DNA from: Candidatus Scatosoma sp.
GTDB taxonomy: Bacteria; Bacillota; Clostridia; Christensenellales; Borkfalkiaceae
Reading direction: 5' to 3'
DNA: 37,754 bases
Assembly (NCBI GenBank): GCA_045127475.1
Contig: JBGVQH010000192.1
Span: 1 to 37,754 of the forward strand
Shown: positions 1 through 37,754 of the stretch, one piece after another
Position numbering within the stretch: position 1 is the stretch's first letter
Layout of the letters: each line of letters starts with the position of its first letter
Program-made: the position numbers and the translations under genes
Notes under the pieces: generated by a model
Seen by the model: only the letters and a program-made list of their open reading frames with translations
Told to the model about the DNA's origin: nothing
Databases searched by the model: none

Positions 1-160
1 TCCCACACCGCTTTCCCGATAAACCTTTTATTTGTTGTTGAAGACAACAAATAGTCCCTAGGGACTGCGTTTTGGCTTATAAAAGTTTCTGTATTTATTA
101 TATTACACAATTATTCCTTTGTCAACCCCTTTTCCAAAAAATTTGTCGAAAATCTTTATC

Positions 161-204
161 AACAAAACAAGCGGCGTGCCTGTAAGGCACGCCGCTTGTT
201 TTCT
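161..204 (-). terminator. Intrinsic terminator hairpin downstream of the acidic zinc-ribbon gene (usable in both directions)
   Basis: Perfect 12-bp stem AAGCGGCGTGCC (169-180) / GGCACGCCGCTT (186-197) with a 5-nt loop. T-rich tracts follow on either strand. It lies about 20 nt past the stop at 219. Confidence 0.7.
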
Positions 205-218
205 ATTAATTTTCGTTA

Positions 219-764
219 TTAAAAATCGTCGTCGTCACGCTTTTTCTTGCGTTTTGCGCCTGATTTAGGGGTGGGGGCGTCGTCATCATCAAACATGTCG
301 TCGTCATCGTCATCATCATCGTCGTCATCGTCGTCCATGCCGTAATAATCGTCCGCCGAAACGTATTCGAAATCGTCTTCTTCCACCGTTTCCTCTTCTT
401 CCTCTTCTTCCTCTTCCTCCTCGTCAAATTCGGAATCAGGAATACCAAGGTCGTCCAGTTCTTCCTCTTCGTCGTCGATATAACTTCTCCACGACGCGTC
501 TTCCTTGTCTTCGTCCTCGTCTACTACCTCGTCCTCGTACTGCGATTTTTTCTTGCACTCCTCGCACATCTTCTCGCCAAGCACCATATAGTTTTCACCG
601 CAAACGGGACAAAGTTCCGTCTCTTCCATGCTTTCTTCCGCGTCGAACCCATCCGAAAAAGTACGTTCGCCGCTAAGTTCTTTCACGCAAACGTCGCAAA
701 ACTCTTGCTCGTCCGCGTCGATAAAGTTTAATTCGCATCTGGGGCAAATAATGTATCTCGCCAT
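219..764 (-). CDS. Hypothetical protein: two CxxC...CxxC zinc-ribbon modules, then a hyper-acidic D/E tail and a KRKKKR patch
   Basis: Complete 181-aa ORF. Cys pairs are C7/C10+C23/C26 and C52/C55+C67/C70. A run of 11 Glu and a run of 13 Asp were read from the codons (mixed GAA/GAG and GAC/GAT). A terminator lies just downstream. No family recognised. Confidence 0.7.
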   Translation of the reverse strand: MARYIICPRCELNFIDADEQEFCDVCVKELSGERTFSDGFDAEESMEETELCPVCGENYMVLGEKMCEECKKKSQYEDEVVDEDEDKEDASWRSYIDDEEEELDDLGIPDSEFDEEEEEEEEEEETVEEDDFEYVSADDYYGMDDDDDDDDDDDDDMFDDDDAPTPKSGAKRKKKRDDDDF

Positions 765-889
765 ATTCTGATTTTCCCTCGTTATCTATCGGTTTACACC
801 TTGATTTTGCTATATTATATTAAGATTTACTAATTTTGTAAACTATTTTTCATATAGTTTTTGAAGTTTTTTATAAAATTTTTCGCTTT

Positions 890-926
890 TTTAAAAAAAA
901 CAACCGTTCCCCTTAGGAAACGGCTG
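890..926 (-). terminator. Intrinsic terminator of the large lipoprotein gene
   Basis: On the minus strand: CAGCCGTTTCC-TAAGG-GGAACGGTTG hairpin (901-925) followed by a T8 run (A-run 891-900 on plus). It starts about 12 nt after the stop at 938. Confidence 0.75.
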
Positions 927-937
927 TCTTCATACCA

Positions 938-3403
938 TTATTCGGTTTTTTCTTCGTTGTCGGAGTCCGCCTCGGTTTCCTCCGCGGGCGTTTCCGTTTC
1001 TTCGCTAACAGCCTCTAAAACAGGCCCTTCTGTCTCTTGCGCGCTTTCGCTTGCGGGTTCTTCCGTTCCCTCCGCCGCTTTTTCGTCTGCATATACGTCG
1101 ATGGTCTTATCGTCCGTCGTATCGATACGCTGACGCTTATACGAGTTCACAATCGCGTCTGCCTCGCGTTTCGCTGCTTTCTTCTTCTTAACGTGCAGAA
1201 TAACGGGCACGCTGATTGCCGCTGCAACCACGATTACGCCGCCGATTACAATCAACAATACCGCCCACGTCGGCATACCCTCGTCCGCAGCCTTTACCTC
1301 TTCTTCGGGATAGAGCAACAAACCGTCCCAAGCCTCGGCTATTTTTTCCGCATCTTCGTCCGTCATACGGCTGATATTGTTCGTGTACACCGCCACCGAC
1401 TTGATATAATCGGTTTTGCTTTCGTCGAATTTATCCAAAATCGCTTGATAGAACTCTGCGCCTTCCGTGCTGCCTTCGTCGTTGTTTGCTTTGTTAAACT
1501 TCTTAATATATTCTGCTTTTGCCTCTTCCGTTACGTTCAAACGGCTGCCGAACAGGTAGTTAATAAGGTCAACAACGTCGCTGTCTGCATTTTCACCGCT
1601 CTCGTATTCCGTACGGTAATCGACGTATTCCTTGTATTCGTCGTTAGCCGTGGACAATTCCGCCGTCGTACCGATTTTTGCGGCATATACGTAGTTATAG
1701 TTTTGCGTATTTTTGCCGTAGTTCTGCGCGTTTGCATACAGGAACAATTCCCCGCCGTTTACGCTGACGAATTCGGGCTGATACCAGCTGCTGTTGTATT
1801 CCACGAAAGGAACTTTCATCGGCTTGTATTCTTCCGAGCTAATCAAGGAATTATAATCGTCTTCCGCGCCCGTGTAATTGATACGGACAAGGTTTTTGCC
1901 TTTCGTGCCGCTCGTGTAATAATACAGATAATCGCCGTTCGTCTTCCAAAGCGTTGCACCGTTCGCGTCAAAGGTCATCGGGAAAGAAGTCTTGGTCAGC
2001 TCGCCATAGCTTGCGCCCTGCGCTATCGTAACCTTGTTGATAACCGTATTGCTCGCGCTGCCTATGGTTTCTGTTGCCACGTGCATATACGTATACGTAC
2101 GCTTGCCGTCCTTTTCGCCGATCTCCATAATCGAAGCATCGGGAATATCCGTTGCCTTGTGCGCTACAATATCCATGCTGTTGTTCGCGCTTACCGTGTT
2201 CCAACAGCTTGCCAACGCCTCGCTTTCTTCCACGTAGAACATTTTTTCGGTTTCCGTGCCCATGCACGCCTTACGCGTGAAGTACAAGCCTATGTTGTCG
2301 CCGCTCGTTTCATAACGTTTGATGGTGTAGGTGTAACCTTGTGCCTCTTTCGCGGTTGTCGACGTAATATTTTCTTTCAACTCTTCGTTGTAATGGGTAT
2401 ACATATCGTCCGCATGGATAAACCCTACGCCGTCCAGAACGAGCTGACCAAGGTTGACGTACGGATACGTGGTGTAATCACCAAGGTTATATCCGCGCGC
2501 ACCTGCGTTTTGATTCATTGCATTTTCATCGAAATCATACGTCTTTTCGCCACCGTCGCTGTATGCAACCGTATAGCTTGCTTTGCCCGCGTCAACGGAT
2601 TTCACCTGCGCCGCCGCGTCTACGCAATAGATTTGGTTGTACGGAAGCTGAGACGGGTTATCCTTTTCCGCGTCGTACGTTACGCCCATTACGTAATAGA
2701 CGTTGGGGTTGGTCAAATCATTCGTATCATAGAAATAATCGGACGCACCTTTTACCAAAACCGTGTCCGCGCCCGTCGCCGTGTTGTACGATTTTAAGGT
2801 CGTGCCGTCTTCATACAAACAGAATACGTCGTCTTCGTTATCGTTGTTTTTGTCCACGCCGTCTACCTGCACGAAACGGTATACCGTAGAGGCAGGCTTA
2901 CGCAGATAATAACCGCCCATAGGCGCTTCCGTACCGTCCAGCTTTACACGCTTAAAATCAACGAGGCTGTTGCCCGTTTCACCCGACACGTTCTTGTCCG
3001 TCGTCGGCGTTGCGTAATATACGTAATCGCCATAAATATACAAACCAGATTTAAAATCCTGCGCCGTAAACAACGAGGGAATCACGATTTTCGCCTGGTC
3101 GTACTTTCCTTCTGCCAAATCAGCTTTACGAATCGCCATCAGCGAGCCTTTTACGGGCGCACCGTAACCGTTGTTCGCCGTCGTCGATTCCACGCCGTTG
3201 ATGAAATAGACGTAGTCGCCTTTTTCAACAACGAAACCGCCGTTGGAGGACACTTCGCCGCCGTTTGCCATCGCCGCTTGATACTGCGCAAGCGTTTCTT
3301 CACCTTGATAGCCGCCTTCTTTTCCGCAGCCCGTAAACGTCAACGTCGATACGCCGAGCGTCAACGCCGCCGCGAGAGAGAGAATTTTTGTTCCTTTCTT
3401 CAT
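938..3403 (-). CDS. Large putative lipoprotein (821 aa) with a C-terminal transmembrane anchor and an acidic cytoplasmic tail; repeated GDYVYY/GDYLYYY motifs
   Basis: The ORF track extends to 3769, but the ATG at 3403 is preceded by AAGGAG and opens a classic signal peptide, MKKGTKILSLAAALTLGVSTLTFTGC (lipobox-like TFTG|C). A hydrophobic segment WAVLLIVIGGVIVVAAAISVPVILHV followed by KKKK lies near the C-terminus, then an E/T-rich tail. The aromatic-rich repeats resemble DUF5050-type beta-propeller repeats (unverified). Confidence 0.75.
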   Translation of the reverse strand: MKKGTKILSLAAALTLGVSTLTFTGCGKEGGYQGEETLAQYQAAMANGGEVSSNGGFVVEKGDYVYFINGVESTTANNGYGAPVKGSLMAIRKADLAEGKYDQAKIVIPSLFTAQDFKSGLYIYGDYVYYATPTTDKNVSGETGNSLVDFKRVKLDGTEAPMGGYYLRKPASTVYRFVQVDGVDKNNDNEDDVFCLYEDGTTLKSYNTATGADTVLVKGASDYFYDTNDLTNPNVYYVMGVTYDAEKDNPSQLPYNQIYCVDAAAQVKSVDAGKASYTVAYSDGGEKTYDFDENAMNQNAGARGYNLGDYTTYPYVNLGQLVLDGVGFIHADDMYTHYNEELKENITSTTAKEAQGYTYTIKRYETSGDNIGLYFTRKACMGTETEKMFYVEESEALASCWNTVSANNSMDIVAHKATDIPDASIMEIGEKDGKRTYTYMHVATETIGSASNTVINKVTIAQGASYGELTKTSFPMTFDANGATLWKTNGDYLYYYTSGTKGKNLVRINYTGAEDDYNSLISSEEYKPMKVPFVEYNSSWYQPEFVSVNGGELFLYANAQNYGKNTQNYNYVYAAKIGTTAELSTANDEYKEYVDYRTEYESGENADSDVVDLINYLFGSRLNVTEEAKAEYIKKFNKANNDEGSTEGAEFYQAILDKFDESKTDYIKSVAVYTNNISRMTDEDAEKIAEAWDGLLLYPEEEVKAADEGMPTWAVLLIVIGGVIVVAAAISVPVILHVKKKKAAKREADAIVNSYKRQRIDTTDDKTIDVYADEKAAEGTEEPASESAQETEGPVLEAVSEETETPAEETEADSDNEEKTE

Positions 3404-3632
3404 GGATAAGGACTCCTTACTTATAAAATAATCGGTTTTGCGCTTTTCGCGAACGGAGCGTTTGAACGGACGTACCGCCCATAAAAAACCGTCTTTTTGC
3501 ATTTGCGCGCATAGACCGACACTATTAACGCATATTCTATTATATATCAATTTGTCAATTAAAGCAATCGAAAACGCCTTGTTTTTCGTGAATTTTGCTT
3601 GAAAATTTTTATATTTTTGGAGGTTTTTTTCC

Positions 3633-3836
3633 ATGGTACCCTTTGGCTTGTTCAATTTATTAAAATCCTTACTGCCACAGGCGGAAAATCCCGAGCAAAC
3701 ACCCGAGGAAAACCCCGAAAAAAAGCCCGCGTCCGCCACGGAAAACGGCGCGCACGAATTTTCGGACACGCCTCAAAACGCCTTTTTGGATTTTGTTTCC
3801 CGCCATGAAGAACGGAAACGAAATATAAAGAAATGA
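3633..3836 (+). CDS. Candidate small protein (67 aa), unknown function
   Basis: ATG at 3633 is preceded by GGAGG (3619-3623) with a 9-nt spacer. Divergent from the lipoprotein gene. Hydrophobic N-terminus FGLFNLLKSLL, P/E-rich middle, basic C-terminus. No family recognised. Confidence 0.4.
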   Translation: MVPFGLFNLLKSLLPQAENPEQTPEENPEKKPASATENGAHEFSDTPQNAFLDFVSRHEERKRNIKK

Positions 3837-4016
3837 ATTGACTTCATCTTGAATTGGCTGTCGCCGTGAATTGAAAATCTATGCTTTTCATGATTTGACA
3901 GCTTTGCCGTCATTGCAGGAATATTTCCACAATGCAAAACCCTGTTTTGCAATTCATGCCCTGACGGGCAATTCATGAAACTTTGTTTCAATTCAGGCGG
4001 CTTTGCCGCAATTCAT
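3833..4016. repeat. Inverted array of a short motif: 3x TGAATTG (left) facing 4x CAATTCA (right)
   Basis: TGAATTG at 3834, 3850 and 3867 (16-17 bp phasing). CAATTCA at 3950, 3969, 3989 and 4009 (19-20 bp phasing). The outermost copies, AATGAATTG and CAATTCATT, form imperfect terminal inverted repeats. Confidence 0.6.
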
Positions 4017-4017
4017 T

Positions 4018-4060
4018 ATAAAAAAATGGAAACGCCGTAATGACGTTTCCATAATTTTTT
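4018..4060. terminator. Bidirectional intrinsic terminator (ends the rpsI operon on minus; also closes the plus-strand small ORF/repeat region)
   Basis: Stem ATGGAAACG (4026-4034) / CGTTTCCAT (4044-4052) with a 9-nt loop. An A-run lies upstream and a T6 run downstream. Confidence 0.8.
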
Positions 4061-4085
4061 GTATTGCTCGCACTTCGACGAGAGA

Positions 4086-4499
4086 TTATCTCTTCGAGAA
4101 CTGAGGTGCACGACGAGCTTTCTTCAAGCCGTACTTCTTTCTTTCCTTTGCACGAGGGTCTCTCGTCAAGAAACCTTCTTTCTTGAGTGCAGGACGGCTG
4201 TTTTCTTCTGCTTCGAGAAGAGCACGTGCGATACCCAAACGGATAGCACCTGCCTGACCGGTGTAACCGCCGCCGATTACGTTTACGACGATATCGTACT
4301 TGGATTCAACTTCCAACAGCGCGATGGGCTGTTTTACGATATACTGCAACGTACCTTGGGGGAAATAATCCTCAAAAGCGCGGTCGTTAATAACGATCGT
4401 GCCGTTGCCGCCGGGGATAAGACGAACACGAGCGATTGCCTTCTTTCTTCTGCCCGTACCCCAGAATTGAAGCTTCTTTTTAACGTTTGCTTTAGCCAT
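4086..4499 (-). CDS. rpsI: 30S ribosomal protein S9
   Basis: Translation contains the S9 hallmarks [33 protein letters not shown] and a C-terminal [27 protein letters not shown] upstream. Confidence 0.97.
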
Positions 4500-4516
4500 A
4501 ATTCTTTATCCTCTCC

Positions 4517-4948
4517 TTAGTCAACTTTGAGTTCTTCGGGTTTTTGCGCCGCGTGGTTATGTTCAGCACCCTTGTAAACCTTGAGCTTTTTAAGCATCTG
4601 TCTACCGAGGCTGTTCTTGGGCAACATACCTTTTACAGCTTCGTAAACGGCAAGGTCGCTCTTTTCAGCCATCATCTTCTTGTAAGAAATTTCTTTCAAA
4701 CCGCCGATGTAACCGGTGTGGTATCTATAGAACTTGTTTTCCAACTTTTTACCGGTAAGCACCGCTTTGTCGGTGTTTACAACGATTACGAAATCGCCGG
4801 TATCAACGTTGGGAGTGTAGGTAGGCTTGTTTTTACCGCGAAGTACGGATGCAACACGGCTTGCAAGACGGCCAAGAGGCACGCCTGCCGCGTCTACAAC
4901 GTACCATTTTCTTTCAACCGATTCAGCTTTCGCCATATAGGTCTTCAT
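4517..4948 (-). CDS. rplM: 50S ribosomal protein L13
   Basis: Translation [17 protein letters not shown]...[23 protein letters not shown] is typical L13. Conserved rplM-rpsI operon order. AAGGAG RBS. Confidence 0.97.
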
Positions 4949-5113
4949 AATATGTTACTCCTTGTATCGTGTATATTTTTTCTTTTTCATGTTTCGTTTG
5001 CGAAGTTTTCGGATTTTTGCAACCAACGTTCAACTAACGGGGGAAAACGTGGTTTTTAAAGGGTTTCCTTGAACTTGCCTATTTATTGTAGTATGAAAAG
5101 AAATTTAAGTCAA
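4949..5113 (-). promoter_or_regulatory. rplM promoter (TTGACT-17-TACAAT) and a ~135-nt 5' leader (possible L13-type ribosomal leader)
   Basis: On the minus strand, -35 TTGACT is at 5113-5108 and -10 TACAAT at 5090-5085, with a 17-nt spacer. A long untranslated leader precedes the RBS. Its identity as a structured r-protein leader is inferred only from position. Confidence 0.5.
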
Positions 5114-5445
5114 GCTGTTTTGCAAGCATTTTTCGAACTTTTTTTAATTTTTTCAACTTTTTTTCAAATTTTTTTATTTTGCTTATTTTTACGAAAAAAA
5201 CCTTGCTTTTTCTCTGCTTTTTTCTATCATTTTTTATTATGCACCCCTTTGGCCTGCCCCCCCTTTCACTCCTTGCTGCCACACCTTGTTTTCGCGCCTT
5301 GCTGTTACGTTCTTTCCATATATATAATATAAGAGAGCATAGAACCACTATCTTTCCTTTCGTTCTTGCCTTCCCCTTGCTCTCCCCATAAAAACAGTTT
5401 TTCCGACAAACACCGCACAAATTATTTTTTACCCCCTCGTTTTCA

Positions 5446-5474
5446 TTGATTTTTATAAAAAAATAGGGTATAAT
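5446..5474 (+). promoter_or_regulatory. Sigma-A type promoter for fba (TTGATT-17-TATAAT)
   Basis: -35 TTGATT at 5446-5451, -10 TATAAT at 5469-5474, 17-nt spacer, about 45 nt upstream of the fba start. Confidence 0.6.
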
Positions 5475-5517
5475 AAATCCGCAATAAAAAAACCAATCTT
5501 TTTGGAGGATTAATATT

Positions 5518-6456
5518 ATGCCTTTGGTAACTACTACCGAAATGTTCAAAAAAGCGTACGAGGGCAAATATGCTATCGGCGCATTCAACGTAAACAATAT
5601 GGAAATGATCCAGGCGATCGTTGAGGCTGCTAACGAAGAGAAATCTCCCGTTATTTTGCAAGTTTCCGCTGGCGCAAGAAAATACGCTAACCCCGTATAC
5701 CTTCGCCACCTCGTTCAGGCTGCTGTGGAAACCAACGATATTCCTATCGCTATGCACCTCGACCACGGCGCAGATTTCGAAATCTGTAAAGCGTCCATCG
5801 ACAGCGGTTTCACGTCCGTCATGATTGACGCATCTTCGCATCCTTGGGAAGAAAATATCGCTATCACCAAGAAAGTCGTAGAATACGCGCACGACCACGG
5901 CGTAGTTGTTGAGGCAGAACTCGGCAAGCTCGCAGGTATCGAGGATGACGTAAACGTTGACGCGGCTGACGCGCAGTTCACGTCCCCCGACGAAGTACAG
6001 GATTTCGTTGCGGCTACGGGTATCGACTCCCTTGCAATCGCTATCGGTACGAGCCATGGCGCTTACAAATTCAAGCCCGGTCAGGACCCCAAGCTCCGTT
6101 TGGACATCTTGGAAGAAATCGGCAAGAGATTGCCCGGATTCCCTATCGTTTTGCACGGTGCATCTTCCGTTCCTCAGGACAAAGTTGCGATCGTCAACCA
6201 GTACGGCGGTCATATGCCCGATGCAATCGGCATTCCCGAAAGCGAGCTTAGAAAAGCAGCGCAGATGGCAGTTTGCAAAATCAATATCGACAGCGACCTT
6301 CGCGTAGCATTCACGGCGGCTATCCGTAAGCATTATGCAGATTTCCCCGGCCACTTCGACCCCCGTCAATACCTTGGCGACGCACGTGCGATGATGAAAG
6401 AAATGGTTAAGCACAAGATTGTCAACGTGCTCGGTTCGGCAGGCAAAGCATTTTAA
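5518..6456 (+). CDS. fba: Class II fructose-1,6-bisphosphate aldolase
   Basis: 312-aa translation with class II FBA motifs (AIGAFNVNNMEM, PVILQVS, HLDHG, SVMIDAS, LHGASSVP). GGAGG RBS. Confidence 0.95.
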   Translation: MPLVTTTEMFKKAYEGKYAIGAFNVNNMEMIQAIVEAANEEKSPVILQVSAGARKYANPVYLRHLVQAAVETNDIPIAMHLDHGADFEICKASIDSGFTSVMIDASSHPWEENIAITKKVVEYAHDHGVVVEAELGKLAGIEDDVNVDAADAQFTSPDEVQDFVAATGIDSLAIAIGTSHGAYKFKPGQDPKLRLDILEEIGKRLPGFPIVLHGASSVPQDKVAIVNQYGGHMPDAIGIPESELRKAAQMAVCKINIDSDLRVAFTAAIRKHYADFPGHFDPRQYLGDARAMMKEMVKHKIVNVLGSAGKAF

Positions 6457-6503
6457 TTGACTGCGCTTAATGCGCACGCGGAATATAATATTGTATGCAA
6501 AAA

Positions 6504-6538
6504 CGGCTCTCGGCTTTTTCCGAGGGCTGTTTGTTTTG
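6504..6538 (+). terminator. Intrinsic terminator after fba
   Basis: 10-bp stem CGGCTCTCGG / CCGAGGGCTG (two G-U pairs), loop CTTTTT, followed by TTTGTTTTG. Confidence 0.65.
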
Positions 6539-6606
6539 TAAATTTCGTTCGGTTTATGTAAATTTTGTAAAAAGTAAATATTTTTCCCAACTAATGCCCA
6601 AAATTA

Positions 6607-6635
6607 TTGACGAAAGTAAAAAAGTATGCTAAAAT
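6607..6635 (+). promoter_or_regulatory. Sigma-A type promoter for gap (TTGACG-17-TGcTAAAAT, extended -10)
   Basis: -35 at 6607-6612, TG at 6627-6628, -10 TAAAAT at 6630-6635. About 100 nt upstream of the gap start. Confidence 0.55.
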
Positions 6636-6734
6636 GATATCTGGACGAAAACGGGGAAAGTAGAAATCCTCCCCAAAATTCGCCTAAAAAGTACGAAACA
6701 AAATAAATTTTTCATATTTGGAGGAATTACTATT

Positions 6735-7754
6735 ATGGCAAACGTAAAAGTTGCAATCAACGGTTTCGGTCGTATCGGCCGTCTTGCTTTCAGACAGATG
6801 TTCGACGCAGAAGGCTACGAAGTAGTTGCGATCAACGACCTTACCAGCCCTTCCATGCTTGCACACCTTTTGAAGTACGATACTGCTCAGGGCAGATACA
6901 AGTACTGCGATAAGGTAACGGCTGACGACGAAGCAGGTACGATTACCGTTAACGGCAAAACGATCAAAATCTATGCAGAAAAAGACGCTGCAAACTGCCC
7001 TTGGGCTCAGTACGACGTTGACGTTGTTTTGGAATGCACGGGCTTCTACTGCTCCAAGGCAAAATCCGAAGCACACATCAAAGCAGGTGCTAAGAAAGTT
7101 GTTATCTCTGCTCCCGCAGGCAACGACCTTCCTACCATCGTTTACAGCGTAAACGAAAAGACGCTTACGAAGAACGACACGATCATCTCCGCAGCGTCCT
7201 GTACGACCAACTGCCTTGCTCCTATGGCAAACACGCTCAACAAGCTTGCAGCTATTAAGAAAGGCTACATGACCACAATCCACGCATACACCGGCGACCA
7301 GATGGTTTTGGACGGTCCTCATCGTAAAGGCGACCTTCGCCGTGCACGTGCAGCTGCTGCAAACATCGTTCCCAACTCCACGGGTGCAGCAAAGGCTATC
7401 GGTTTGGTTATCCCCGAACTCAACGGCGTACTTGACGGTTGCGCACAACGCGTTCCCGTTCCCACCGGTTCGCTTACCCAGCTCGTTGCTATCTGCGAAG
7501 GCGAAGTTGATGCAGCTACGGTAAACAAGGCTATGGCAGACGCTGCTTCCGCATCGTTTGGTTACACGGAAGAAGAACTCGTATCCTCCGACATTATCGG
7601 TATCACCTATGGTTCGTTGTTCGATGCAACGCAGACGAAGTGCATGCCCATGGGCGACGGTACGACCCTTGTTAAGGTTGTTTCCTGGTACGACAACGAA
7701 AACTCCTACACCAGCCAGATGGTTAGAACGATTAAGTACTTCGCAGAACTTTAA
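6735..7754 (+). CDS. gap: Glyceraldehyde-3-phosphate dehydrogenase (type I)
   Basis: N-terminal [13 protein letters not shown] Rossmann motif and catalytic SCTTNCLAP motif. 339 aa. GGAGG RBS. Confidence 0.97.
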
Positions 7755-7790
7755 TCGAACGGAGTTTCGGCATCACCGAATAAAAAATTA

Positions 7791-7821
7791 TCCCGACGGA
7801 ATTATCCGTCGGGATTTTTTT
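7791..7821 (+). terminator. Intrinsic terminator after gap
   Basis: Perfect 10-bp stem TCCCGACGGA (7791-7800) / TCCGTCGGGA (7805-7814), loop ATTA, T7 run. Confidence 0.85.
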
Positions 7822-7827
7822 GCTTTG

Positions 7828-7855
7828 CAATTCATACGGGTACGCCGCAATTCAT
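7828..7855. repeat. Second locus of the CAATTCAT motif (two copies, 20-bp phasing)
   Basis: GCAATTCAT at 7827-7835 and 7847-7855. Same motif and spacing as the right half of the 3950-4016 array. Confidence 0.55.
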
Positions 7856-7972
7856 TTTCCACCGTCGCTTGTTAAACGGCGTAGATACAAGCAGTTCAAG
7901 GCGGAGCGAGGGCGCGTACAAAATAGTACGCAACCGAGCGACAACGCCGAAATGCGACGTAGATACGTCGTT

Positions 7973-8710
7973 TTAGTCTCTTCTTCTATTGCCGAACATC
8001 ATCATAACCCACAGGAAAAAGCGCAGGAAATAAATCAACGAAGTCAGCAAAGAGGCAACGTAGGTCATTGCCGCCGCCGTCAGCATTTTTTCCGCAGCAG
8101 GCAATTCGTCCTCCGACAAAACCCCTTCCGCAACCAACATTTTCTTGGCTCTGCGGCTGGCATCAAATTCTACGGGCAAGGTTACCAGCAAAAACACCGT
8201 GGACAGCCCGTACAAGGCAACCCCTGCCATCGCTAAATAAAAGCCAACGTCCGAATTTTGCGTAGTCATAACAAACACGTCCAAAATCAAGCCAAGCAAG
8301 ACTAAGGGCAACGCCAATCTACTGCCCACGTTGGTAATAAACACTAGCCCGTTGCGGACTTTATAGGGGAGATACCCTTTCTTTTTCTGCACGGCGTGCC
8401 CGACCTCGTGCGCCGCCACCGCAACCGCCGCCAAGCTGTCGTTTCCATACACCCCCTCGGACAAATTAATAACTCCCTTGGTCGGGTGATAATGGTCAGA
8501 GAGCGTACCGTGCACTCTTCCCACCTCGACGTTGCGGATATGATTCGCGCGGAGCAGCCGCACCGCCGTATCCCGTCCCGTCATGCGCGAACGGGTATAA
8601 TATTGATTGTATTTGCTGTATGCGCGGTGCAATCTTGCGCTTGCCGCTCCGCTAATAAAGGCACACAAAACCATGCACGCCAACGAAATAATATAATATT
8701 TATAAAACAT
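7973..8710 (-). CDS. YugP-type membrane zinc metallopeptidase (Zn_peptidase_2 family)
   Basis: Translation has the family pattern TGRDTAVRLL...LSDHYHPTKGVINLSE...AAHEVGHAVQ (HExxH) and C-terminal transmembrane segments. Confidence 0.85.
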   Translation of the reverse strand: MFYKYYIISLACMVLCAFISGAASARLHRAYSKYNQYYTRSRMTGRDTAVRLLRANHIRNVEVGRVHGTLSDHYHPTKGVINLSEGVYGNDSLAAVAVAAHEVGHAVQKKKGYLPYKVRNGLVFITNVGSRLALPLVLLGLILDVFVMTTQNSDVGFYLAMAGVALYGLSTVFLLVTLPVEFDASRRAKKMLVAEGVLSEDELPAAEKMLTAAAMTYVASLLTSLIYFLRFFLWVMMMFGNRRRD

Positions 8711-8801
8711 CTCGCATTCCTTTTGGCAGTCTTACACCGCCGTTTTCATATTAGTATATATAGTATAACCGCTTTTTATTCGTTTTAAGCGGCTACACCT
8801 A

Positions 8802-9605
8802 TCAAAGGTCAATGGAAAAAGGATAGAGCTCCGATTTGGAAACCCCACGGTCTTTCGCTGCACGCTTTAACGCCTCTTTTTTATCCAAGCCCGCCAACAT
8901 ATAATGCTGAATATGCTCCCGTTCGCTCAATGCGTTCAGGGGGCTCTCTTTTTCTTCCGCGCCGCCGACAATCAGGACGTATTCGCCACGCTTTTCGCCC
9001 GCCAAGCCTTGCGACAAAGTAAAGTTTTTCGCCTCTTCGTGGATTTTGCTTATCTCGCGCACCGCGCACGCAGATCTATCCCCAAACACCTCGTACATTG
9101 CCTTAATATCCTTGTCCACGTCTTGGGGTGCAGAATGGAAAGCAAGAGTCAAAGCGCTGTCTTTATACTTTTCAAGCAGTGCCTTTTTCTCCCCCTGTTT
9201 TTCGGGCAAAAATCCGATAAACGCGAACCGTCCCGCGGGCAACGCCGACAAAACGAGCGCCGCCACAAAAGCGCATGCCCCAGGGATAAGGGTATACGGT
9301 TCGCCGTTGTCGCGCAAATACTTGCAGACGATATTGCCAGGATCAGATACGACAGGCGTGCCCGCGTCGGACACCACCGCTACCTTTTCCCCCCGCCTCG
9401 ACGCCGCCAAAATCTTTTCCGCCGCTTCCGTTTCATTGAATTTATGACACGCATACAAGGGCTTTTTTATCTCGTATGCGTTCAACAGCTTAACGGTATG
9501 CCGCGTATCTTCACAAAAAATAACGTCCGCTTCTTTAAGCGTTTCCAACGCACGCAGCGTAATATCCTTTAAATTGCCAATCGGCGTTGCTACAAAACTG
9601 ACCAT
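8802..9605 (-). CDS. rsmI: 16S rRNA (cytidine1402-2'-O)-methyltransferase
   Basis: N-terminus VATPIGNLKDITLRALETLKEADVIFCEDTRHT is the RsmI signature. 267 aa. Confidence 0.92.
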   Translation of the reverse strand: MVSFVATPIGNLKDITLRALETLKEADVIFCEDTRHTVKLLNAYEIKKPLYACHKFNETEAAEKILAASRRGEKVAVVSDAGTPVVSDPGNIVCKYLRDNGEPYTLIPGACAFVAALVLSALPAGRFAFIGFLPEKQGEKKALLEKYKDSALTLAFHSAPQDVDKDIKAMYEVFGDRSACAVREISKIHEEAKNFTLSQGLAGEKRGEYVLIVGGAEEKESPLNALSEREHIQHYMLAGLDKKEALKRAAKDRGVSKSELYPFSIDL

Positions 9606-9614
9606 ACTCGCTCC

Positions 9615-10319
9615 TTATCTGTTGACTATCGTTTCCAAAATTTCACAGGCGGGTTTTCCGCCCTTTACCCCCTCAATCATAACGAGATAGGGTTTCATCG
9701 CGACACGTCCCCCCACAAATTGAATTTTTTTCACCTCGATATGCTCTTCGTGCAACGTATAACAAACTTCCGCTAAGCGGTCGGCGCGGTGCAACATGCA
9801 CAACCTCCCGCCGAATTTCAGGGCAAAACTCGCCGCCCGCGCAATCTCTTGCAGGTTCAGCGTGATTTCCTTGCGGCAAACGGCTTTTTCATACTCGTCG
9901 TTGTCAAAGCCCGTACCCGCACGCTCATACGGTGGATTGCATAAAATCAGCGAAAATTTTTCGTGGTACGCTTTGTCTATTTCCTGCAATCTGCCTTGTA
10001 CAACAGAAAAATTATCAAACCCGTTATACGCCGCCGTTTTTCTTGCCAAAGCGCAAAGACCGTCCTGCATTTCGAACAACGTAACGGGCATCTTCGGGGC
10101 TTTGTCCTTGTTCAGGGCGTAAAAATGAAAGCCGACAATGCCGTTCCCCGCGCAAAAATCCGCCACTACGTCCCCCTTTTTCCATTTGGCAAAACGGGAT
10201 AACAGCACCGAATCGGATGTAAAACGGTACAGCCGAGTGTCCTGCACGATTTTCAGCCCGTCTAACATCATATCTTCCAGAACTTCGTATTCACCTAAAA
10301 CAAGTCGTTCGTCCGCCAC
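9615..10319 (-). CDS. SAM-dependent N6-adenine methyltransferase, YabB/TrmN6-like (NPPY motif)
   Basis: Motifs DFCAGNGIVG (SAM binding) and LILCNPPYE. Probable GTG start at 10319 behind GAGAGGAAAA. The ORF track's longer form (to 10415) adds an implausible Cys/Trp/Lys-rich leader. Adjacent to rsmI, as yabB-yabC are in Bacillus. Confidence 0.75.
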   Translation of the reverse strand: MADERLVLGEYEVLEDMMLDGLKIVQDTRLYRFTSDSVLLSRFAKWKKGDVVADFCAGNGIVGFHFYALNKDKAPKMPVTLFEMQDGLCALARKTAAYNGFDNFSVVQGRLQEIDKAYHEKFSLILCNPPYERAGTGFDNDEYEKAVCRKEITLNLQEIARAASFALKFGGRLCMLHRADRLAEVCYTLHEEHIEVKKIQFVGGRVAMKPYLVMIEGVKGGKPACEILETIVNR

Positions 10320-10424
10320 CGATTTTCCTCTCTTTTTTCTTTCAGTATACCATTTTTTGCATAAAAAGTCAATACCCCAACCCCCTTTCGCATATTTTTC
10401 TGCGCCAACACACAACCTATTTTC

Positions 10425-11954
10425 GTGAACACGTTAAATCTCTCTTTACAAAAAAATTTGGACGAAATCAAACGGCGTTTGCCCTCCGAAGACGTTTTGA
10501 CCTACGCCTTTACAATGGCAGATAACACCGCCTGTGCGATTGTGTACGCCGAGGGCGTGGTAAACAAGCAGCTTTTAGGCGACCTTGTGGCGCGCCCGCT
10601 TTCCCGTCTTTCTATGCCAAAAAACGAAAAAGGCGGGGGGACGGGTCGCGATGAAAAAGAAAAAGCCTACCAAAACAGCGCCAACAATACTTCGTCGCCG
10701 CAATCCTTTTTAGAGAAAGCGTTGCTTTTCCCCGAGCTGAAAACCGCCGACGATTTTACAAAAGCGGAAAAAGAAATTTTGGACGGGAATAGCTTGCTGT
10801 TGGTGGACGGCGTAGCGCAAGGCTTTATTGTCGGTGCAAAACTATTGCCCAACCGCGCCGTCATCGAGCCACCCACCGATATCGCGGTAAAAGGCCCGCG
10901 CGAAGGCTTTATCGAGGACGTAAAAACCAACATGTCGCTGGTTAGAAAACGCTTAAAAACGCCCGATTTGCGCTTTGAAACGGTGCGCGTGGGCAGATGC
11001 ACAGATACCGCCGTAACCATTTGCTATTTAAGCGGTATCGTGGACGAAAACGTAAAAAATTCCGTCAAAAAACAGCTGGACGGCATACAAATCGACAACG
11101 TAGCCGATTCGTCGTATATCGCCGCCATGCTCTCTCCGCGCAAACACTCCATTTTTCGCACCATCGGCACGACGGAAAAACCCGACGTATTCACGGCAAA
11201 GCTTTGCGAGGGCAGAGTGGGCGTGATTGTGGACGGGTCGCCGATTGCGCTTACCATGCCTTATATTCTCACCGAGGATTTACAAAGCAGCGAAGATTAT
11301 TTTATCTCCCCATTTGCCGCAACTTCCTTTCGATTTTTGCGCACGATTGCCCTGTTCATTGCCATACTTTTGCCCGGATTTTACGTCGCGGCGCAATTAT
11401 ATAAAATCCAACTGCTACCCTTAGGGCTTACTCTCACCATTGCCAGCAGCGTACGCCAAATTCCCCTGTCGCCTAGTATGGAAATGTTCGTCGTTTTACT
11501 CCTGCTCGAAATCCTAAAAGAGGCAAGTATCCGTATGCCCAAATACGTGGGGATGTCCCTATCCGTTGTCGGTGCTCTCGTGCTTGGCGAAACGGCGGTT
11601 TCCGCAGGCTTTTTGTCCACCCCTGCCATCATAATCGTTGCATTTTCGGGCATTTGCCTGTACACCGTGCCCAACTTCGTGGAAACAGGTAGCTTACTAC
11701 GCTGGCTTTTCCTACTGGTAGCAGGCAGCCTTGGCGCACTCGGCATTGTGCTGTTTGCCGCGTTTTTGCTCTACTACCTCGTATCGGCAGACGCGTTTGG
11801 AGCTCCCATTCTCGCACCTTTTTCCCCTCTCATTTCCCACGACCTGCGGGATACTGTCGTGAAATACGACATGTTCTCCCTCACCCAGCGCCCGAAGTTG
11901 TTTCACGTGAAAAATAAAACGCGTTTTCGTCCGCCGAACACGGACGCAGAATAA
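10425..11954 (+). CDS. Spore germination receptor subunit A (GerA/GerK A-type)
   Basis: 509 aa. The soluble N-terminal domain (IVYAEGVVNKQLL, PPTDIAVKGPREGFIED, KRLKTPDL) plus C-terminal multi-TM region is typical of GerAA-family proteins. GTG start. Confidence 0.9.
   Translation: MNTLNLSLQKNLDEIKRRLPSEDVLTYAFTMADNTACAIVYAEGVVNKQLLGDLVARPLSRLSMPKNEKGGGTGRDEKEKAYQNSANNTSSPQSFLEKALLFPELKTADDFTKAEKEILDGNSLLLVDGVAQGFIVGAKLLPNRAVIEPPTDIAVKGPREGFIEDVKTNMSLVRKRLKTPDLRFETVRVGRCTDTAVTICYLSGIVDENVKNSVKKQLDGIQIDNVADSSYIAAMLSPRKHSIFRTIGTTEKPDVFTAKLCEGRVGVIVDGSPIALTMPYILTEDLQSSEDYFISPFAATSFRFLRTIALFIAILLPGFYVAAQLYKIQLLPLGLTLTIASSVRQIPLSPSMEMFVVLLLLEILKEASIRMPKYVGMSLSVVGALVLGETAVSAGFLSTPAIIIVAFSGICLYTVPNFVETGSLLRWLFLLVAGSLGALGIVLFAAFLLYYLVSADAFGAPILAPFSPLISHDLRDTVVKYDMFSLTQRPKLFHVKNKTRFRPPNTDAE
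11899..11914. promoter_or_regulatory. parS-like centromere site (15/16 match to TGTTTCACGTGAAACA)
   Basis: TGTTTCACGTGAAAAA, read directly inside the 3' end of the Ger A-subunit gene. One mismatch, at position 15. Confidence 0.6.
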
Positions 11955-12030
11955 AGGTGCGGGGACGTATCGCAACGAACTCCTAAAAAACGCAACGCCA
12001 ACCCAAAACACGAAAAGGAGAACAACCGCT

Positions 12031-13260
12031 TTGCAGACAAAAAACACCACCGTTTATCCCAGCGCACCCAATAAAAACCAAACCGTTTTGCCCCGCCAAG
12101 TGGCGCTTGCCGCCGCATTTTTATTACCGCTGGGCAAATTTTTAGAAGTTCCTGCCCTTTTATCCCGCTACGCAAAGGGGGATATCTTATTACCTGCGCT
12201 GTTGCATTTCCTCATCGAAACGCTGGTGCTGCTTGCGGTGCTCTACGCCGCCACACGCAGCGACAAAACGTTGATTGAACGCATGAACGCCGCCCTTGGC
12301 AAATGGTCGGCTCTCGTCTACGTGCTGTTCGCGGTGTATTATCTTTTTGCCGCGTTACTTCCTATTTTGGATTTGGAAAAATTTGTCTATGCGGTATTTT
12401 TCGATACCGCCCCTACCGTATTTTACTTTGCGGCGTTTTTCCTTTTTTCTGCCTTTTTTGCCTCCAAGGGCATCAAGTCAATAGGACGAGTTGCCGACCT
12501 TTGCGTTTTTCTGTTCGTTTTGCCCTTTTTGGCTCTGATTATTATGTCGTTTACCGAAACGGATTTTTCTCACCTGCTCCCCTTTTTCGGCACAAAATTT
12601 TCTGACGTTTTGCGCGGTGTTCGCTATACGTCCCCCCACTTTTCCGACACAATCCTGCTTTTGCCCCTTATTGCAAATTGTCGGTTTTCTTCCCACGACG
12701 CCGACAAAAAAACCTCCCACACAAAAATCGACCACGCCAAAGGGAGCAAACAAATCGTACTTGGTTACGCCGTCGGAGCGGCTCTTACCTTGCTCCTTTT
12801 TGCCGTATTTTATTCCGTTTTCAGCTCGATAGCTCCGCGCGAACATTATGCTTTTTCTAAAATCGCGCAATACTTCCCCGCGCTGGAGGTTATCGGTCGA
12901 GTAGATTTGCTTTTTGTCTACCTTTTGACCGTCGCGCTCTTTTTCTATACCTGTCTTCCCATTCATTATACGACGGGGTGTATCGCAAACACCCTGCGCG
13001 TACACCGCCGCACGTGGATTTCGGCAATCCTCAATTTTTCCCTGTTCCTTTTTGCCCTGTTCTGCAACCGCTTTTACAACGCCTTTTACAGTGTAATTGC
13101 CGGTCGTCTTGCCCCCATTTTTTGGTTCGTTGCAGACATGCTCCCCCTGCTTTTACTTTTTCTGCCGAAAAACGGAAAGCCGAACTTTGCCCCGCCAACG
13201 CCCAAAAATTCTGTGCGCGCCGCCGCAAAAAAATCGAAAAAGGAGAACGCAAATGCATAA
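12031..13260 (+). CDS. Spore germination receptor subunit B (GerAB-type permease)
   Basis: About 10-TM hydrophobic protein directly between the A and C subunits. APC-like spore germination permease pattern. The start codon (TTG at 12031) is uncertain. Confidence 0.8.
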   Translation: MQTKNTTVYPSAPNKNQTVLPRQVALAAAFLLPLGKFLEVPALLSRYAKGDILLPALLHFLIETLVLLAVLYAATRSDKTLIERMNAALGKWSALVYVLFAVYYLFAALLPILDLEKFVYAVFFDTAPTVFYFAAFFLFSAFFASKGIKSIGRVADLCVFLFVLPFLALIIMSFTETDFSHLLPFFGTKFSDVLRGVRYTSPHFSDTILLLPLIANCRFSSHDADKKTSHTKIDHAKGSKQIVLGYAVGAALTLLLFAVFYSVFSSIAPREHYAFSKIAQYFPALEVIGRVDLLFVYLLTVALFFYTCLPIHYTTGCIANTLRVHRRTWISAILNFSLFLFALFCNRFYNAFYSVIAGRLAPIFWFVADMLPLLLLFLPKNGKPNFAPPTPKNSVRAAAKKSKKENANA

Positions 13261-14515
13261 CGTACACACCCGCAACACCGTGCGCTATTATATTTTAATT
13301 GTCGCTGTCCTTGCTTTTTTGTTTTTTTCCAACGACTTCGGCTTGACCGACGTGCAAAAAACGGCAATCGTGATGGCTGTCGGCATCGACCGTGAGGAGG
13401 ACGAGTTTATTTTAACCTCCCAAATCGCCGTGCCGCAAGCCTCCAAGCAAGGCGACGCCACGCAAACCGTCCAGCTTGTTAGCCGCGGTAAAACCGTTGC
13501 CGAGGCGTTTGAGCAAATCAACGCCAAAACGGGTTGGTATCCCAAGCTCGTGTTTTGCAAATTAATCATTCTTGGCGGAAAAGCCGCAGAAGAGAACGTT
13601 TTTGACGCGCTTGATTTCTTTCTTTTGGACGAATACCTTTCGGACGGTTGCTTGGTGGCGACCTGCGACGGGCTCGCCAAGGATTTACTCAACACTGCCG
13701 CGCTCGTCGACCCGTCCAGCTCCGTTGCCATGACCAAAGTCCTCTCCCCCCATGCCCAACGCGTAGGCACGGTGCTCCCGAATACCTTGCGCGAGTTCGC
13801 CATAGGGTATTTTAGCGAGAGCAAAAGCGGATATTTGCCCATATTAAAAACCGAGCCGCAACAGGAAAAAATTGGCAATGAGGGGGAGACGGGTTCAAAC
13901 GAAAGCCAAAATGGACAAAGCGACGGGCAGCAAAGCGCTCAGGGTGGTGGACAAGCCGCCTCACAAGGCAATGCACAAGGCGCACAGAGCGGACAAAACA
14001 CTGAAAAGCCGATATTCAGCGCACAGGAAACTGCGTTGTTCGTGGCAGGCAAGCGCGTGGGCACACTGACCGCAGAGGAAACGTTTGCCTATAACGCCGT
14101 AAAATATCAGCTACGCCTTGCCTCGTATTCTGTAGACAGAAAGGACGGAGTATGCACCCTTTCCGTCAAAAGCAACAGTCCGAAACGAAAGCTGCAGGTC
14201 GGCAAAGACGGCAGCGCCAACTTCAAAATTGACCTTACCCTCAGCGCAGGGCTTTTGGACAACTCCTACTCATTGCCCTTGAACGAAATTGTGGACGTTG
14301 GGGACGTTCCTGGCGACGTTTTCACCGCCGCGCAAAAAAAGCTGTCGGGCGAAATCAAAACGCTGTTTGAAAAGAGCAAAGCAATCAGGTGCGACTTGTT
14401 CGGCGTGCGAGAGCTGCTTGTCAAATACCAAAACCGCAGCTTGCACCGTTTTCAAGACACCTTGCTTTCTAACACAACCATTTCCGTCAACGTTACCTTT
14501 CAAAACGTTCGCTAA
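13253..14515 (+). CDS. Spore germination receptor subunit C (Ger(x)C-type), N-terminal membrane anchor without a lipobox Cys
   Basis: ATG at 13253 is preceded by AAAGGAG and overlaps the B-subunit stop (ATGCATAA). Contains the Ger(x)C-like AVGIDREEDEFILTSQIAVP motif. The internal Q/G/S-rich low-complexity insert is unusual. Confidence 0.8.
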   Translation: MHNVHTRNTVRYYILIVAVLAFLFFSNDFGLTDVQKTAIVMAVGIDREEDEFILTSQIAVPQASKQGDATQTVQLVSRGKTVAEAFEQINAKTGWYPKLVFCKLIILGGKAAEENVFDALDFFLLDEYLSDGCLVATCDGLAKDLLNTAALVDPSSSVAMTKVLSPHAQRVGTVLPNTLREFAIGYFSESKSGYLPILKTEPQQEKIGNEGETGSNESQNGQSDGQQSAQGGGQAASQGNAQGAQSGQNTEKPIFSAQETALFVAGKRVGTLTAEETFAYNAVKYQLRLASYSVDRKDGVCTLSVKSNSPKRKLQVGKDGSANFKIDLTLSAGLLDNSYSLPLNEIVDVGDVPGDVFTAAQKKLSGEIKTLFEKSKAIRCDLFGVRELLVKYQNRSLHRFQDTLLSNTTISVNVTFQNVR

Positions 14516-14560
14516 CCTTTCGCGGCTCGTTGCTGCACAATTTTCTCGTTTTTTTGTAGG

Positions 14561-15021
14561 TTATCCACCACACAAAAGTTATCCACATTCCCGCTTTTAT
14601 CCTCTTTTCTTTCCTTTGCAAGAAAACGGGTTTCTTGTCGGTTGCTGTCGAAAAATACGATTATAAATTCATACCGTATATAAAAAATTAAGGTTATCCA
14701 CTGAAAAAGTGGATAAAATAGGGTTGTCCACACCACAAAATTACTTTTTGTGGATAAACACCCCCTTTATCATCATAGAAAATTTTATAAAACCGATTAA
14801 AAATCGCTAAATCCCTTTATTTCCCCAACTTTTCTTTGTGGATAACTTTGTCCACACGTGCATTTTTCTTTTATTTTTTGGTGATTTTTTCGTGGATAAG
14901 TGTGTAAGAAAACGAAAATTGTGGATAAGATTCACACATCATCCCGCAAAAAACCACAGAAAACGGGCTTTTTATCCACAAACATTCGTTCTTTTTGTAT
15001 TCTTTCCTAAAGTTATCCACT
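14561..15021. promoter_or_regulatory. Dense DnaA-box cluster A (12 boxes) in a convergent intergenic region
   Basis: Perfect TTATCCACA/TGTGGATAA at 14579, 14749, 14837, 14930 and 14972. One-mismatch boxes at 14561, 14694, 14708, 14724, 14848, 14891 and 15013. Includes the 23-bp palindrome TTATCCACTGAAAAAGTGGATAA (14694-14716). The last box is followed by TAA-CCCGCC and an AT-rich tract. Confidence 0.9.
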
Positions 15022-15110
15022 TAACCCGCCGATAGCATAAATGTATATCTTTATACAAACGCATAAATTTTCCGTGTTTTAAAGCAAAAGCCTTTCTGTA
15101 AAATCGCAAG

Positions 15111-15134
15111 AAAAAAGCCCGATTTTTTTCGGAC
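15111..15134 (-). terminator. Weak intrinsic terminator for cvpA
   Basis: On the minus strand: GTCCGA-A7-TCGGGC (one G-U pair) followed by T6. Short stem, so low confidence. Confidence 0.4.
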
Positions 15135-15176
15135 TTTTTCATTTTTTATCAAAATTTATACGACAAGAAACGCCCG

Positions 15177-15884
15177 TCAAAGCACCAAGCTAAGCAACCA
15201 AAGCACGGGATTATACTTATATATAAACCCGATAAGAATACTTCTATTCAGCGCATTGCTGACCGACTGTACGGGGATAATCGTAAACACGGTAAGAATA
15301 AAGCTGACCAACAGTGTAAAACCCAACACTCCGACAAACGCGCCCAACAAACTGTTTGCCGCCCCGACAAGCTTTAAGCGTTGTGCAACCCCTTCCAACA
15401 CGCCCTTCATCAAGCGCATCAACAATTTCGCCAAGATAAAAATAGCCACTCCGCAAAGAACCGTCGTTGCTAAGGACGAAGTAACGTCCCCAAGCGCCAC
15501 CGCCAACACTGTGCCCTCCTGTGCGCTCTTCGTCATTTTCAACACAAGCTGAACCAAAATTGCCGACATATTTTTGTCTTTTAACGCCGCCTCCGTGCCC
15601 TCGCCAACGACGTGCGTATCAAAGCCCTTCACCCGCATAAACGCATCCGTAAACGTTTTGTCCAGCGTCTTTTTCAATCCGAACAGCCCGTCCGTCGCGT
15701 TCACCAATATTTTTGCTAAAAAAATAGCAGCAAGCAACGCAATTACCGTCGAGAAAAAGCCGAAAAAGCAGTCTATAAAACCCCGTTTGGCGCAATAGAT
15801 TACGTATCCCAGCAGCACCAACGCCAAAACGCCGTCCAAAAGATAATTCGTCCAACGCACAGCGCAAAGATTTTGCAAAAACAT
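15177..15884 (-). CDS. cvpA: CvpA-family membrane protein
   Basis: Start moved to the ATG at 15884 (AAAGGAGAAATT upstream). N-terminal pattern NYLLDGVLALVLLGYVIYCAKRGFI plus 4 TM segments is typical of the colicin V production protein family. Confidence 0.75.
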   Translation of the reverse strand: MFLQNLCAVRWTNYLLDGVLALVLLGYVIYCAKRGFIDCFFGFFSTVIALLAAIFLAKILVNATDGLFGLKKTLDKTFTDAFMRVKGFDTHVVGEGTEAALKDKNMSAILVQLVLKMTKSAQEGTVLAVALGDVTSSLATTVLCGVAIFILAKLLMRLMKGVLEGVAQRLKLVGAANSLLGAFVGVLGFTLLVSFILTVFTIIPVQSVSNALNRSILIGFIYKYNPVLWLLSLVL

Positions 15885-16118
15885 AATTTCTCCTTTGCGG
15901 CGCAACCTCTAAGGTGCGCCCTCGCGTGTATATTCTTCCCGTTTGCACACCTATTATACCACAACCTCCACGCCTTTTCAAGCCCCAAACGTCAATTCTT
16001 ACACAACTTTTTGCAATTTTCCTCGTTTCCGTTTAATAAGCGCTCCTTTTGGCTATATTCTCTATTGCACGCGCGCACCGCGCGTTGCATACCAAAATCA
16101 AACGGAGCTTTTTAACCA

Positions 16119-16805
16119 ATGGAGTACGCTTTTCACGTATACAACAAGCTTGCCACAGACGGCGCGACTATGTCCTTACACCACCTTTTAAACGGCGCTT
16201 ATCAACGCAAAAAACACAAAAAGCGGGGGGACGTATCGCGTTCAAGCCAAAATGTAGCAGTTAAAGACGAAGAAACTGCGCTCCTCGATACAACCGCGCC
16301 CAACCCGCCTATCGTCGTTTGCGTGGGGAGCGACCTTGCCATCGGGGACAGCCTTGGCCCGATTGTCGGCTCAATGCTGCAATACAAAACGCAGGGTTTA
16401 AATACCTTTATTTATGGAACGCTTTCCGCGCCCGTTACCGCCAAAGAAATCGGCACAATCCGTACCTTTTTGCGTGAAACCCACCGCGGAGAGCAGGTTC
16501 TTGCTATCGACGCCGCCGTGGGCGACAAAGGGGATATCGGGCTGATTAAGCTGAGCGATACCCCCCTGCTCCCCGGTGCAGGTGCAAACAAAAATCTCGG
16601 TGCAGTGGGGGACGTGTCGATTATGGCGGTCGTAGCGGAAAAATCGGTTAGCAATTACGGGCTTTTAAACACCACCCGCCTAAACCTTGTGTATTCCATG
16701 TCCGAAATCATTTCCGACGCGGTCGCCGCGTTACTTTGGGAGCGTTGCTCGGCAAAAAACAGCCGCAAAAACGACGTCGCTTACGCCAACAACTACGCTA
16801 GGTAA
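16119..16805 (+). CDS. yyaC: Spore protease YyaC (DUF1256)
   Basis: Core VVCVGSDLAIGDSLGPIVGSML...AIDAAVG matches the YyaC family signature. The N-terminal start is uncertain (alternative Met 18). Confidence 0.8.
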   Translation: MEYAFHVYNKLATDGATMSLHHLLNGAYQRKKHKKRGDVSRSSQNVAVKDEETALLDTTAPNPPIVVCVGSDLAIGDSLGPIVGSMLQYKTQGLNTFIYGTLSAPVTAKEIGTIRTFLRETHRGEQVLAIDAAVGDKGDIGLIKLSDTPLLPGAGANKNLGAVGDVSIMAVVAEKSVSNYGLLNTTRLNLVYSMSEIISDAVAALLWERCSAKNSRKNDVAYANNYAR

Positions 16806-16831
16806 TGCTAAAATTTTTTTCATAAAAACGC

Positions 16832-16861
16832 TTGACAGCGTTACGTTCGCCGTGCTATAAT
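16832..16861 (+). promoter_or_regulatory. Sigma-A promoter upstream of the preQ1 riboswitch and queT (TTGACA-18-TGcTATAAT)
   Basis: -35 TTGACA at 16832-16837. Extended -10 TGCTATAAT at 16853-16861. Confidence 0.65.
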
Positions 16862-16869
16862 AACCCACG

Positions 16870-16915
16870 AACGGGAAGGTTTTCGGTAAACACTTCCAAA
16901 TAAAAAAACCGAGGT
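16870..16915 (+). ncRNA. preQ1-I riboswitch (translational, sequesters the SD)
   Basis: P1 GGAAG (16874-16878) / CTTCC (16893-16897). The loop GTTTTCGGTAAACA contains UCGG, which can pair with CCGA in the A-rich tail AAATAAAAAAACCGAGG (pseudoknot P2 overlapping the GAGG SD). Same layout as the B. subtilis queC aptamer. It sits directly upstream of queT, a known preQ1-regulated gene class. Confidence 0.65.
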
Positions 16916-16923
16916 ACAATTTT

Positions 16924-17457
16924 ATGCAGAACTTTTTTTCGACCAAACGTCTTTGCCGCGCGGGGGTGATTGCAGCCCTGTACGTGGTGCTGACGTACGT
17001 GTTTGCGCCCTTTGCTTTCGGACCATTCCAGCTCCGACCTGCGGAGGCGCTTTGTATTTTACCCCTCTTTTATGCAGACGCTATCCCCGCCCTTTTCGTC
17101 GGGTGCGCGCTGTCTAACCTAATTTCCGCATACAGCGTTTTCGACGTCGTTATCGGCTCACTAACCACCCTTTTGGCGGCAATTTGCACCTATCTAATCG
17201 GCAGAATTTTTAAGAAGCCCCCCATACGTATCGCGCTCGGCGGCATTTTCCCCGTTTTATTCAACGCGTTTATGATTCCCGTAATTATCGTCATCATCTT
17301 CGGCGACACGGGCAATTATTCGTCCGTAACGGTGGCGTATTTTATGAATACCGTCAGCATCGGCGCAACGCAATGCATCTGGGTTTACGCCCTCGGCACA
17401 CCTCTGTATTATATCGTTTTACGCCTGCGCAAACGAGGCGTCGCTCTCTTCTTATAA
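16924..17457 (+). CDS. queT: Queuosine precursor transporter QueT (ECF S-component type)
   Basis: 177-aa polytopic protein. The N-terminal motif AGVIAALYVVLTYVFAPFAFGPFQLRPAEAL is typical of the QueT family. preQ1 riboswitch upstream. Confidence 0.85.
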   Translation: MQNFFSTKRLCRAGVIAALYVVLTYVFAPFAFGPFQLRPAEALCILPLFYADAIPALFVGCALSNLISAYSVFDVVIGSLTTLLAAICTYLIGRIFKKPPIRIALGGIFPVLFNAFMIPVIIVIIFGDTGNYSSVTVAYFMNTVSIGATQCIWVYALGTPLYYIVLRLRKRGVALFL

Positions 17458-17516
17458 CGCTGTTCTTCAACCGCGTAAACCCCGTAACAATCCCGCTATC
17501 TAATTTCTACATACGA

Positions 17517-17548
17517 TAAAAGACGGAGCTAAAAAGCTCCGCCTTTTC
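17517..17548. terminator. Bidirectional intrinsic terminator between queT and jag
   Basis: Stem CGGAGCT / AGCTCCG (17524-17530 / 17535-17541), loop AAAA. A-run upstream and TTTT downstream. Confidence 0.6.
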
Positions 17549-17558
17549 TGTTTATACA

Positions 17559-18533
17559 TTATTCTTTATCTTCGCCGTTGCCGCTATTTCCAAGGAAAAT
17601 CCCAAAGAAATCGTTGGACGGTTTCAGGCTCGTTCCGCCCGAATTTCCACCGCCCGAGGGTTTTCTATCGCGGTTAAAAGGTTTTTTACCAAAGCCGCCT
17701 TTGCCGCCTCTGCCGCGGTCATTTCTGTCGCCAAAGCCACGGTCGCGGCCTCTGCCACCACGGTGATTATAACCGCCCCTTTCGCGGCGATCTCTTTCCG
17801 TTCTTGCGGGAATTGCAGGTGCATCGGGGTCTTCTACGTTGTTAGGTACAATAACGATATAGCGGTTGGGTTCTTTCCCCTCGCTCTCCGTTTTCACTTC
17901 TTCATTTTCAGACAAAGCCGCATGGATAATTCTTCTTTCGTACGGGTTCATCGGTTCAAGTTGAATTTTCTTGCCCAACCGAACGGCTTTTGCAGCAAGG
18001 TTATCCGCCAGCTTGTTCAAGGTCGCCTCGCGGTTCTCGCGGTAATTCTCGCAATCCACCACAACGCGCTTGTAATCATCCCTGCCCGTATTCGCAACCG
18101 CGCCCGCTAAGGTTTGAATCGCGTCCAACATTATGCCGTGTTTGCCGATAATCGACGTCGTGTTTGCCGCCGTTACGTTGATTTCTACCTTTTCACCCTC
18201 GGAAACCAGCTCCGTACAAGCGGTGATATTAAGCAATTTAAACAGTCCTTCCAAGAAGATAACCGTTCTTTCGCCGTCCGTAGCGTTTTCGCCTGCCGTT
18301 TCAATTACAGGCGTAGCGTTTTCCGCTTTTTCAGCCTTTTCCGATGCCTCCACAACGGCTTCTGCAGTTTCCTTTGCTGCAATTTCTACGCGTGCCTTTA
18401 CAGCGCCGAACAGCTTTTTCTTTCCTTCTTCCAAAACGCGAATATCCGCATTCTCTCTCGTGAGCCCGAGCTCGCTCAATCCCTTTTCAACGGCTTCATC
18501 CACCGTCTTGCCCGTAAATTCGGTATAAATCAT
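17559..18533 (-). CDS. khpB: RNA-binding protein KhpB/Jag (Jag_N + KH + R3H) with a C-terminal RGG-rich extension
   Basis: Start at the ATG at 18533 (GAGGAGAGATAAA upstream). Jag_N-like N-terminus (GKTVDEAVEKGLSELG), KH motif IIGKHG, R3H motif NPYERRIIHAAL. Located downstream of yidC, as in Firmicutes. Confidence 0.9.
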   Translation of the reverse strand: MIYTEFTGKTVDEAVEKGLSELGLTRENADIRVLEEGKKKLFGAVKARVEIAAKETAEAVVEASEKAEKAENATPVIETAGENATDGERTVIFLEGLFKLLNITACTELVSEGEKVEINVTAANTTSIIGKHGIMLDAIQTLAGAVANTGRDDYKRVVVDCENYRENREATLNKLADNLAAKAVRLGKKIQLEPMNPYERRIIHAALSENEEVKTESEGKEPNRYIVIVPNNVEDPDAPAIPARTERDRRERGGYNHRGGRGRDRGFGDRNDRGRGGKGGFGKKPFNRDRKPSGGGNSGGTSLKPSNDFFGIFLGNSGNGEDKE

Positions 18534-18583
18534 TTTATCTCTCCTCGTTCCGCGTTTGTGAAACACGGAACTACATATCTCTC

Positions 18584-20131
18584 TTATTTCTTTTTATTCT
18601 TTTTGTCGCTAGGCGTCTTGTCCTTATTTCTGTTGACCGCCGCCGCTCTGCCCGAAAGCACCTTATCGCCCTTAGCCGTCGCACCTGCCGCCTTTTTGTT
18701 CGCCGCCAAATCCACCAGCTTATTGATTACAATCATGGACAGCAGCGAGAACAGGTTGCTGACAACCATGTAAATCGAGAATGCCGAGCTGTACATAAAC
18801 GAGAACACCGCGAACATACCCGTCATGATGATCATCATCATTTTCTGCTGGCTGCCGCTCTGCCCGTCTACAGACGAATATTTATTTTGCTCTTTCTGCG
18901 AACGCATGGATATCCATTGTTGCAGCAAAATCGTACCGATCGAGAGCAAAATCATGATATAATACCCGTTTGCCTCGCTCTTTTGTGCGCCGAGCTTGCC
19001 CGTTACGTTATGATAGCCCTCGTCGGAATACGCCGTAATCATCAAAATCGACTTGTCCCCTTCCTTACACGAACAAGACTTTCTTTCGATAATTTCTTGG
19101 CTGAAATTGCCATAGCTCAACACGGGGTGCTTATAGGTTGCGTCCACCGCCCACACGTTTTTAATCCAAAGGAATTTGGTGTCCTTTTTCACGGTGCTGT
19201 GGTACACTTCTACGACCCTGTCCTGCGCGGGGCTGACAAATTCTTGCTTAATCAACGTTTGCTGTGTTTTCAGCGTTAATTCATCCGCCGTCAACGTCGT
19301 GCCTGCCGCAGCCGCGTCGTCTTGAATACTCTTTTCAATCGCCGCAATAATCTCGCCGTTTTCGGAAGAATATTTATCCCAATTTAAGAAATAATTTTTT
19401 CGATTGCTGTTTTCAACGTATTTTAAAATATCCGCTTTGTTTGTTTCAAAAACGTCCTGATTGAAAACGTAGCTCTTTTCGCCCGTATCTCCGTCAACCG
19501 TAGGCGCAACCTCTTGCGTTACCGTATAATAAATATACTTGTCGTTTTCCGCAACGGTATACGTAACGGTCATACCCGTTACCGTGGAAACGCCCGTTTC
19601 TTGGTTGGTGGTCGTATTTTCCTGTACCGTCCACGTCAAATTTTCTTCATCAAATTCCGCACAGTTTTCCAACATGTTTTCGTTGTATGCGCGTACCATG
19701 GTATTATAATTTTCCACGTTGGAATAGGACGAGAACGCGTTGAACGCGTTGATGGCGACGATAAAGATCACCAAGGACAAAATCATCGGCAAGCAGGACG
19801 ACATCATGGAAATCCCGTTCTCACGATACATTTCCATAACCTTTTGGTTATACTTATCCTTGTCGTTTGCGTACTGCTTTTGCAGCTTTTCCATGCGCGC
19901 CTGATTTTCTTTCATTTTCTGGTTCTGCTTGCGCATGTTGATACGCTGGAACACATCAAACGGCATCGTAATCAATTTCAAAAGCAGGGAAAATAAAACG
20001 ATACCCACGCCGACCGATCCGCAAACCGTCGTCAGCCATAAAATAATTTTCCCGATCCAGTTGAGCGAAACGCTGTGCAGCTGCGAATAAATCGGCATAC
20101 CCACGCCCGCTAATACGTTCATAATTCCCAT
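18584..20131 (-). CDS. yidC: Membrane protein insertase YidC/SpoIIIJ, long form (515 aa)
   Basis: YidC core features: TM1, the basic coiled-coil hairpin RKQNQKMKENQARMEKLQKQY, MYRENGISMMSSCLPMILSLVIF, FLWIKNVWAVD, C-terminal TMs and a lysine-rich tail. Operon position between yidD and jag. Confidence 0.88.
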   Translation of the reverse strand: MGIMNVLAGVGMPIYSQLHSVSLNWIGKIILWLTTVCGSVGVGIVLFSLLLKLITMPFDVFQRINMRKQNQKMKENQARMEKLQKQYANDKDKYNQKVMEMYRENGISMMSSCLPMILSLVIFIVAINAFNAFSSYSNVENYNTMVRAYNENMLENCAEFDEENLTWTVQENTTTNQETGVSTVTGMTVTYTVAENDKYIYYTVTQEVAPTVDGDTGEKSYVFNQDVFETNKADILKYVENSNRKNYFLNWDKYSSENGEIIAAIEKSIQDDAAAAGTTLTADELTLKTQQTLIKQEFVSPAQDRVVEVYHSTVKKDTKFLWIKNVWAVDATYKHPVLSYGNFSQEIIERKSCSCKEGDKSILMITAYSDEGYHNVTGKLGAQKSEANGYYIMILLSIGTILLQQWISMRSQKEQNKYSSVDGQSGSQQKMMMIIMTGMFAVFSFMYSSAFSIYMVVSNLFSLLSMIVINKLVDLAANKKAAGATAKGDKVLSGRAAAVNRNKDKTPSDKKNKKK

Positions 20132-20208
20132 AATTTACCTTTTTAACTCAAACGAAAACCGTCCGTAATGCTTTCGTTTTCGATTTTTCGTTCTTTATTT
20201 CTTTGCAT

Positions 20209-20424
20209 TTACAACAACCAGCGTTTTGCAAAATATCGTTCGGGCTCAGGGTCATATCCTCCTTTGGAAAAGGGATTGCACCGCAATATTCTCCACGCCC
20301 CCAGCAAAATCCCAATTAGCGCACCGTGGTTGTTGATACAGCGCATCGTATATTCCGAACAGGTGGGATTATACCGACAGGTTTTGCGCGAAAGGTATTT
20401 TTGATAAAAACGAATCATTCGCAT
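20209..20424 (-). CDS. yidD: Membrane protein insertion efficiency factor YidD
   Basis: MIRFYQKYLS...CRYNPTCSEYT...HGALIGILLGAWRILRCNPFSKGGYDP is the YidD signature. Start ambiguous: the ORF is open up to 20535, which would overlap rnpA. Confidence 0.85.
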   Translation of the reverse strand: MRMIRFYQKYLSRKTCRYNPTCSEYTMRCINNHGALIGILLGAWRILRCNPFSKGGYDPEPERYFAKRWLL

Positions 20425-20507
20425 ACAAATAACCTTCCCCGGTTTTGAAAAAATATGCCGATAAAGCCAGCCTAAATTTTCAAAAAACAGAGAAATCGCA
20501 TTGACTT

Positions 20508-20825
20508 TTACAAATTCTCTTTTTTGATTATACATTGTAAATGCCGTTCAAAGGTTTTTAGTGCATACTCTTGCTCCACTTTCGGAATTAACAGAATATG
20601 ATACTTCCCGTCTATCTCCTCTTGTACGGAGCGGAACGCCTCGCGTAATAATCTCTTAATACGGTTGCGCATCACGGCTTTTCCGTGCCGTTTTCCCACG
20701 GAAATCCCCATCGTCATTTTTTCCGCCTTATGATATACGACGGTCAGCGACGGAGAAAATCCCCGTTTTCCCTTTTGAAACAACCTTTGAAAGTCCGCTT
20801 GTTTTTTTAATCGCAAATACTTCAT
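20508..20825 (-). CDS. rnpA: Ribonuclease P protein component
   Basis: 105 aa. LKKQADFQRLFQKG...GISVGKRHGKAVMRNRIKRLLREAFR (RNR motif). Downstream of rpmH. Confidence 0.92.
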   Translation of the reverse strand: MKYLRLKKQADFQRLFQKGKRGFSPSLTVVYHKAEKMTMGISVGKRHGKAVMRNRIKRLLREAFRSVQEEIDGKYHILLIPKVEQEYALKTFERHLQCIIKKENL

Positions 20826-20975
20826 TTTTCTAAATCAAAAGCTTTTTTAAGGGTGTTTTTTGTAAAAAAACAAAAAATTTTACCAAAACCCGCTTTCGCT
20901 ATTAAAATGGCAAATCCTTTCCCTTGCAAAAGGGAAAGGAAATGAATTGTTTTTTACCGTTTACTTTCAGAAAAA

Positions 20976-21110
20976 TTAGTGGGTCAGTCTTTTTCTACCC
21001 TTATCTCTTCTTCTCTTCAACACCTTTCTGCCAGCGGTCGTTGCCATTCTCTTACGGAAACCGTGTACTTTGCTCTTCTGTCTTTTCTTGGGTTGATAGG
21101 TTCTTTTCAT
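20976..21110 (-). CDS. rpmH: 50S ribosomal protein L34 (44 aa; below the ORF-track size cutoff)
   Basis: Hand translation of the minus strand gives [44 protein letters not shown], then a stop. AGGAGAAAACATT sits upstream of the ATG at 21110. Confidence 0.95.
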
Positions 21111-21179
21111 AATGTTTTCTCCTGATTTGGTTTTTTCTTTTTTTGGTGGTTATCGCGTTTCTCCCCACAATAACTCCCA

Positions 21180-21209
21180 TATTATACCGCAAAGGCAAGA
21201 GTTAGGTCA
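21180..21209 (-). promoter_or_regulatory. rpmH promoter (TTGACC-18-TATAAT) in the 158-bp dnaN-rpmH spacer
   Basis: On the minus strand, -35 TTGACC at 21209-21204 and -10 TATAAT at 21185-21180. Confidence 0.65.
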
Positions 21210-21268
21210 AGCAATTTTACTCTCTTTTTTCGCTTTTCTTCGGGAATTTATAGGGATTTTGCCTTTTA

Positions 21269-22378
21269 TCAGTTTCCATTGCCGGTGCGTACGGGCAAAA
21301 TTAAATACTGATTTTTGTTGTCGTTTTCGTTTTCAAGCGTGAACGGTGAAACGGCAGTATTAAACGAAAGTATTACGTTTTCTTCGTTGAGCGCCTTGAG
21401 CGCGTCCAAAATATATTTGCCGTTCATGGCAATTTTTAATTCTTTTCCGTTCAGCTCGGCAGCTACCGTTTCTTCTACCTTACCCATTTCCGAGTTTGCG
21501 TTGATGACGATTTTACCAAGTTTAATATCCAGCACGATTAAATTGTTTTTATCCCCTCTGATTAAAACGGACGCTCTTTCGATACTGTCTATCATTTCCG
21601 CACGTTTCACCAAAACTTTCGTCGTGAAATCGATAGGATAAATGTTTTCTTTTCTGACGAATTCGCCCATATATAAACGGGAAGTAATCACAGTATCCGA
21701 AACGCCTACCGACAATACATTTTTGTCCGCATAAATTTTCAACGCGTCGTCGCCGTCCAGCATACGGGAAATTTCAATCAACGTTCTTGCAGGACAAACG
21801 ATTTTTAAATCGCCGTTCTCTGCCGACGCGTCGCAGTACGACGTTGCCATTCTAAACCCGTCAAGAGCCGTCGCCGTCAGCTTTCCTTCTTTCGTTTCCA
21901 AAAGACAGCCCTTTAAAATCGGTCGGCTTTCGTCCGTTGCGCAACAGAATACGACCTTGGAAATCAATTCTTTCAAATCGTTTTCCTTTGTTTTAAAATA
22001 TGCCTTGTCCTCCCAGTTTCTTTCCCCCATTTTCGGAAATTCGTCCGCGGGTAAGGATTGCATGTACGTTTCACTGTCGCCGTATTTAATGATAATCCCC
22101 TTTTCATCGGAGGTAATCACAACCTCGAACGCAGAAATTTTATTGACGAAATCGGAAAACGTCTTACCGTTTACACACAATTCGCCCTCTTCCATAATCT
22201 CGGCAATCACCTTTTTTTCAATCGAAATCTCCCCGTCGTACGCAACGAGGGTAATTCCATCGTTTGCCGCCTTTATTTTTATACATTCCAAAATCGGGGT
22301 AATCGTTTTTACTGCACACGCCTTGCTTACCGTCAAAGCCGCATCCGAAAGCAAAGTTCCGTTACATACAAATTTCAT
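21269..22378 (-). CDS. dnaN: DNA polymerase III beta sliding clamp
   Basis: 369 aa. The N-terminus MKFVCNGTLLSDAALTVSKACAVKTITPILECIKI and the overall three-domain length are typical of DnaN. Confidence 0.93.
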   Translation of the reverse strand: MKFVCNGTLLSDAALTVSKACAVKTITPILECIKIKAANDGITLVAYDGEISIEKKVIAEIMEEGELCVNGKTFSDFVNKISAFEVVITSDEKGIIIKYGDSETYMQSLPADEFPKMGERNWEDKAYFKTKENDLKELISKVVFCCATDESRPILKGCLLETKEGKLTATALDGFRMATSYCDASAENGDLKIVCPARTLIEISRMLDGDDALKIYADKNVLSVGVSDTVITSRLYMGEFVRKENIYPIDFTTKVLVKRAEMIDSIERASVLIRGDKNNLIVLDIKLGKIVINANSEMGKVEETVAAELNGKELKIAMNGKYILDALKALNEENVILSFNTAVSPFTLENENDNKNQYLILPVRTGNGN

Positions 22379-22432
22379 CTTCTTAATCTCCTAAATCCGC
22401 ACTTTTAAAAGGCTACTTTTTTTATCTTCTCT

Positions 22433-22486
22433 ATTGTACCATATCCCCGTTTTTTTTGCAAGTCAAATCACGGTTTTTTATCCACA
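22433..22486 (-). promoter_or_regulatory. dnaN promoter (TTGCAA-17-TGgTACAAT) with a perfect DnaA box just upstream
   Basis: On the minus strand, TGTGGATAA (22486-22478), then -35 TTGCAA (22461-22456) and an extended -10 TGGTACAAT ending at 22433. Confidence 0.6.
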
Positions 22487-22493
22487 TTTTTCC

Positions 22494-23006
22494 TTATAGG
22501 AAAATTATTTTTGAAAGGGGGTGTAATTTTTGAAAAATTTTCACCGTATACGCAGCGCCGCCCTCTTTCTTTTTACAATAGGCAATCATCACTTGCGCGC
22601 GCTCTGCCATATACCTGTCCCGCACCTGCATACAACCCCTGTAATAGGCAGGTGCAAGGGTTATTTTTTCGTCCGCTTTCTTTAAAATAGAAAGATAAGT
22701 TTTTTTATCCTTTTCGCAAAAATATTTTTCCTGTCCATAGCAGGGAATACAAGCTATTAATTTAATCTGCGGATATTTTTTCTTAAATTTCAACACGGCA
22801 TTTGCCGCCGTAAGGTCAAACCCCTTTGCCATACCGTTGTAAAAATCGGTTATACCATCTTTTATCAGATTTTCTATTTCTTTGTTTAATTTCCGCGCGG
22901 AAAAATCTTCGCCTAGCTCCCGATGCCCGGTGAAAACACACGCCTTATTCTGTTGTTCTTCACCCTGAGAATTTGGTAAAATTGAGAGCTGTTCTTCCAT
23001 TTTCAT
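22494..23006 (-). CDS. SLOG-fold DUF1273 (YpsA-like) protein
   Basis: 170 aa. The pattern CVFTGHR...GMAKGFDLTAANAVLKFKKKYPQIKLIACIPCYGQE...RDRYMAERAQVMIAYC...GGAAYTV matches the clostridial DUF1273/SLOG family layout. Noticeably more AT-rich by eye than most flanking genes. Confidence 0.75.
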   Translation of the reverse strand: MKMEEQLSILPNSQGEEQQNKACVFTGHRELGEDFSARKLNKEIENLIKDGITDFYNGMAKGFDLTAANAVLKFKKKYPQIKLIACIPCYGQEKYFCEKDKKTYLSILKKADEKITLAPAYYRGCMQVRDRYMAERAQVMIAYCKKKEGGAAYTVKIFQKLHPLSKIIFL

Positions 23007-23028
23007 TTTCCTTTTTTTATTTGTTATT

Positions 23029-23056
23029 ATTATATAATAAAATGAAAATTTGTCAA
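23029..23056 (-). promoter_or_regulatory. Near-consensus sigma-A promoter of the SLOG gene (TTGACA-16-TATAAT)
   Basis: On the minus strand, -35 TTGACA at 23056-23051 and -10 TATAAT at 23034-23029. Confidence 0.65.
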
Positions 23057-23109
23057 GACGGGAATGCCATAATTTTTGTGTTTTTTAGAAAAAATTTTTT
23101 ACCCTTTTC

Positions 23110-23437
23110 CAACCGTCAGTTCCAATGATTATTATTTATTAAAAAGTATAAATAGTAGTATTAGTAGTAGGGCGGGTGGAATTGTGGACAAAGGGTATGA
23201 AATAATAAAAAAAGTCTGCTTTTATAAAGGAAATTTCATTTTTAATAAGGGTGGACAACCTTATATTTTTAGGTGGATAAAAAAGTGGAGAATTTGTGTA
23301 AAGGTGGAAGAAAAGGAAAAGGTTAAAAAAATAAAAATTTATAAATATACAAAAAAATATTATAAATATTAAAAATTAAAATTATCCACGAAGTTTGTCC
23401 ACACGGTGGATAACCTTATAAACAAAAGGGTGGACAA
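23110..23437. other. Core replication origin candidate (oriC cluster B): AT-rich tract, DnaA-trios, GC cluster, DnaA boxes
   Basis: Plus strand: AT-rich 23125-23152; TAG TAG TAT TAG TAG TAG at 23153-23170; GGCGGG at 23171-23176. DnaA boxes with one mismatch at 23183, 23272, 23382, 23395 and 23405; with two mismatches at 23250 and 23429. A second AT-rich block of about 60 bp lies at 23320-23381. Confidence 0.8.
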
Positions 23438-23510
23438 AGGTGGAAAGAACGGAAAAAAATTTATAAAAAAGATTGCTATTTTATAAGAAAAGTGTTATAA
23501 TAAAAGGGCT

Positions 23511-24206
23511 ATGGAAATTAGAACGGTAGAAGAACTTTATCAAAACGAAATTTTGGGAGAAAAGCGGGAGCTGTTGGAAAACTTCCGTCTTTTATTGCTT
23601 GAATACAATCAAAAATACAATTTAACCGCCATTTTAGAGGAAAAAGACGTTTATTATAAGCATTTTTTAGACAGTGCGGCAGGCGTTGATTTGTTCGATA
23701 AAGGGGCGAACGTTGCGGAAATCGGCTCGGGAGCGGGCTTTCCGTCTATAGTGTTAAAAATTCTTCGTCCTGATTTAAAATTTTCCCTTTTTGAAAGCGT
23801 TGGGAAAAAATGTGAATTTTTGCGTGCCATTGTGGATAACTTCGGGTTTACAGGAATGCATATTTATAACATGCGGGCAGAGGACGCCGCAAAGGATGAA
23901 AAATTTAGAGAGCGCTTTGATTTTGTTACGGCAAGGGCGGTGGCGCGTATGAATACGTTGAGCGAATATTGTCTGCCCTTTGTAAAAATCGGCGGTAAAT
24001 TCGTCGCCTATAAAAGCGGGGACGTCGCCGAAATTCACGAGGCGAAAAATGCGTATAAGGAATTAGGTGGTAAGCTGTCGCAGATAAAAGAATACGCTCT
24101 TCCCGAGGGATATGGCGAGCGGGTGTTGGCAGTTGTAGAGAAAATCAGGTCCACGCCGAAAAAATATCCGCGCGGACAAGGAAAAGAACGGAAAAATCCG
24201 CTGTGA
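23511..24206 (+). CDS. rsmG: 16S rRNA (guanine527-N7)-methyltransferase
   Basis: 231 aa. YNQKYNLTAI...HFLDS...VAEIGSGAGFPSIVLKI...FVTARAVA is the RsmG/GidB pattern. Confidence 0.9.
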   Translation: MEIRTVEELYQNEILGEKRELLENFRLLLLEYNQKYNLTAILEEKDVYYKHFLDSAAGVDLFDKGANVAEIGSGAGFPSIVLKILRPDLKFSLFESVGKKCEFLRAIVDNFGFTGMHIYNMRAEDAAKDEKFRERFDFVTARAVARMNTLSEYCLPFVKIGGKFVAYKSGDVAEIHEAKNAYKELGGKLSQIKEYALPEGYGERVLAVVEKIRSTPKKYPRGQGKERKNPL

Positions 24207-24233
24207 TTTTATAAAACTGTATAAAAAAGTTAG

Positions 24234-24262
24234 AAAAAGCGACCTACACATGGTCGCTTTTT
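24234..24262. terminator. Bidirectional intrinsic terminator between rsmG and ricT
   Basis: AAAAA-GCGACC-TACACAT-GGTCGC-TTTTT. The perfect stem is extended by A/T pairs. Confidence 0.8.
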
Positions 24263-24342
24263 GCATTCTGAAAGGGAGTATTGCGCGCTATTTTATGGAG
24301 AAAAGTTTCCATAATCGCAATACGTATAGGGGGTTTTTAAAA

Positions 24343-25209
24343 TTATTCCTCGTCCTCGTCTTCGTCCTCGTCGGGTTTTTGAGGTTGGGGTGCGGGCTTT
24401 TTAAAGCGGATATATTCTAAGGGGTAATCTTTCCAAATCCAGCCCCCGTTTCGATCGTCCATCTTCACCTTAACTTCCATACGCAGCATATTGACGGCGG
24501 CAACGATGGCTTTACCCTCGGGTGTACCTACTTCTGCGCCGATTTTCGGCATTTTTTTACTTGCCTCTGCATAATAATCGTTTTCGTAGCTTAAGCAGCA
24601 CATCAATCTGCCGCAAAGCCCGCTGATTTTGCCAGGGTTTAAGGACAAACCTTGCGTTTTCGCCATCTTTACGCTTACCTTTTTAAATTCGGGCATATTC
24701 CCTGCGCAACAGCAGATTCTGCCGCAAGGAGCAAGTCCGCCAAGATACTTCGTTTCATCACGTGTGCCCACCTGGCGCAATTCGATACGGTTTTTAAAGG
24801 TGGACGCAAGGTCTTTTACCAGCTCGCGGAAGTCCACGCGGGTAGAGGAAGTGAAATAGAAGATAATTTTACTGCCGTCAAAGGCGTATTCGCAATCGAC
24901 CAGTTTCATTTCCAAGCCGTGTGCAAGGATTTTTTCCTTACAGGTCTGCATTGCTTGCGGGCGCTTGGCTTGACAGGTTTCGTAAAATTCGGTGTCCTTT
25001 TCCGTTGCAATACGGATTACCGGTTTTAAGGGTTGAACAACCTCTTCTTCCTCTACTTCTTTTTCGGGATATGCCACCCAAGCGTATTCTAACCCGCGCG
25101 AGGTTTCTACCACTACGGGCATATTCCGTGTGTATACGTCCCCTTTCTTCGGGGCAAAATAATACAGCTTTCCGCCGTTTTTAAATTTAATTCCTACTAC
25201 TTTTACCAT
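24343..25209 (-). CDS. ricT: RicT/YaaT (PSP1 domain, Fe-S cluster protein of the Ric complex)
   Basis: 288 aa. Contains VVGIKFKNGGKLYYF, the PSP1 core, and the Cys cluster GGLAPCGRICCC...GLCGRLMCCL. Downstream of holB, as in Bacillus. Confidence 0.9.
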   Translation of the reverse strand: MVKVVGIKFKNGGKLYYFAPKKGDVYTRNMPVVVETSRGLEYAWVAYPEKEVEEEEVVQPLKPVIRIATEKDTEFYETCQAKRPQAMQTCKEKILAHGLEMKLVDCEYAFDGSKIIFYFTSSTRVDFRELVKDLASTFKNRIELRQVGTRDETKYLGGLAPCGRICCCAGNMPEFKKVSVKMAKTQGLSLNPGKISGLCGRLMCCLSYENDYYAEASKKMPKIGAEVGTPEGKAIVAAVNMLRMEVKVKMDDRNGGWIWKDYPLEYIRFKKPAPQPQKPDEDEDEDEE

Positions 25210-25233
25210 ATAATTACCTTAAAAAGTTTGTTT

Positions 25234-26211
25234 TTAATCGTTGTTTTTTTTGCGAATTTTCGCAATCAGAAGTTCGATACACTGCGGGAACACCGCATTA
25301 AAGGTTACTTGTTTTTCCGCCTCGGATAACCCCTCCTGCGCGTATAACAGCGCGGGGATACTATAAGCGGCGGCAACCTCGGTAAGCTGCGTTTTTTCCG
25401 CACGCAAAAGTAAATATTTCTCAGCGTTTTTTCCCTGCGTTTTGACAAGCAGCGCATCACGGAAAATCAGTCGTAAAAGGGACAAAAGCTCTCGCTTATA
25501 TTTGGTTTCTCCTACCTCTTTTACTGCCTGCGGCAGCTTAAAGGTGGGGGTACGTGTCAAAACGAACGCGTTTTCGAGCAGATGTTTATACCGTCCGCCC
25601 TCTAACATATTTTGCGCTTGTCCCACGTTCCCGTCTGCGCACGCGGCGCAAATAGAAATCGTTTCTTCATCATACGCACTCCCGTATAAACGCAATAGAC
25701 ATTGTGTGATTTGCTCGGTGGAAAAGGAGGGAATATCCAGCCGTTTCGTACGGGATAACACCGTCTGTAATACGGGAAAAACGCTAGTCGTTCCCAGAAG
25801 AAAAATAACCCCTTTTGGCGGTTCTTCTAAGAGCTTTAATAGCTTGTTTTGCGTCTGCGCATTCGCCTCGGCAAAATCCCCGACGACAAACACTTTTTTA
25901 TCCCCCTCGACAGGGTTTAACAGGCTCTCTTCCTTGATTTTTTCCGCATCTTCTACCGAGAGTTTTTTATCTTCCGCGGGAAAGAAAAGACAATCGGAAA
26001 ACGCTTCTTTATCGATAAGTTCTGCCCGCCGTTTTTCTAAAAGGGTGGCACACGTGTCGCAATCAAGCAAGATTTTTGCAAATTCTTTGAGAGCAAAACG
26101 CAGATTTCTTCCGTCGGGAAAATGCAACAAATACGCATGGGAAAGACGGTTTTCTGCGCTTTCCGTTTTGAGTAGCGTATACGATTGCGTTTGCTGTAAA
26201 AGAGTTTGCAT
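25234..26211 (-). CDS. holB: DNA polymerase III delta-prime subunit
   Basis: Motifs LSHAYLL, QNKLLKLLEEPP and TVLSRTK are characteristic of clamp-loader delta-prime. 325 aa. Confidence 0.85.
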   Translation of the reverse strand: MQTLLQQTQSYTLLKTESAENRLSHAYLLHFPDGRNLRFALKEFAKILLDCDTCATLLEKRRAELIDKEAFSDCLFFPAEDKKLSVEDAEKIKEESLLNPVEGDKKVFVVGDFAEANAQTQNKLLKLLEEPPKGVIFLLGTTSVFPVLQTVLSRTKRLDIPSFSTEQITQCLLRLYGSAYDEETISICAACADGNVGQAQNMLEGGRYKHLLENAFVLTRTPTFKLPQAVKEVGETKYKRELLSLLRLIFRDALLVKTQGKNAEKYLLLRAEKTQLTEVAAAYSIPALLYAQEGLSEAEKQVTFNAVFPQCIELLIAKIRKKNND

Positions 26212-26346
26212 AGTCTGCCTTTGCTTGGTATCGGTTTTGCGAAAGAGAGCATCTTGCCAAAAGCGTGCAAACTTTTCCGCATACTATATTATAGCATAGA
26301 TTTTTGAAAAAGTAAAGGCTTGAGCCAAAAGTTGTTTTGAGAATAT

Positions 26347-26373
26347 GAAAAAAGCGCGGAAAATGCTCCGCGC
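26347..26373 (-). terminator. Intrinsic terminator of the 26406-26852 gene
   Basis: On the minus strand: GCGCGGA-GCATTT-TCCGCGC followed by TTTTTTC. Confidence 0.75.
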
Positions 26374-26405
26374 CAAAGGAAATTTCGCTGCTATTGCATG
26401 CAAAA

Positions 26406-26852
26406 TCAAAGGAATTCTTTCCATTTCTTCTCAAATTCTTCTTCCGCTTGAATCATTTCATGGAGCAGCTCGCATACGGCGTCGCTGTTCTCGCAGCTGA
26501 TATCCCCCGCAGAGGTGCGCAGGGCGGAGATGCCCATCACCGTCCCCTGCAACATCATGTCTGCGATATGGGAGGGGGAATTGTCGGTAAGCGTGCTCAT
26601 TTTTATCGAGCCCCACATCATCATTTTTTTCATGGGGTTGGGTTCTTTGAGCTCGGTATCAAGGTCGCGTGCAAGCTGTGCGGCTTTTGCTGAAAAGCGT
26701 TCGTATTCCTCGTGCTGGCGAAGAAGCTCGGTTTTTATTTCGTCGTTTTCGACTGCGGGAAGAATGTTAGAAATCGATTGCAAAGCAAGGTGTGCGTTGC
26801 GGTAGATTTCCGAGAGCACTTCCACCGATTTTTTACGTGCGTTATTTTCCAT
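26406..26852 (-). CDS. Hypothetical helical protein (148 aa)
   Basis: Start set at the ATG at 26852 (AAAGGAGAAAATAAATTT upstream). The ORF-track N-terminal extension lacks an RBS. Predicted all-helical and charged. No family recognised. Confidence 0.6.
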   Translation of the reverse strand: MENNARKKSVEVLSEIYRNAHLALQSISNILPAVENDEIKTELLRQHEEYERFSAKAAQLARDLDTELKEPNPMKKMMMWGSIKMSTLTDNSPSHIADMMLQGTVMGISALRTSAGDISCENSDAVCELLHEMIQAEEEFEKKWKEFL

Positions 26853-26971
26853 AAATTTATTTTCTCCTTTCGGCGGCTGTGCCGCACAAAAACAGTTTGC
26901 GCAAGGCAATAAAAAAATATGTTTTTAGCGGAAAATATTTAAAAAATATACAAAAAACACGCAAAAAACGC

Positions 26972-27114
26972 TTGACGGAAAAGGAACGTTTATGGTATAT
27001 TGATAGTCGAGCCGATAGAAACGGGCTTTTTAAGTCAGCGATTTTTTGTTCAATTTTGATAAAAATCACTGCGCCTTGGGTATCTTCGAGACTGGAAAGA
27101 GGAGGTAAAATCTT
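26972..27114 (+). promoter_or_regulatory. rplU promoter (TTGACG-18-TGgTATATT) and a ~110-nt leader (possible L21-type leader)
   Basis: -35 at 26972-26977 and extended -10 at 26993-27001. The leader contains a long imperfect hairpin, CAGCGATTTTT...AAAAATCACTG. Its identity as a regulatory leader is inferred from position only. Confidence 0.5.
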
Positions 27115-27420
27115 ATGTACGCTATCATTGATAACGGCAACAAGCAGTACAAAGTGGCGGAAGGCGACGTTGTAAGAGTAGAAAAACTCAACGCAGCGGA
27201 AGGCGAAACCGTTAGCTTTAAAGTATTGATGGTTGCTGACGAAAACGGTATCAAAGCCGGCGCGGAAGTTGAAAACGCGAAGGTTACCGCTACGGTCGTT
27301 AAGCAGGACAAGGCGAAGAAAATCATCGTCTTTAAGTACAAAGCAAAGAAGAACGAACGTAAGAAGCAGGGCCACAGACAGCCCTTCACGGCAGTAAAAG
27401 TTGAAAAAATCGAACTCTAA
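27115..27420 (+). CDS. rplU: 50S ribosomal protein L21
   Basis: [18 protein letters not shown]...[20 protein letters not shown] is canonical L21. GAGGAGG RBS. Confidence 0.96.
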
Positions 27421-27529
27421 TTTTTAAAGAACGGTAACAATTTCAGCTTTTTGGCACAAGACTTCGCCCCTTTATAAATATTGTATAAAGCGCGGCGGCA
27501 AAAAATTTGATTTTTAAGGAGAAATAAAA

Positions 27530-27805
27530 ATGATTTTTATCAGTTTATTCGCTCATAAAAAAGGTACCGGCTCTTCCCACAACGGTAGAGATAGCGAAGC
27601 GAAAAGACTTGGCGTGAAGCGCAGCGACGGCCAGGCTGTTCTCGCGGGCAATATCCTCGTTCGCCAGAGAGGCACGAAGATCCACCCCGGTACGAACGTT
27701 GGTATTGGTAAGGACGACACGCTTTTCGCGCTCGTTGACGGTATCGTTCGTTATGAAAGATTGGGCAAAGACAAAAAACAGGCAAGCGTTTATCCCAACG
27801 CTTAA
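27530..27805 (+). CDS. rpmA: 50S ribosomal protein L27 with a 7-residue N-terminal propeptide-like extension
   Basis: MIFISLF|[23 protein letters not shown]... is canonical L27 from AHKKG onward. AAGGAG RBS 8 nt upstream of the ATG at 27530. No alternative start lies next to AHKK. Confidence 0.93.
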
Positions 27806-27824
27806 AATTAGCGGATAGAAAATA

Positions 27825-27863
27825 AAACCCAACTTCCCTTGTGGAGGCTTGGGTTTTCTTTTT
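27825..27863 (+). terminator. Intrinsic terminator after rpmA
   Basis: AAACCCAA (27825-27832) / TTGGGTTT (27849-27856) with inner pairing, followed by a TCTTTTT run. Confidence 0.7.
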
Positions 27864-27950
27864 GTCAAAAACGGAATTTTCGATCGTACTTTCGATACGT
27901 ATTGGGGGTTTTTGGTTTACTTTTCATCAAAAACGGAGTATAATAATAGT

Positions 27951-28865
27951 ATGGAACAGCTTTTGGAACAACAAAAATCGCAGATAGAAACAAATGCGGG
28001 AAAGGCGAAAAAGCCGTGGTTGGGGGTTTTGTATATCGTCATTTCGGCATTTTGCTTTTCGTTGATGAGTGTATGCGTGCGAAAGGCGGGCGATTTGCCC
28101 ACTTTCCAAAAGGCGTTTTTTAGAAATTCCGTCGCCGCGGTGGCTGGTTTTTTTATGGTGGCGAAAAGCGGCTCGTTTAAAATGCAAAAAGGCAGTTTTG
28201 TTCCCCTGATTTTGCGTTCTATCGTCGGCACAATCGGAATTGTAGGAAATTTTTACGCCATTGACCGCATGAATATTTCGGACGCGTCCATTTTAAACAA
28301 GCTTGCTCCCTTTTTCTCGGTTCTTTTTTCGATATGGATTTTGAAAGAAAAGGCAAGCGTGTGGGATTTGGTGTTTGTCGGGGTTGCGTTTGGCGGCGCG
28401 CTGTTTGTGGTTAAGCCGTCCTTTGACGTAACCGAATTTTTGCCTGCACTGATTGGAGTGCTGGGCGGTTTGGGCGCGGGTATGGCGTATACGTTCGTGC
28501 GAAAATTGTCCAACCAAGGGGAACGTGGTCCGTATATCGTCTTTTTCTTTTCGGTGTTTTCATGCTTGGCAATTTTACCGATTGTCATTGTACAATGGCA
28601 GCCGATGACGGGTTGGCAGGTGGCGTGGTTGTTGCTTGCGGGCTGTGCGGCAAGCGGCGCACAATTTTCGGTAACGGCGGCGTACGCGCATGCGCCTGCC
28701 AAGGAAATTTCGGTGTACGATTATTCGCAGGTGCTTTTTACCGCTGTTTGGGGTATAGCGTTCTTTGGGGAATTCCCTGATGCTTTAAGTGTAATCGGCT
28801 ACGTAATTATTATCGGCGCGGCGTTATCAAAATATTTTGCTGGGCGGAAAAAAACAAAAAAGTAA
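27951..28865 (+). CDS. EamA/DMT-family transporter
   Basis: Start moved to the ATG at 27951. About 10 TM segments with the duplicated EamA-domain pattern. 304 aa. Confidence 0.8.
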   Translation: MEQLLEQQKSQIETNAGKAKKPWLGVLYIVISAFCFSLMSVCVRKAGDLPTFQKAFFRNSVAAVAGFFMVAKSGSFKMQKGSFVPLILRSIVGTIGIVGNFYAIDRMNISDASILNKLAPFFSVLFSIWILKEKASVWDLVFVGVAFGGALFVVKPSFDVTEFLPALIGVLGGLGAGMAYTFVRKLSNQGERGPYIVFFFSVFSCLAILPIVIVQWQPMTGWQVAWLLLAGCAASGAQFSVTAAYAHAPAKEISVYDYSQVLFTAVWGIAFFGEFPDALSVIGYVIIIGAALSKYFAGRKKTKK

Positions 28866-28899
28866 AAGCCCCCTATACGTGTCGTAACGAAACAAAAAA

Positions 28900-28923
28900 G
28901 CGACCTGAAAAGGCCGCTTTTTT
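28900..28923. terminator. Intrinsic terminator after the EamA gene
   Basis: AAAAAA-GCGACC-TGAAAA-GGCCGC-TTTTTT (one mismatch in the stem). Confidence 0.65.
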
Positions 28924-29022
28924 AATGCCATTCTTACGATAAGTTTGTCGCAGTCGCTTACACTCCTTTGCAATGACAATGAGAAAAAAAGTGTGTCATT
29001 GCGAGCCGTTAGGCGTGGCAAT

Positions 29023-29310
29023 CTAATTGTTAATATCTTCCGCTAAATCAAGCCAGTTAGGGTTTAGTTTGTTTATTAATGCAATCTTTTTTGCCCTTGA
29101 ACCAGCTTTAATTTGTTTTTCACGTTCTATCGCGCTAATGACTTCTGTCGTAGATTCATAATAAACAAGCTGATTAATATTGTACCGTGAACAAAAAGAG
29201 CGGCGATCCACTTTTTGTTTGTGTTCTGCCACTCGCTTTTGTAAATTGTTTGTTACCCCTGTATATAATACGGAATGGGTTTGATTGGTTAAAATATAAA
29301 CGTAATACAT
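29023..29310 (-). CDS. GIY-YIG nuclease family protein (UPF0213/COG2827 type, 95 aa)
   Basis: N-terminus MYYVYILTNQTHSVLYTGVTNNLQKRVAEHK contains the GIY...YTG(YIG) motif pair. Single-domain size. Confidence 0.88.
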   Translation of the reverse strand: MYYVYILTNQTHSVLYTGVTNNLQKRVAEHKQKVDRRSFCSRYNINQLVYYESTTEVISAIEREKQIKAGSRAKKIALINKLNPNWLDLAEDINN

Positions 29311-29327
29311 TGCTCTATTTTTTATAA

Positions 29328-29428
29328 GATTGCCACGCTACGCTCGCAATGACGATGGCAGAGATTACCGCGCTACGCTCGCAATGACGGTGGCAGAGAT
29401 TGCCACGCTACGCTTGGCTACGCCAAAT
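29328..29428. repeat. Tandem ~35-bp repeats (about 2.8 units) right of the GIY-YIG gene
   Basis: Unit 1, 29328-29362: AGATTGCCACGCTACGCTCGCAATGACGATGGCAG. Unit 2, 29363-29397: AGATTACCGCGCTACGCTCGCAATGACGGTGGCAG. A partial unit 3 starts at 29398. Each unit can fold via ATTGC...GCAAT. Confidence 0.8.
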
Positions 29429-29462
29429 AGCAAGCTGAGCGCAATGACAATAAGGGGCAGAA

Positions 29463-30704
29463 TTATACCGCCTGCTTGTAAACCAAAAGAGGCGTTGCGC
29501 CGTCCGTCAAACATTCTTTCGTGATGACCACCTCTTCCACGTTCTCCTCGGACGGGATTTTGTACATCACTTCGGTCATGACGTTTTCAATAATCGTACG
29601 CAAGCCGCGCGCGCCCGTCTTTAAACGGATTGCCGTTTGCGCAATTTCACGCACCGCGTCGTCTTCCACCGTCAATTTCACGCCGTCGTAACCCACCAGC
29701 TTTTGATACTGCTTGATAATGGCGTTCTTCGGTTCGGTCAAAATCTTCACGAGCGCCGTTTCGTCTAACGGATCGAGGTTTACGACGATAGGAATACGCC
29801 CGACAAATTCGGGGATTAAGCCAAATTTCGTCAAATCCTGCGGTTTCACGTCGTCCAAAACAGAATAGTCCGCTTCGTTTGCTCCCAAGCGCACTTTGCC
29901 GCCAAACCCCAGCGTCGTGTCGTCCTTTCTGGACGAAACAATCTTATCCAAGCCCACGAATGCACCGCCGCAAATGAACAAAATATTCGTCGTGTCGATA
30001 CGTAAACATTCCTGGTTGGGGTGCTTTCTGCCGCCCTGCGGGGGAACGTTTGCCGTCGTGCTCTCGATAATTTTGAGCAAAGCTTGCTGTACGCCCTCGC
30101 CTGAAACGTCGCGGGTAATGGACACGTTTTCGCTCTTTCTAGCAATCTTGTCGATTTCGTCGATATAGATGATGCCGCGCTGTGCCCGTTCAATATCAAA
30201 ATCGGCGTTTTGAATAAGCTTCAACAGGATATTTTCCACGTCTTCGCCGACGTACCCTGCCTCGGTCAGCGTGGTGGCATCCGACGTGGCAAAGGGAACG
30301 TTTAAAACTTTGGCGAGCGTCCGCGCGAGTAACGTTTTACCGCTACCCGTAGGACCGAGCAACAACACGTTGCTCTTTTCGATTTCCACGCCGTCGTCGT
30401 CCTTTTTCTTTGCTTTGACTGCCGCGTTGATACGCTTGTAATGGTTATACACGGCAACGGACAAAACCCGTTTCGCCTTGTCCTGACCGACGATATATTT
30501 ATCGAGCTCCGCCTTGATTTCGGCGGGCTTTTTTAAGGGGACTTCCTCGGTGGGTTTGTCGTCCGTTTCCCACTCGTCCACCATAGATTTGCAGATGTCA
30601 ATGCACTCGTCGCAGATGCACGCGCCGTCGGGGCCCGTAATCAAACGCCGAGTTTCTTCTTTCGGTTTCCCGCAAAAAGAACAATGCTGATTTTTATTAG
30701 CCAT
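29463..30704 (-). CDS. clpX: ATP-dependent Clp protease ATP-binding subunit ClpX
   Basis: N-terminal zinc finger CSFCGK...CDEC, Walker A GPTGSGKT, and IYIDEIDK. Confidence 0.97.
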
Positions 30705-30722
30705 ATAGATTGCTCCTAAAAA

Positions 30723-31313
30723 TTATCTTCTGACGAATACGCGGTCGATTAGTCCGTAACGCAACGCCTCGTCTGCCGACATGTAGTTATCACGGTCGGT
30801 ATCCCGTTCAATCGTCGCGATATCTCTGCCCGTGTTTTCGGACAGGATACGGTTGAGCTTCGCTTTCGTGCGCAAAATATGCTCCGCTTGAATTTTAATA
30901 TCGCTTGCCTGACCCTGTGCGCCGCCAAGAGGCTGGTGAATCATAATTTCAGAATTCGGCAGAGCGTAACGTTTGCCTTTTGCGCCGCTGGAGAGTAAGA
31001 ATGCGCCCATAGATGCCGCCAAACCGATACAAATTGTCGATACGTCGCACTTGATATAGTTCATGGTGTCGTAAATTGCCATACCCGCCGACACCGAACC
31101 GCCGGGGGAATTGATATACAAGCTGATGTCTTTGGTGGAATCTTTGCCTTCCAAATAGATGAGCTGTGCAACGACGGTGTTTGCCAGCGCGTCGTTGATT
31201 TCACCGCTTAAGAAGATGATGCGGTCGTCCAGCAAACGGGAGTACAAATCGTACGTGCGTTCGCCCGAGGACGTGCGTTCTACTACGTAGGGAACTAAAA
31301 CGTTTTTTTCCAT
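30723..31313 (-). CDS. clpP: ATP-dependent Clp protease proteolytic subunit ClpP
   Basis: [23 protein letters not shown], and catalytic-Ser context GLAASMGAF. Confidence 0.97.
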
Positions 31314-31454
31314 AATCGTTTCCTTTTTTCCTTTTCTATGCGTTCGTTGCGATACGTATAGGGGGACTTTTTGTTTTTAGTTGGTTTTTAATGTGTTTGG
31401 GCGACCTGAAAATAGGCCGCCCCGATTCTTTATCGTTATTTAAATCGCCGTGAA

Positions 31455-32753
31455 TTATTCTTCCACGTACATTTCGTTGTTTGCCTTAAGCATATCGAAA
31501 AGCTTGGTGATGATGATGTCGTTGCGGATATAATCGAACTGACGGGGGTCCATGTTCTTCTTGTATTCTTCCGCCGTCTTGTTAACGGATGCAGCCTGCT
31601 CGGCAACTTTCGCGTCAACCTCTTCTTCCGTCGCCTCGATATTTTCGTCCTTAATAAGCTGGGAAATAATCAACTGGCTCTTAACGTTCTTTTCAGCCTG
31701 CTGAGCGTAGTTCTTTCTGAAATCTGCGTTCGTAATCTTCAAGAAATCAAGATAGTCCTGCAATTTCAAGCCCTGATACATCAGCTGATATTCAAATTTT
31801 TGAACCAAGCCGTCGATTTCTCTTTCAATCATAGCCTGGGGAATTTCTACCTCCGCGTTTGCAGCGATTGCTTCCAAAATGCTGTTTTCCGTCTGGTCGT
31901 TTGCTCTGCGGTCTGCCTGAGCCTGCAAACGTTCTTTCGTCTTAGCCTTATAATCTGCTACCGTTTCGCTGCCCGTAGCTTCTTTGATGAACTCGTCCGT
32001 AAGTTCGGGAAGTTCTTTGCCTTGAATTTTGTTCAAGGTAACGGCAAACACTGCGGGCTTGCCTTTGAGTGCTTCCGCTTGATAGTTTTCAGGGAACGTA
32101 ACGTTAACGTCTTTCTTGTCGCCGATATTCATGCCAACAACTTGGTCTTCAAAACCGGGAATGAACTGACCGCTGCCAAGGGTAAGGTCAAAGCCTTCCG
32201 CTTCGCCGCCGTCGAATTTCACGCCGTCCACCGTACCAACGAAGTCGATATTAACGATATCGCCGTTTTGTGCCGCTCTGTCGGTAATTTCCACTTTGCG
32301 AGCGTTTCTATCCTGCACGCGTGCAACTTCAGCGTCTACTTCTTCGTCCTTAACAGTATATTCAAATTTCTGGATTTTCATACCCTTGTAGTTGGAAATT
32401 TTTACCTCGGGTTTTACGGGAGCAACCGCAACGAGGGTAACGCCTTCGTCGTCGAGCTTTTCTACCGTAACTTCGGGGTCGCCGACAACGGTGTATTTAT
32501 CTGCTGCTTTTGCAACGACGGTGGGATAATTTTCCGCGAACATGGTGTTGAGTGCTTCGTCGTAGAATACGCCTTTGCCGTAAACGTTTTCAATTACGTT
32601 CTTGGGAGCTTTGCCCTTACGGAAACCGTTGATGGCAAATCTGCCTCTCGTTTTGAGGTAAGCGTTTTGCTGTGCTGCTTTCCATTCTTCTGCGTCAAAC
32701 TTGATGGTAAATTTTACCGTGCTTTTTTCTGCCGCTTTGCTAGTGTACTTCAT
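31455..32753 (-). CDS. tig: Trigger factor
   Basis: 432 aa. GFRKGKAP ribosome-binding signature and an FKBP-type middle domain (GFIPGFEDQVVGM). tig-clpP-clpX gene order. Confidence 0.95.
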   Translation of the reverse strand: MKYTSKAAEKSTVKFTIKFDAEEWKAAQQNAYLKTRGRFAINGFRKGKAPKNVIENVYGKGVFYDEALNTMFAENYPTVVAKAADKYTVVGDPEVTVEKLDDEGVTLVAVAPVKPEVKISNYKGMKIQKFEYTVKDEEVDAEVARVQDRNARKVEITDRAAQNGDIVNIDFVGTVDGVKFDGGEAEGFDLTLGSGQFIPGFEDQVVGMNIGDKKDVNVTFPENYQAEALKGKPAVFAVTLNKIQGKELPELTDEFIKEATGSETVADYKAKTKERLQAQADRRANDQTENSILEAIAANAEVEIPQAMIEREIDGLVQKFEYQLMYQGLKLQDYLDFLKITNADFRKNYAQQAEKNVKSQLIISQLIKDENIEATEEEVDAKVAEQAASVNKTAEEYKKNMDPRQFDYIRNDIIITKLFDMLKANNEMYVEE

Positions 32754-32905
32754 AATTTAAAAATCTCCTGCATCTGCTTTGATTTGTTTTTTGTTTTGCG
32801 GAGCGAGTTTTGCGCGGTTTTTACCGCAGTTTTCGCACCGACATATATTTTAGCACATTTGGAAAATAAAATAAAGCGTTTTTTGCGTATTTTCAGCCGT
32901 TTTTA

Positions 32906-32934
32906 TTTACAATTTGAAAATTTTGGGGTATAAT
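32906..32934 (+). promoter_or_regulatory. Sigma-A promoter for rqcH (TTTACA-17-TATAAT)
   Basis: -35 at 32906-32911 and -10 at 32929-32934. Confidence 0.55.
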
Positions 32935-32996
32935 AATAGGCGAACGGGAGCGTTATTGCATTCCCTTTTACAAAAAACGACAAGGAGGTCCGCCGT

Positions 32997-34721
32997 ATGC
33001 CGCAGGACGCTTTTCATATCCGCCGCTTGGCGGACGAGCTAAACGCCTTTTTGACGGGCGGAAAAATTAACCGCATTTCACAGGTCAACAAGGACGAGCT
33101 TACCTTTGTTATATACACCGGAAAATCCACCGTTAAACTCATTTTAAGCGCAAATGCGTCAAATGCGCGCGTTTGTTTGTCTTTGGCGGAAAAAGAACCT
33201 GCGCCGATTGCGCCGAATTTTTGCATGCTTTTACGCAAACATTTACAAAACGCCGAAATTTTGGCGGTGCGCCAGCATGCGTTTGAGCGGATTATCGAAA
33301 TCGATTTGCATTGTACCACCGATTTTTCGGAAAGTACGCGCACGCTGCATTGTGAGCTGATGGGTAAATATTCGAATATCGTTTTGACGGAAAACGGCGT
33401 GATTTTGGGGGCGTTGAAAACGACGGCGTTAGAGGATAATTCCCACCGCGTGTTGCTGGCAGGGGCGAAATATCTATACCCTGCGCCGCAGGACAAAATT
33501 TCCGTTTTCGATAGGGACGGGTTGCGTTCACGGCTGGAAAGCTGGGTTTTGATGCGGGGTGTGGAGATAGACGGCGAGGATTTGGCGGCGTTCTTATTTG
33601 AGAACGTTGCGGGGCTTGCGCTCGCGACCGCGCGCGAAATCGTAAGGCGCGCGGAAAGGGAAAACGGTGGGTTGGAAAATTGCCTTTGTTCGGCGGCGAA
33701 AGCGCCGATTTGGGATTTTGTAGGCGAGTTCTGTTTGTATGAGCCGTGCGAGGCGTGTTTGCAAATGCGCGGTGGCGCGGCGGTGGATTTTTTCGCCTTT
33801 CCCGTAGAGGGCGGCGTGGCGATGCCCTCGCTTTGCAAGGCTGAGGACGAATTTTTTACCGCTCGGGAAAGCGTAAAAGGGTTTGCGGATAAAAAGCGCA
33901 AGCTGGAAAACGCGGCAAAGGGTTTAAAAAAGAAACTTGCGAAAAAAGTACAAGGTACTTTGGAGCGGTTGCGCGAGGCGGATAAGGCAGACGAATACCG
34001 TATCAGGGGCGAGCTGTTGACGGCGAATTTGTACCGCGTGGAGCGGGGTGCGTCCCGTGTTGAACTTGAAAATTGGTACGCAGAGGACGGGGGCGTGATT
34101 GCGATTACGCTCGACACCACCCTTTCGCCCTCTAAAAATGCGCAACGGTATTTTAAGCTGTACAACAAATATAAACGCGCTCGCGAGGTGCTTGCGCCCA
34201 TGCTAGAAAGCGAACAACAGGAAATTGCATACGTAGACAGTGTACTTTCGGCGATTGCGGCAAGCGAAAGCACGGACGATTTAAAGGAAATCGAAACGGA
34301 ATTGATTGGGCTTGGGCTGTTGCGCGCGCCCGTGCAACGGGCGGGCGGCAAGAAAAAGGAAATGGAAGTTCCTTTCCGCGAATACGAGCACGACGGCGTA
34401 AAAATTTACGTCGGACGGAATAATTTACAAAACGATAGATTGCTCCGTTTGGCAAGCCCCGACGACGTCTGGTTGCATGCGCAAAAATATCATTCCGCGC
34501 ACGTAATTATTGCCGTAGATGGGGGGACGGTACGCGACGAAACACTTTTATACGCTGCGGAAATCTGCGCGTATTATTCGGACGGGCGGGAGAGTGATAA
34601 AATCCCCGTCGATTATTGTAAGAGAAAATTTGTCAAAAAACCAAGCAAAAGCAAAGCAGGGTTTGTGATTTATACCGATTACAAAACGGTGTTGGTAAAA
34701 CCGAATAAGCATAGAGAATAA
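32997..34721 (+). CDS. rqcH: Ribosome quality control protein RqcH (NFACT/FbpA family)
   Basis: 574 aa. NFACT-N pattern (INRISQVNKDELTFVIY, CELMGKYSNIVL), a coiled-coil middle, and NFACT-R (KIYVGRNNLQNDRL, WLHAQKYHSAHVII). Confidence 0.9.
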   Translation: MPQDAFHIRRLADELNAFLTGGKINRISQVNKDELTFVIYTGKSTVKLILSANASNARVCLSLAEKEPAPIAPNFCMLLRKHLQNAEILAVRQHAFERIIEIDLHCTTDFSESTRTLHCELMGKYSNIVLTENGVILGALKTTALEDNSHRVLLAGAKYLYPAPQDKISVFDRDGLRSRLESWVLMRGVEIDGEDLAAFLFENVAGLALATAREIVRRAERENGGLENCLCSAAKAPIWDFVGEFCLYEPCEACLQMRGGAAVDFFAFPVEGGVAMPSLCKAEDEFFTARESVKGFADKKRKLENAAKGLKKKLAKKVQGTLERLREADKADEYRIRGELLTANLYRVERGASRVELENWYAEDGGVIAITLDTTLSPSKNAQRYFKLYNKYKRAREVLAPMLESEQQEIAYVDSVLSAIAASESTDDLKEIETELIGLGLLRAPVQRAGGKKKEMEVPFREYEHDGVKIYVGRNNLQNDRLLRLASPDDVWLHAQKYHSAHVIIAVDGGTVRDETLLYAAEICAYYSDGRESDKIPVDYCKRKFVKKPSKSKAGFVIYTDYKTVLVKPNKHRE

Positions 34722-34736
34722 AAAGGAATAAAAAAT

Positions 34737-34770
34737 GCTCCCGATTTTGCGGGAGCGTTTTCTTTTATTC
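34737..34770. terminator. Bidirectional intrinsic terminator between rqcH and the oxidoreductase gene
   Basis: GCTCCCG-ATTTTG-CGGGAGC, with A5 upstream and GTTTTCTTTT downstream. Confidence 0.8.
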
Positions 34771-34775
34771 CAAAA

Positions 34776-36041
34776 TTATTGATGAACTTCTAACATTTTG
34801 CCGCCTTGCAAGCGGGATTCTTCCGCGCGGATACCCATCAGGTGGCTTTCAACGGACGCCTCCAAGGACGTTGCCGCGGTGCTCTTGCCTGAAAGGATAT
34901 CGTAAAGGGTATTGACGAGCCCTGCGTCCCCGCCGCCATGACCGTATCCGCCTTCAATCAGGTCGGCAATCGGAATAATTTCGCGGTCTTTGCCGTATTG
35001 ATGCAGGGTGATGGTGTTGCCGTCCTCGTCCAAAATCAACTCGCCCAAAGTGCCGTGAAAATGGATGCGTCTGCCGCCGCACGCGGTAAACGCCGTCATG
35101 GTCAGCACCGCTTTTACACCGTTTTCAAAGACCATTTCGGTAATTTGATGGTCGACCACGTCGTTGTCCGAATAATATACGCATCTGCCGTAATCCCCCT
35201 CGCGGAGTGCCTTTAACAGCTTTTCTTCGGTAACGGGTGCGTTGACAACGATATTCTGCGGCCAGTAATTTTCGGGACGGCCCGCCTTTTTCCAGTTGTC
35301 TATATACAGCGTTTTTGCGCTATACGGGCAGCTGTTTTGCAGGGAGCAATCCAAACAGCGCGTTGTCGCACCCTCGGGTGCGTTCTCGCTCTTGAAATAC
35401 GCCAAATCCCCCACGGACGATACCGTTTTGCATTTGGATTTTGCATAGAATTGCAATAAATCGAGGTCATGGCAGCATTTTGCCAAAATCATAGGAGCGG
35501 CAATCTTGCGGTTGCGCCAGTTTCCGCGAACGTAGCTGTGCGCTTGGTGCGCCGCGCCAACCCGTTCGAGGGCGGTCATCAGTACCAGCTTGCCGATTTT
35601 TCCCTGGTCAAGGAGCTCTGCCATTTTCATAAAAGCGGGTGCATAGCGCAACACGTGGCAAACAAGTGCTTTCGTGCCCGCTTTTTTCTGCGCGTCGAGC
35701 AGCTGTAAACATTCTGCCTCGTTATCCGACAGCGGTTTTTCTACCATGATATCGTAGCCGAGCGCAAAGCCCTTGACGGCGTGGCGCACGTGGCAGATGT
35801 CGGGGGTCGCAATTAAGAGTAAATCGGCACGCTTTTCTTTAAAAAATTCCTCTTCGTTCGTAAAGCAATTTTCTTTTGCGACGTTAAAGTCTTTGCTGAA
35901 CATTTCGATACGGTCGGGCTTTAAATCGCAAATTGCTACGATTTTAAAACGGTCGGTCGCCTGGTGAATAAGCTGCCCATACGCGTCCGCGCCTCTGCCA
36001 CCCAAGCCTAAAATGGCAACGGTGTAAATTTTCTTTTCCAT
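34776..36041 (-). CDS. Gfo/Idh/MocA-family NAD(P)-dependent oxidoreductase
   Basis: Start set at the ATG at 36041 (GGGAGAAAACGC upstream), giving MEKKIYTVAILGLGGRGADAYG (Rossmann motif). The ORF-track extension to 36368 overlaps the AraC gene and is rejected. Confidence 0.85.
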   Translation of the reverse strand: MEKKIYTVAILGLGGRGADAYGQLIHQATDRFKIVAICDLKPDRIEMFSKDFNVAKENCFTNEEEFFKEKRADLLLIATPDICHVRHAVKGFALGYDIMVEKPLSDNEAECLQLLDAQKKAGTKALVCHVLRYAPAFMKMAELLDQGKIGKLVLMTALERVGAAHQAHSYVRGNWRNRKIAAPMILAKCCHDLDLLQFYAKSKCKTVSSVGDLAYFKSENAPEGATTRCLDCSLQNSCPYSAKTLYIDNWKKAGRPENYWPQNIVVNAPVTEEKLLKALREGDYGRCVYYSDNDVVDHQITEMVFENGVKAVLTMTAFTACGGRRIHFHGTLGELILDEDGNTITLHQYGKDREIIPIADLIEGGYGHGGGDAGLVNTLYDILSGKSTAATSLEASVESHLMGIRAEESRLQGGKMLEVHQ

Positions 36042-36144
36042 GCGTTTTCTCCCTTGAAAGGATTTATTTTGTGTCTTCATTATATCCTGTAAGGAAAAGT
36101 CCGTCTTGTCAAAATACGGCGTTAATATGTCAAAGATTGACCTT

Positions 36145-36921
36145 TTATTTTTTACGCGGTGAAACACCGAATTCTTTTTTATAGGCGCGGTAAAAGGTGT
36201 TTGGACTGTCAAAGCCGCAGGCGAGGGCGGCGGCAAGGACGGGGAGGTCGGGGTCGTTTTTGAGGAGCGCGTCCGTGCGTCTTGCACGCAAGCGGTTGAC
36301 GTAGGTGTTCCAGTTCTCGGGCAAATATTTATGCAAAATACGCGAAAGATGTTCGTGGGAGTAACCAAATTCCTTGGCGACCGCCGTCAAGGAAAGGTCC
36401 TTATCCACGTGCCGCTGCGCATATTGTAAAACGTTGCAAATTAAAGAATTTTTCCGCTCCGTTTTACGGGAAACGAAGGGTACGGTTTCTGCGATTGCGC
36501 CCAGCAAAAGCTGCACTACGCCCCCAAAGGTTGCGTACCGTGCCTCGTCGTTCTCCCGCTCCTGTCCGCATAGCGTATACAGGTTGTGTAAAAGCTCGAA
36601 CCTGTCAAAGCGGAAAAACGTAGGCGGTTTTTTGCCGTTGAAAAAGGAAAAGGAAGGGGCAAAAAACTCTGCGCTAAAAAGCAGACAAAATGCCGATTTG
36701 CCCTGCAATGGGCTGAGTTGATGGACGGAAAATCCGTCGCAAAAGCAGGCGTCGCCGTTTCGCATAATTTTTCGCTGACCGTCTACGATAATTTCCTGCT
36801 CCCCCTCTTCCACGAAATGAAATTCCACCGCGCCGTGAAAATGGGGCGCGGTTTCAAAATCCCCCCGCGGCGCAAAATAAAACCGTCGTAAATCCTCTGC
36901 TTCGCACTCGTAAAAACTCAT
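36145..36921 (-). CDS. AraC-family transcriptional regulator (cupin sensor + HTH)
   Basis: N-terminal cupin-like HFHGAVEFHFV. C-terminal AraC HTH (LSLTAVAKEFGYSHEHLSRILHKY...GFDSPNTFYRAYKKEFGVSP). Confidence 0.88.
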   Translation of the reverse strand: MSFYECEAEDLRRFYFAPRGDFETAPHFHGAVEFHFVEEGEQEIIVDGQRKIMRNGDACFCDGFSVHQLSPLQGKSAFCLLFSAEFFAPSFSFFNGKKPPTFFRFDRFELLHNLYTLCGQERENDEARYATFGGVVQLLLGAIAETVPFVSRKTERKNSLICNVLQYAQRHVDKDLSLTAVAKEFGYSHEHLSRILHKYLPENWNTYVNRLRARRTDALLKNDPDLPVLAAALACGFDSPNTFYRAYKKEFGVSPRKK

Positions 36922-37305
36922 AAAAAAACCCTCGCGTTTCTCATTTTTTCAAGTATACCATACAAAAAATAAAATGTCAATAATTGATATAAAAATTTTT
37001 TCTTTGTCGAAGGGTTTTTATGTGGGTAAGAGTAGACGAAAGCAAAGCGCGAAAATAGGGAAAAATCGGACGAAATGTAAGCGCGTGTATATTCACTCGC
37101 CTCGTGTGAAAAAACGCCGCTAAGAACAAAAAGAAAGCGAAAAAAAGCAAAAGAAAAATAATCCGTTCAAAAGGCAAAAAACTTTCGTTCAAACGCTGTA
37201 CTTTTTGAAAAAAATATGTTATAATGAAAGGGCAAAACGGTATTTTTCCCTTTTTGCTAAGCAAAAAAGGGAAAGTCAGGAAAAATCAGGAGGCAAAATT
37301 CAACT

Positions 37306-37754
37306 ATGGCGGAAAGAATAGAAGCCGAATACGGCGCCGAGCAAATACAGGTACTCGACGGGTTGGAGCACATTCGTAAGCGTCCGGGCATGTACATTTC
37401 ATCTACCGACGCAAAGGGTCTGCACCACCTTGTACACGAGGTTGTAGACAACTCCATCGACGAGGCGTTGGCGGGGTATTGTACCCATATCGAGGTATGT
37501 ATCAACGCGGACGGCAGCTGCACGGTGCAGGACAACGGGCGCGGTATTCCCGTTGATATTCACCCCAAAGAAGGGATTTCTACGTTGGAAGTCGTATTTA
37601 CGAAGGTCAACGCCGGCGGTAAGTTCGGCGGCGATTCGGGCTACAAAGTTTCCAGCGGCTTGCACGGCGTAGGTGTCAAGGCGGTAAACGCCCTTTCCGA
37701 ATGGTTGGAAGCGGAAGTTTATCAAAACGGCAACGTGTACAAGCAGGTCTACAA
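37306..37754 (+). CDS. gyrB: DNA gyrase subunit B (5' partial; runs off the window end)
   Basis: Hand translation from the ATG at 37306 (AGGAGG 9 nt upstream) gives [31 protein letters not shown]...[16 protein letters not shown]...DNGRGIPV...GGKFG. These are canonical GHKL ATPase motifs of GyrB. It is not in the ORF track because no stop lies inside the window. Confidence 0.93.

Follow-up and report, generated by a model that had tools for sequence, protein, structure and literature searches.

The 37,754-nucleotide stretch analysed here (the 37.7-kb window) belongs to Candidatus Scatosoma sp., a spore-forming Clostridium of the gut that is uncultured and known only as metagenome-assembled genomes. 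A Ger(x)C-family reading frame on the + strand ends at 14515, and a Colicin_V/CvpA-family frame on the - strand ends at 15177. Between these convergent genes lies a spacer of 661 bp (14516-15176; GC 0.34) that carries a cluster of DnaA boxes. Both the ends of the reading frames and their family assignments bear out the initial annotation, in which the gerC and cvpA stops face each other across about 660 bp. Terminator-like hairpins are present at both flanking genes. The hairpin with flanking A and T runs at 15108-15136 (- strand), read from the sequence and having equivalents scored in the relatives L019 and L023, likely serves cvpA as an intrinsic bidirectional terminator and thereby insulates the cluster. 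No dnaA-sized or DnaA-family frame occurs anywhere in the window, which agrees with the earlier remark that no dnaA is adjacent; the gene is also absent from all the loci of relatives examined (at most 20 kb each). About ten genes separate the cluster from the origin at 23 kb, namely cvpA, yyaC, queT, jag, yidC, yidD, rnpA, rpmH, dnaN and ypsA, none of them being dnaA. A chimeric contig is excluded, as the gerCBA/cluster/cvpA junction was found again in more than 15 independent assemblies.

Exact searching located five perfect TTATCCACA boxes in the spacer, at 14579(+), 14749(-), 14837(-), 14920(-) and 14972(+), and only two further ones in the rest of the window. Shuffled sequences contained on average 0.21 perfect boxes per window, or about 0.004 per 660 bp, and a total of seven was reached in none of 100 shuffles. 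Boxes with at most one mismatch number 12 within 461 bp (14561-15021), out of 26 window-wide; shuffles yielded 6.3 per window, or about 0.11 per 660 bp. The figures given by the initial annotation (12 boxes including five perfect ones, with about 0.004 of the latter expected) are thereby reproduced, and the palindrome TTATCCACTGAAAAAGTGGATAA (14694-14716) and the pair TGTGGATAA-CT-TTGTCCACA (14837-14856) are confirmed. The maximum density of perfect boxes in the window falls on the cluster, not on the origin. By the published definition, a DnaA-box cluster (DBC) consists of at least four closely spaced TTATNCACA boxes with no more than one mismatch and has an A value above 0.3, a threshold that set eight DnaA-bound regions of B. 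subtilis apart from the remaining genome (PMC2533591). The Ishikawa A values of the spacer amount to 0.68 (14694-14757), 0.51 (14837-14928) and 0.31 (14891-15021). Elsewhere in the window, only oriC exceeds 0.3 (A 1.20). The location likewise corresponds to that of a DBC, being intergenic and outside oriC.

The boxes (b1 to b12) are arranged in an edge and two modules. The gerC-side edge (14561-14587, + strand) contains b1 (14561, TTATCCACC) and b2 (14579, TTATCCACA), with column conservation of 0.63 and 0.78. It is here that the cluster varies: relatives carry one to three boxes in differing arrangements. The left rigid module (14694-14757) comprises b3 at 14694(+), b4 at 14708(-), b5 at 14724(+) and the perfect b6 at 14749(-). 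Conservation of b4, b5 and b6 reaches 0.97, 0.95 and 0.97, and the b4-b6 spacing is 41-42 bp in all orthologues. An AT-rich linker (14758-14836), not conserved in sequence and varying from 83 to 88 bp among relatives, separates this module from the right one. The first part of the right module (14837-14928) is formed by the perfect b7 at 14837(-), b8 at 14848(+), b9 at 14891(-) and the perfect b10 at 14920(-), conserved at 0.94, 0.56, 0.93 and 0.70, respectively; b7 and b9 are nearly invariant and lie 54-56 bp apart. The perfect b11 (14972-14980) and b12 (15013, TTATCCACT; conservation 0.96) follow.

The cluster was found in about 20 related Candidatus Scatosoma-like assemblies, which documents the conservation in relatives that the initial annotation had put forward as a check. 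The CvpA proteins of these orthologues are only 32-72% identical to that of the window. Among 12 orthologues, mean column conservation was 0.84 in the boxes vs. 0.59 in other columns; seven boxes scored at least 0.93, and their orientation and spacing were kept while the spacers diverged. The conserved box offsets are +41, -52, -80, -135, -222 and -263. The larger lineage-specific shifts of the right module measure 9-11 bp, approximately one helical turn (L015, L017, L013, L003, L027). Judged from these alignments, purifying selection acts on the boxes throughout a deep clade. In more than 15 lineages, the two neighbouring genes both run towards the cluster. The module is inverted in L027/L028; in L029, it lies on the rsmG side of the origin, i.e., on the other replichore, via an origin-symmetric inversion; in L003, it has been relocated and its neighbours have changed, with the cluster retained. 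On this comparative evidence the module is autonomous, surviving inversion, replichore switch and change of neighbours. Its distance from the origin, 8.1 kb in the window, ranges from 7.8 to 10.6 kb over the window, L004, L005, L006, L027 and L029, insertions lengthening it in relatives. Such proximity to the origin is typical, though not obligatory, for DBCs. The conserved distance could be a by-product of conserved synteny together with origin-symmetric inversion.

Several blocks outside the boxes are also conserved. The non-box motif AAAATACGATTATAAA (14652-14667, + strand) keeps its blocks AAAAATAC and ATTATAAA across 12 orthologues and recurs in the protein-anchored loci; elsewhere in the window, it has only a two-mismatch match in the AT-rich origin. 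A repetition of the AAAATACnATTATAAA motif at the origin was considered and dismissed, this sole match with its two mismatches in AT-rich DNA being judged a chance occurrence. On the cvpA side, the ATAAATGTATA motif (15037-15047, + strand) is unique in the window, and its TGTATA block is conserved. After the box at 15013 the window reads TAACCCGCC, followed by AT-rich DNA. The initial annotation had likened this order of box, CCCGCC and AT-rich tract to the origin core. The sequence is as it stated, but the resemblance is not conserved: relatives have AAAAGTTATCCACAGTTATCCACA at the same place (TTATGCACG in L002), and no GC cluster follows b12 in any of them, most carrying a second tandem DnaA box instead. 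The CCCGCC of the window is therefore, as the alignment of relatives indicates, a decayed second tandem box (TTAACCCGCC; b12 and its remnant span 15013-15031 on the + strand) and not a conserved GC cluster.

Two further motifs resemble the sites of known regulators. The perfect b11 is fused to AAAC-ATTC-GTTCTTTT (14980-14995), forming a composite site (14972-14995, + strand). The reverse complement of the fused segment, AAAAGAACGAATGTTTGTGGATAA, holds a GAAC-N4-GTTT resembling the LexA operator of the Firmicute type, and a search for the palindrome GAAC-N4-GTT(C/T) returned GAACGAATGTTT at 14980-14991 on the - strand. In the loci found via CvpA only, the flanks of this LexA-like site are invariant and the N4 varies (ATTC, GAAT, GTTC, AAAC, ATAC). 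The site is identical at 17 of 20 positions to the C. difficile recA operator oligonucleotide AGAGAACAAATGTTTGTAGA (PMC4234289). The count of the motif in the window is not above chance (3 vs. 4.1 expected), so the evidence is its conservation, not its number; the other two GAAC-N4-GTTT matches in the window have no adjoining SOS-type genes. The sequences examined contain no recA, lexA or uvr genes with which the LexA operator of the clade could be calibrated, and no sigma-70-like promoter is predicted near the candidate operator. At the opposite end of the cluster, the direct heptamers TGTCGGT-TGC-TGTCGAA (14636-14652, + strand; 3-bp spacer) resemble the Spo0A 0A box, whose consensus is TGTCGAA (PMC3485338, PMC5295017). 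One heptamer is perfect and the other has two mismatches, the two being 10 bp apart. TGTCGAA-like heptamers phased by 10 bp occur at the same aligned place in eight of nine lineages (among them L002, L004, L005, L006, L026, L027 and L029), although 0A-box heptamers are no more numerous in the window than chance predicts. On the opposite strand, these bases read TTGACA in some relatives.

The probable oriC occupies the ypsA-rsmG intergenic region (23007-23510), which contains AT-rich DNA, the trios TAGTAGTATTAGTAGTAG (23154-23170), GGCGGG and DnaA boxes at 23183-23413. Two box groups stand on either side of the AT-rich DNA, together with an unwinding module. The trio array consists of six trios (TAG TAG TAT TAG TAG TAG) and is invariant in the window, L004, L005 and L006. 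The boxes of the origin core all have one mismatch, and the perfect ones sit in the cluster. Cumulative GC skew, a check proposed by the initial annotation, was computed for the window and these three relatives: in the window the minimum falls at 22.5-23 kb, and in L004-L006 it coincides with the trio array. No switch of skew polarity is seen at the cluster in any of the four sequences; the skew runs straight through it. Marker-frequency analysis, another check named by the initial annotation, would not resolve sites only 8 kb apart, the coverage difference to be expected amounting to well under 1% of the gradient from origin to terminus. By the trio array and the skew, the true origin is the region at 23.0-23.5 kb.

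The spacer is probably an origin-proximal extra-origin DnaA-box cluster of the DBC/datA type, and its most likely role is that of a sink or control site for the initiator rather than that of a second or split origin. Of the three roles offered by the initial annotation, a datA/DBC-like titration locus fits a cluster that is situated outside the origin and about 8 kb away from it, reaches an A value of 0.68 against the threshold of 0.3 and has boxes under purifying selection; the displaced half of a split oriC and a second or ancestral origin are both disfavoured. An origin able to fire alone, whether second, backup or ancestral, is highly improbable. The cluster does have the highest perfect-box density of the window, and its two oppositely oriented box arrays around an AT-rich 80-bp linker superficially recall a "bilateral" origin. 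Yet this linker is conserved in neither sequence nor length, the GC skew does not turn here, the invariant six-trio array stands at the true origin, and the CCCGCC is a decayed box. An unwinding module is recognized by 3'-GAT-5'-type trios no more than 16 bp from a correctly oriented DnaA box and followed by AT-rich DNA. In eight orthologous clusters, that of the window included, a search of both strands for a GAT-type trio array met only poly-A runs at non-conserved positions, and no three in-phase T-centred triplets follow b12 in the window. The T-run after b11 qualifies under the loosest published rule (three or more NAN triplets no further than 16 bp from a box), but the 32 bp between b11 and the box that follows leave no room for an unwinding element. 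A distant accessory half of the origin is also improbable: DnaA bound at the cluster would loop across about 8 kb to the trio region and stimulate or time its unwinding, as in a stretched version of incAB/incC or oriC1/oriC2. Firmicutes usually have bipartite origins in which dnaA lies between two clusters, and in this lineage dnaA has been lost from the rpmH/dnaN neighbourhood, which could have left an upstream cluster of the ancestor in a displaced position. Other points in favour are the perfect boxes of the cluster as against the one-mismatch boxes of the origin core, the similar cluster-origin distance in six genomes, and the finding that the oriC of E. coli tolerates the movement of one DnaA-box region across a gap of dnaA length (PMC13643167). 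The separation is, however, 8-10.6 kb and about ten genes, compared with about 1.4 kb in bipartite origins, whether known or engineered (PMC13643167). In the B. subtilis/H. pylori type, only dnaA (some 1.3-1.5 kb) stands between the two halves, as against 8.1 kb in the window. The 23-kb origin is already complete, with its trios, two box groups and AT-rich DNA. Neither the position nor the orientation of the cluster is fixed, as it is inverted relative to the origin in L027/L028, lies on the other side or is relocated in further relatives, and moves away through insertions; in L003, there is no trio array within 8-9 kb on either side of it. Helical phasing mattered for the relocated cluster of the engineered bipartite oriC (PMC13643167) and presumably could not be maintained over kilobases of evolving coding sequence.

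The boxes and the LexA- and Spo0A-like sites might instead control one or more promoters within the spacer, driving a non-coding or antisense RNA or the cvpA-yyaC-queT genes, in the manner of the DnaA-activated sda promoter of B. subtilis. This local transcriptional role is rather unlikely. It draws on the fact that promoters are the usual site of action of LexA operators and 0A boxes, and on B. subtilis DnaA regulating sda, ywlC and yydA from DBCs (PMC2533591). In L003, the cluster stands directly upstream of a + strand cvpA, with a conserved TGTATAAA some 115 nt ahead of the start codon region, an arrangement which suggests cvpA-yyaC-queT as the driven genes. The conserved ATTATAAA is TATAAT on the opposite strand, and a TTGACA-16-nt-(GATATT/TATTGT) match is found at the 0A-like site in L006 and L023. 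Against this, both flanking genes are directed into the cluster in more than 15 lineages, conservation is limited to short blocks resembling protein sites, and L027/L028 retain the module although it is inverted as a whole. A consensus scan revealed no sigma-70-like promoter in the cluster of the window, the sole match overlapping the cvpA stop; the promoter-like matches in L006, L019 and L023 were not above those in shuffles and had no conserved position. These scans and the hairpins at both flanking genes are consistent with the earlier view that the spacer needs no promoter. The spacer contains no conserved ORF, its short ORFs being box sequences that are not conserved. A small protein gene was rejected, since nothing in the window corresponds to the ORFs that the gene caller placed in L026 and L029/L030 (96-105 aa in L026 and L029). 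The Rfam search with gathering thresholds gave no match over the whole window, and when 14400-15300 was searched by E-value, all that emerged were terminator-like matches below threshold.

As an extra-origin cluster, the locus is best compared with the DBCs of B. subtilis. Both are found in a Firmicute, are intergenic, comprise four or more boxes of the TTATNCACA type, exceed an A value of 0.3, and lie near but outside oriC with no dnaA adjacent. B. subtilis has six extra-origin DBCs, mostly origin-proximal, and initiates early when all six are deleted (PMC3245932). Its strain lacking the six has an origin-to-terminus ratio about 1.37-fold that of wild type, which DBC[yydA-yycS] brings back to about 1.0-fold. 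One conserved Bacillus DBC lies downstream of a gene, gcp (PMC2533591), and the cluster described here is similarly on the 3' side of a gene. The thdF-jag cluster of B. subtilis shares with it the jag/yidC/rnpA region flanking the origin. The present cluster is larger, with 12 boxes in 460 bp vs. 4-8 boxes in 44-96 bp of the B. subtilis peak windows (PMC2533591). Unlike the B. subtilis DBCs, it is placed between convergent genes and hence has no obvious regulated gene; it also has conserved motifs resembling a LexA operator and 0A boxes. Its position, order and spacing are conserved base by base, whereas the Bacillus clusters not tied to dnaA, sda, ywlC, yydA or gcp differ between species (PMC2533591).

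The comparison extends to other systems. E. coli datA is also non-coding and origin-proximal, has several high-affinity boxes and restrains initiation. For its function it relies on a set architecture that includes a further protein site outside the boxes, and it is important that datA is duplicated early after initiation. The two loci share no sequence homology and belong to different phyla, and datA has about 5 boxes vs. 7-13 here. datA acts with IHF and stimulates the hydrolysis of DnaA-ATP; Firmicutes of the B. subtilis type lack IHF, which is not expected in this phylum. Besides its boxes, the cluster has the conserved AT-rich non-box motif at 14652-14667. Like B. subtilis incAB/oriC1 and C. 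difficile oriC1, the cluster packs strong boxes densely and has no unwinding element of its own; the B. subtilis oriC also has Spo0A boxes. It differs from the upstream regions of bipartite origins in not being beside dnaA/rpmH, in being separated from the unwinding module by 8 kb and some ten genes, in having no dnaA promoter, and in its orientation and side relative to the origin not being fixed. It may nevertheless share ancestry with such an upstream box region if dnaA was lost from the neighbourhood. Streptomyces has an extra-origin DnaA-box cluster near the origin region that binds DnaA and is not the main origin. The same holds for oriCII of P. aeruginosa, a secondary near-origin cluster that binds DnaA (PMC13438810). 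oriCII sits before the gidAB-parAB promoter and regulates it, whereas the cluster described here has no downstream gene in most lineages.

The extra-origin cluster would act in cis, its product being a DnaA-DNA complex and not a transcript. Its 7-12 high-affinity boxes, in two rigid and oppositely oriented modules, would bind DnaA cooperatively. The conserved boxes, orientations and spacings and the indels of a helical turn point to a defined nucleoprotein complex rather than a set of loose sites. Because it is only about 8 kb from oriC, the cluster would be duplicated within seconds of initiation, at once doubling the number of high-affinity sites. With an origin that has only one-mismatch boxes beside its unwinding element, the cluster would then compete for the initiator DnaA, or inactivate it, so that re-initiation is delayed. 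Binding of DnaA, the higher-order complex and the negative effect on initiation are what we infer here. Simple titration, which depends on affinity and number, leaves the strict spacing and the conserved non-box motifs unexplained. Titration is itself contested in B. subtilis: a multicopy plasmid with DBC[yydA-yycS] failed to complement the deletion strain, and a clear effect came from only two of the six clusters (PMC3245932).

A more elaborate version, in which a stress-gated instead of passive initiator sink with a fixed, helically phased architecture integrates replication, DNA-damage and developmental signals, is conceivable yet doubtful. With a LexA operator fused to the invariant perfect b11, LexA and DnaA would compete or cooperate on overlapping DNA. 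Cleavage of LexA during the SOS response would alter the amount of DnaA held at the locus, coupling DNA damage to the frequency of initiation, and the phased Spo0A boxes at the other end would act likewise at the entry into sporulation.

Extra-origin DnaA-box clusters are firmly established in only a few model species, and Okumura et al. stated that they had been unable to identify structural features distinguishing regulatory from inert clusters (PMC3245932). The approximately 20 orthologous clusters provide a comparative data set that displays which boxes, orientations, spacings and additional motifs survive deep divergence. As the highest density of perfect boxes is not at the origin, predictors based on box density could misplace oriC by 8 kb. 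If the LexA-like and Spo0A-like sites are real, DNA damage and sporulation would be linked to the control of initiation through a DNA element; such a stress-gated sink, if true, would be kept throughout a family-level clade of gut Clostridia in which dnaA has been lost from the origin.

The DnaA-box cluster occupies a convergent spacer of 661 bp (14516-15176, GC 0.34), bordered by the stop of a Ger(x)C-family gene (gerC, ORF 13097-14515, + strand) and that of a Colicin_V/CvpA-family gene (cvpA, 15177-15905, - strand). Exact search located five perfect TTATCCACA boxes in it (14579, 14749, 14837, 14920 and 14972) and only two elsewhere in the 37.7-kb window; shuffled sequence yields 0.21 perfect boxes per window, or ~0.004 per 660 bp. 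With at most one mismatch allowed, 12 boxes occur within 14561-15021, against ~0.11 expected for such a length. The dense array described in the initial annotation (12 boxes, five perfect) was thus borne out in all details by both searches and the shuffles. The palindromic and everted box pairs quoted there are found in the sequence, and dnaA, reported as not adjacent, is absent from the whole window. One of the two outlying perfect boxes (22478-22486) is located between ypsA and dnaN and could serve DnaA control of dnaN; the other (23831-23839) is within the rsmG coding sequence.

Read on the + strand, the gene order is gerA, gerB, gerC (+), cluster, cvpA (-), yyaC (+) and queT (+), followed by jag, yidC, yidD, rnpA, rpmH, dnaN and ypsA (all -), and, after ypsA, by a 500-bp AT-rich spacer, rsmG (+), ricT (-) and holB (-). 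In the AT-rich spacer at 23.0-23.5 kb, the sequence TAGTAGTATTAGTAGTAG-GGCGGG-TGGAATTGTGGACAA combines six DnaA-trios with a G-rich spacer and DnaA boxes, arranged as in the basal unwinding system; further one-mismatch boxes lie beyond this element. The cumulative GC skew of the window reaches its minimum in this AT-rich spacer. Three related genomes, with CvpA only ~40% identical to that of the window, carry the 17-nt trio array unchanged, and the GC-skew minima of these relatives coincide with the trio element. Thus, the functional origin is at 23.1 kb, and the cluster lies 8.1 kb to the left of it. The origin region (20976-23510) is non-canonical: dnaN is directly upstream of rpmH on the same (-) strand, with no dnaA nearby, and this arrangement is kept in the related loci L004-L006, L027 and L029. 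The YidC homologue encoded at 18584-20131 (-) is long for a Gram-positive one (515 aa); its insertase domain is matched in two separate stretches (residues ~39-130 and 389-473), implying a large insertion. At the left end of the window, a 943-aa ORF (938-3769, -) matched no Pfam family at E <= 0.001; its coding strand is uncertain, with overlapping long ORFs opposite.

Scanning species-representative genomes with CvpA as anchor gave six related loci, which belong to Candidatus Scatosoma and a Clostridiales MAG. A DNA-pattern scan of metagenomes added 9 or 10 cluster-bearing contigs, and protein search with contig look-ups a further five loci (CvpA identity 32-55%). A dense DnaA-box cluster adjoins cvpA in every locus covering the region, and the queT-yyaC-cvpA-cluster-gerCBA synteny is common to all loci except L003. 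The recurrence of the gerC-cluster-cvpA junction thus rules out a chimeric contig or other assembly artefact. In L027 and L028, the module has the opposite orientation between cvpA and gerC. In L029, an origin-symmetric inversion (1-11500, corresponding to 14500-28900 of the window; ~5.7 kb each side, from jag to an EamA transporter gene) places the cluster on the opposite replichore (rsmG side), where its distance from the origin is maintained at ~8.5 kb. In L003, one of the MAG contigs in which assembly errors are possible, the cluster is relocated between ftsH and an inverted cvpA. Between the cluster and ftsH, the same contig has some 600 bp of non-coding DNA (8760-9360) that is higher in GC and rich in inverted repeats; the other loci have no equivalent of this stretch, which could represent the remnant of a mobile element or a structured RNA. 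L028 has an extra 627-aa ORF without a Pfam match (8566-10449) between cvpA and the cluster, missing in the otherwise near-identical L027.

Numbering the boxes from the gerC side, seven are near-invariant in the orthologue alignments: b4 (14708), b5 (14724), b6 (14749), b7 (14837), b9 (14891), b11 (14972) and b12 (15013), with a column conservation of 0.93-0.98 against a mean of 0.59 in non-box columns. The left module (b3-b6) keeps a b4-b6 distance of 41-42 bp in all lineages. In the right module (b7-b13, b13 being a tandem box beyond b12), the distances are 54-56 bp for b7-b9, 79-81 bp for b9-b11 and 40-42 bp for b11-b12. Between the two modules lies an AT-rich linker of 83-88 bp that is not conserved. 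On the + strand, b4, b6, b7, b9 and b10 read GTGGATAA and b11-b13 read TTATCCACA, so that two arrays face each other. The larger lineage-specific length changes of the right module (loci L015, L017, L013, L003 and L027) each amount to 9-11 bp, roughly a helical turn, which suggests a constraint on rotational phasing.

The initial annotation had considered the cluster a possible second or ancestral origin, or the displaced half of a split one. Its likeness to the origin core (box, CCCGCC, AT-rich tract) is present in the sequence; however, the TTAACCCGCC following b12 stands where a second tandem box, AAAAGTTATCCACAGTTATCCACA, is found in most relatives (TTATGCACG in L002). The likeness is thus a coincidence of decay and not a conserved GC cluster. 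A triplet scan for DnaA-trios on both strands of eight orthologous clusters returned only poly-A runs at non-conserved places, in contrast to the invariant TAG array of the origin, and no GC-skew turn was found at the cluster in the window or in three relatives. A second origin is therefore very unlikely. Known and engineered bipartite origins have halves one gene (~1.4 kb) apart and are sensitive to phasing (PMC13643167), whereas about ten genes separate the cluster from the origin. Furthermore, the flipped module of L027/L028, the change of side in L029 and the relocated cluster of L003, which lacks a trio array within 8-9 kb, all speak against a distant half of a split origin, which is possible but unsupported.

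The remaining role proposed, a titration locus similar to E. coli datA or to the extra-origin DnaA-box clusters (DBCs) of B. subtilis, agrees with the sequence. The A value (Ishikawa et al., PMC2533591) takes four successive TTATNCACA boxes, sums their affinities and divides the sum by the mean distance between the boxes; in B. subtilis it exceeds 0.3 only at the eight regions to which DnaA binds in vivo (PMC2533591). By the same formula, only two places in the window exceed 0.3, the cluster (0.68, 0.51 and 0.31) and the origin (1.20), and the pattern is alike in relatives. The cluster thus shows the sequence-level DBC features tested (A > 0.3, extra-origin and origin-proximal position) and lacks those of an origin or a bipartite origin. 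B. subtilis has six DBCs outside oriC, mostly nearby; when all six are deleted, initiation occurs early, a cluster put back acts in proportion to its gene dosage, and datA is their functional analogue in E. coli (PMC3245932). No conserved ORF was found in the spacer of the window or of the relatives' loci, and no Rfam family in an Rfam search. No sigma-70-like promoter was detected in the window cluster and none is positionally conserved in the relatives scanned; terminator-like hairpins close both flanking genes. Given this precedent, the A values and the lack of other encoded features, the best-supported reading is a transcriptionally insulated DNA element next to the origin, which would bind DnaA and assemble it into a defined complex, and this complex would buffer or inactivate the initiator.

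Simple titration does not require strict spacing or conserved non-box motifs. Box b11 is fused to AAAC-N4-GTTCTTTT, and the opposite strand reads AAAAGAAC-GAAT-GTTTGTGGATAA, a GAAC-N4-GTTT palindrome resembling LexA operators of the Clostridial type; this overlapping composite site (14972-14995) occurs in orthologues too. It shares 17 of 20 positions with the recA operator of C. difficile known from binding assays (PMC4234289). GAAC-N4-GTTT is no more frequent in the window than expected by chance, so that conservation carries the argument: in loci found via CvpA alone, the half-sites are invariant and the N4 varies (ATTC, GAAT, GTTC, AAAC, ATAC). Only these CvpA-anchored loci are independent evidence, as the metagenome orthologues were fetched with a pattern fixing the b11 flanks. 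Towards the opposite end of the cluster, TGTCGAA-like heptamers in a 10-bp register (14636-14652 in the window) recur at the aligned place in eight of nine lineages. TGTCGAA is the Spo0A box, present in B. subtilis oriC (PMC3485338, PMC5295017); in some relatives these bases give TTGACA on the opposite strand, which makes this assignment tentative. Two conserved motifs are unexplained by DnaA, AAAATACnATTATAAA (14652-14667), next to the heptamers, and ATAAATGTATA (15037-15047). Because the extra motifs and strict spacing exceed the needs of simple titration, an initiator sink controlled by both the SOS response and sporulation might be envisaged, which we consider rather unlikely. TGTCGAA (37005), a one-mismatch DnaA box (37021) and GAAC-N4-GTTT (37179) also occur together in the intergenic region 36960-37260, upstream of a TATAAT-type promoter, probably by chance.

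The cluster is most likely a further locus of the DBC type, in an uncultured Clostridial lineage; the phenomenon is already established in its basic form. In working principle it would resemble the B. subtilis DBCs and E. coli datA. Unlike the Bacillus clusters, it is large, sits between convergent genes, is conserved at base level over a deep clade and carries extra motifs. An origin assignment by box density alone would be wrong in these genomes, and comparison of the cluster orthologues helps to show which architectural features of such clusters are under selection.

Follow-up and report, generated by a model that had tools for sequence, protein, structure and literature searches.

In Bacillus subtilis and Clostridioides difficile, the two origin subregions oriC1 and oriC2 cooperate across the 1.4-kb dnaA gene. 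In Escherichia coli and other enterobacteria, oriC is located between mnmG/gidA and mioC, ∼42 kb from dnaA, and rsmG/gidB belongs to the gid operon. Among Firmicutes, the rnpA-rpmH-dnaA-dnaN context is regarded as conserved (PMC7561715), and dnaA serves as the default indicator gene in origin prediction (PMC10225481). Unwinding of C. difficile oriC2 in vitro requires oriC1 as well (PMC7561715). The locus described here comes from Candidatus Scatosoma, a group of uncultured and spore-forming gut Clostridia, and combines a normal-looking predicted origin with a gene order that departs from the Firmicute scheme.

RESULTS

Gene order around dnaN

A Pfam scan of the window (the whole stretch of DNA analyzed, 37,754 nucleotides or 37.7 kb) identified, in this order on the minus strand, ypsA, dnaN, rpmH, rnpA, yidD, yidC, and jag. 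Together with the neighboring genes, the features are as follows.

22494-23006, minus strand: ypsA, SLOG/DUF1273 family (Pfam YpsA, E = 4.8e-15), located between the predicted origin and dnaN
21269-22378, minus strand: dnaN, beta sliding clamp, 369 aa (Pfam DNA_pol3_beta N-terminal, central, and C-terminal domains, E = 1e-23 to 1e-33)
20976-21110, minus strand: rpmH, ribosomal protein L34 (Pfam Ribosomal_L34, E = 1.5e-21)
20508-20825, minus strand: rnpA (Pfam Ribonuclease_P)
20209-20535, minus strand: yidD (Pfam YidD)
18584-20131, minus strand: yidC (Pfam 60KD_IMP)
17559-18566, minus strand: jag/khpB (Pfam Jag_N+KH+R3H)
23511-24206, plus strand: rsmG (gidB) (Pfam GidB, E = 1.6e-44), in the place that dnaA takes in canonical origins
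24343-25209, minus strand: PSP1/RicT, ricT (Pfam)
25234-26211, minus strand: HolB (Pfam)
37306-37752, plus strand: 5' part of gyrB, 149 codons (tblastn with E. coli GyrB as a query, 59% identity, E = 2e-45), cut by the window end

The initial annotation had described dnaN as being followed, after 158 bp, by a co-directional rpmH-rnpA-yidD-yidC-jag block, and the Pfam gene identities and coordinates bear this out. The genes from rnpA to jag (17559-20825) are co-directional with dnaN and rpmH, and their order is identical in all relatives. In the canonical Firmicute order, dnaA directly precedes dnaN, from which oriC2 separates it, and rpmH-rnpA diverges from dnaA across oriC1; in the window, by contrast, the origin module is flanked by ypsA and rsmG, and rpmH lies on the same strand as dnaN, 158 bp downstream of it. 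Other departures from the usual neighborhood that the annotation had listed were likewise found: gyrB is far off on the other strand, its 5' end running off the window; recF was undetectable in the window by tblastn; ricT is followed by the end of the rsmG gene instead of by yabA; and mnmE, mnmG, and parAB were missing among the scanned ORFs. An AraC-family gene (Pfam match) lies upstream of gyrB, where neither recF nor dnaA was found within the window. An Rfam scan of the window gave no match at gathering thresholds.

Conservation across the clade

The dnaN-rpmH junction and the dnaN-rpmH-rnpA-yidD-yidC-jag order were present in 21/21 species representatives of the Candidatus Scatosoma clade, and the same order was seen in assemblies obtained independently from JGI, ENA, Logan, and NCBI. 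It characterizes the lineage as a whole and is no peculiarity of a single genome. The DnaN of the window is 69 to 94% identical to DnaN proteins of Candidatus Scatosoma MAGs. Public assemblies had no record of the window's own DnaN, and its S9 matched only contigs of 1 to 2 kb.

Synteny with the closest genomes had been proposed as a check of the observation. Chimeric dnaN-rpmH or ypsA-dnaN junctions, created during assembly or binning, might be suspected in a window that is metagenome-like and ends inside gyrB, where many related contigs break too. However, the same junctions recurred across projects and contig-naming styles (NODE_, k141_, k87_, Ga...) on contigs of 2.4 kb to 225 kb from 21 species-level genomes, and the intergenic promoters were conserved across them. 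Because the junction is found in every species representative and in independent assemblies, we do not regard it as a misassembly, and an artifact of this kind is extremely improbable. The gene order is genuine and conserved, and we find it no more than moderately surprising. Between species, the region has been rearranged by an origin-centered inversion and occurs with alternative ypsA/rsmG/dnaN orders. Real junctions, rearrangement between species, and the lack of a local dnaA (see below) together support the earlier reading of a reshuffled origin-proximal region with a displaced initiator gene.

Predicted promoters on both sides of dnaN

The two spacers that flank dnaN are as follows.

21111-21268, minus strand: dnaN-rpmH spacer, 158 bp, with a predicted rpmH promoter and a leader hairpin, without a DnaA box
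22379-22493, minus strand: ypsA-dnaN spacer, with a predicted promoter of dnaN's own and a perfect DnaA box

A promoter scan of the dnaN-rpmH spacer revealed a promoter-like site for rpmH, TTGACC-18-TATAAT at 21210-21181, with 11/12 consensus matches (-35 element TTGACC, 21210-21205; -10 element TATAAT, 21186-21181). This site and a leader hairpin (GTTATCGYGG...CGCGATAAC, ∼21149-21174) are kept in 22 species. No DnaA box with ≤1 mismatch was found in the spacer, the closest boxes on either side lying at 15013 and 22478, and the description of this spacer in the initial annotation as containing an rpmH promoter and no DnaA box was thus correct.

The ypsA-dnaN spacer carries a predicted dnaN promoter (TTGCAA/TTGACT ... 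TACAAT, ∼22466-22433), which is kept as TTGCTTGCAAAAAAA-N-TATGGTAcAAT upstream of dnaN in ∼20 species, whichever gene precedes it. The perfect DnaA box of this spacer (22478-22486), which had gone unnoticed before, is kept in the closest relatives only. Promoter-like sites also precede ypsA (a perfect TTGACA-16-TATAAT, 23056-23029, 12/12 matches) and rsmG (TTGCTA-17-TATAAT, 23473-23501). As judged from these motifs, dnaN and rpmH each have a separate conserved promoter.

A predicted origin between ypsA and rsmG

The intergenic region between ypsA and rsmG contains the elements expected of an unwinding origin.

23100-23460, no strand: oriC core (cluster B), between ypsA and rsmG, with AT tract, trios, G-rich spacer, and boxes

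From the ypsA side, the core begins with an AT-rich tract (∼23100-23152; GC content of 0.26, versus 0.46 for the window) that is a predicted unwinding element by its composition alone and whose AT-richness is kept in 16 species. Adjacent to this tract are six DnaA-trios, TAGTAGTATTAGTAGTAG (TAG TAG TAT TAG TAG TAG, 23153-23170), followed by a G-rich spacer and by the tandem boxes GGTGGAATT/TGTGGACAA (23175-23191), in which a weaker GGTGGAATT abuts the strong TGTGGACAA (23183-23191). Further boxes are located at 23272-80, 23382-90, 23395-403, and 23405-13, giving five TTATCCACA-like boxes (≤1 mismatch) in 23183-23413 in addition to weaker GTGGA repeats, and a second AT tract (23310-23381) has a GC content of 0.08. 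The window as a whole contains 26 DnaA boxes where 6.3 are expected, a number reached in 0/100 shuffles. GATC sites were absent from the 504 bp of 23007-23510.

The published rule for such elements is at least three DnaA-trios (NAN, consensus 3'-GAT-5') ≤16 bp from a DnaA box, usually from a tandem pair, and the distribution of box-trio spacers peaks at 10 to 13 bp (PMC8287927). The module in the window conforms to this rule, having six trios, the first of which is 12 bp from the strong box. It has been preserved in 16 species amid diverging flanks.

When metagenomes were scanned with the module signature, 22 of the 39 matches, on unrelated contigs, lay 58 to 359 bp downstream of a dnaA gene reading toward the module. 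Two others abutted dnaN, eight were of the Scatosoma type, with rsmG in dnaA's place, and other dnaA-unlinked contexts were present as well. In all Scatosoma-type loci, a distance of 267 to 341 bp separates rsmG from the module's box side. Since the module usually lies just downstream of dnaA in unrelated contigs, the break in this clade would have occurred between dnaA and the module.

The cumulative GC-skew points to the same position. Its minimum lies at 22965 in the window, coincides with the module in 10/13 loci, and is 0.5 to 4 kb away from it in 3/13; in 13/13 loci, the skew is negative to the left and positive to the right of the module. These values were obtained from pieces of 20 to 38 kb and are confounded by gene orientation, and because the fragments are short we take the skew switch as supportive, not conclusive. 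The inversion that distinguishes the window from the sister species SIG391 spans 17569-28923, and its midpoint (∼23.3 kb) therefore falls on the module. Judged by its motifs, the origin at ∼23.10 to 23.46 kb is intact and normal-looking.

A second DnaA-box cluster near the origin

A further group of boxes, absent from the initial annotation and much larger than the single box by dnaN, was found on the other side of the rpmH operon.

14561-15021, no strand: cluster A, auxiliary DnaA-box cluster, 12 boxes (5 perfect), without a DnaA-trio

Cluster A lies where the convergent genes gerAC and cvpA meet, within the 661 bp that separate their 3' ends, and this position between convergent gene ends argues against a promoter role. 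Nowhere else in the window are DnaA boxes as dense as in cluster A, which contains no GATC sites and is kept with 8 to 15 boxes in 11 relatives. Its distance from oriC is 8.1 kb in the window and 6.8 to 11.4 kb in the relatives (about 7 to 12 kb overall), with 7 to 10 unrelated genes and no dnaA in between, and it remains near oriC and cvpA even where gerA moved ∼47 kb away. The window showed no enrichment of Spo0A boxes (TGTCGAA), with 3 observed versus 5.9 expected; one copy inside cluster A appears to be positionally conserved.

Given this box density and its low GC content of 0.34, one might suppose that replication starts at cluster A instead of cluster B. We find this hardly credible: cluster A has no DnaA-trio module, the skew is negative on both of its sides in the window and of one sign across it in relatives, the inversion relative to SIG391 is centered on cluster B, and it is cluster B that has the signature marking dnaA-dnaN origins elsewhere.

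Another reading is that cluster A is a displaced oriC1 that must cooperate with cluster B through a DnaA loop of ∼7 to 12 kb. In full, the trio module would fire only together with cluster A, the loop would span about ten genes, and DnaA would be supplied from a distant locus. As in a bipartite origin, there are two box clusters, with a predicted unwinding element in only one of them (cluster B), although the subregions are not separated by dnaA (∼1 to 2 kb, looped out by DnaA). The boxes of cluster A are more numerous and better than those of oriC, they lie between convergent gene ends, and they have stayed by oriC after gerA moved away. The distance between the clusters is held at 6.8 to 11.4 kb in 11 or more species despite differing intervening genes, but origin-symmetric inversions keep the distance from the origin without any functional link. 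The in vitro dependence of C. difficile oriC2 on oriC1 (PMC7561715) would also fit such cooperation; on the other hand, the origin-proximal DnaA-box clusters of B. subtilis merely modulate initiation timing (PMC3245932). Moreover, no bipartite origin with halves 7 to 12 kb apart is known, and loci L013, L015-L017, and L029 have no cluster A within the fetched flank. On balance, we judge obligatory cooperation of the two clusters unlikely. As a dense array located outside the unwinding origin and close to oriC, cluster A most likely acts as a reservoir that binds DnaA near the origin, or as a regulator, by analogy with the DnaA-box clusters of B. subtilis; possibly it is a remote oriC1-like partner.

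Search for dnaA

None of the ∼50 ORFs scanned in the window matched Bac_DnaA or Bac_DnaA_C in Pfam, and tblastn of the window with E. coli DnaA (E ≤ 10) or Clostridia DnaA (E ≤ 1e-3) detected no dnaA, in agreement with the earlier statement that no frame of the window encodes DnaA. This search has power, since the same queries recovered dnaA in outgroup loci at 35 to 47% identity; in outgroups L031-L033, the gene was detected immediately upstream of dnaN. In the 21 clade representatives and the independent assemblies, tblastn found no dnaA within 10 kb on either side of dnaN, and all fetched Scatosoma loci were without a match to the DnaA of E. coli or of a more distant MAG (locus L038; see below). 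Neither dnaA nor recF was present within 10 kb of gyrB-gyrA in four relatives reached via GyrA homologues, nor did the region of one further relative reached via DnaN contain either gene. GyrB N-terminal homologues, used as another route to dnaA, led only to contig-end fragments and two non-clade genomes.

Several candidates were rejected. The 943-aa ORF at 938-3769, considered as a divergent initiator, combines a lipoprotein signal with an acidic tail and a C-terminal transmembrane segment; other large Pfam-less ORFs were antisense ORFs. In L022 and L023, cvpA and cluster A are separated by 2-kb insertions; considered as dnaA remnants, these were found to encode a lipoprotein-like 525-aa ORF.

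Loss of dnaA from the clade, with the boxes bound by another protein or with DnaA-independent initiation, could account for its absence from the window, the 10-kb flanks of dnaN (21 species), and the 10-kb flanks of gyrA (four relatives), with recF missing from the same regions. These negative results cover just ∼60 to 90 kb per genome, however, whereas the genomes are much larger, and they come from a clade seen in MAGs only, in which a dnaA gene on an unbinned contig is indistinguishable from real absence. Furthermore, two TTATCCACA box arrays and a textbook trio module have been kept across species with 69 to 94% DnaN identity. Boxes and trios are conserved while the flanking intergenic DNA diverges, and they therefore carry the signature of selection by DnaA. 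Loss of dnaA is known from just a few endosymbionts and cyanobacteria. We thus consider loss of the gene very unlikely in this clade and, because of the conserved boxes and trios, refer to dnaA as displaced rather than lost.

DISCUSSION

We propose, as the probable explanation, that an ancestral Firmicute block, rnpA-rpmH / oriC1 / dnaA / oriC2 / dnaN, was broken up in the Candidatus Scatosoma clade, leaving an oriC2-like half at 23.1 kb and a dnaA gene elsewhere that acts in trans. The unwinding half would have survived between ypsA and rsmG with its boxes, G-rich spacer, trios, and AT-rich tract, the breakpoint lying between the box array and the point at which the 3' end of dnaA formerly lay, at the present site of rsmG. 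The dnaN gene would have been kept on the side of the trios and the AT-rich tract, where it now follows ypsA and has its own promoter, and the rpmH-rnpA-yidD-yidC-jag operon would have been put directly behind it in the same direction, with a strong promoter of its own. Transcription of ypsA, dnaN, and the rpmH operon would be co-directional with the leftward fork. DnaA made from a distant gene would bind the tandem boxes at 23175-23191, oligomerize onto the TAG/TAT trios, and open the AT-rich tract at ∼23.10 to 23.15 kb, from which replication would proceed bidirectionally.

A whole clade of abundant gut Clostridia thus appears to have kept a textbook unwinding module that is unlinked from dnaA. 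Origin prediction based on dnaA would give a wrong position in Scatosoma MAGs, and genome start-fixing and coverage-based growth-rate estimates share the assumption that dnaA lies at the origin. The clade offers a natural experiment on whether dnaA-oriC linkage, dnaA-dnaN co-transcription, and oriC1-oriC2 proximity affect the control of initiation in spore formers. Should cluster A prove to be an obligatory partner, this would be a Firmicute origin with oriC1, dnaA, and oriC2 all physically uncoupled. What is new is a gene-order variant of an ordinary DnaA-dependent origin, with ordinary boxes, trios, and AT-rich tract. Since dnaA-unlinked origins are already known in other phyla and also appeared in our metagenome scan, the variant is noteworthy but leaves the accepted picture of initiation unchanged.

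Compared with the Firmicute bipartite oriC (B. subtilis incA/B-dnaA-incC; C. difficile oriC1-dnaA-oriC2), the locus has the same TTATCCACA-type boxes and the same module of tandem box, G-rich spacer, trios, and AT-rich tract oriented toward dnaN. The trio sequence is closely similar to that of C. difficile (CTACTACTATTACTACTA in C. difficile, CTACTACTAATACTACTA in the window), and a second, trio-less box cluster exists in both. It differs in that dnaA is missing between the clusters, its place being taken by rsmG, that rpmH follows dnaN on the same strand rather than diverging from dnaA, that ypsA has been inserted and separates the unwinding tract from dnaN, and that the clusters are 7 to 12 kb apart, not ∼1.4 kb.

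Part of this order has a counterpart in MAG GCA_017468145.1 (locus L038), which reads dnaA-dnaN-X-rpmH-rnpA-yidD-yidC-jag-mnmE. There, too, the rpmH operon follows dnaN co-directionally, but dnaA is retained directly upstream of dnaN and a 221-aa gene lies between dnaN and rpmH. As its DnaN is only 40% identical, L038 may represent a convergent event rather than an intermediate.

Cluster A resembles the DnaA-box clusters of B. subtilis (PMC3245932) and E. coli datA, which are likewise dense non-origin arrays near oriC without an unwinding element. Several of the B. subtilis clusters regulate neighboring promoters, whereas cluster A lies between convergent 3' ends; it also has more boxes than its origin, and its function is putative.

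A parallel to an origin unlinked from dnaA and situated beside a gid-operon gene transcribed away from it is E. coli oriC, where DnaA acts in trans, as would be the case here. In the window, ∼100 bp separate the last box from the start of rsmG, and any dnaA gene is >14 to 21 kb distant. Unlike E. coli oriC, the Scatosoma origin has no clustered GATC (Dam/SeqA) sites, and dnaN stays near the origin while dnaA does not; in E. coli, rpmH still diverges from dnaA. The Scatosoma host, moreover, is a Firmicute, and its rearrangement evidently arose independently.

Gene order around dnaN is a trait of the clade

The initial annotation had placed dnaN directly upstream of, and co-directional with, rpmH at an origin lacking dnaA. 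Its gene calls were borne out by an ORF map and Pfam scans, which gave the minus-strand order ypsA-dnaN-rpmH-rnpA-yidD-yidC-jag.

Genes around dnaN (ORF map and Pfam)
17559-18566, minus strand, jag
18584-20131, minus strand, yidC
20209-20535, minus strand, yidD
20508-20825, minus strand, rnpA
20976-21110, minus strand, rpmH
21269-22378, minus strand, dnaN
22494-23006, minus strand, ypsA (SLOG family)
23511-24206, plus strand, rsmG
24343-25209, minus strand, ricT/PSP1
25234-26211, minus strand, holB

A protein homologue search returned DnaN of uncultured Clostridia as nearest relatives, and scanning species-representative genomes yielded 21 loci with DnaN 69 to 94% identical to that of the window; those informatively labelled were Candidatus Scatosoma. 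The synteny comparison proposed in the initial annotation gave the same result throughout, with dnaN followed on the same strand by rpmH-rnpA-yidD-yidC-jag in 21/21 loci, while three distant outgroups from the same scan carry dnaA directly upstream of dnaN. Identical junctions were present in JGI, ENA, Logan and NCBI contigs of 2.4 to 225 kb. Since the junctions recur across species and independent contigs, misassembly is excluded and the dnaN-rpmH order characterizes the clade.

The dnaN-rpmH spacer indeed measures 158 bp, with a TTGACC-18-TATAAT promoter-like site and zero DnaA boxes at ≤1 mismatch. Ahead of rpmH, a TTGAC-N17/18-TATAAT promoter and a leader hairpin are conserved in 22/22 species, and the promoter TTGCTTGCAAAAAAA...TATGGTAcAAT precedes dnaN in all species irrespective of the upstream gene. 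The two genes are thus predicted to be separate transcription units. The hairpin (21149-21174, minus strand; GTTATYGYGG-loop-CGCGATAAC) shows apparent compensatory changes in four distant relatives (L020, L021, L025 and L027) and matched no Rfam family.

The remaining description of the neighborhood also held: recF was not detectable in the window, nor were mnmE, mnmG or parAB, and gyrB lies on the other strand (5' end at 37306-37752, plus strand), truncated by the window end. This gyrB stops at codon 149, and its closest public homologues (P0121-P0131) are likewise contig-end fragments of 115 to 253 aa. Assemblies of this species group therefore seem to break repeatedly within gyrB, perhaps owing to a repeat, a paralogue or strain variation. 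Compared with the B. subtilis neighborhood, holB-yaaT-yabA-yabB-yazA-yabC, the counterparts are dispersed in the window (8802-10415, 24343-26211 and 29023-29310): holB-ricT adjoin the origin, yabB-like MTS and rsmI-like TP_methylase genes lie at 8.8 to 10.4 kb, and a yazA-like GIY-YIG gene lies at 29.0 kb. As annotated, ricT is not followed by yabA, which was not found in the window. A small conserved gene upstream of holB (26406-26909, minus strand; 148 aa as called in relatives) has no Pfam match and adjoins rplU/holB in all close relatives. Within the operon at 17559-20131, Jag has a long Arg/Gly-rich C-terminal tail, and YidC has an unusual length (515 aa), its 60KD_IMP domain being split by an insertion of ∼250 aa; it is also the least conserved operon protein (46 to 72% identity in relatives). 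A long ORF without Pfam match (938-3769, minus strand) shows, read from an internal Met, a lipoprotein-type signal (MKKGTKILSLAAALTLGVSTLTFTGC), as well as a transmembrane segment near the C terminus and an acidic tail.

A putative origin module lies between ypsA and rsmG

DnaA boxes were four-fold enriched in the window (26 observed versus 6.3 expected) and fell into two clusters. One of them, cluster B, occupies the 504-bp gap (25% GC) between ypsA and rsmG.

Elements of cluster B
23100-23152, AT-rich tract
23153-23170, six DnaA-trios TAGTAGTATTAGTAGTAG
between trios and tandem boxes, G-rich spacer
23175-23191, tandem boxes GGTGGAATT/TGTGGACAA
reaching 23413, additional boxes

In its sequence, cluster B carries the complete basal-unwinding architecture, and its number of trios and 12-bp distance between strong box and trios agree with the published trio search rule (PMC8287927). 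Sixteen species share the core, whereas its flanks diverge. Between two box groups lies a second, extremely AT-rich tract (23310-23381, GC 0.08) whose own core, ATAAATATACAAAAA, is found again in almost all of the 16 species; an accessory protein might bind there.

Within the window, cumulative GC skew reaches its minimum at 22965. Skew changed sign across the module, from negative to positive, in 13/13 loci, and its minimum lay within ∼0.5 kb of the module in 10 of these. Against the sister species SIG391, an 11.4-kb stretch of the window is inverted (17569-28923; breakpoints at 17436-17568 and 28924-29467), and its midpoint, at ∼23.3 kb, is on the module, the pattern expected of origin-symmetric inversions. 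Other relatives have ypsA-rsmG-dnaN in place of rsmG/ypsA-dnaN, and in the fetched sequence of three loci (L013, L017 and L029) neither ypsA nor rsmG was found upstream of dnaN.

A second DnaA-box cluster

The other cluster, A, holds more boxes than the origin itself.

Cluster A
14561-15021, 12 DnaA boxes (5 perfect), gap between the 3' ends of convergent gerAC and cvpA

This position between convergent 3' ends leaves it no obvious promoter role. Cluster A is conserved in at least 11 relatives with 8 to 15 boxes, always 6.8 to 11.4 kb from cluster B despite differences in the genes between them; in one genome gerA is ∼47 kb away and the cluster still lies beside the cvpA block, ∼10 kb from oriC. 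No trio module and no skew switch were found at cluster A, and we therefore read it as a probable auxiliary array for DnaA binding, similar to the DnaA-box clusters that B. subtilis has near its origin (PMC3245932). It is also possible that it would serve cluster B as a remote oriC1 partner, by analogy with C. difficile, where oriC2 requires oriC1 in vitro (PMC7561715).

Within cluster A, a Spo0A-box-like heptamer (TGTCGAA/TTCGACA) lies beside an ATAAAT(T)TAT-type AT motif (14646-14680). The pair recurs in cluster A of most relatives (L001, L014, L018, L021, L022, L026 and L027), and TGTCGAA is not enriched window-wide (3 observed versus 5.9 expected). The heptamer may link initiation control to sporulation.

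dnaA is not found near the origin

The window reaches 21 kb left and 15 kb right of dnaN. No DnaA family was matched by Pfam among ∼50 ORFs scanned across it, and tblastn of the window gave no match with E. coli DnaA (six frames, E≤10) or Clostridia DnaA (E≤1e-3), in agreement with the annotated lack of DnaA in any frame. The same queries recovered dnaA in the outgroup loci at 35 to 47% identity, making the negative result meaningful. Nor was dnaA found within 10 kb either side of dnaN in 21 species, within 10 kb either side of gyrB-gyrA in four relatives, or at one more dnaN locus, carried by a 167-kb contig. Its loss from the clade's genome altogether would account for these results but is very improbable, being opposed by the conserved consensus boxes and trios, which argue strongly for a functional DnaA that would act in trans.

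As an independent control, we scanned public metagenome contigs for 14 trio bases, 3 to 8 spacer bases and two GTGGA cores. Most of the 39 matches (22) lay 58 to 359 bp downstream of a dnaA reading toward them, and most of these had dnaN at their opposite flank; two more abutted dnaN at a contig end. Eight were of the Scatosoma type, in which rsmG takes the place of dnaA and ypsA flanks the trios. The other seven had different contexts, and at least four of these lacked dnaA: among contigs of other lineages, there is no dnaA on the box side in L051, L052, L057 and L071, and in L046 the contig ends on that side. A neighboring gene carrying the motif GTAYDLFVSL is common to L052, L057 and L071. 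Scatosoma is thus not alone in having an origin unlinked from dnaA. The contexts of the matches identify the module as a probable oriC2/incC-type unwinding site, normally located between dnaA and dnaN; the break in this clade would then lie between dnaA and the box array.

Comparison with known origins

In a more distant Clostridia MAG (L038; GCA_017468145.1, JAFUJT010000001.1, 934-6994; DnaN 40% identical), dnaA-dnaN-X-rpmH-rnpA-yidD-yidC-jag-mnmE are all co-directional, where X is a 221-aa gene, with tiny intergenic gaps and few DnaA boxes. A single inversion can therefore yield the dnaN-rpmH order with dnaA kept, which suggests a possible two-step history for Scatosoma. The clade offers a natural test of why dnaA usually stays at the origin, and its practical weight is in origin prediction in MAGs.

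At the level of sequence, the Scatosoma origin has the features of the standard Firmicute oriC2 and probably works like it. In context it departs from the rnpA-rpmH-dnaA-dnaN arrangement whose conservation in Firmicutes has been described (PMC7561715). Like the E. coli origin it is unlinked from dnaA and adjoins a gid-operon gene but, unlike that origin, it has no GATC sites. Origins unlinked from dnaA are known from other phyla and, as they also occurred in our metagenome scan, the Scatosoma case is a gene-order variant: the novelty is not in the mechanism but in the gene order around a known kind of origin, conserved in a sizeable uncultured clade.

Follow-up and report, generated by a model that had tools for sequence, protein, structure and literature searches.

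Within the 37,754-nucleotide window, by which we mean the whole stretch of DNA analysed here, the region at 23.06-23.47 kb is very probably the replication origin (oriC) of a Candidatus Scatosoma-like Clostridia bacterium, with positions 23116-23191 as its basal unwinding system (BUS), and we put the probability of this reading at roughly 0.87. The call rests on the architecture of the site, its uniqueness in the window, its conservation among relatives, a switch in strand skew, and the symmetry of an inversion around it. The core itself belongs to the known Bacillus subtilis type; it very probably forms the origin of a so far uncharacterised lineage, stands apart from dnaA, and is accompanied by a conserved satellite cluster of DnaA boxes. 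The features used in the argument are as follows.

14561-15021, no strand: satellite cluster of 12 DnaA boxes (five perfect, the others with 1 mismatch), at a distance of 8.2 kb from the unwinding core.
23029-23056, minus strand: promoter-like site for the ypsA-like gene and perhaps dnaN (TTGACA, 16 nt, TATAAT; 12/12 consensus), directed outward from the origin.
23116-23152, no strand: AT-rich tract, predicted DNA unwinding element, 84% AT, directly distal to the trios.
23153-23170, plus strand: six DnaA-trios TAG TAG TAT TAG TAG TAG (3'-GAT-5' repeats), predicted single-strand track for the DnaA oligomer.
23171-23174, no strand: GC cluster of 4 bp between boxes and trios, GGCG on plus and CGCC on minus.
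23175-23182, minus strand: degenerate second DnaA box ATTCCACC (plus strand: GGTGGAAT), offset by 8 nt from the strong box and in tandem with it.
23183-23191, minus strand: strong DnaA box TTGTCCACA (plus strand: TGTGGACAA), 1 mismatch, pointing towards the trios.
23250-23313, minus strand: array of five DnaA boxes or half-boxes in one orientation, all towards the trios.
23320-23381, no strand: central AT block between the two box groups, 62 bp, 95% AT, least stable 60-mer of the window.
23382-23437, no strand: distal group of four DnaA boxes, two facing two: 23382 (+), 23395 (+), 23405 (-), and 23429 (-).
23473-23501, plus strand: promoter-like site for rsmG (TTGCTA, 17 nt, TG-TATAAT of the TGnTATAAT form), with transcription away from the origin.

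The candidate origin is intergenic and occupies most of a 504-bp gap that separates a ypsA-like SLOG gene (22494-23006, minus) from rsmG/gidB (23511-24206, plus), so that rsmG on one side diverges from the ypsA-like gene and dnaN on the other. On the minus strand the order runs from the boxes through the trios and the AT tract to the ypsA-like gene and then to dnaN (21269-22378), which is followed directly by rpmH-rnpA-yidD-yidC-jag, all in the same orientation. The origin-proximal markers dnaN, rpmH, rnpA, yidC, jag, and rsmG flank the site; of the neighbouring indicator genes used in Ori-Finder/DoriC-type criteria (dnaA, dnaN, rpmH, and the gid genes), dnaA is absent. The initial annotation, which was made from the letters alone, had drawn weak support from the orientation of ribosomal protein genes, and this orientation is as described, with rpsI, rplM, and rpmH on the minus strand to the left and rplU and rpmA on the plus strand to the right. 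The promoter-like site of rsmG is kept in the closer relatives. An Rfam search of the origin region at E values up to 1 returned no match, which leaves an RNA explanation unsupported, and a search of the origin for Spo0A boxes (TGTCGAA) found none.

Read along the minus strand from 23191 to 23152, the core consists of TTGTCCACA-ATTCCACC-CGCC-(CTA CTA CTA ATA CTA CTA)-T, after which the AT-rich tract begins. The core sequence quoted earlier, comprising the AT tract, the trios, GGCGGG, and TGGAAT, was confirmed base for base, as was the statement that five of the six trios match the 3'-GAT-5' consensus; all six have a central A, and four further NAN units continue in register after them. The letters GGCGGG and TGGAAT are thus correct, but their parsing had to be revised, because the alignment with B. 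subtilis resolves them into a 4-bp GC cluster followed by the degenerate second DnaA box, which is not a neutral spacer. The complement of the trios on the minus strand, CTACTACTAATACTACTA, contains five 5'-TnnT-3' motifs of the DnaD recognition element (DRE) type, 5'-TnnT-3' being the core of the element described for B. subtilis (PMC10201434).

In B. subtilis the BUS comprises DnaA boxes #6/#7, a GC cluster, and the DnaA-trios, as represented by the scaffold ACTTATCCACAAATCCACAGGCCCTACTATTACTTCTACTAT (PMC8287927 supplement); the AT-rich element of that origin is a 27-mer. The minus strand of the window, TTGTCCACAATTCCACCCGCCCTACTACTAATACTACTAT, aligns with the B. subtilis BUS scaffold TTATCCACAAATCCACAGGCCCTACTATTACTTCTACTAT without gaps and with 33 of 40 positions identical. 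The trio-strand polarity had been claimed to be that of B. subtilis oriC, and the comparison with the scaffold oligonucleotides bears this out in order, strand, and spacer (PMC8287927). Order, strand polarity, and spacing are thus common to the window and the incC BUS of B. subtilis (Richardson 2016/2019, Pelliciari 2021): in both, a strong box is followed by a weak one offset by 8 nt and then by a 4-bp GC cluster, six trios, and an AT tract, with 12 nt between the strong box and the trios. The strong box at 23183-23191 corresponds to box #6 and the second box to box #7 (aligned to AATCCACA), GGCC stands in B. subtilis at the position of CGCC in the window, the 5'-TnnT-3' repeats on the trio-complementary strand resemble the DnaD recognition element, and the unwinding element is aimed at dnaN in both. 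There are also differences. The B. subtilis element lies between dnaA and dnaN, whereas in the window the divergent rsmG takes the place of dnaA and the ypsA-like gene separates the AT tract from dnaN; the window has the weaker second box (4 mismatches versus 2); and most relatives, unlike B. subtilis, have a 13-nt spacer and an array that begins one trio later. The B. subtilis system has been defined experimentally, and its counterpart in the window is predicted from the sequence. Because the core is kept (33/40) in a distant class despite the lost link to dnaA, the comparison supports the box-trio module, rather than the gene neighbourhood, as the conserved unit.

The published BUS program looks for a DnaA box that adjoins the trios and departs from TTATCCACA at no more than 2 positions, optionally with a tandem box of at most 4 mismatches, a spacer of 0-16 nt from the first box to the first trio (13 being the commonest), and at least 3 consecutive trios with a central A and the consensus 3'-GAT-5' (PMC8287927). 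Every sequence feature that it specifies is present at 23116-23191. The box TTGTCCACA at 23191-23183 has 1 mismatch to TTATCCACA, the consensus used for all our mismatch counts; the second box, scored as AATTCCACC, has 4 at an 8-nt offset; the box-to-trio spacer is 12 nt; and the distal tract at 23116-23152 is AT-rich and easily melted. Orientation agrees too, as shown by the collinear ungapped alignment with oligonucleotide oTR600; in B. subtilis, reversal of the box inactivates incC (PMC6669920). We re-implemented the BUS search under the published rules (box with at most 2 mismatches, spacer of 0-16 nt, at least 3 NAN units; PMC8287927), and in a scan of the window this site scored 23 and the next independent candidate 10, which supports the earlier view of it as the strongest candidate unwinding site. 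The 18-nt trio string, with up to 3 mismatches allowed, occurs once in the window where 0.01 occurrences are expected. Boxes are similarly concentrated, since the 504-bp intergenic region holds 5 with at most 1 mismatch, compared with 0.21 on average and never more than 3 in 2000 shuffles, and nine with at most 2 mismatches, compared with 2.5 in shuffles.

These boxes (mismatches in parentheses) begin at 23183 (1), 23250 (2), 23272 (1), 23382 (1), 23395 (1), 23405 (1), and 23429 (2), with two additional 2-mismatch boxes at 23284 and 23416 and weaker GGTGGA/CCAC cores at 23179, 23307, and 23443. The six positions from 23250 to 23429 had all been listed before and all proved to be genuine matches with 1 or 2 mismatches; the count of seven given with them did not stand, as only six positions were listed. 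All origin-region boxes are imperfect, with at least 1 mismatch, in contrast to the five perfect boxes of the cluster at 14.5-15.0 kb. In the five-box array the CCAC cores lie at 23307, 23299, 23288, 23276, and 23254, spaced by 8, 11, 12, and 22 nt, and the distal group has the family consensus GTTATCCACAnTGTGGATAACTTTTGTGGATAAC. Two perfect DnaA boxes occur outside the core, one at 22478-22486, just upstream of the dnaN promoter-like sites and kept only in the four closest relatives, and one at 23831-23839 inside rsmG.

Duplex stability also singles out this intergenic region, as the four 30-mers of lowest stability in the 37.7 kb all fall within 23.0-23.4 kb, and the 30-mer from 23128, in the trio-adjacent AT tract, ranks third. 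The second AT block of more than 60 bp, previously reported at 23320-23381, is as described, and it is less stable than the trio-adjacent tract. The central block might therefore melt instead of, or besides, 23116-23152; possible roles for it are as a spacer that bends or loops the DNA and as a secondary unwinding element.

Strand composition points to the same place. Cumulative GC skew falls steadily from position 1 to about 22.97 kb and then rises, with a local minimum, taken within the 37.7-kb window, at 22965, about 200 bp from the site. To separate the replication effect from gene orientation, skew was computed at third codon positions. Pooled plus-strand GC3 skew was -0.29 for plus-strand genes and -0.08 for minus-strand genes on the left of the site, and +0.14 and +0.11, respectively, on the right. 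Since the sign changes for genes of both strands, gene orientation does not account for the switch, and the direction of the change is the one that marks an origin rather than a terminus. The concern that the skew origin might map far from 23 kb is answered, within the window, by the position of the minimum and by the GC3 sign change at 23 kb.

The arrangement of the locus in relatives provides another pointer. The window is collinear with the relative L002 except for one 11.4-kb inversion, 17569-28923 (3143-14863 in L002), whose midpoint, 23246, lies within the origin; the two arms measure about 5.7 and 5.8 kb. Origin-symmetric inversions are a typical bacterial pattern (PMC5850607, PMC9584773), and the inversion is therefore an independent pointer to the 23-kb site. 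A search for inverted repeats at the breakpoints gave nothing convincing. At the right breakpoint lies a small ORF (29023-29310, minus) whose N-terminal motif resembles that of a GIY-YIG family protein, and several copies of a CGCAATGAC-type repeat flank it (region 28960-29450). This ORF had no tblastn match in the fetched relative loci, and its region may be a mobile insertion. Among the relatives, ypsA, rsmG, and their neighbours have been shuffled by small inversions, and the unit of AT tract, trios, boxes, and rsmG has stayed intact.

A DnaN protein scan of species-representative genomes yielded 21 loci from Candidatus Scatosoma-like metagenome-assembled genomes, with DnaN identities of 69-94%, and four distant loci; NCBI taxonomy places Candidatus Scatosoma in Clostridia incertae sedis. 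Fifteen of the relatives, whose loci all include the rsmG 5' flank, carry the module exactly once and always at the 5' side of rsmG, in the form of a strong box, a weak box, a short GC-rich spacer, CTA CTA (CTA) ATA CTA CTA, and an AT tract. The question whether the arrangement is kept in close relatives can thus be answered positively for all 15 module-bearing loci. In an alignment of 16 origins, the window included, column conservation was highest for the strong box (0.90) and the trios (0.90), followed by the second box (0.87), the five-box array (0.79, with invariant box cores), the distal group (0.75), the GC cluster (0.70), and the partly conserved central AT block (0.68), with spacers at about 0.5. 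The non-consensus ATA trio is invariant across the aligned origins, and the AT tract in relatives carries a conserved AATAATAA motif. The TTCCAC core of the second box is present in 13 of the 15 relatives, with ATACAC in L003 and TTCCCC in L010. The box-to-trio spacer measures 13 nt in ten relatives and 12 nt in four, and in L011 it is 5 nt from a weaker box. The upstream boxes are also footprinted in relatives, as one box facing two, together with the phased five-box array towards the trios. In 10 of the 15 relatives the module is no more than 200 bp from the skew minimum, and in 14 the distance does not exceed 1 kb; the outlier, L014, has its minimum 4 kb from the module. Orientation of the module relative to dnaN is reversed in L007-type relatives. 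In L021 (1-10000; DnaN 77% identical) no origin, rsmG, or ypsA was found upstream of the dnaN-to-jag block, where transporter-like and other unrelated ORFs are present instead. Linkage of dnaN to the origin is therefore not universal in this group.

How DnaA would bind, where the duplex would open, and how helicase would be loaded can be proposed by analogy with B. subtilis. ATP-DnaA would bind about ten double-stranded DnaA boxes, and the tandem strong and weak boxes at 23191-23175 would orient the DnaA oligomer, which may then extend over the 4-bp GC cluster onto the six plus-strand trios, from 23170 down to 23153. By capturing and stretching the plus strand, the oligomer would open the duplex into the AT tract, from 23152 to 23116, and the freed minus strand would expose the DnaD-type 5'-TnnT-3' repeats, on which helicases could be loaded for bidirectional replication. 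The upstream phased array and the distal group probably raise the local occupancy of DnaA, as do the upstream incC boxes of B. subtilis.

Description of the site as a textbook origin is appropriate for the core, but the genomic context departs from it, with dnaA absent and a richer box cluster at 14.5-15.0 kb. The usual Firmicutes context is rpmH, oriC1, dnaA, oriC2, and dnaN. No dnaA was found in the window, that is, within 14-23 kb of the site, and a tblastn search with the DnaA proteins of the two Clostridia loci L024 and L025 detected none within 10 kb of dnaN in the 21 relatives; across the window and all 25 loci, matches occurred only in three distant loci, which are the sources of the queries or similar. 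The bipartite layout with two box clusters and dnaA between them is therefore not seen in the window or in the 21 loci, none of which contains dnaA, while the unwinding element does lie in the dnaN-proximal cluster and is aimed at dnaN, as in bipartite origins. In the distant Clostridia L023-L025, dnaA is immediately upstream of dnaN. L023 and L025 (10001-20300) show dnaA-dnaN, a convergent parB-rsmG, and then jag-yidC-yidD-rnpA-rpmH, which puts the rpmH block downstream of dnaN, at a distance of about 9-10 kb, rather than upstream of dnaA, an arrangement that is also non-canonical. The dnaA gene of E. coli lies about 42 kb from oriC, which is located between gidA/mnmG and mioC. The likeness of the window to this origin is one of context only, in that the origin is unlinked from dnaA and lies beside a gid-family gene (rsmG = gidB), and the internal layout of E. 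coli oriC differs, with 13-mers, R and I sites, IHF, and GATC sites. Clostridioides difficile is closer in detail, as the oriC2 trio tract CTACTACTATTACTACTA (PMC7561715) shares 17 of 18 bases with CTACTACTAATACTACTA and, as in the window, has DnaA boxes upstream and a predicted unwinding element immediately downstream of the trios. However, C. difficile has a bipartite origin in the rpmH-dnaA-dnaN context, whereas the two clusters of the window are 8 kb apart and do not have dnaA between them.

That second cluster is the satellite, which sits where the genes gerKC and cvpA converge, between their 3' ends, with ten unrelated genes between it and the unwinding core. It is conserved in 12 relatives, always 7-10 kb from the core and on either replichore, with the boxes as invariant columns. 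Since both neighbouring genes end towards it, it does not occupy the position of a promoter. Trios, a marked AT tract, and a skew switch were looked for at the satellite, and none of the three was present. We conclude that it is probably not part of the unwinding core and likely part of the DnaA control system. Like the DnaA-box clusters (DBCs) of B. subtilis and datA of E. coli, it combines dense high-affinity boxes with a position near the origin but outside the unwinding region, and the oriC-proximal DBCs of B. subtilis are negative regulators that restrain initiation (PMC3245932). On the other hand, a constant distance of 7-10 kb from the origin, as seen across 12 genomes, has not been described for the B. 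subtilis DBCs. We speculate, as an idea that is rather unlikely but worth stating, that the core was split from dnaA in this lineage and now works with the satellite, either as a loop partner that replaces the oriC1 half or as a datA-type, distance-tuned brake. If this were true, it would amount to a three-part origin over about 9 kb with the initiator gene elsewhere.

A stronger role of the satellite would be that the 23-kb region needs it as a distant 'oriC1' half, joined through a DnaA loop of about 8 kb, or that the satellite itself initiates. Its boxes are indeed more numerous and better than those of the core, their conservation and constant distance could be read in this way, and C. difficile oriC2 alone was not unwound in vitro and needed oriC1 (PMC7561715). 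But the satellite has neither the trio array nor the marked AT tract, the skew does not switch there, and the inversion is centred on 23.25 kb and not on 14.8 kb. Moreover, the 23-kb region has about ten boxes of its own in two groups, a loop of about 8 kb is far above the 132-462 bp tested in B. subtilis, and the known analogues, the oriC-proximal DBCs, act as negative regulators (PMC3245932). We consider such a split origin improbable. The absence of dnaA nearby raises a different doubt, namely that the active oriC lies by dnaA elsewhere and that the site is a relic or secondary origin, kept only as a region of divergent promoters, regulated by DnaA, that serves rsmG on one side and the ypsA-like gene and dnaN on the other. 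The boxes are in fact flanked by two good promoter-like sites, and DnaA boxes regulate transcription in B. subtilis (PMC3245932). Yet a relic would not maintain the skew switch, which is seen in the window and in most relatives, would not centre a symmetric inversion, and would not keep its trios at 0.90 while the spacers drift. To our knowledge, trios have no transcriptional role. This reading is very improbable in our judgement, although it is possible that a second origin-like site exists beside dnaA elsewhere in the genome.

The trios could also be a chance (TAG)n microsatellite in AT-rich intergenic DNA near words that resemble DnaA boxes. With 75% AT, the region is of a kind in which short repeats are common, and Tandem Repeats Finder scores here are weak; however, the expected number of such strings is the 0.01 given above, the number of boxes at the 1-mismatch level exceeds that of all 2000 shuffles, and the array has been kept, its non-consensus ATA trio included, in genomes with spacers that have drifted to about 50%, whereas a microsatellite would vary in copy number. 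The conservation data effectively refute this explanation, and its probability is close to nil. The assignment of 23.06-23.47 kb as oriC thus remains the preferred reading. A well-supported origin for this uncultured gut Clostridia group (Candidatus Scatosoma and relatives) is useful for the orientation of draft genomes, for peak-to-trough growth-rate estimates based on metagenome coverage, and for the choice of fragments for replicons and vectors, and the dnaA-unlinked context with a conserved satellite offers a natural test case for the separation of origin parts.

Several further observations concern the wider locus. A parS-like site, TGTTTCACGTGAAAAA, with 1 mismatch, lies at 11899-11914 inside gerKA; its position is not kept in relatives, and it was therefore not used as origin evidence. 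The relative L011 has a perfect parS at 2374-2389. The clpX-clpP-tig genes (29463-32753) are on the strand that is head-on to the inferred rightward fork, likewise in the relatives examined, which is unusual for genes that are expected to be highly expressed. Near the left end of the window, an ORF at 938-3769 encodes 943 residues without a Pfam match, and another at 219-764 encodes 181 residues with a long tail rich in aspartate and glutamate.
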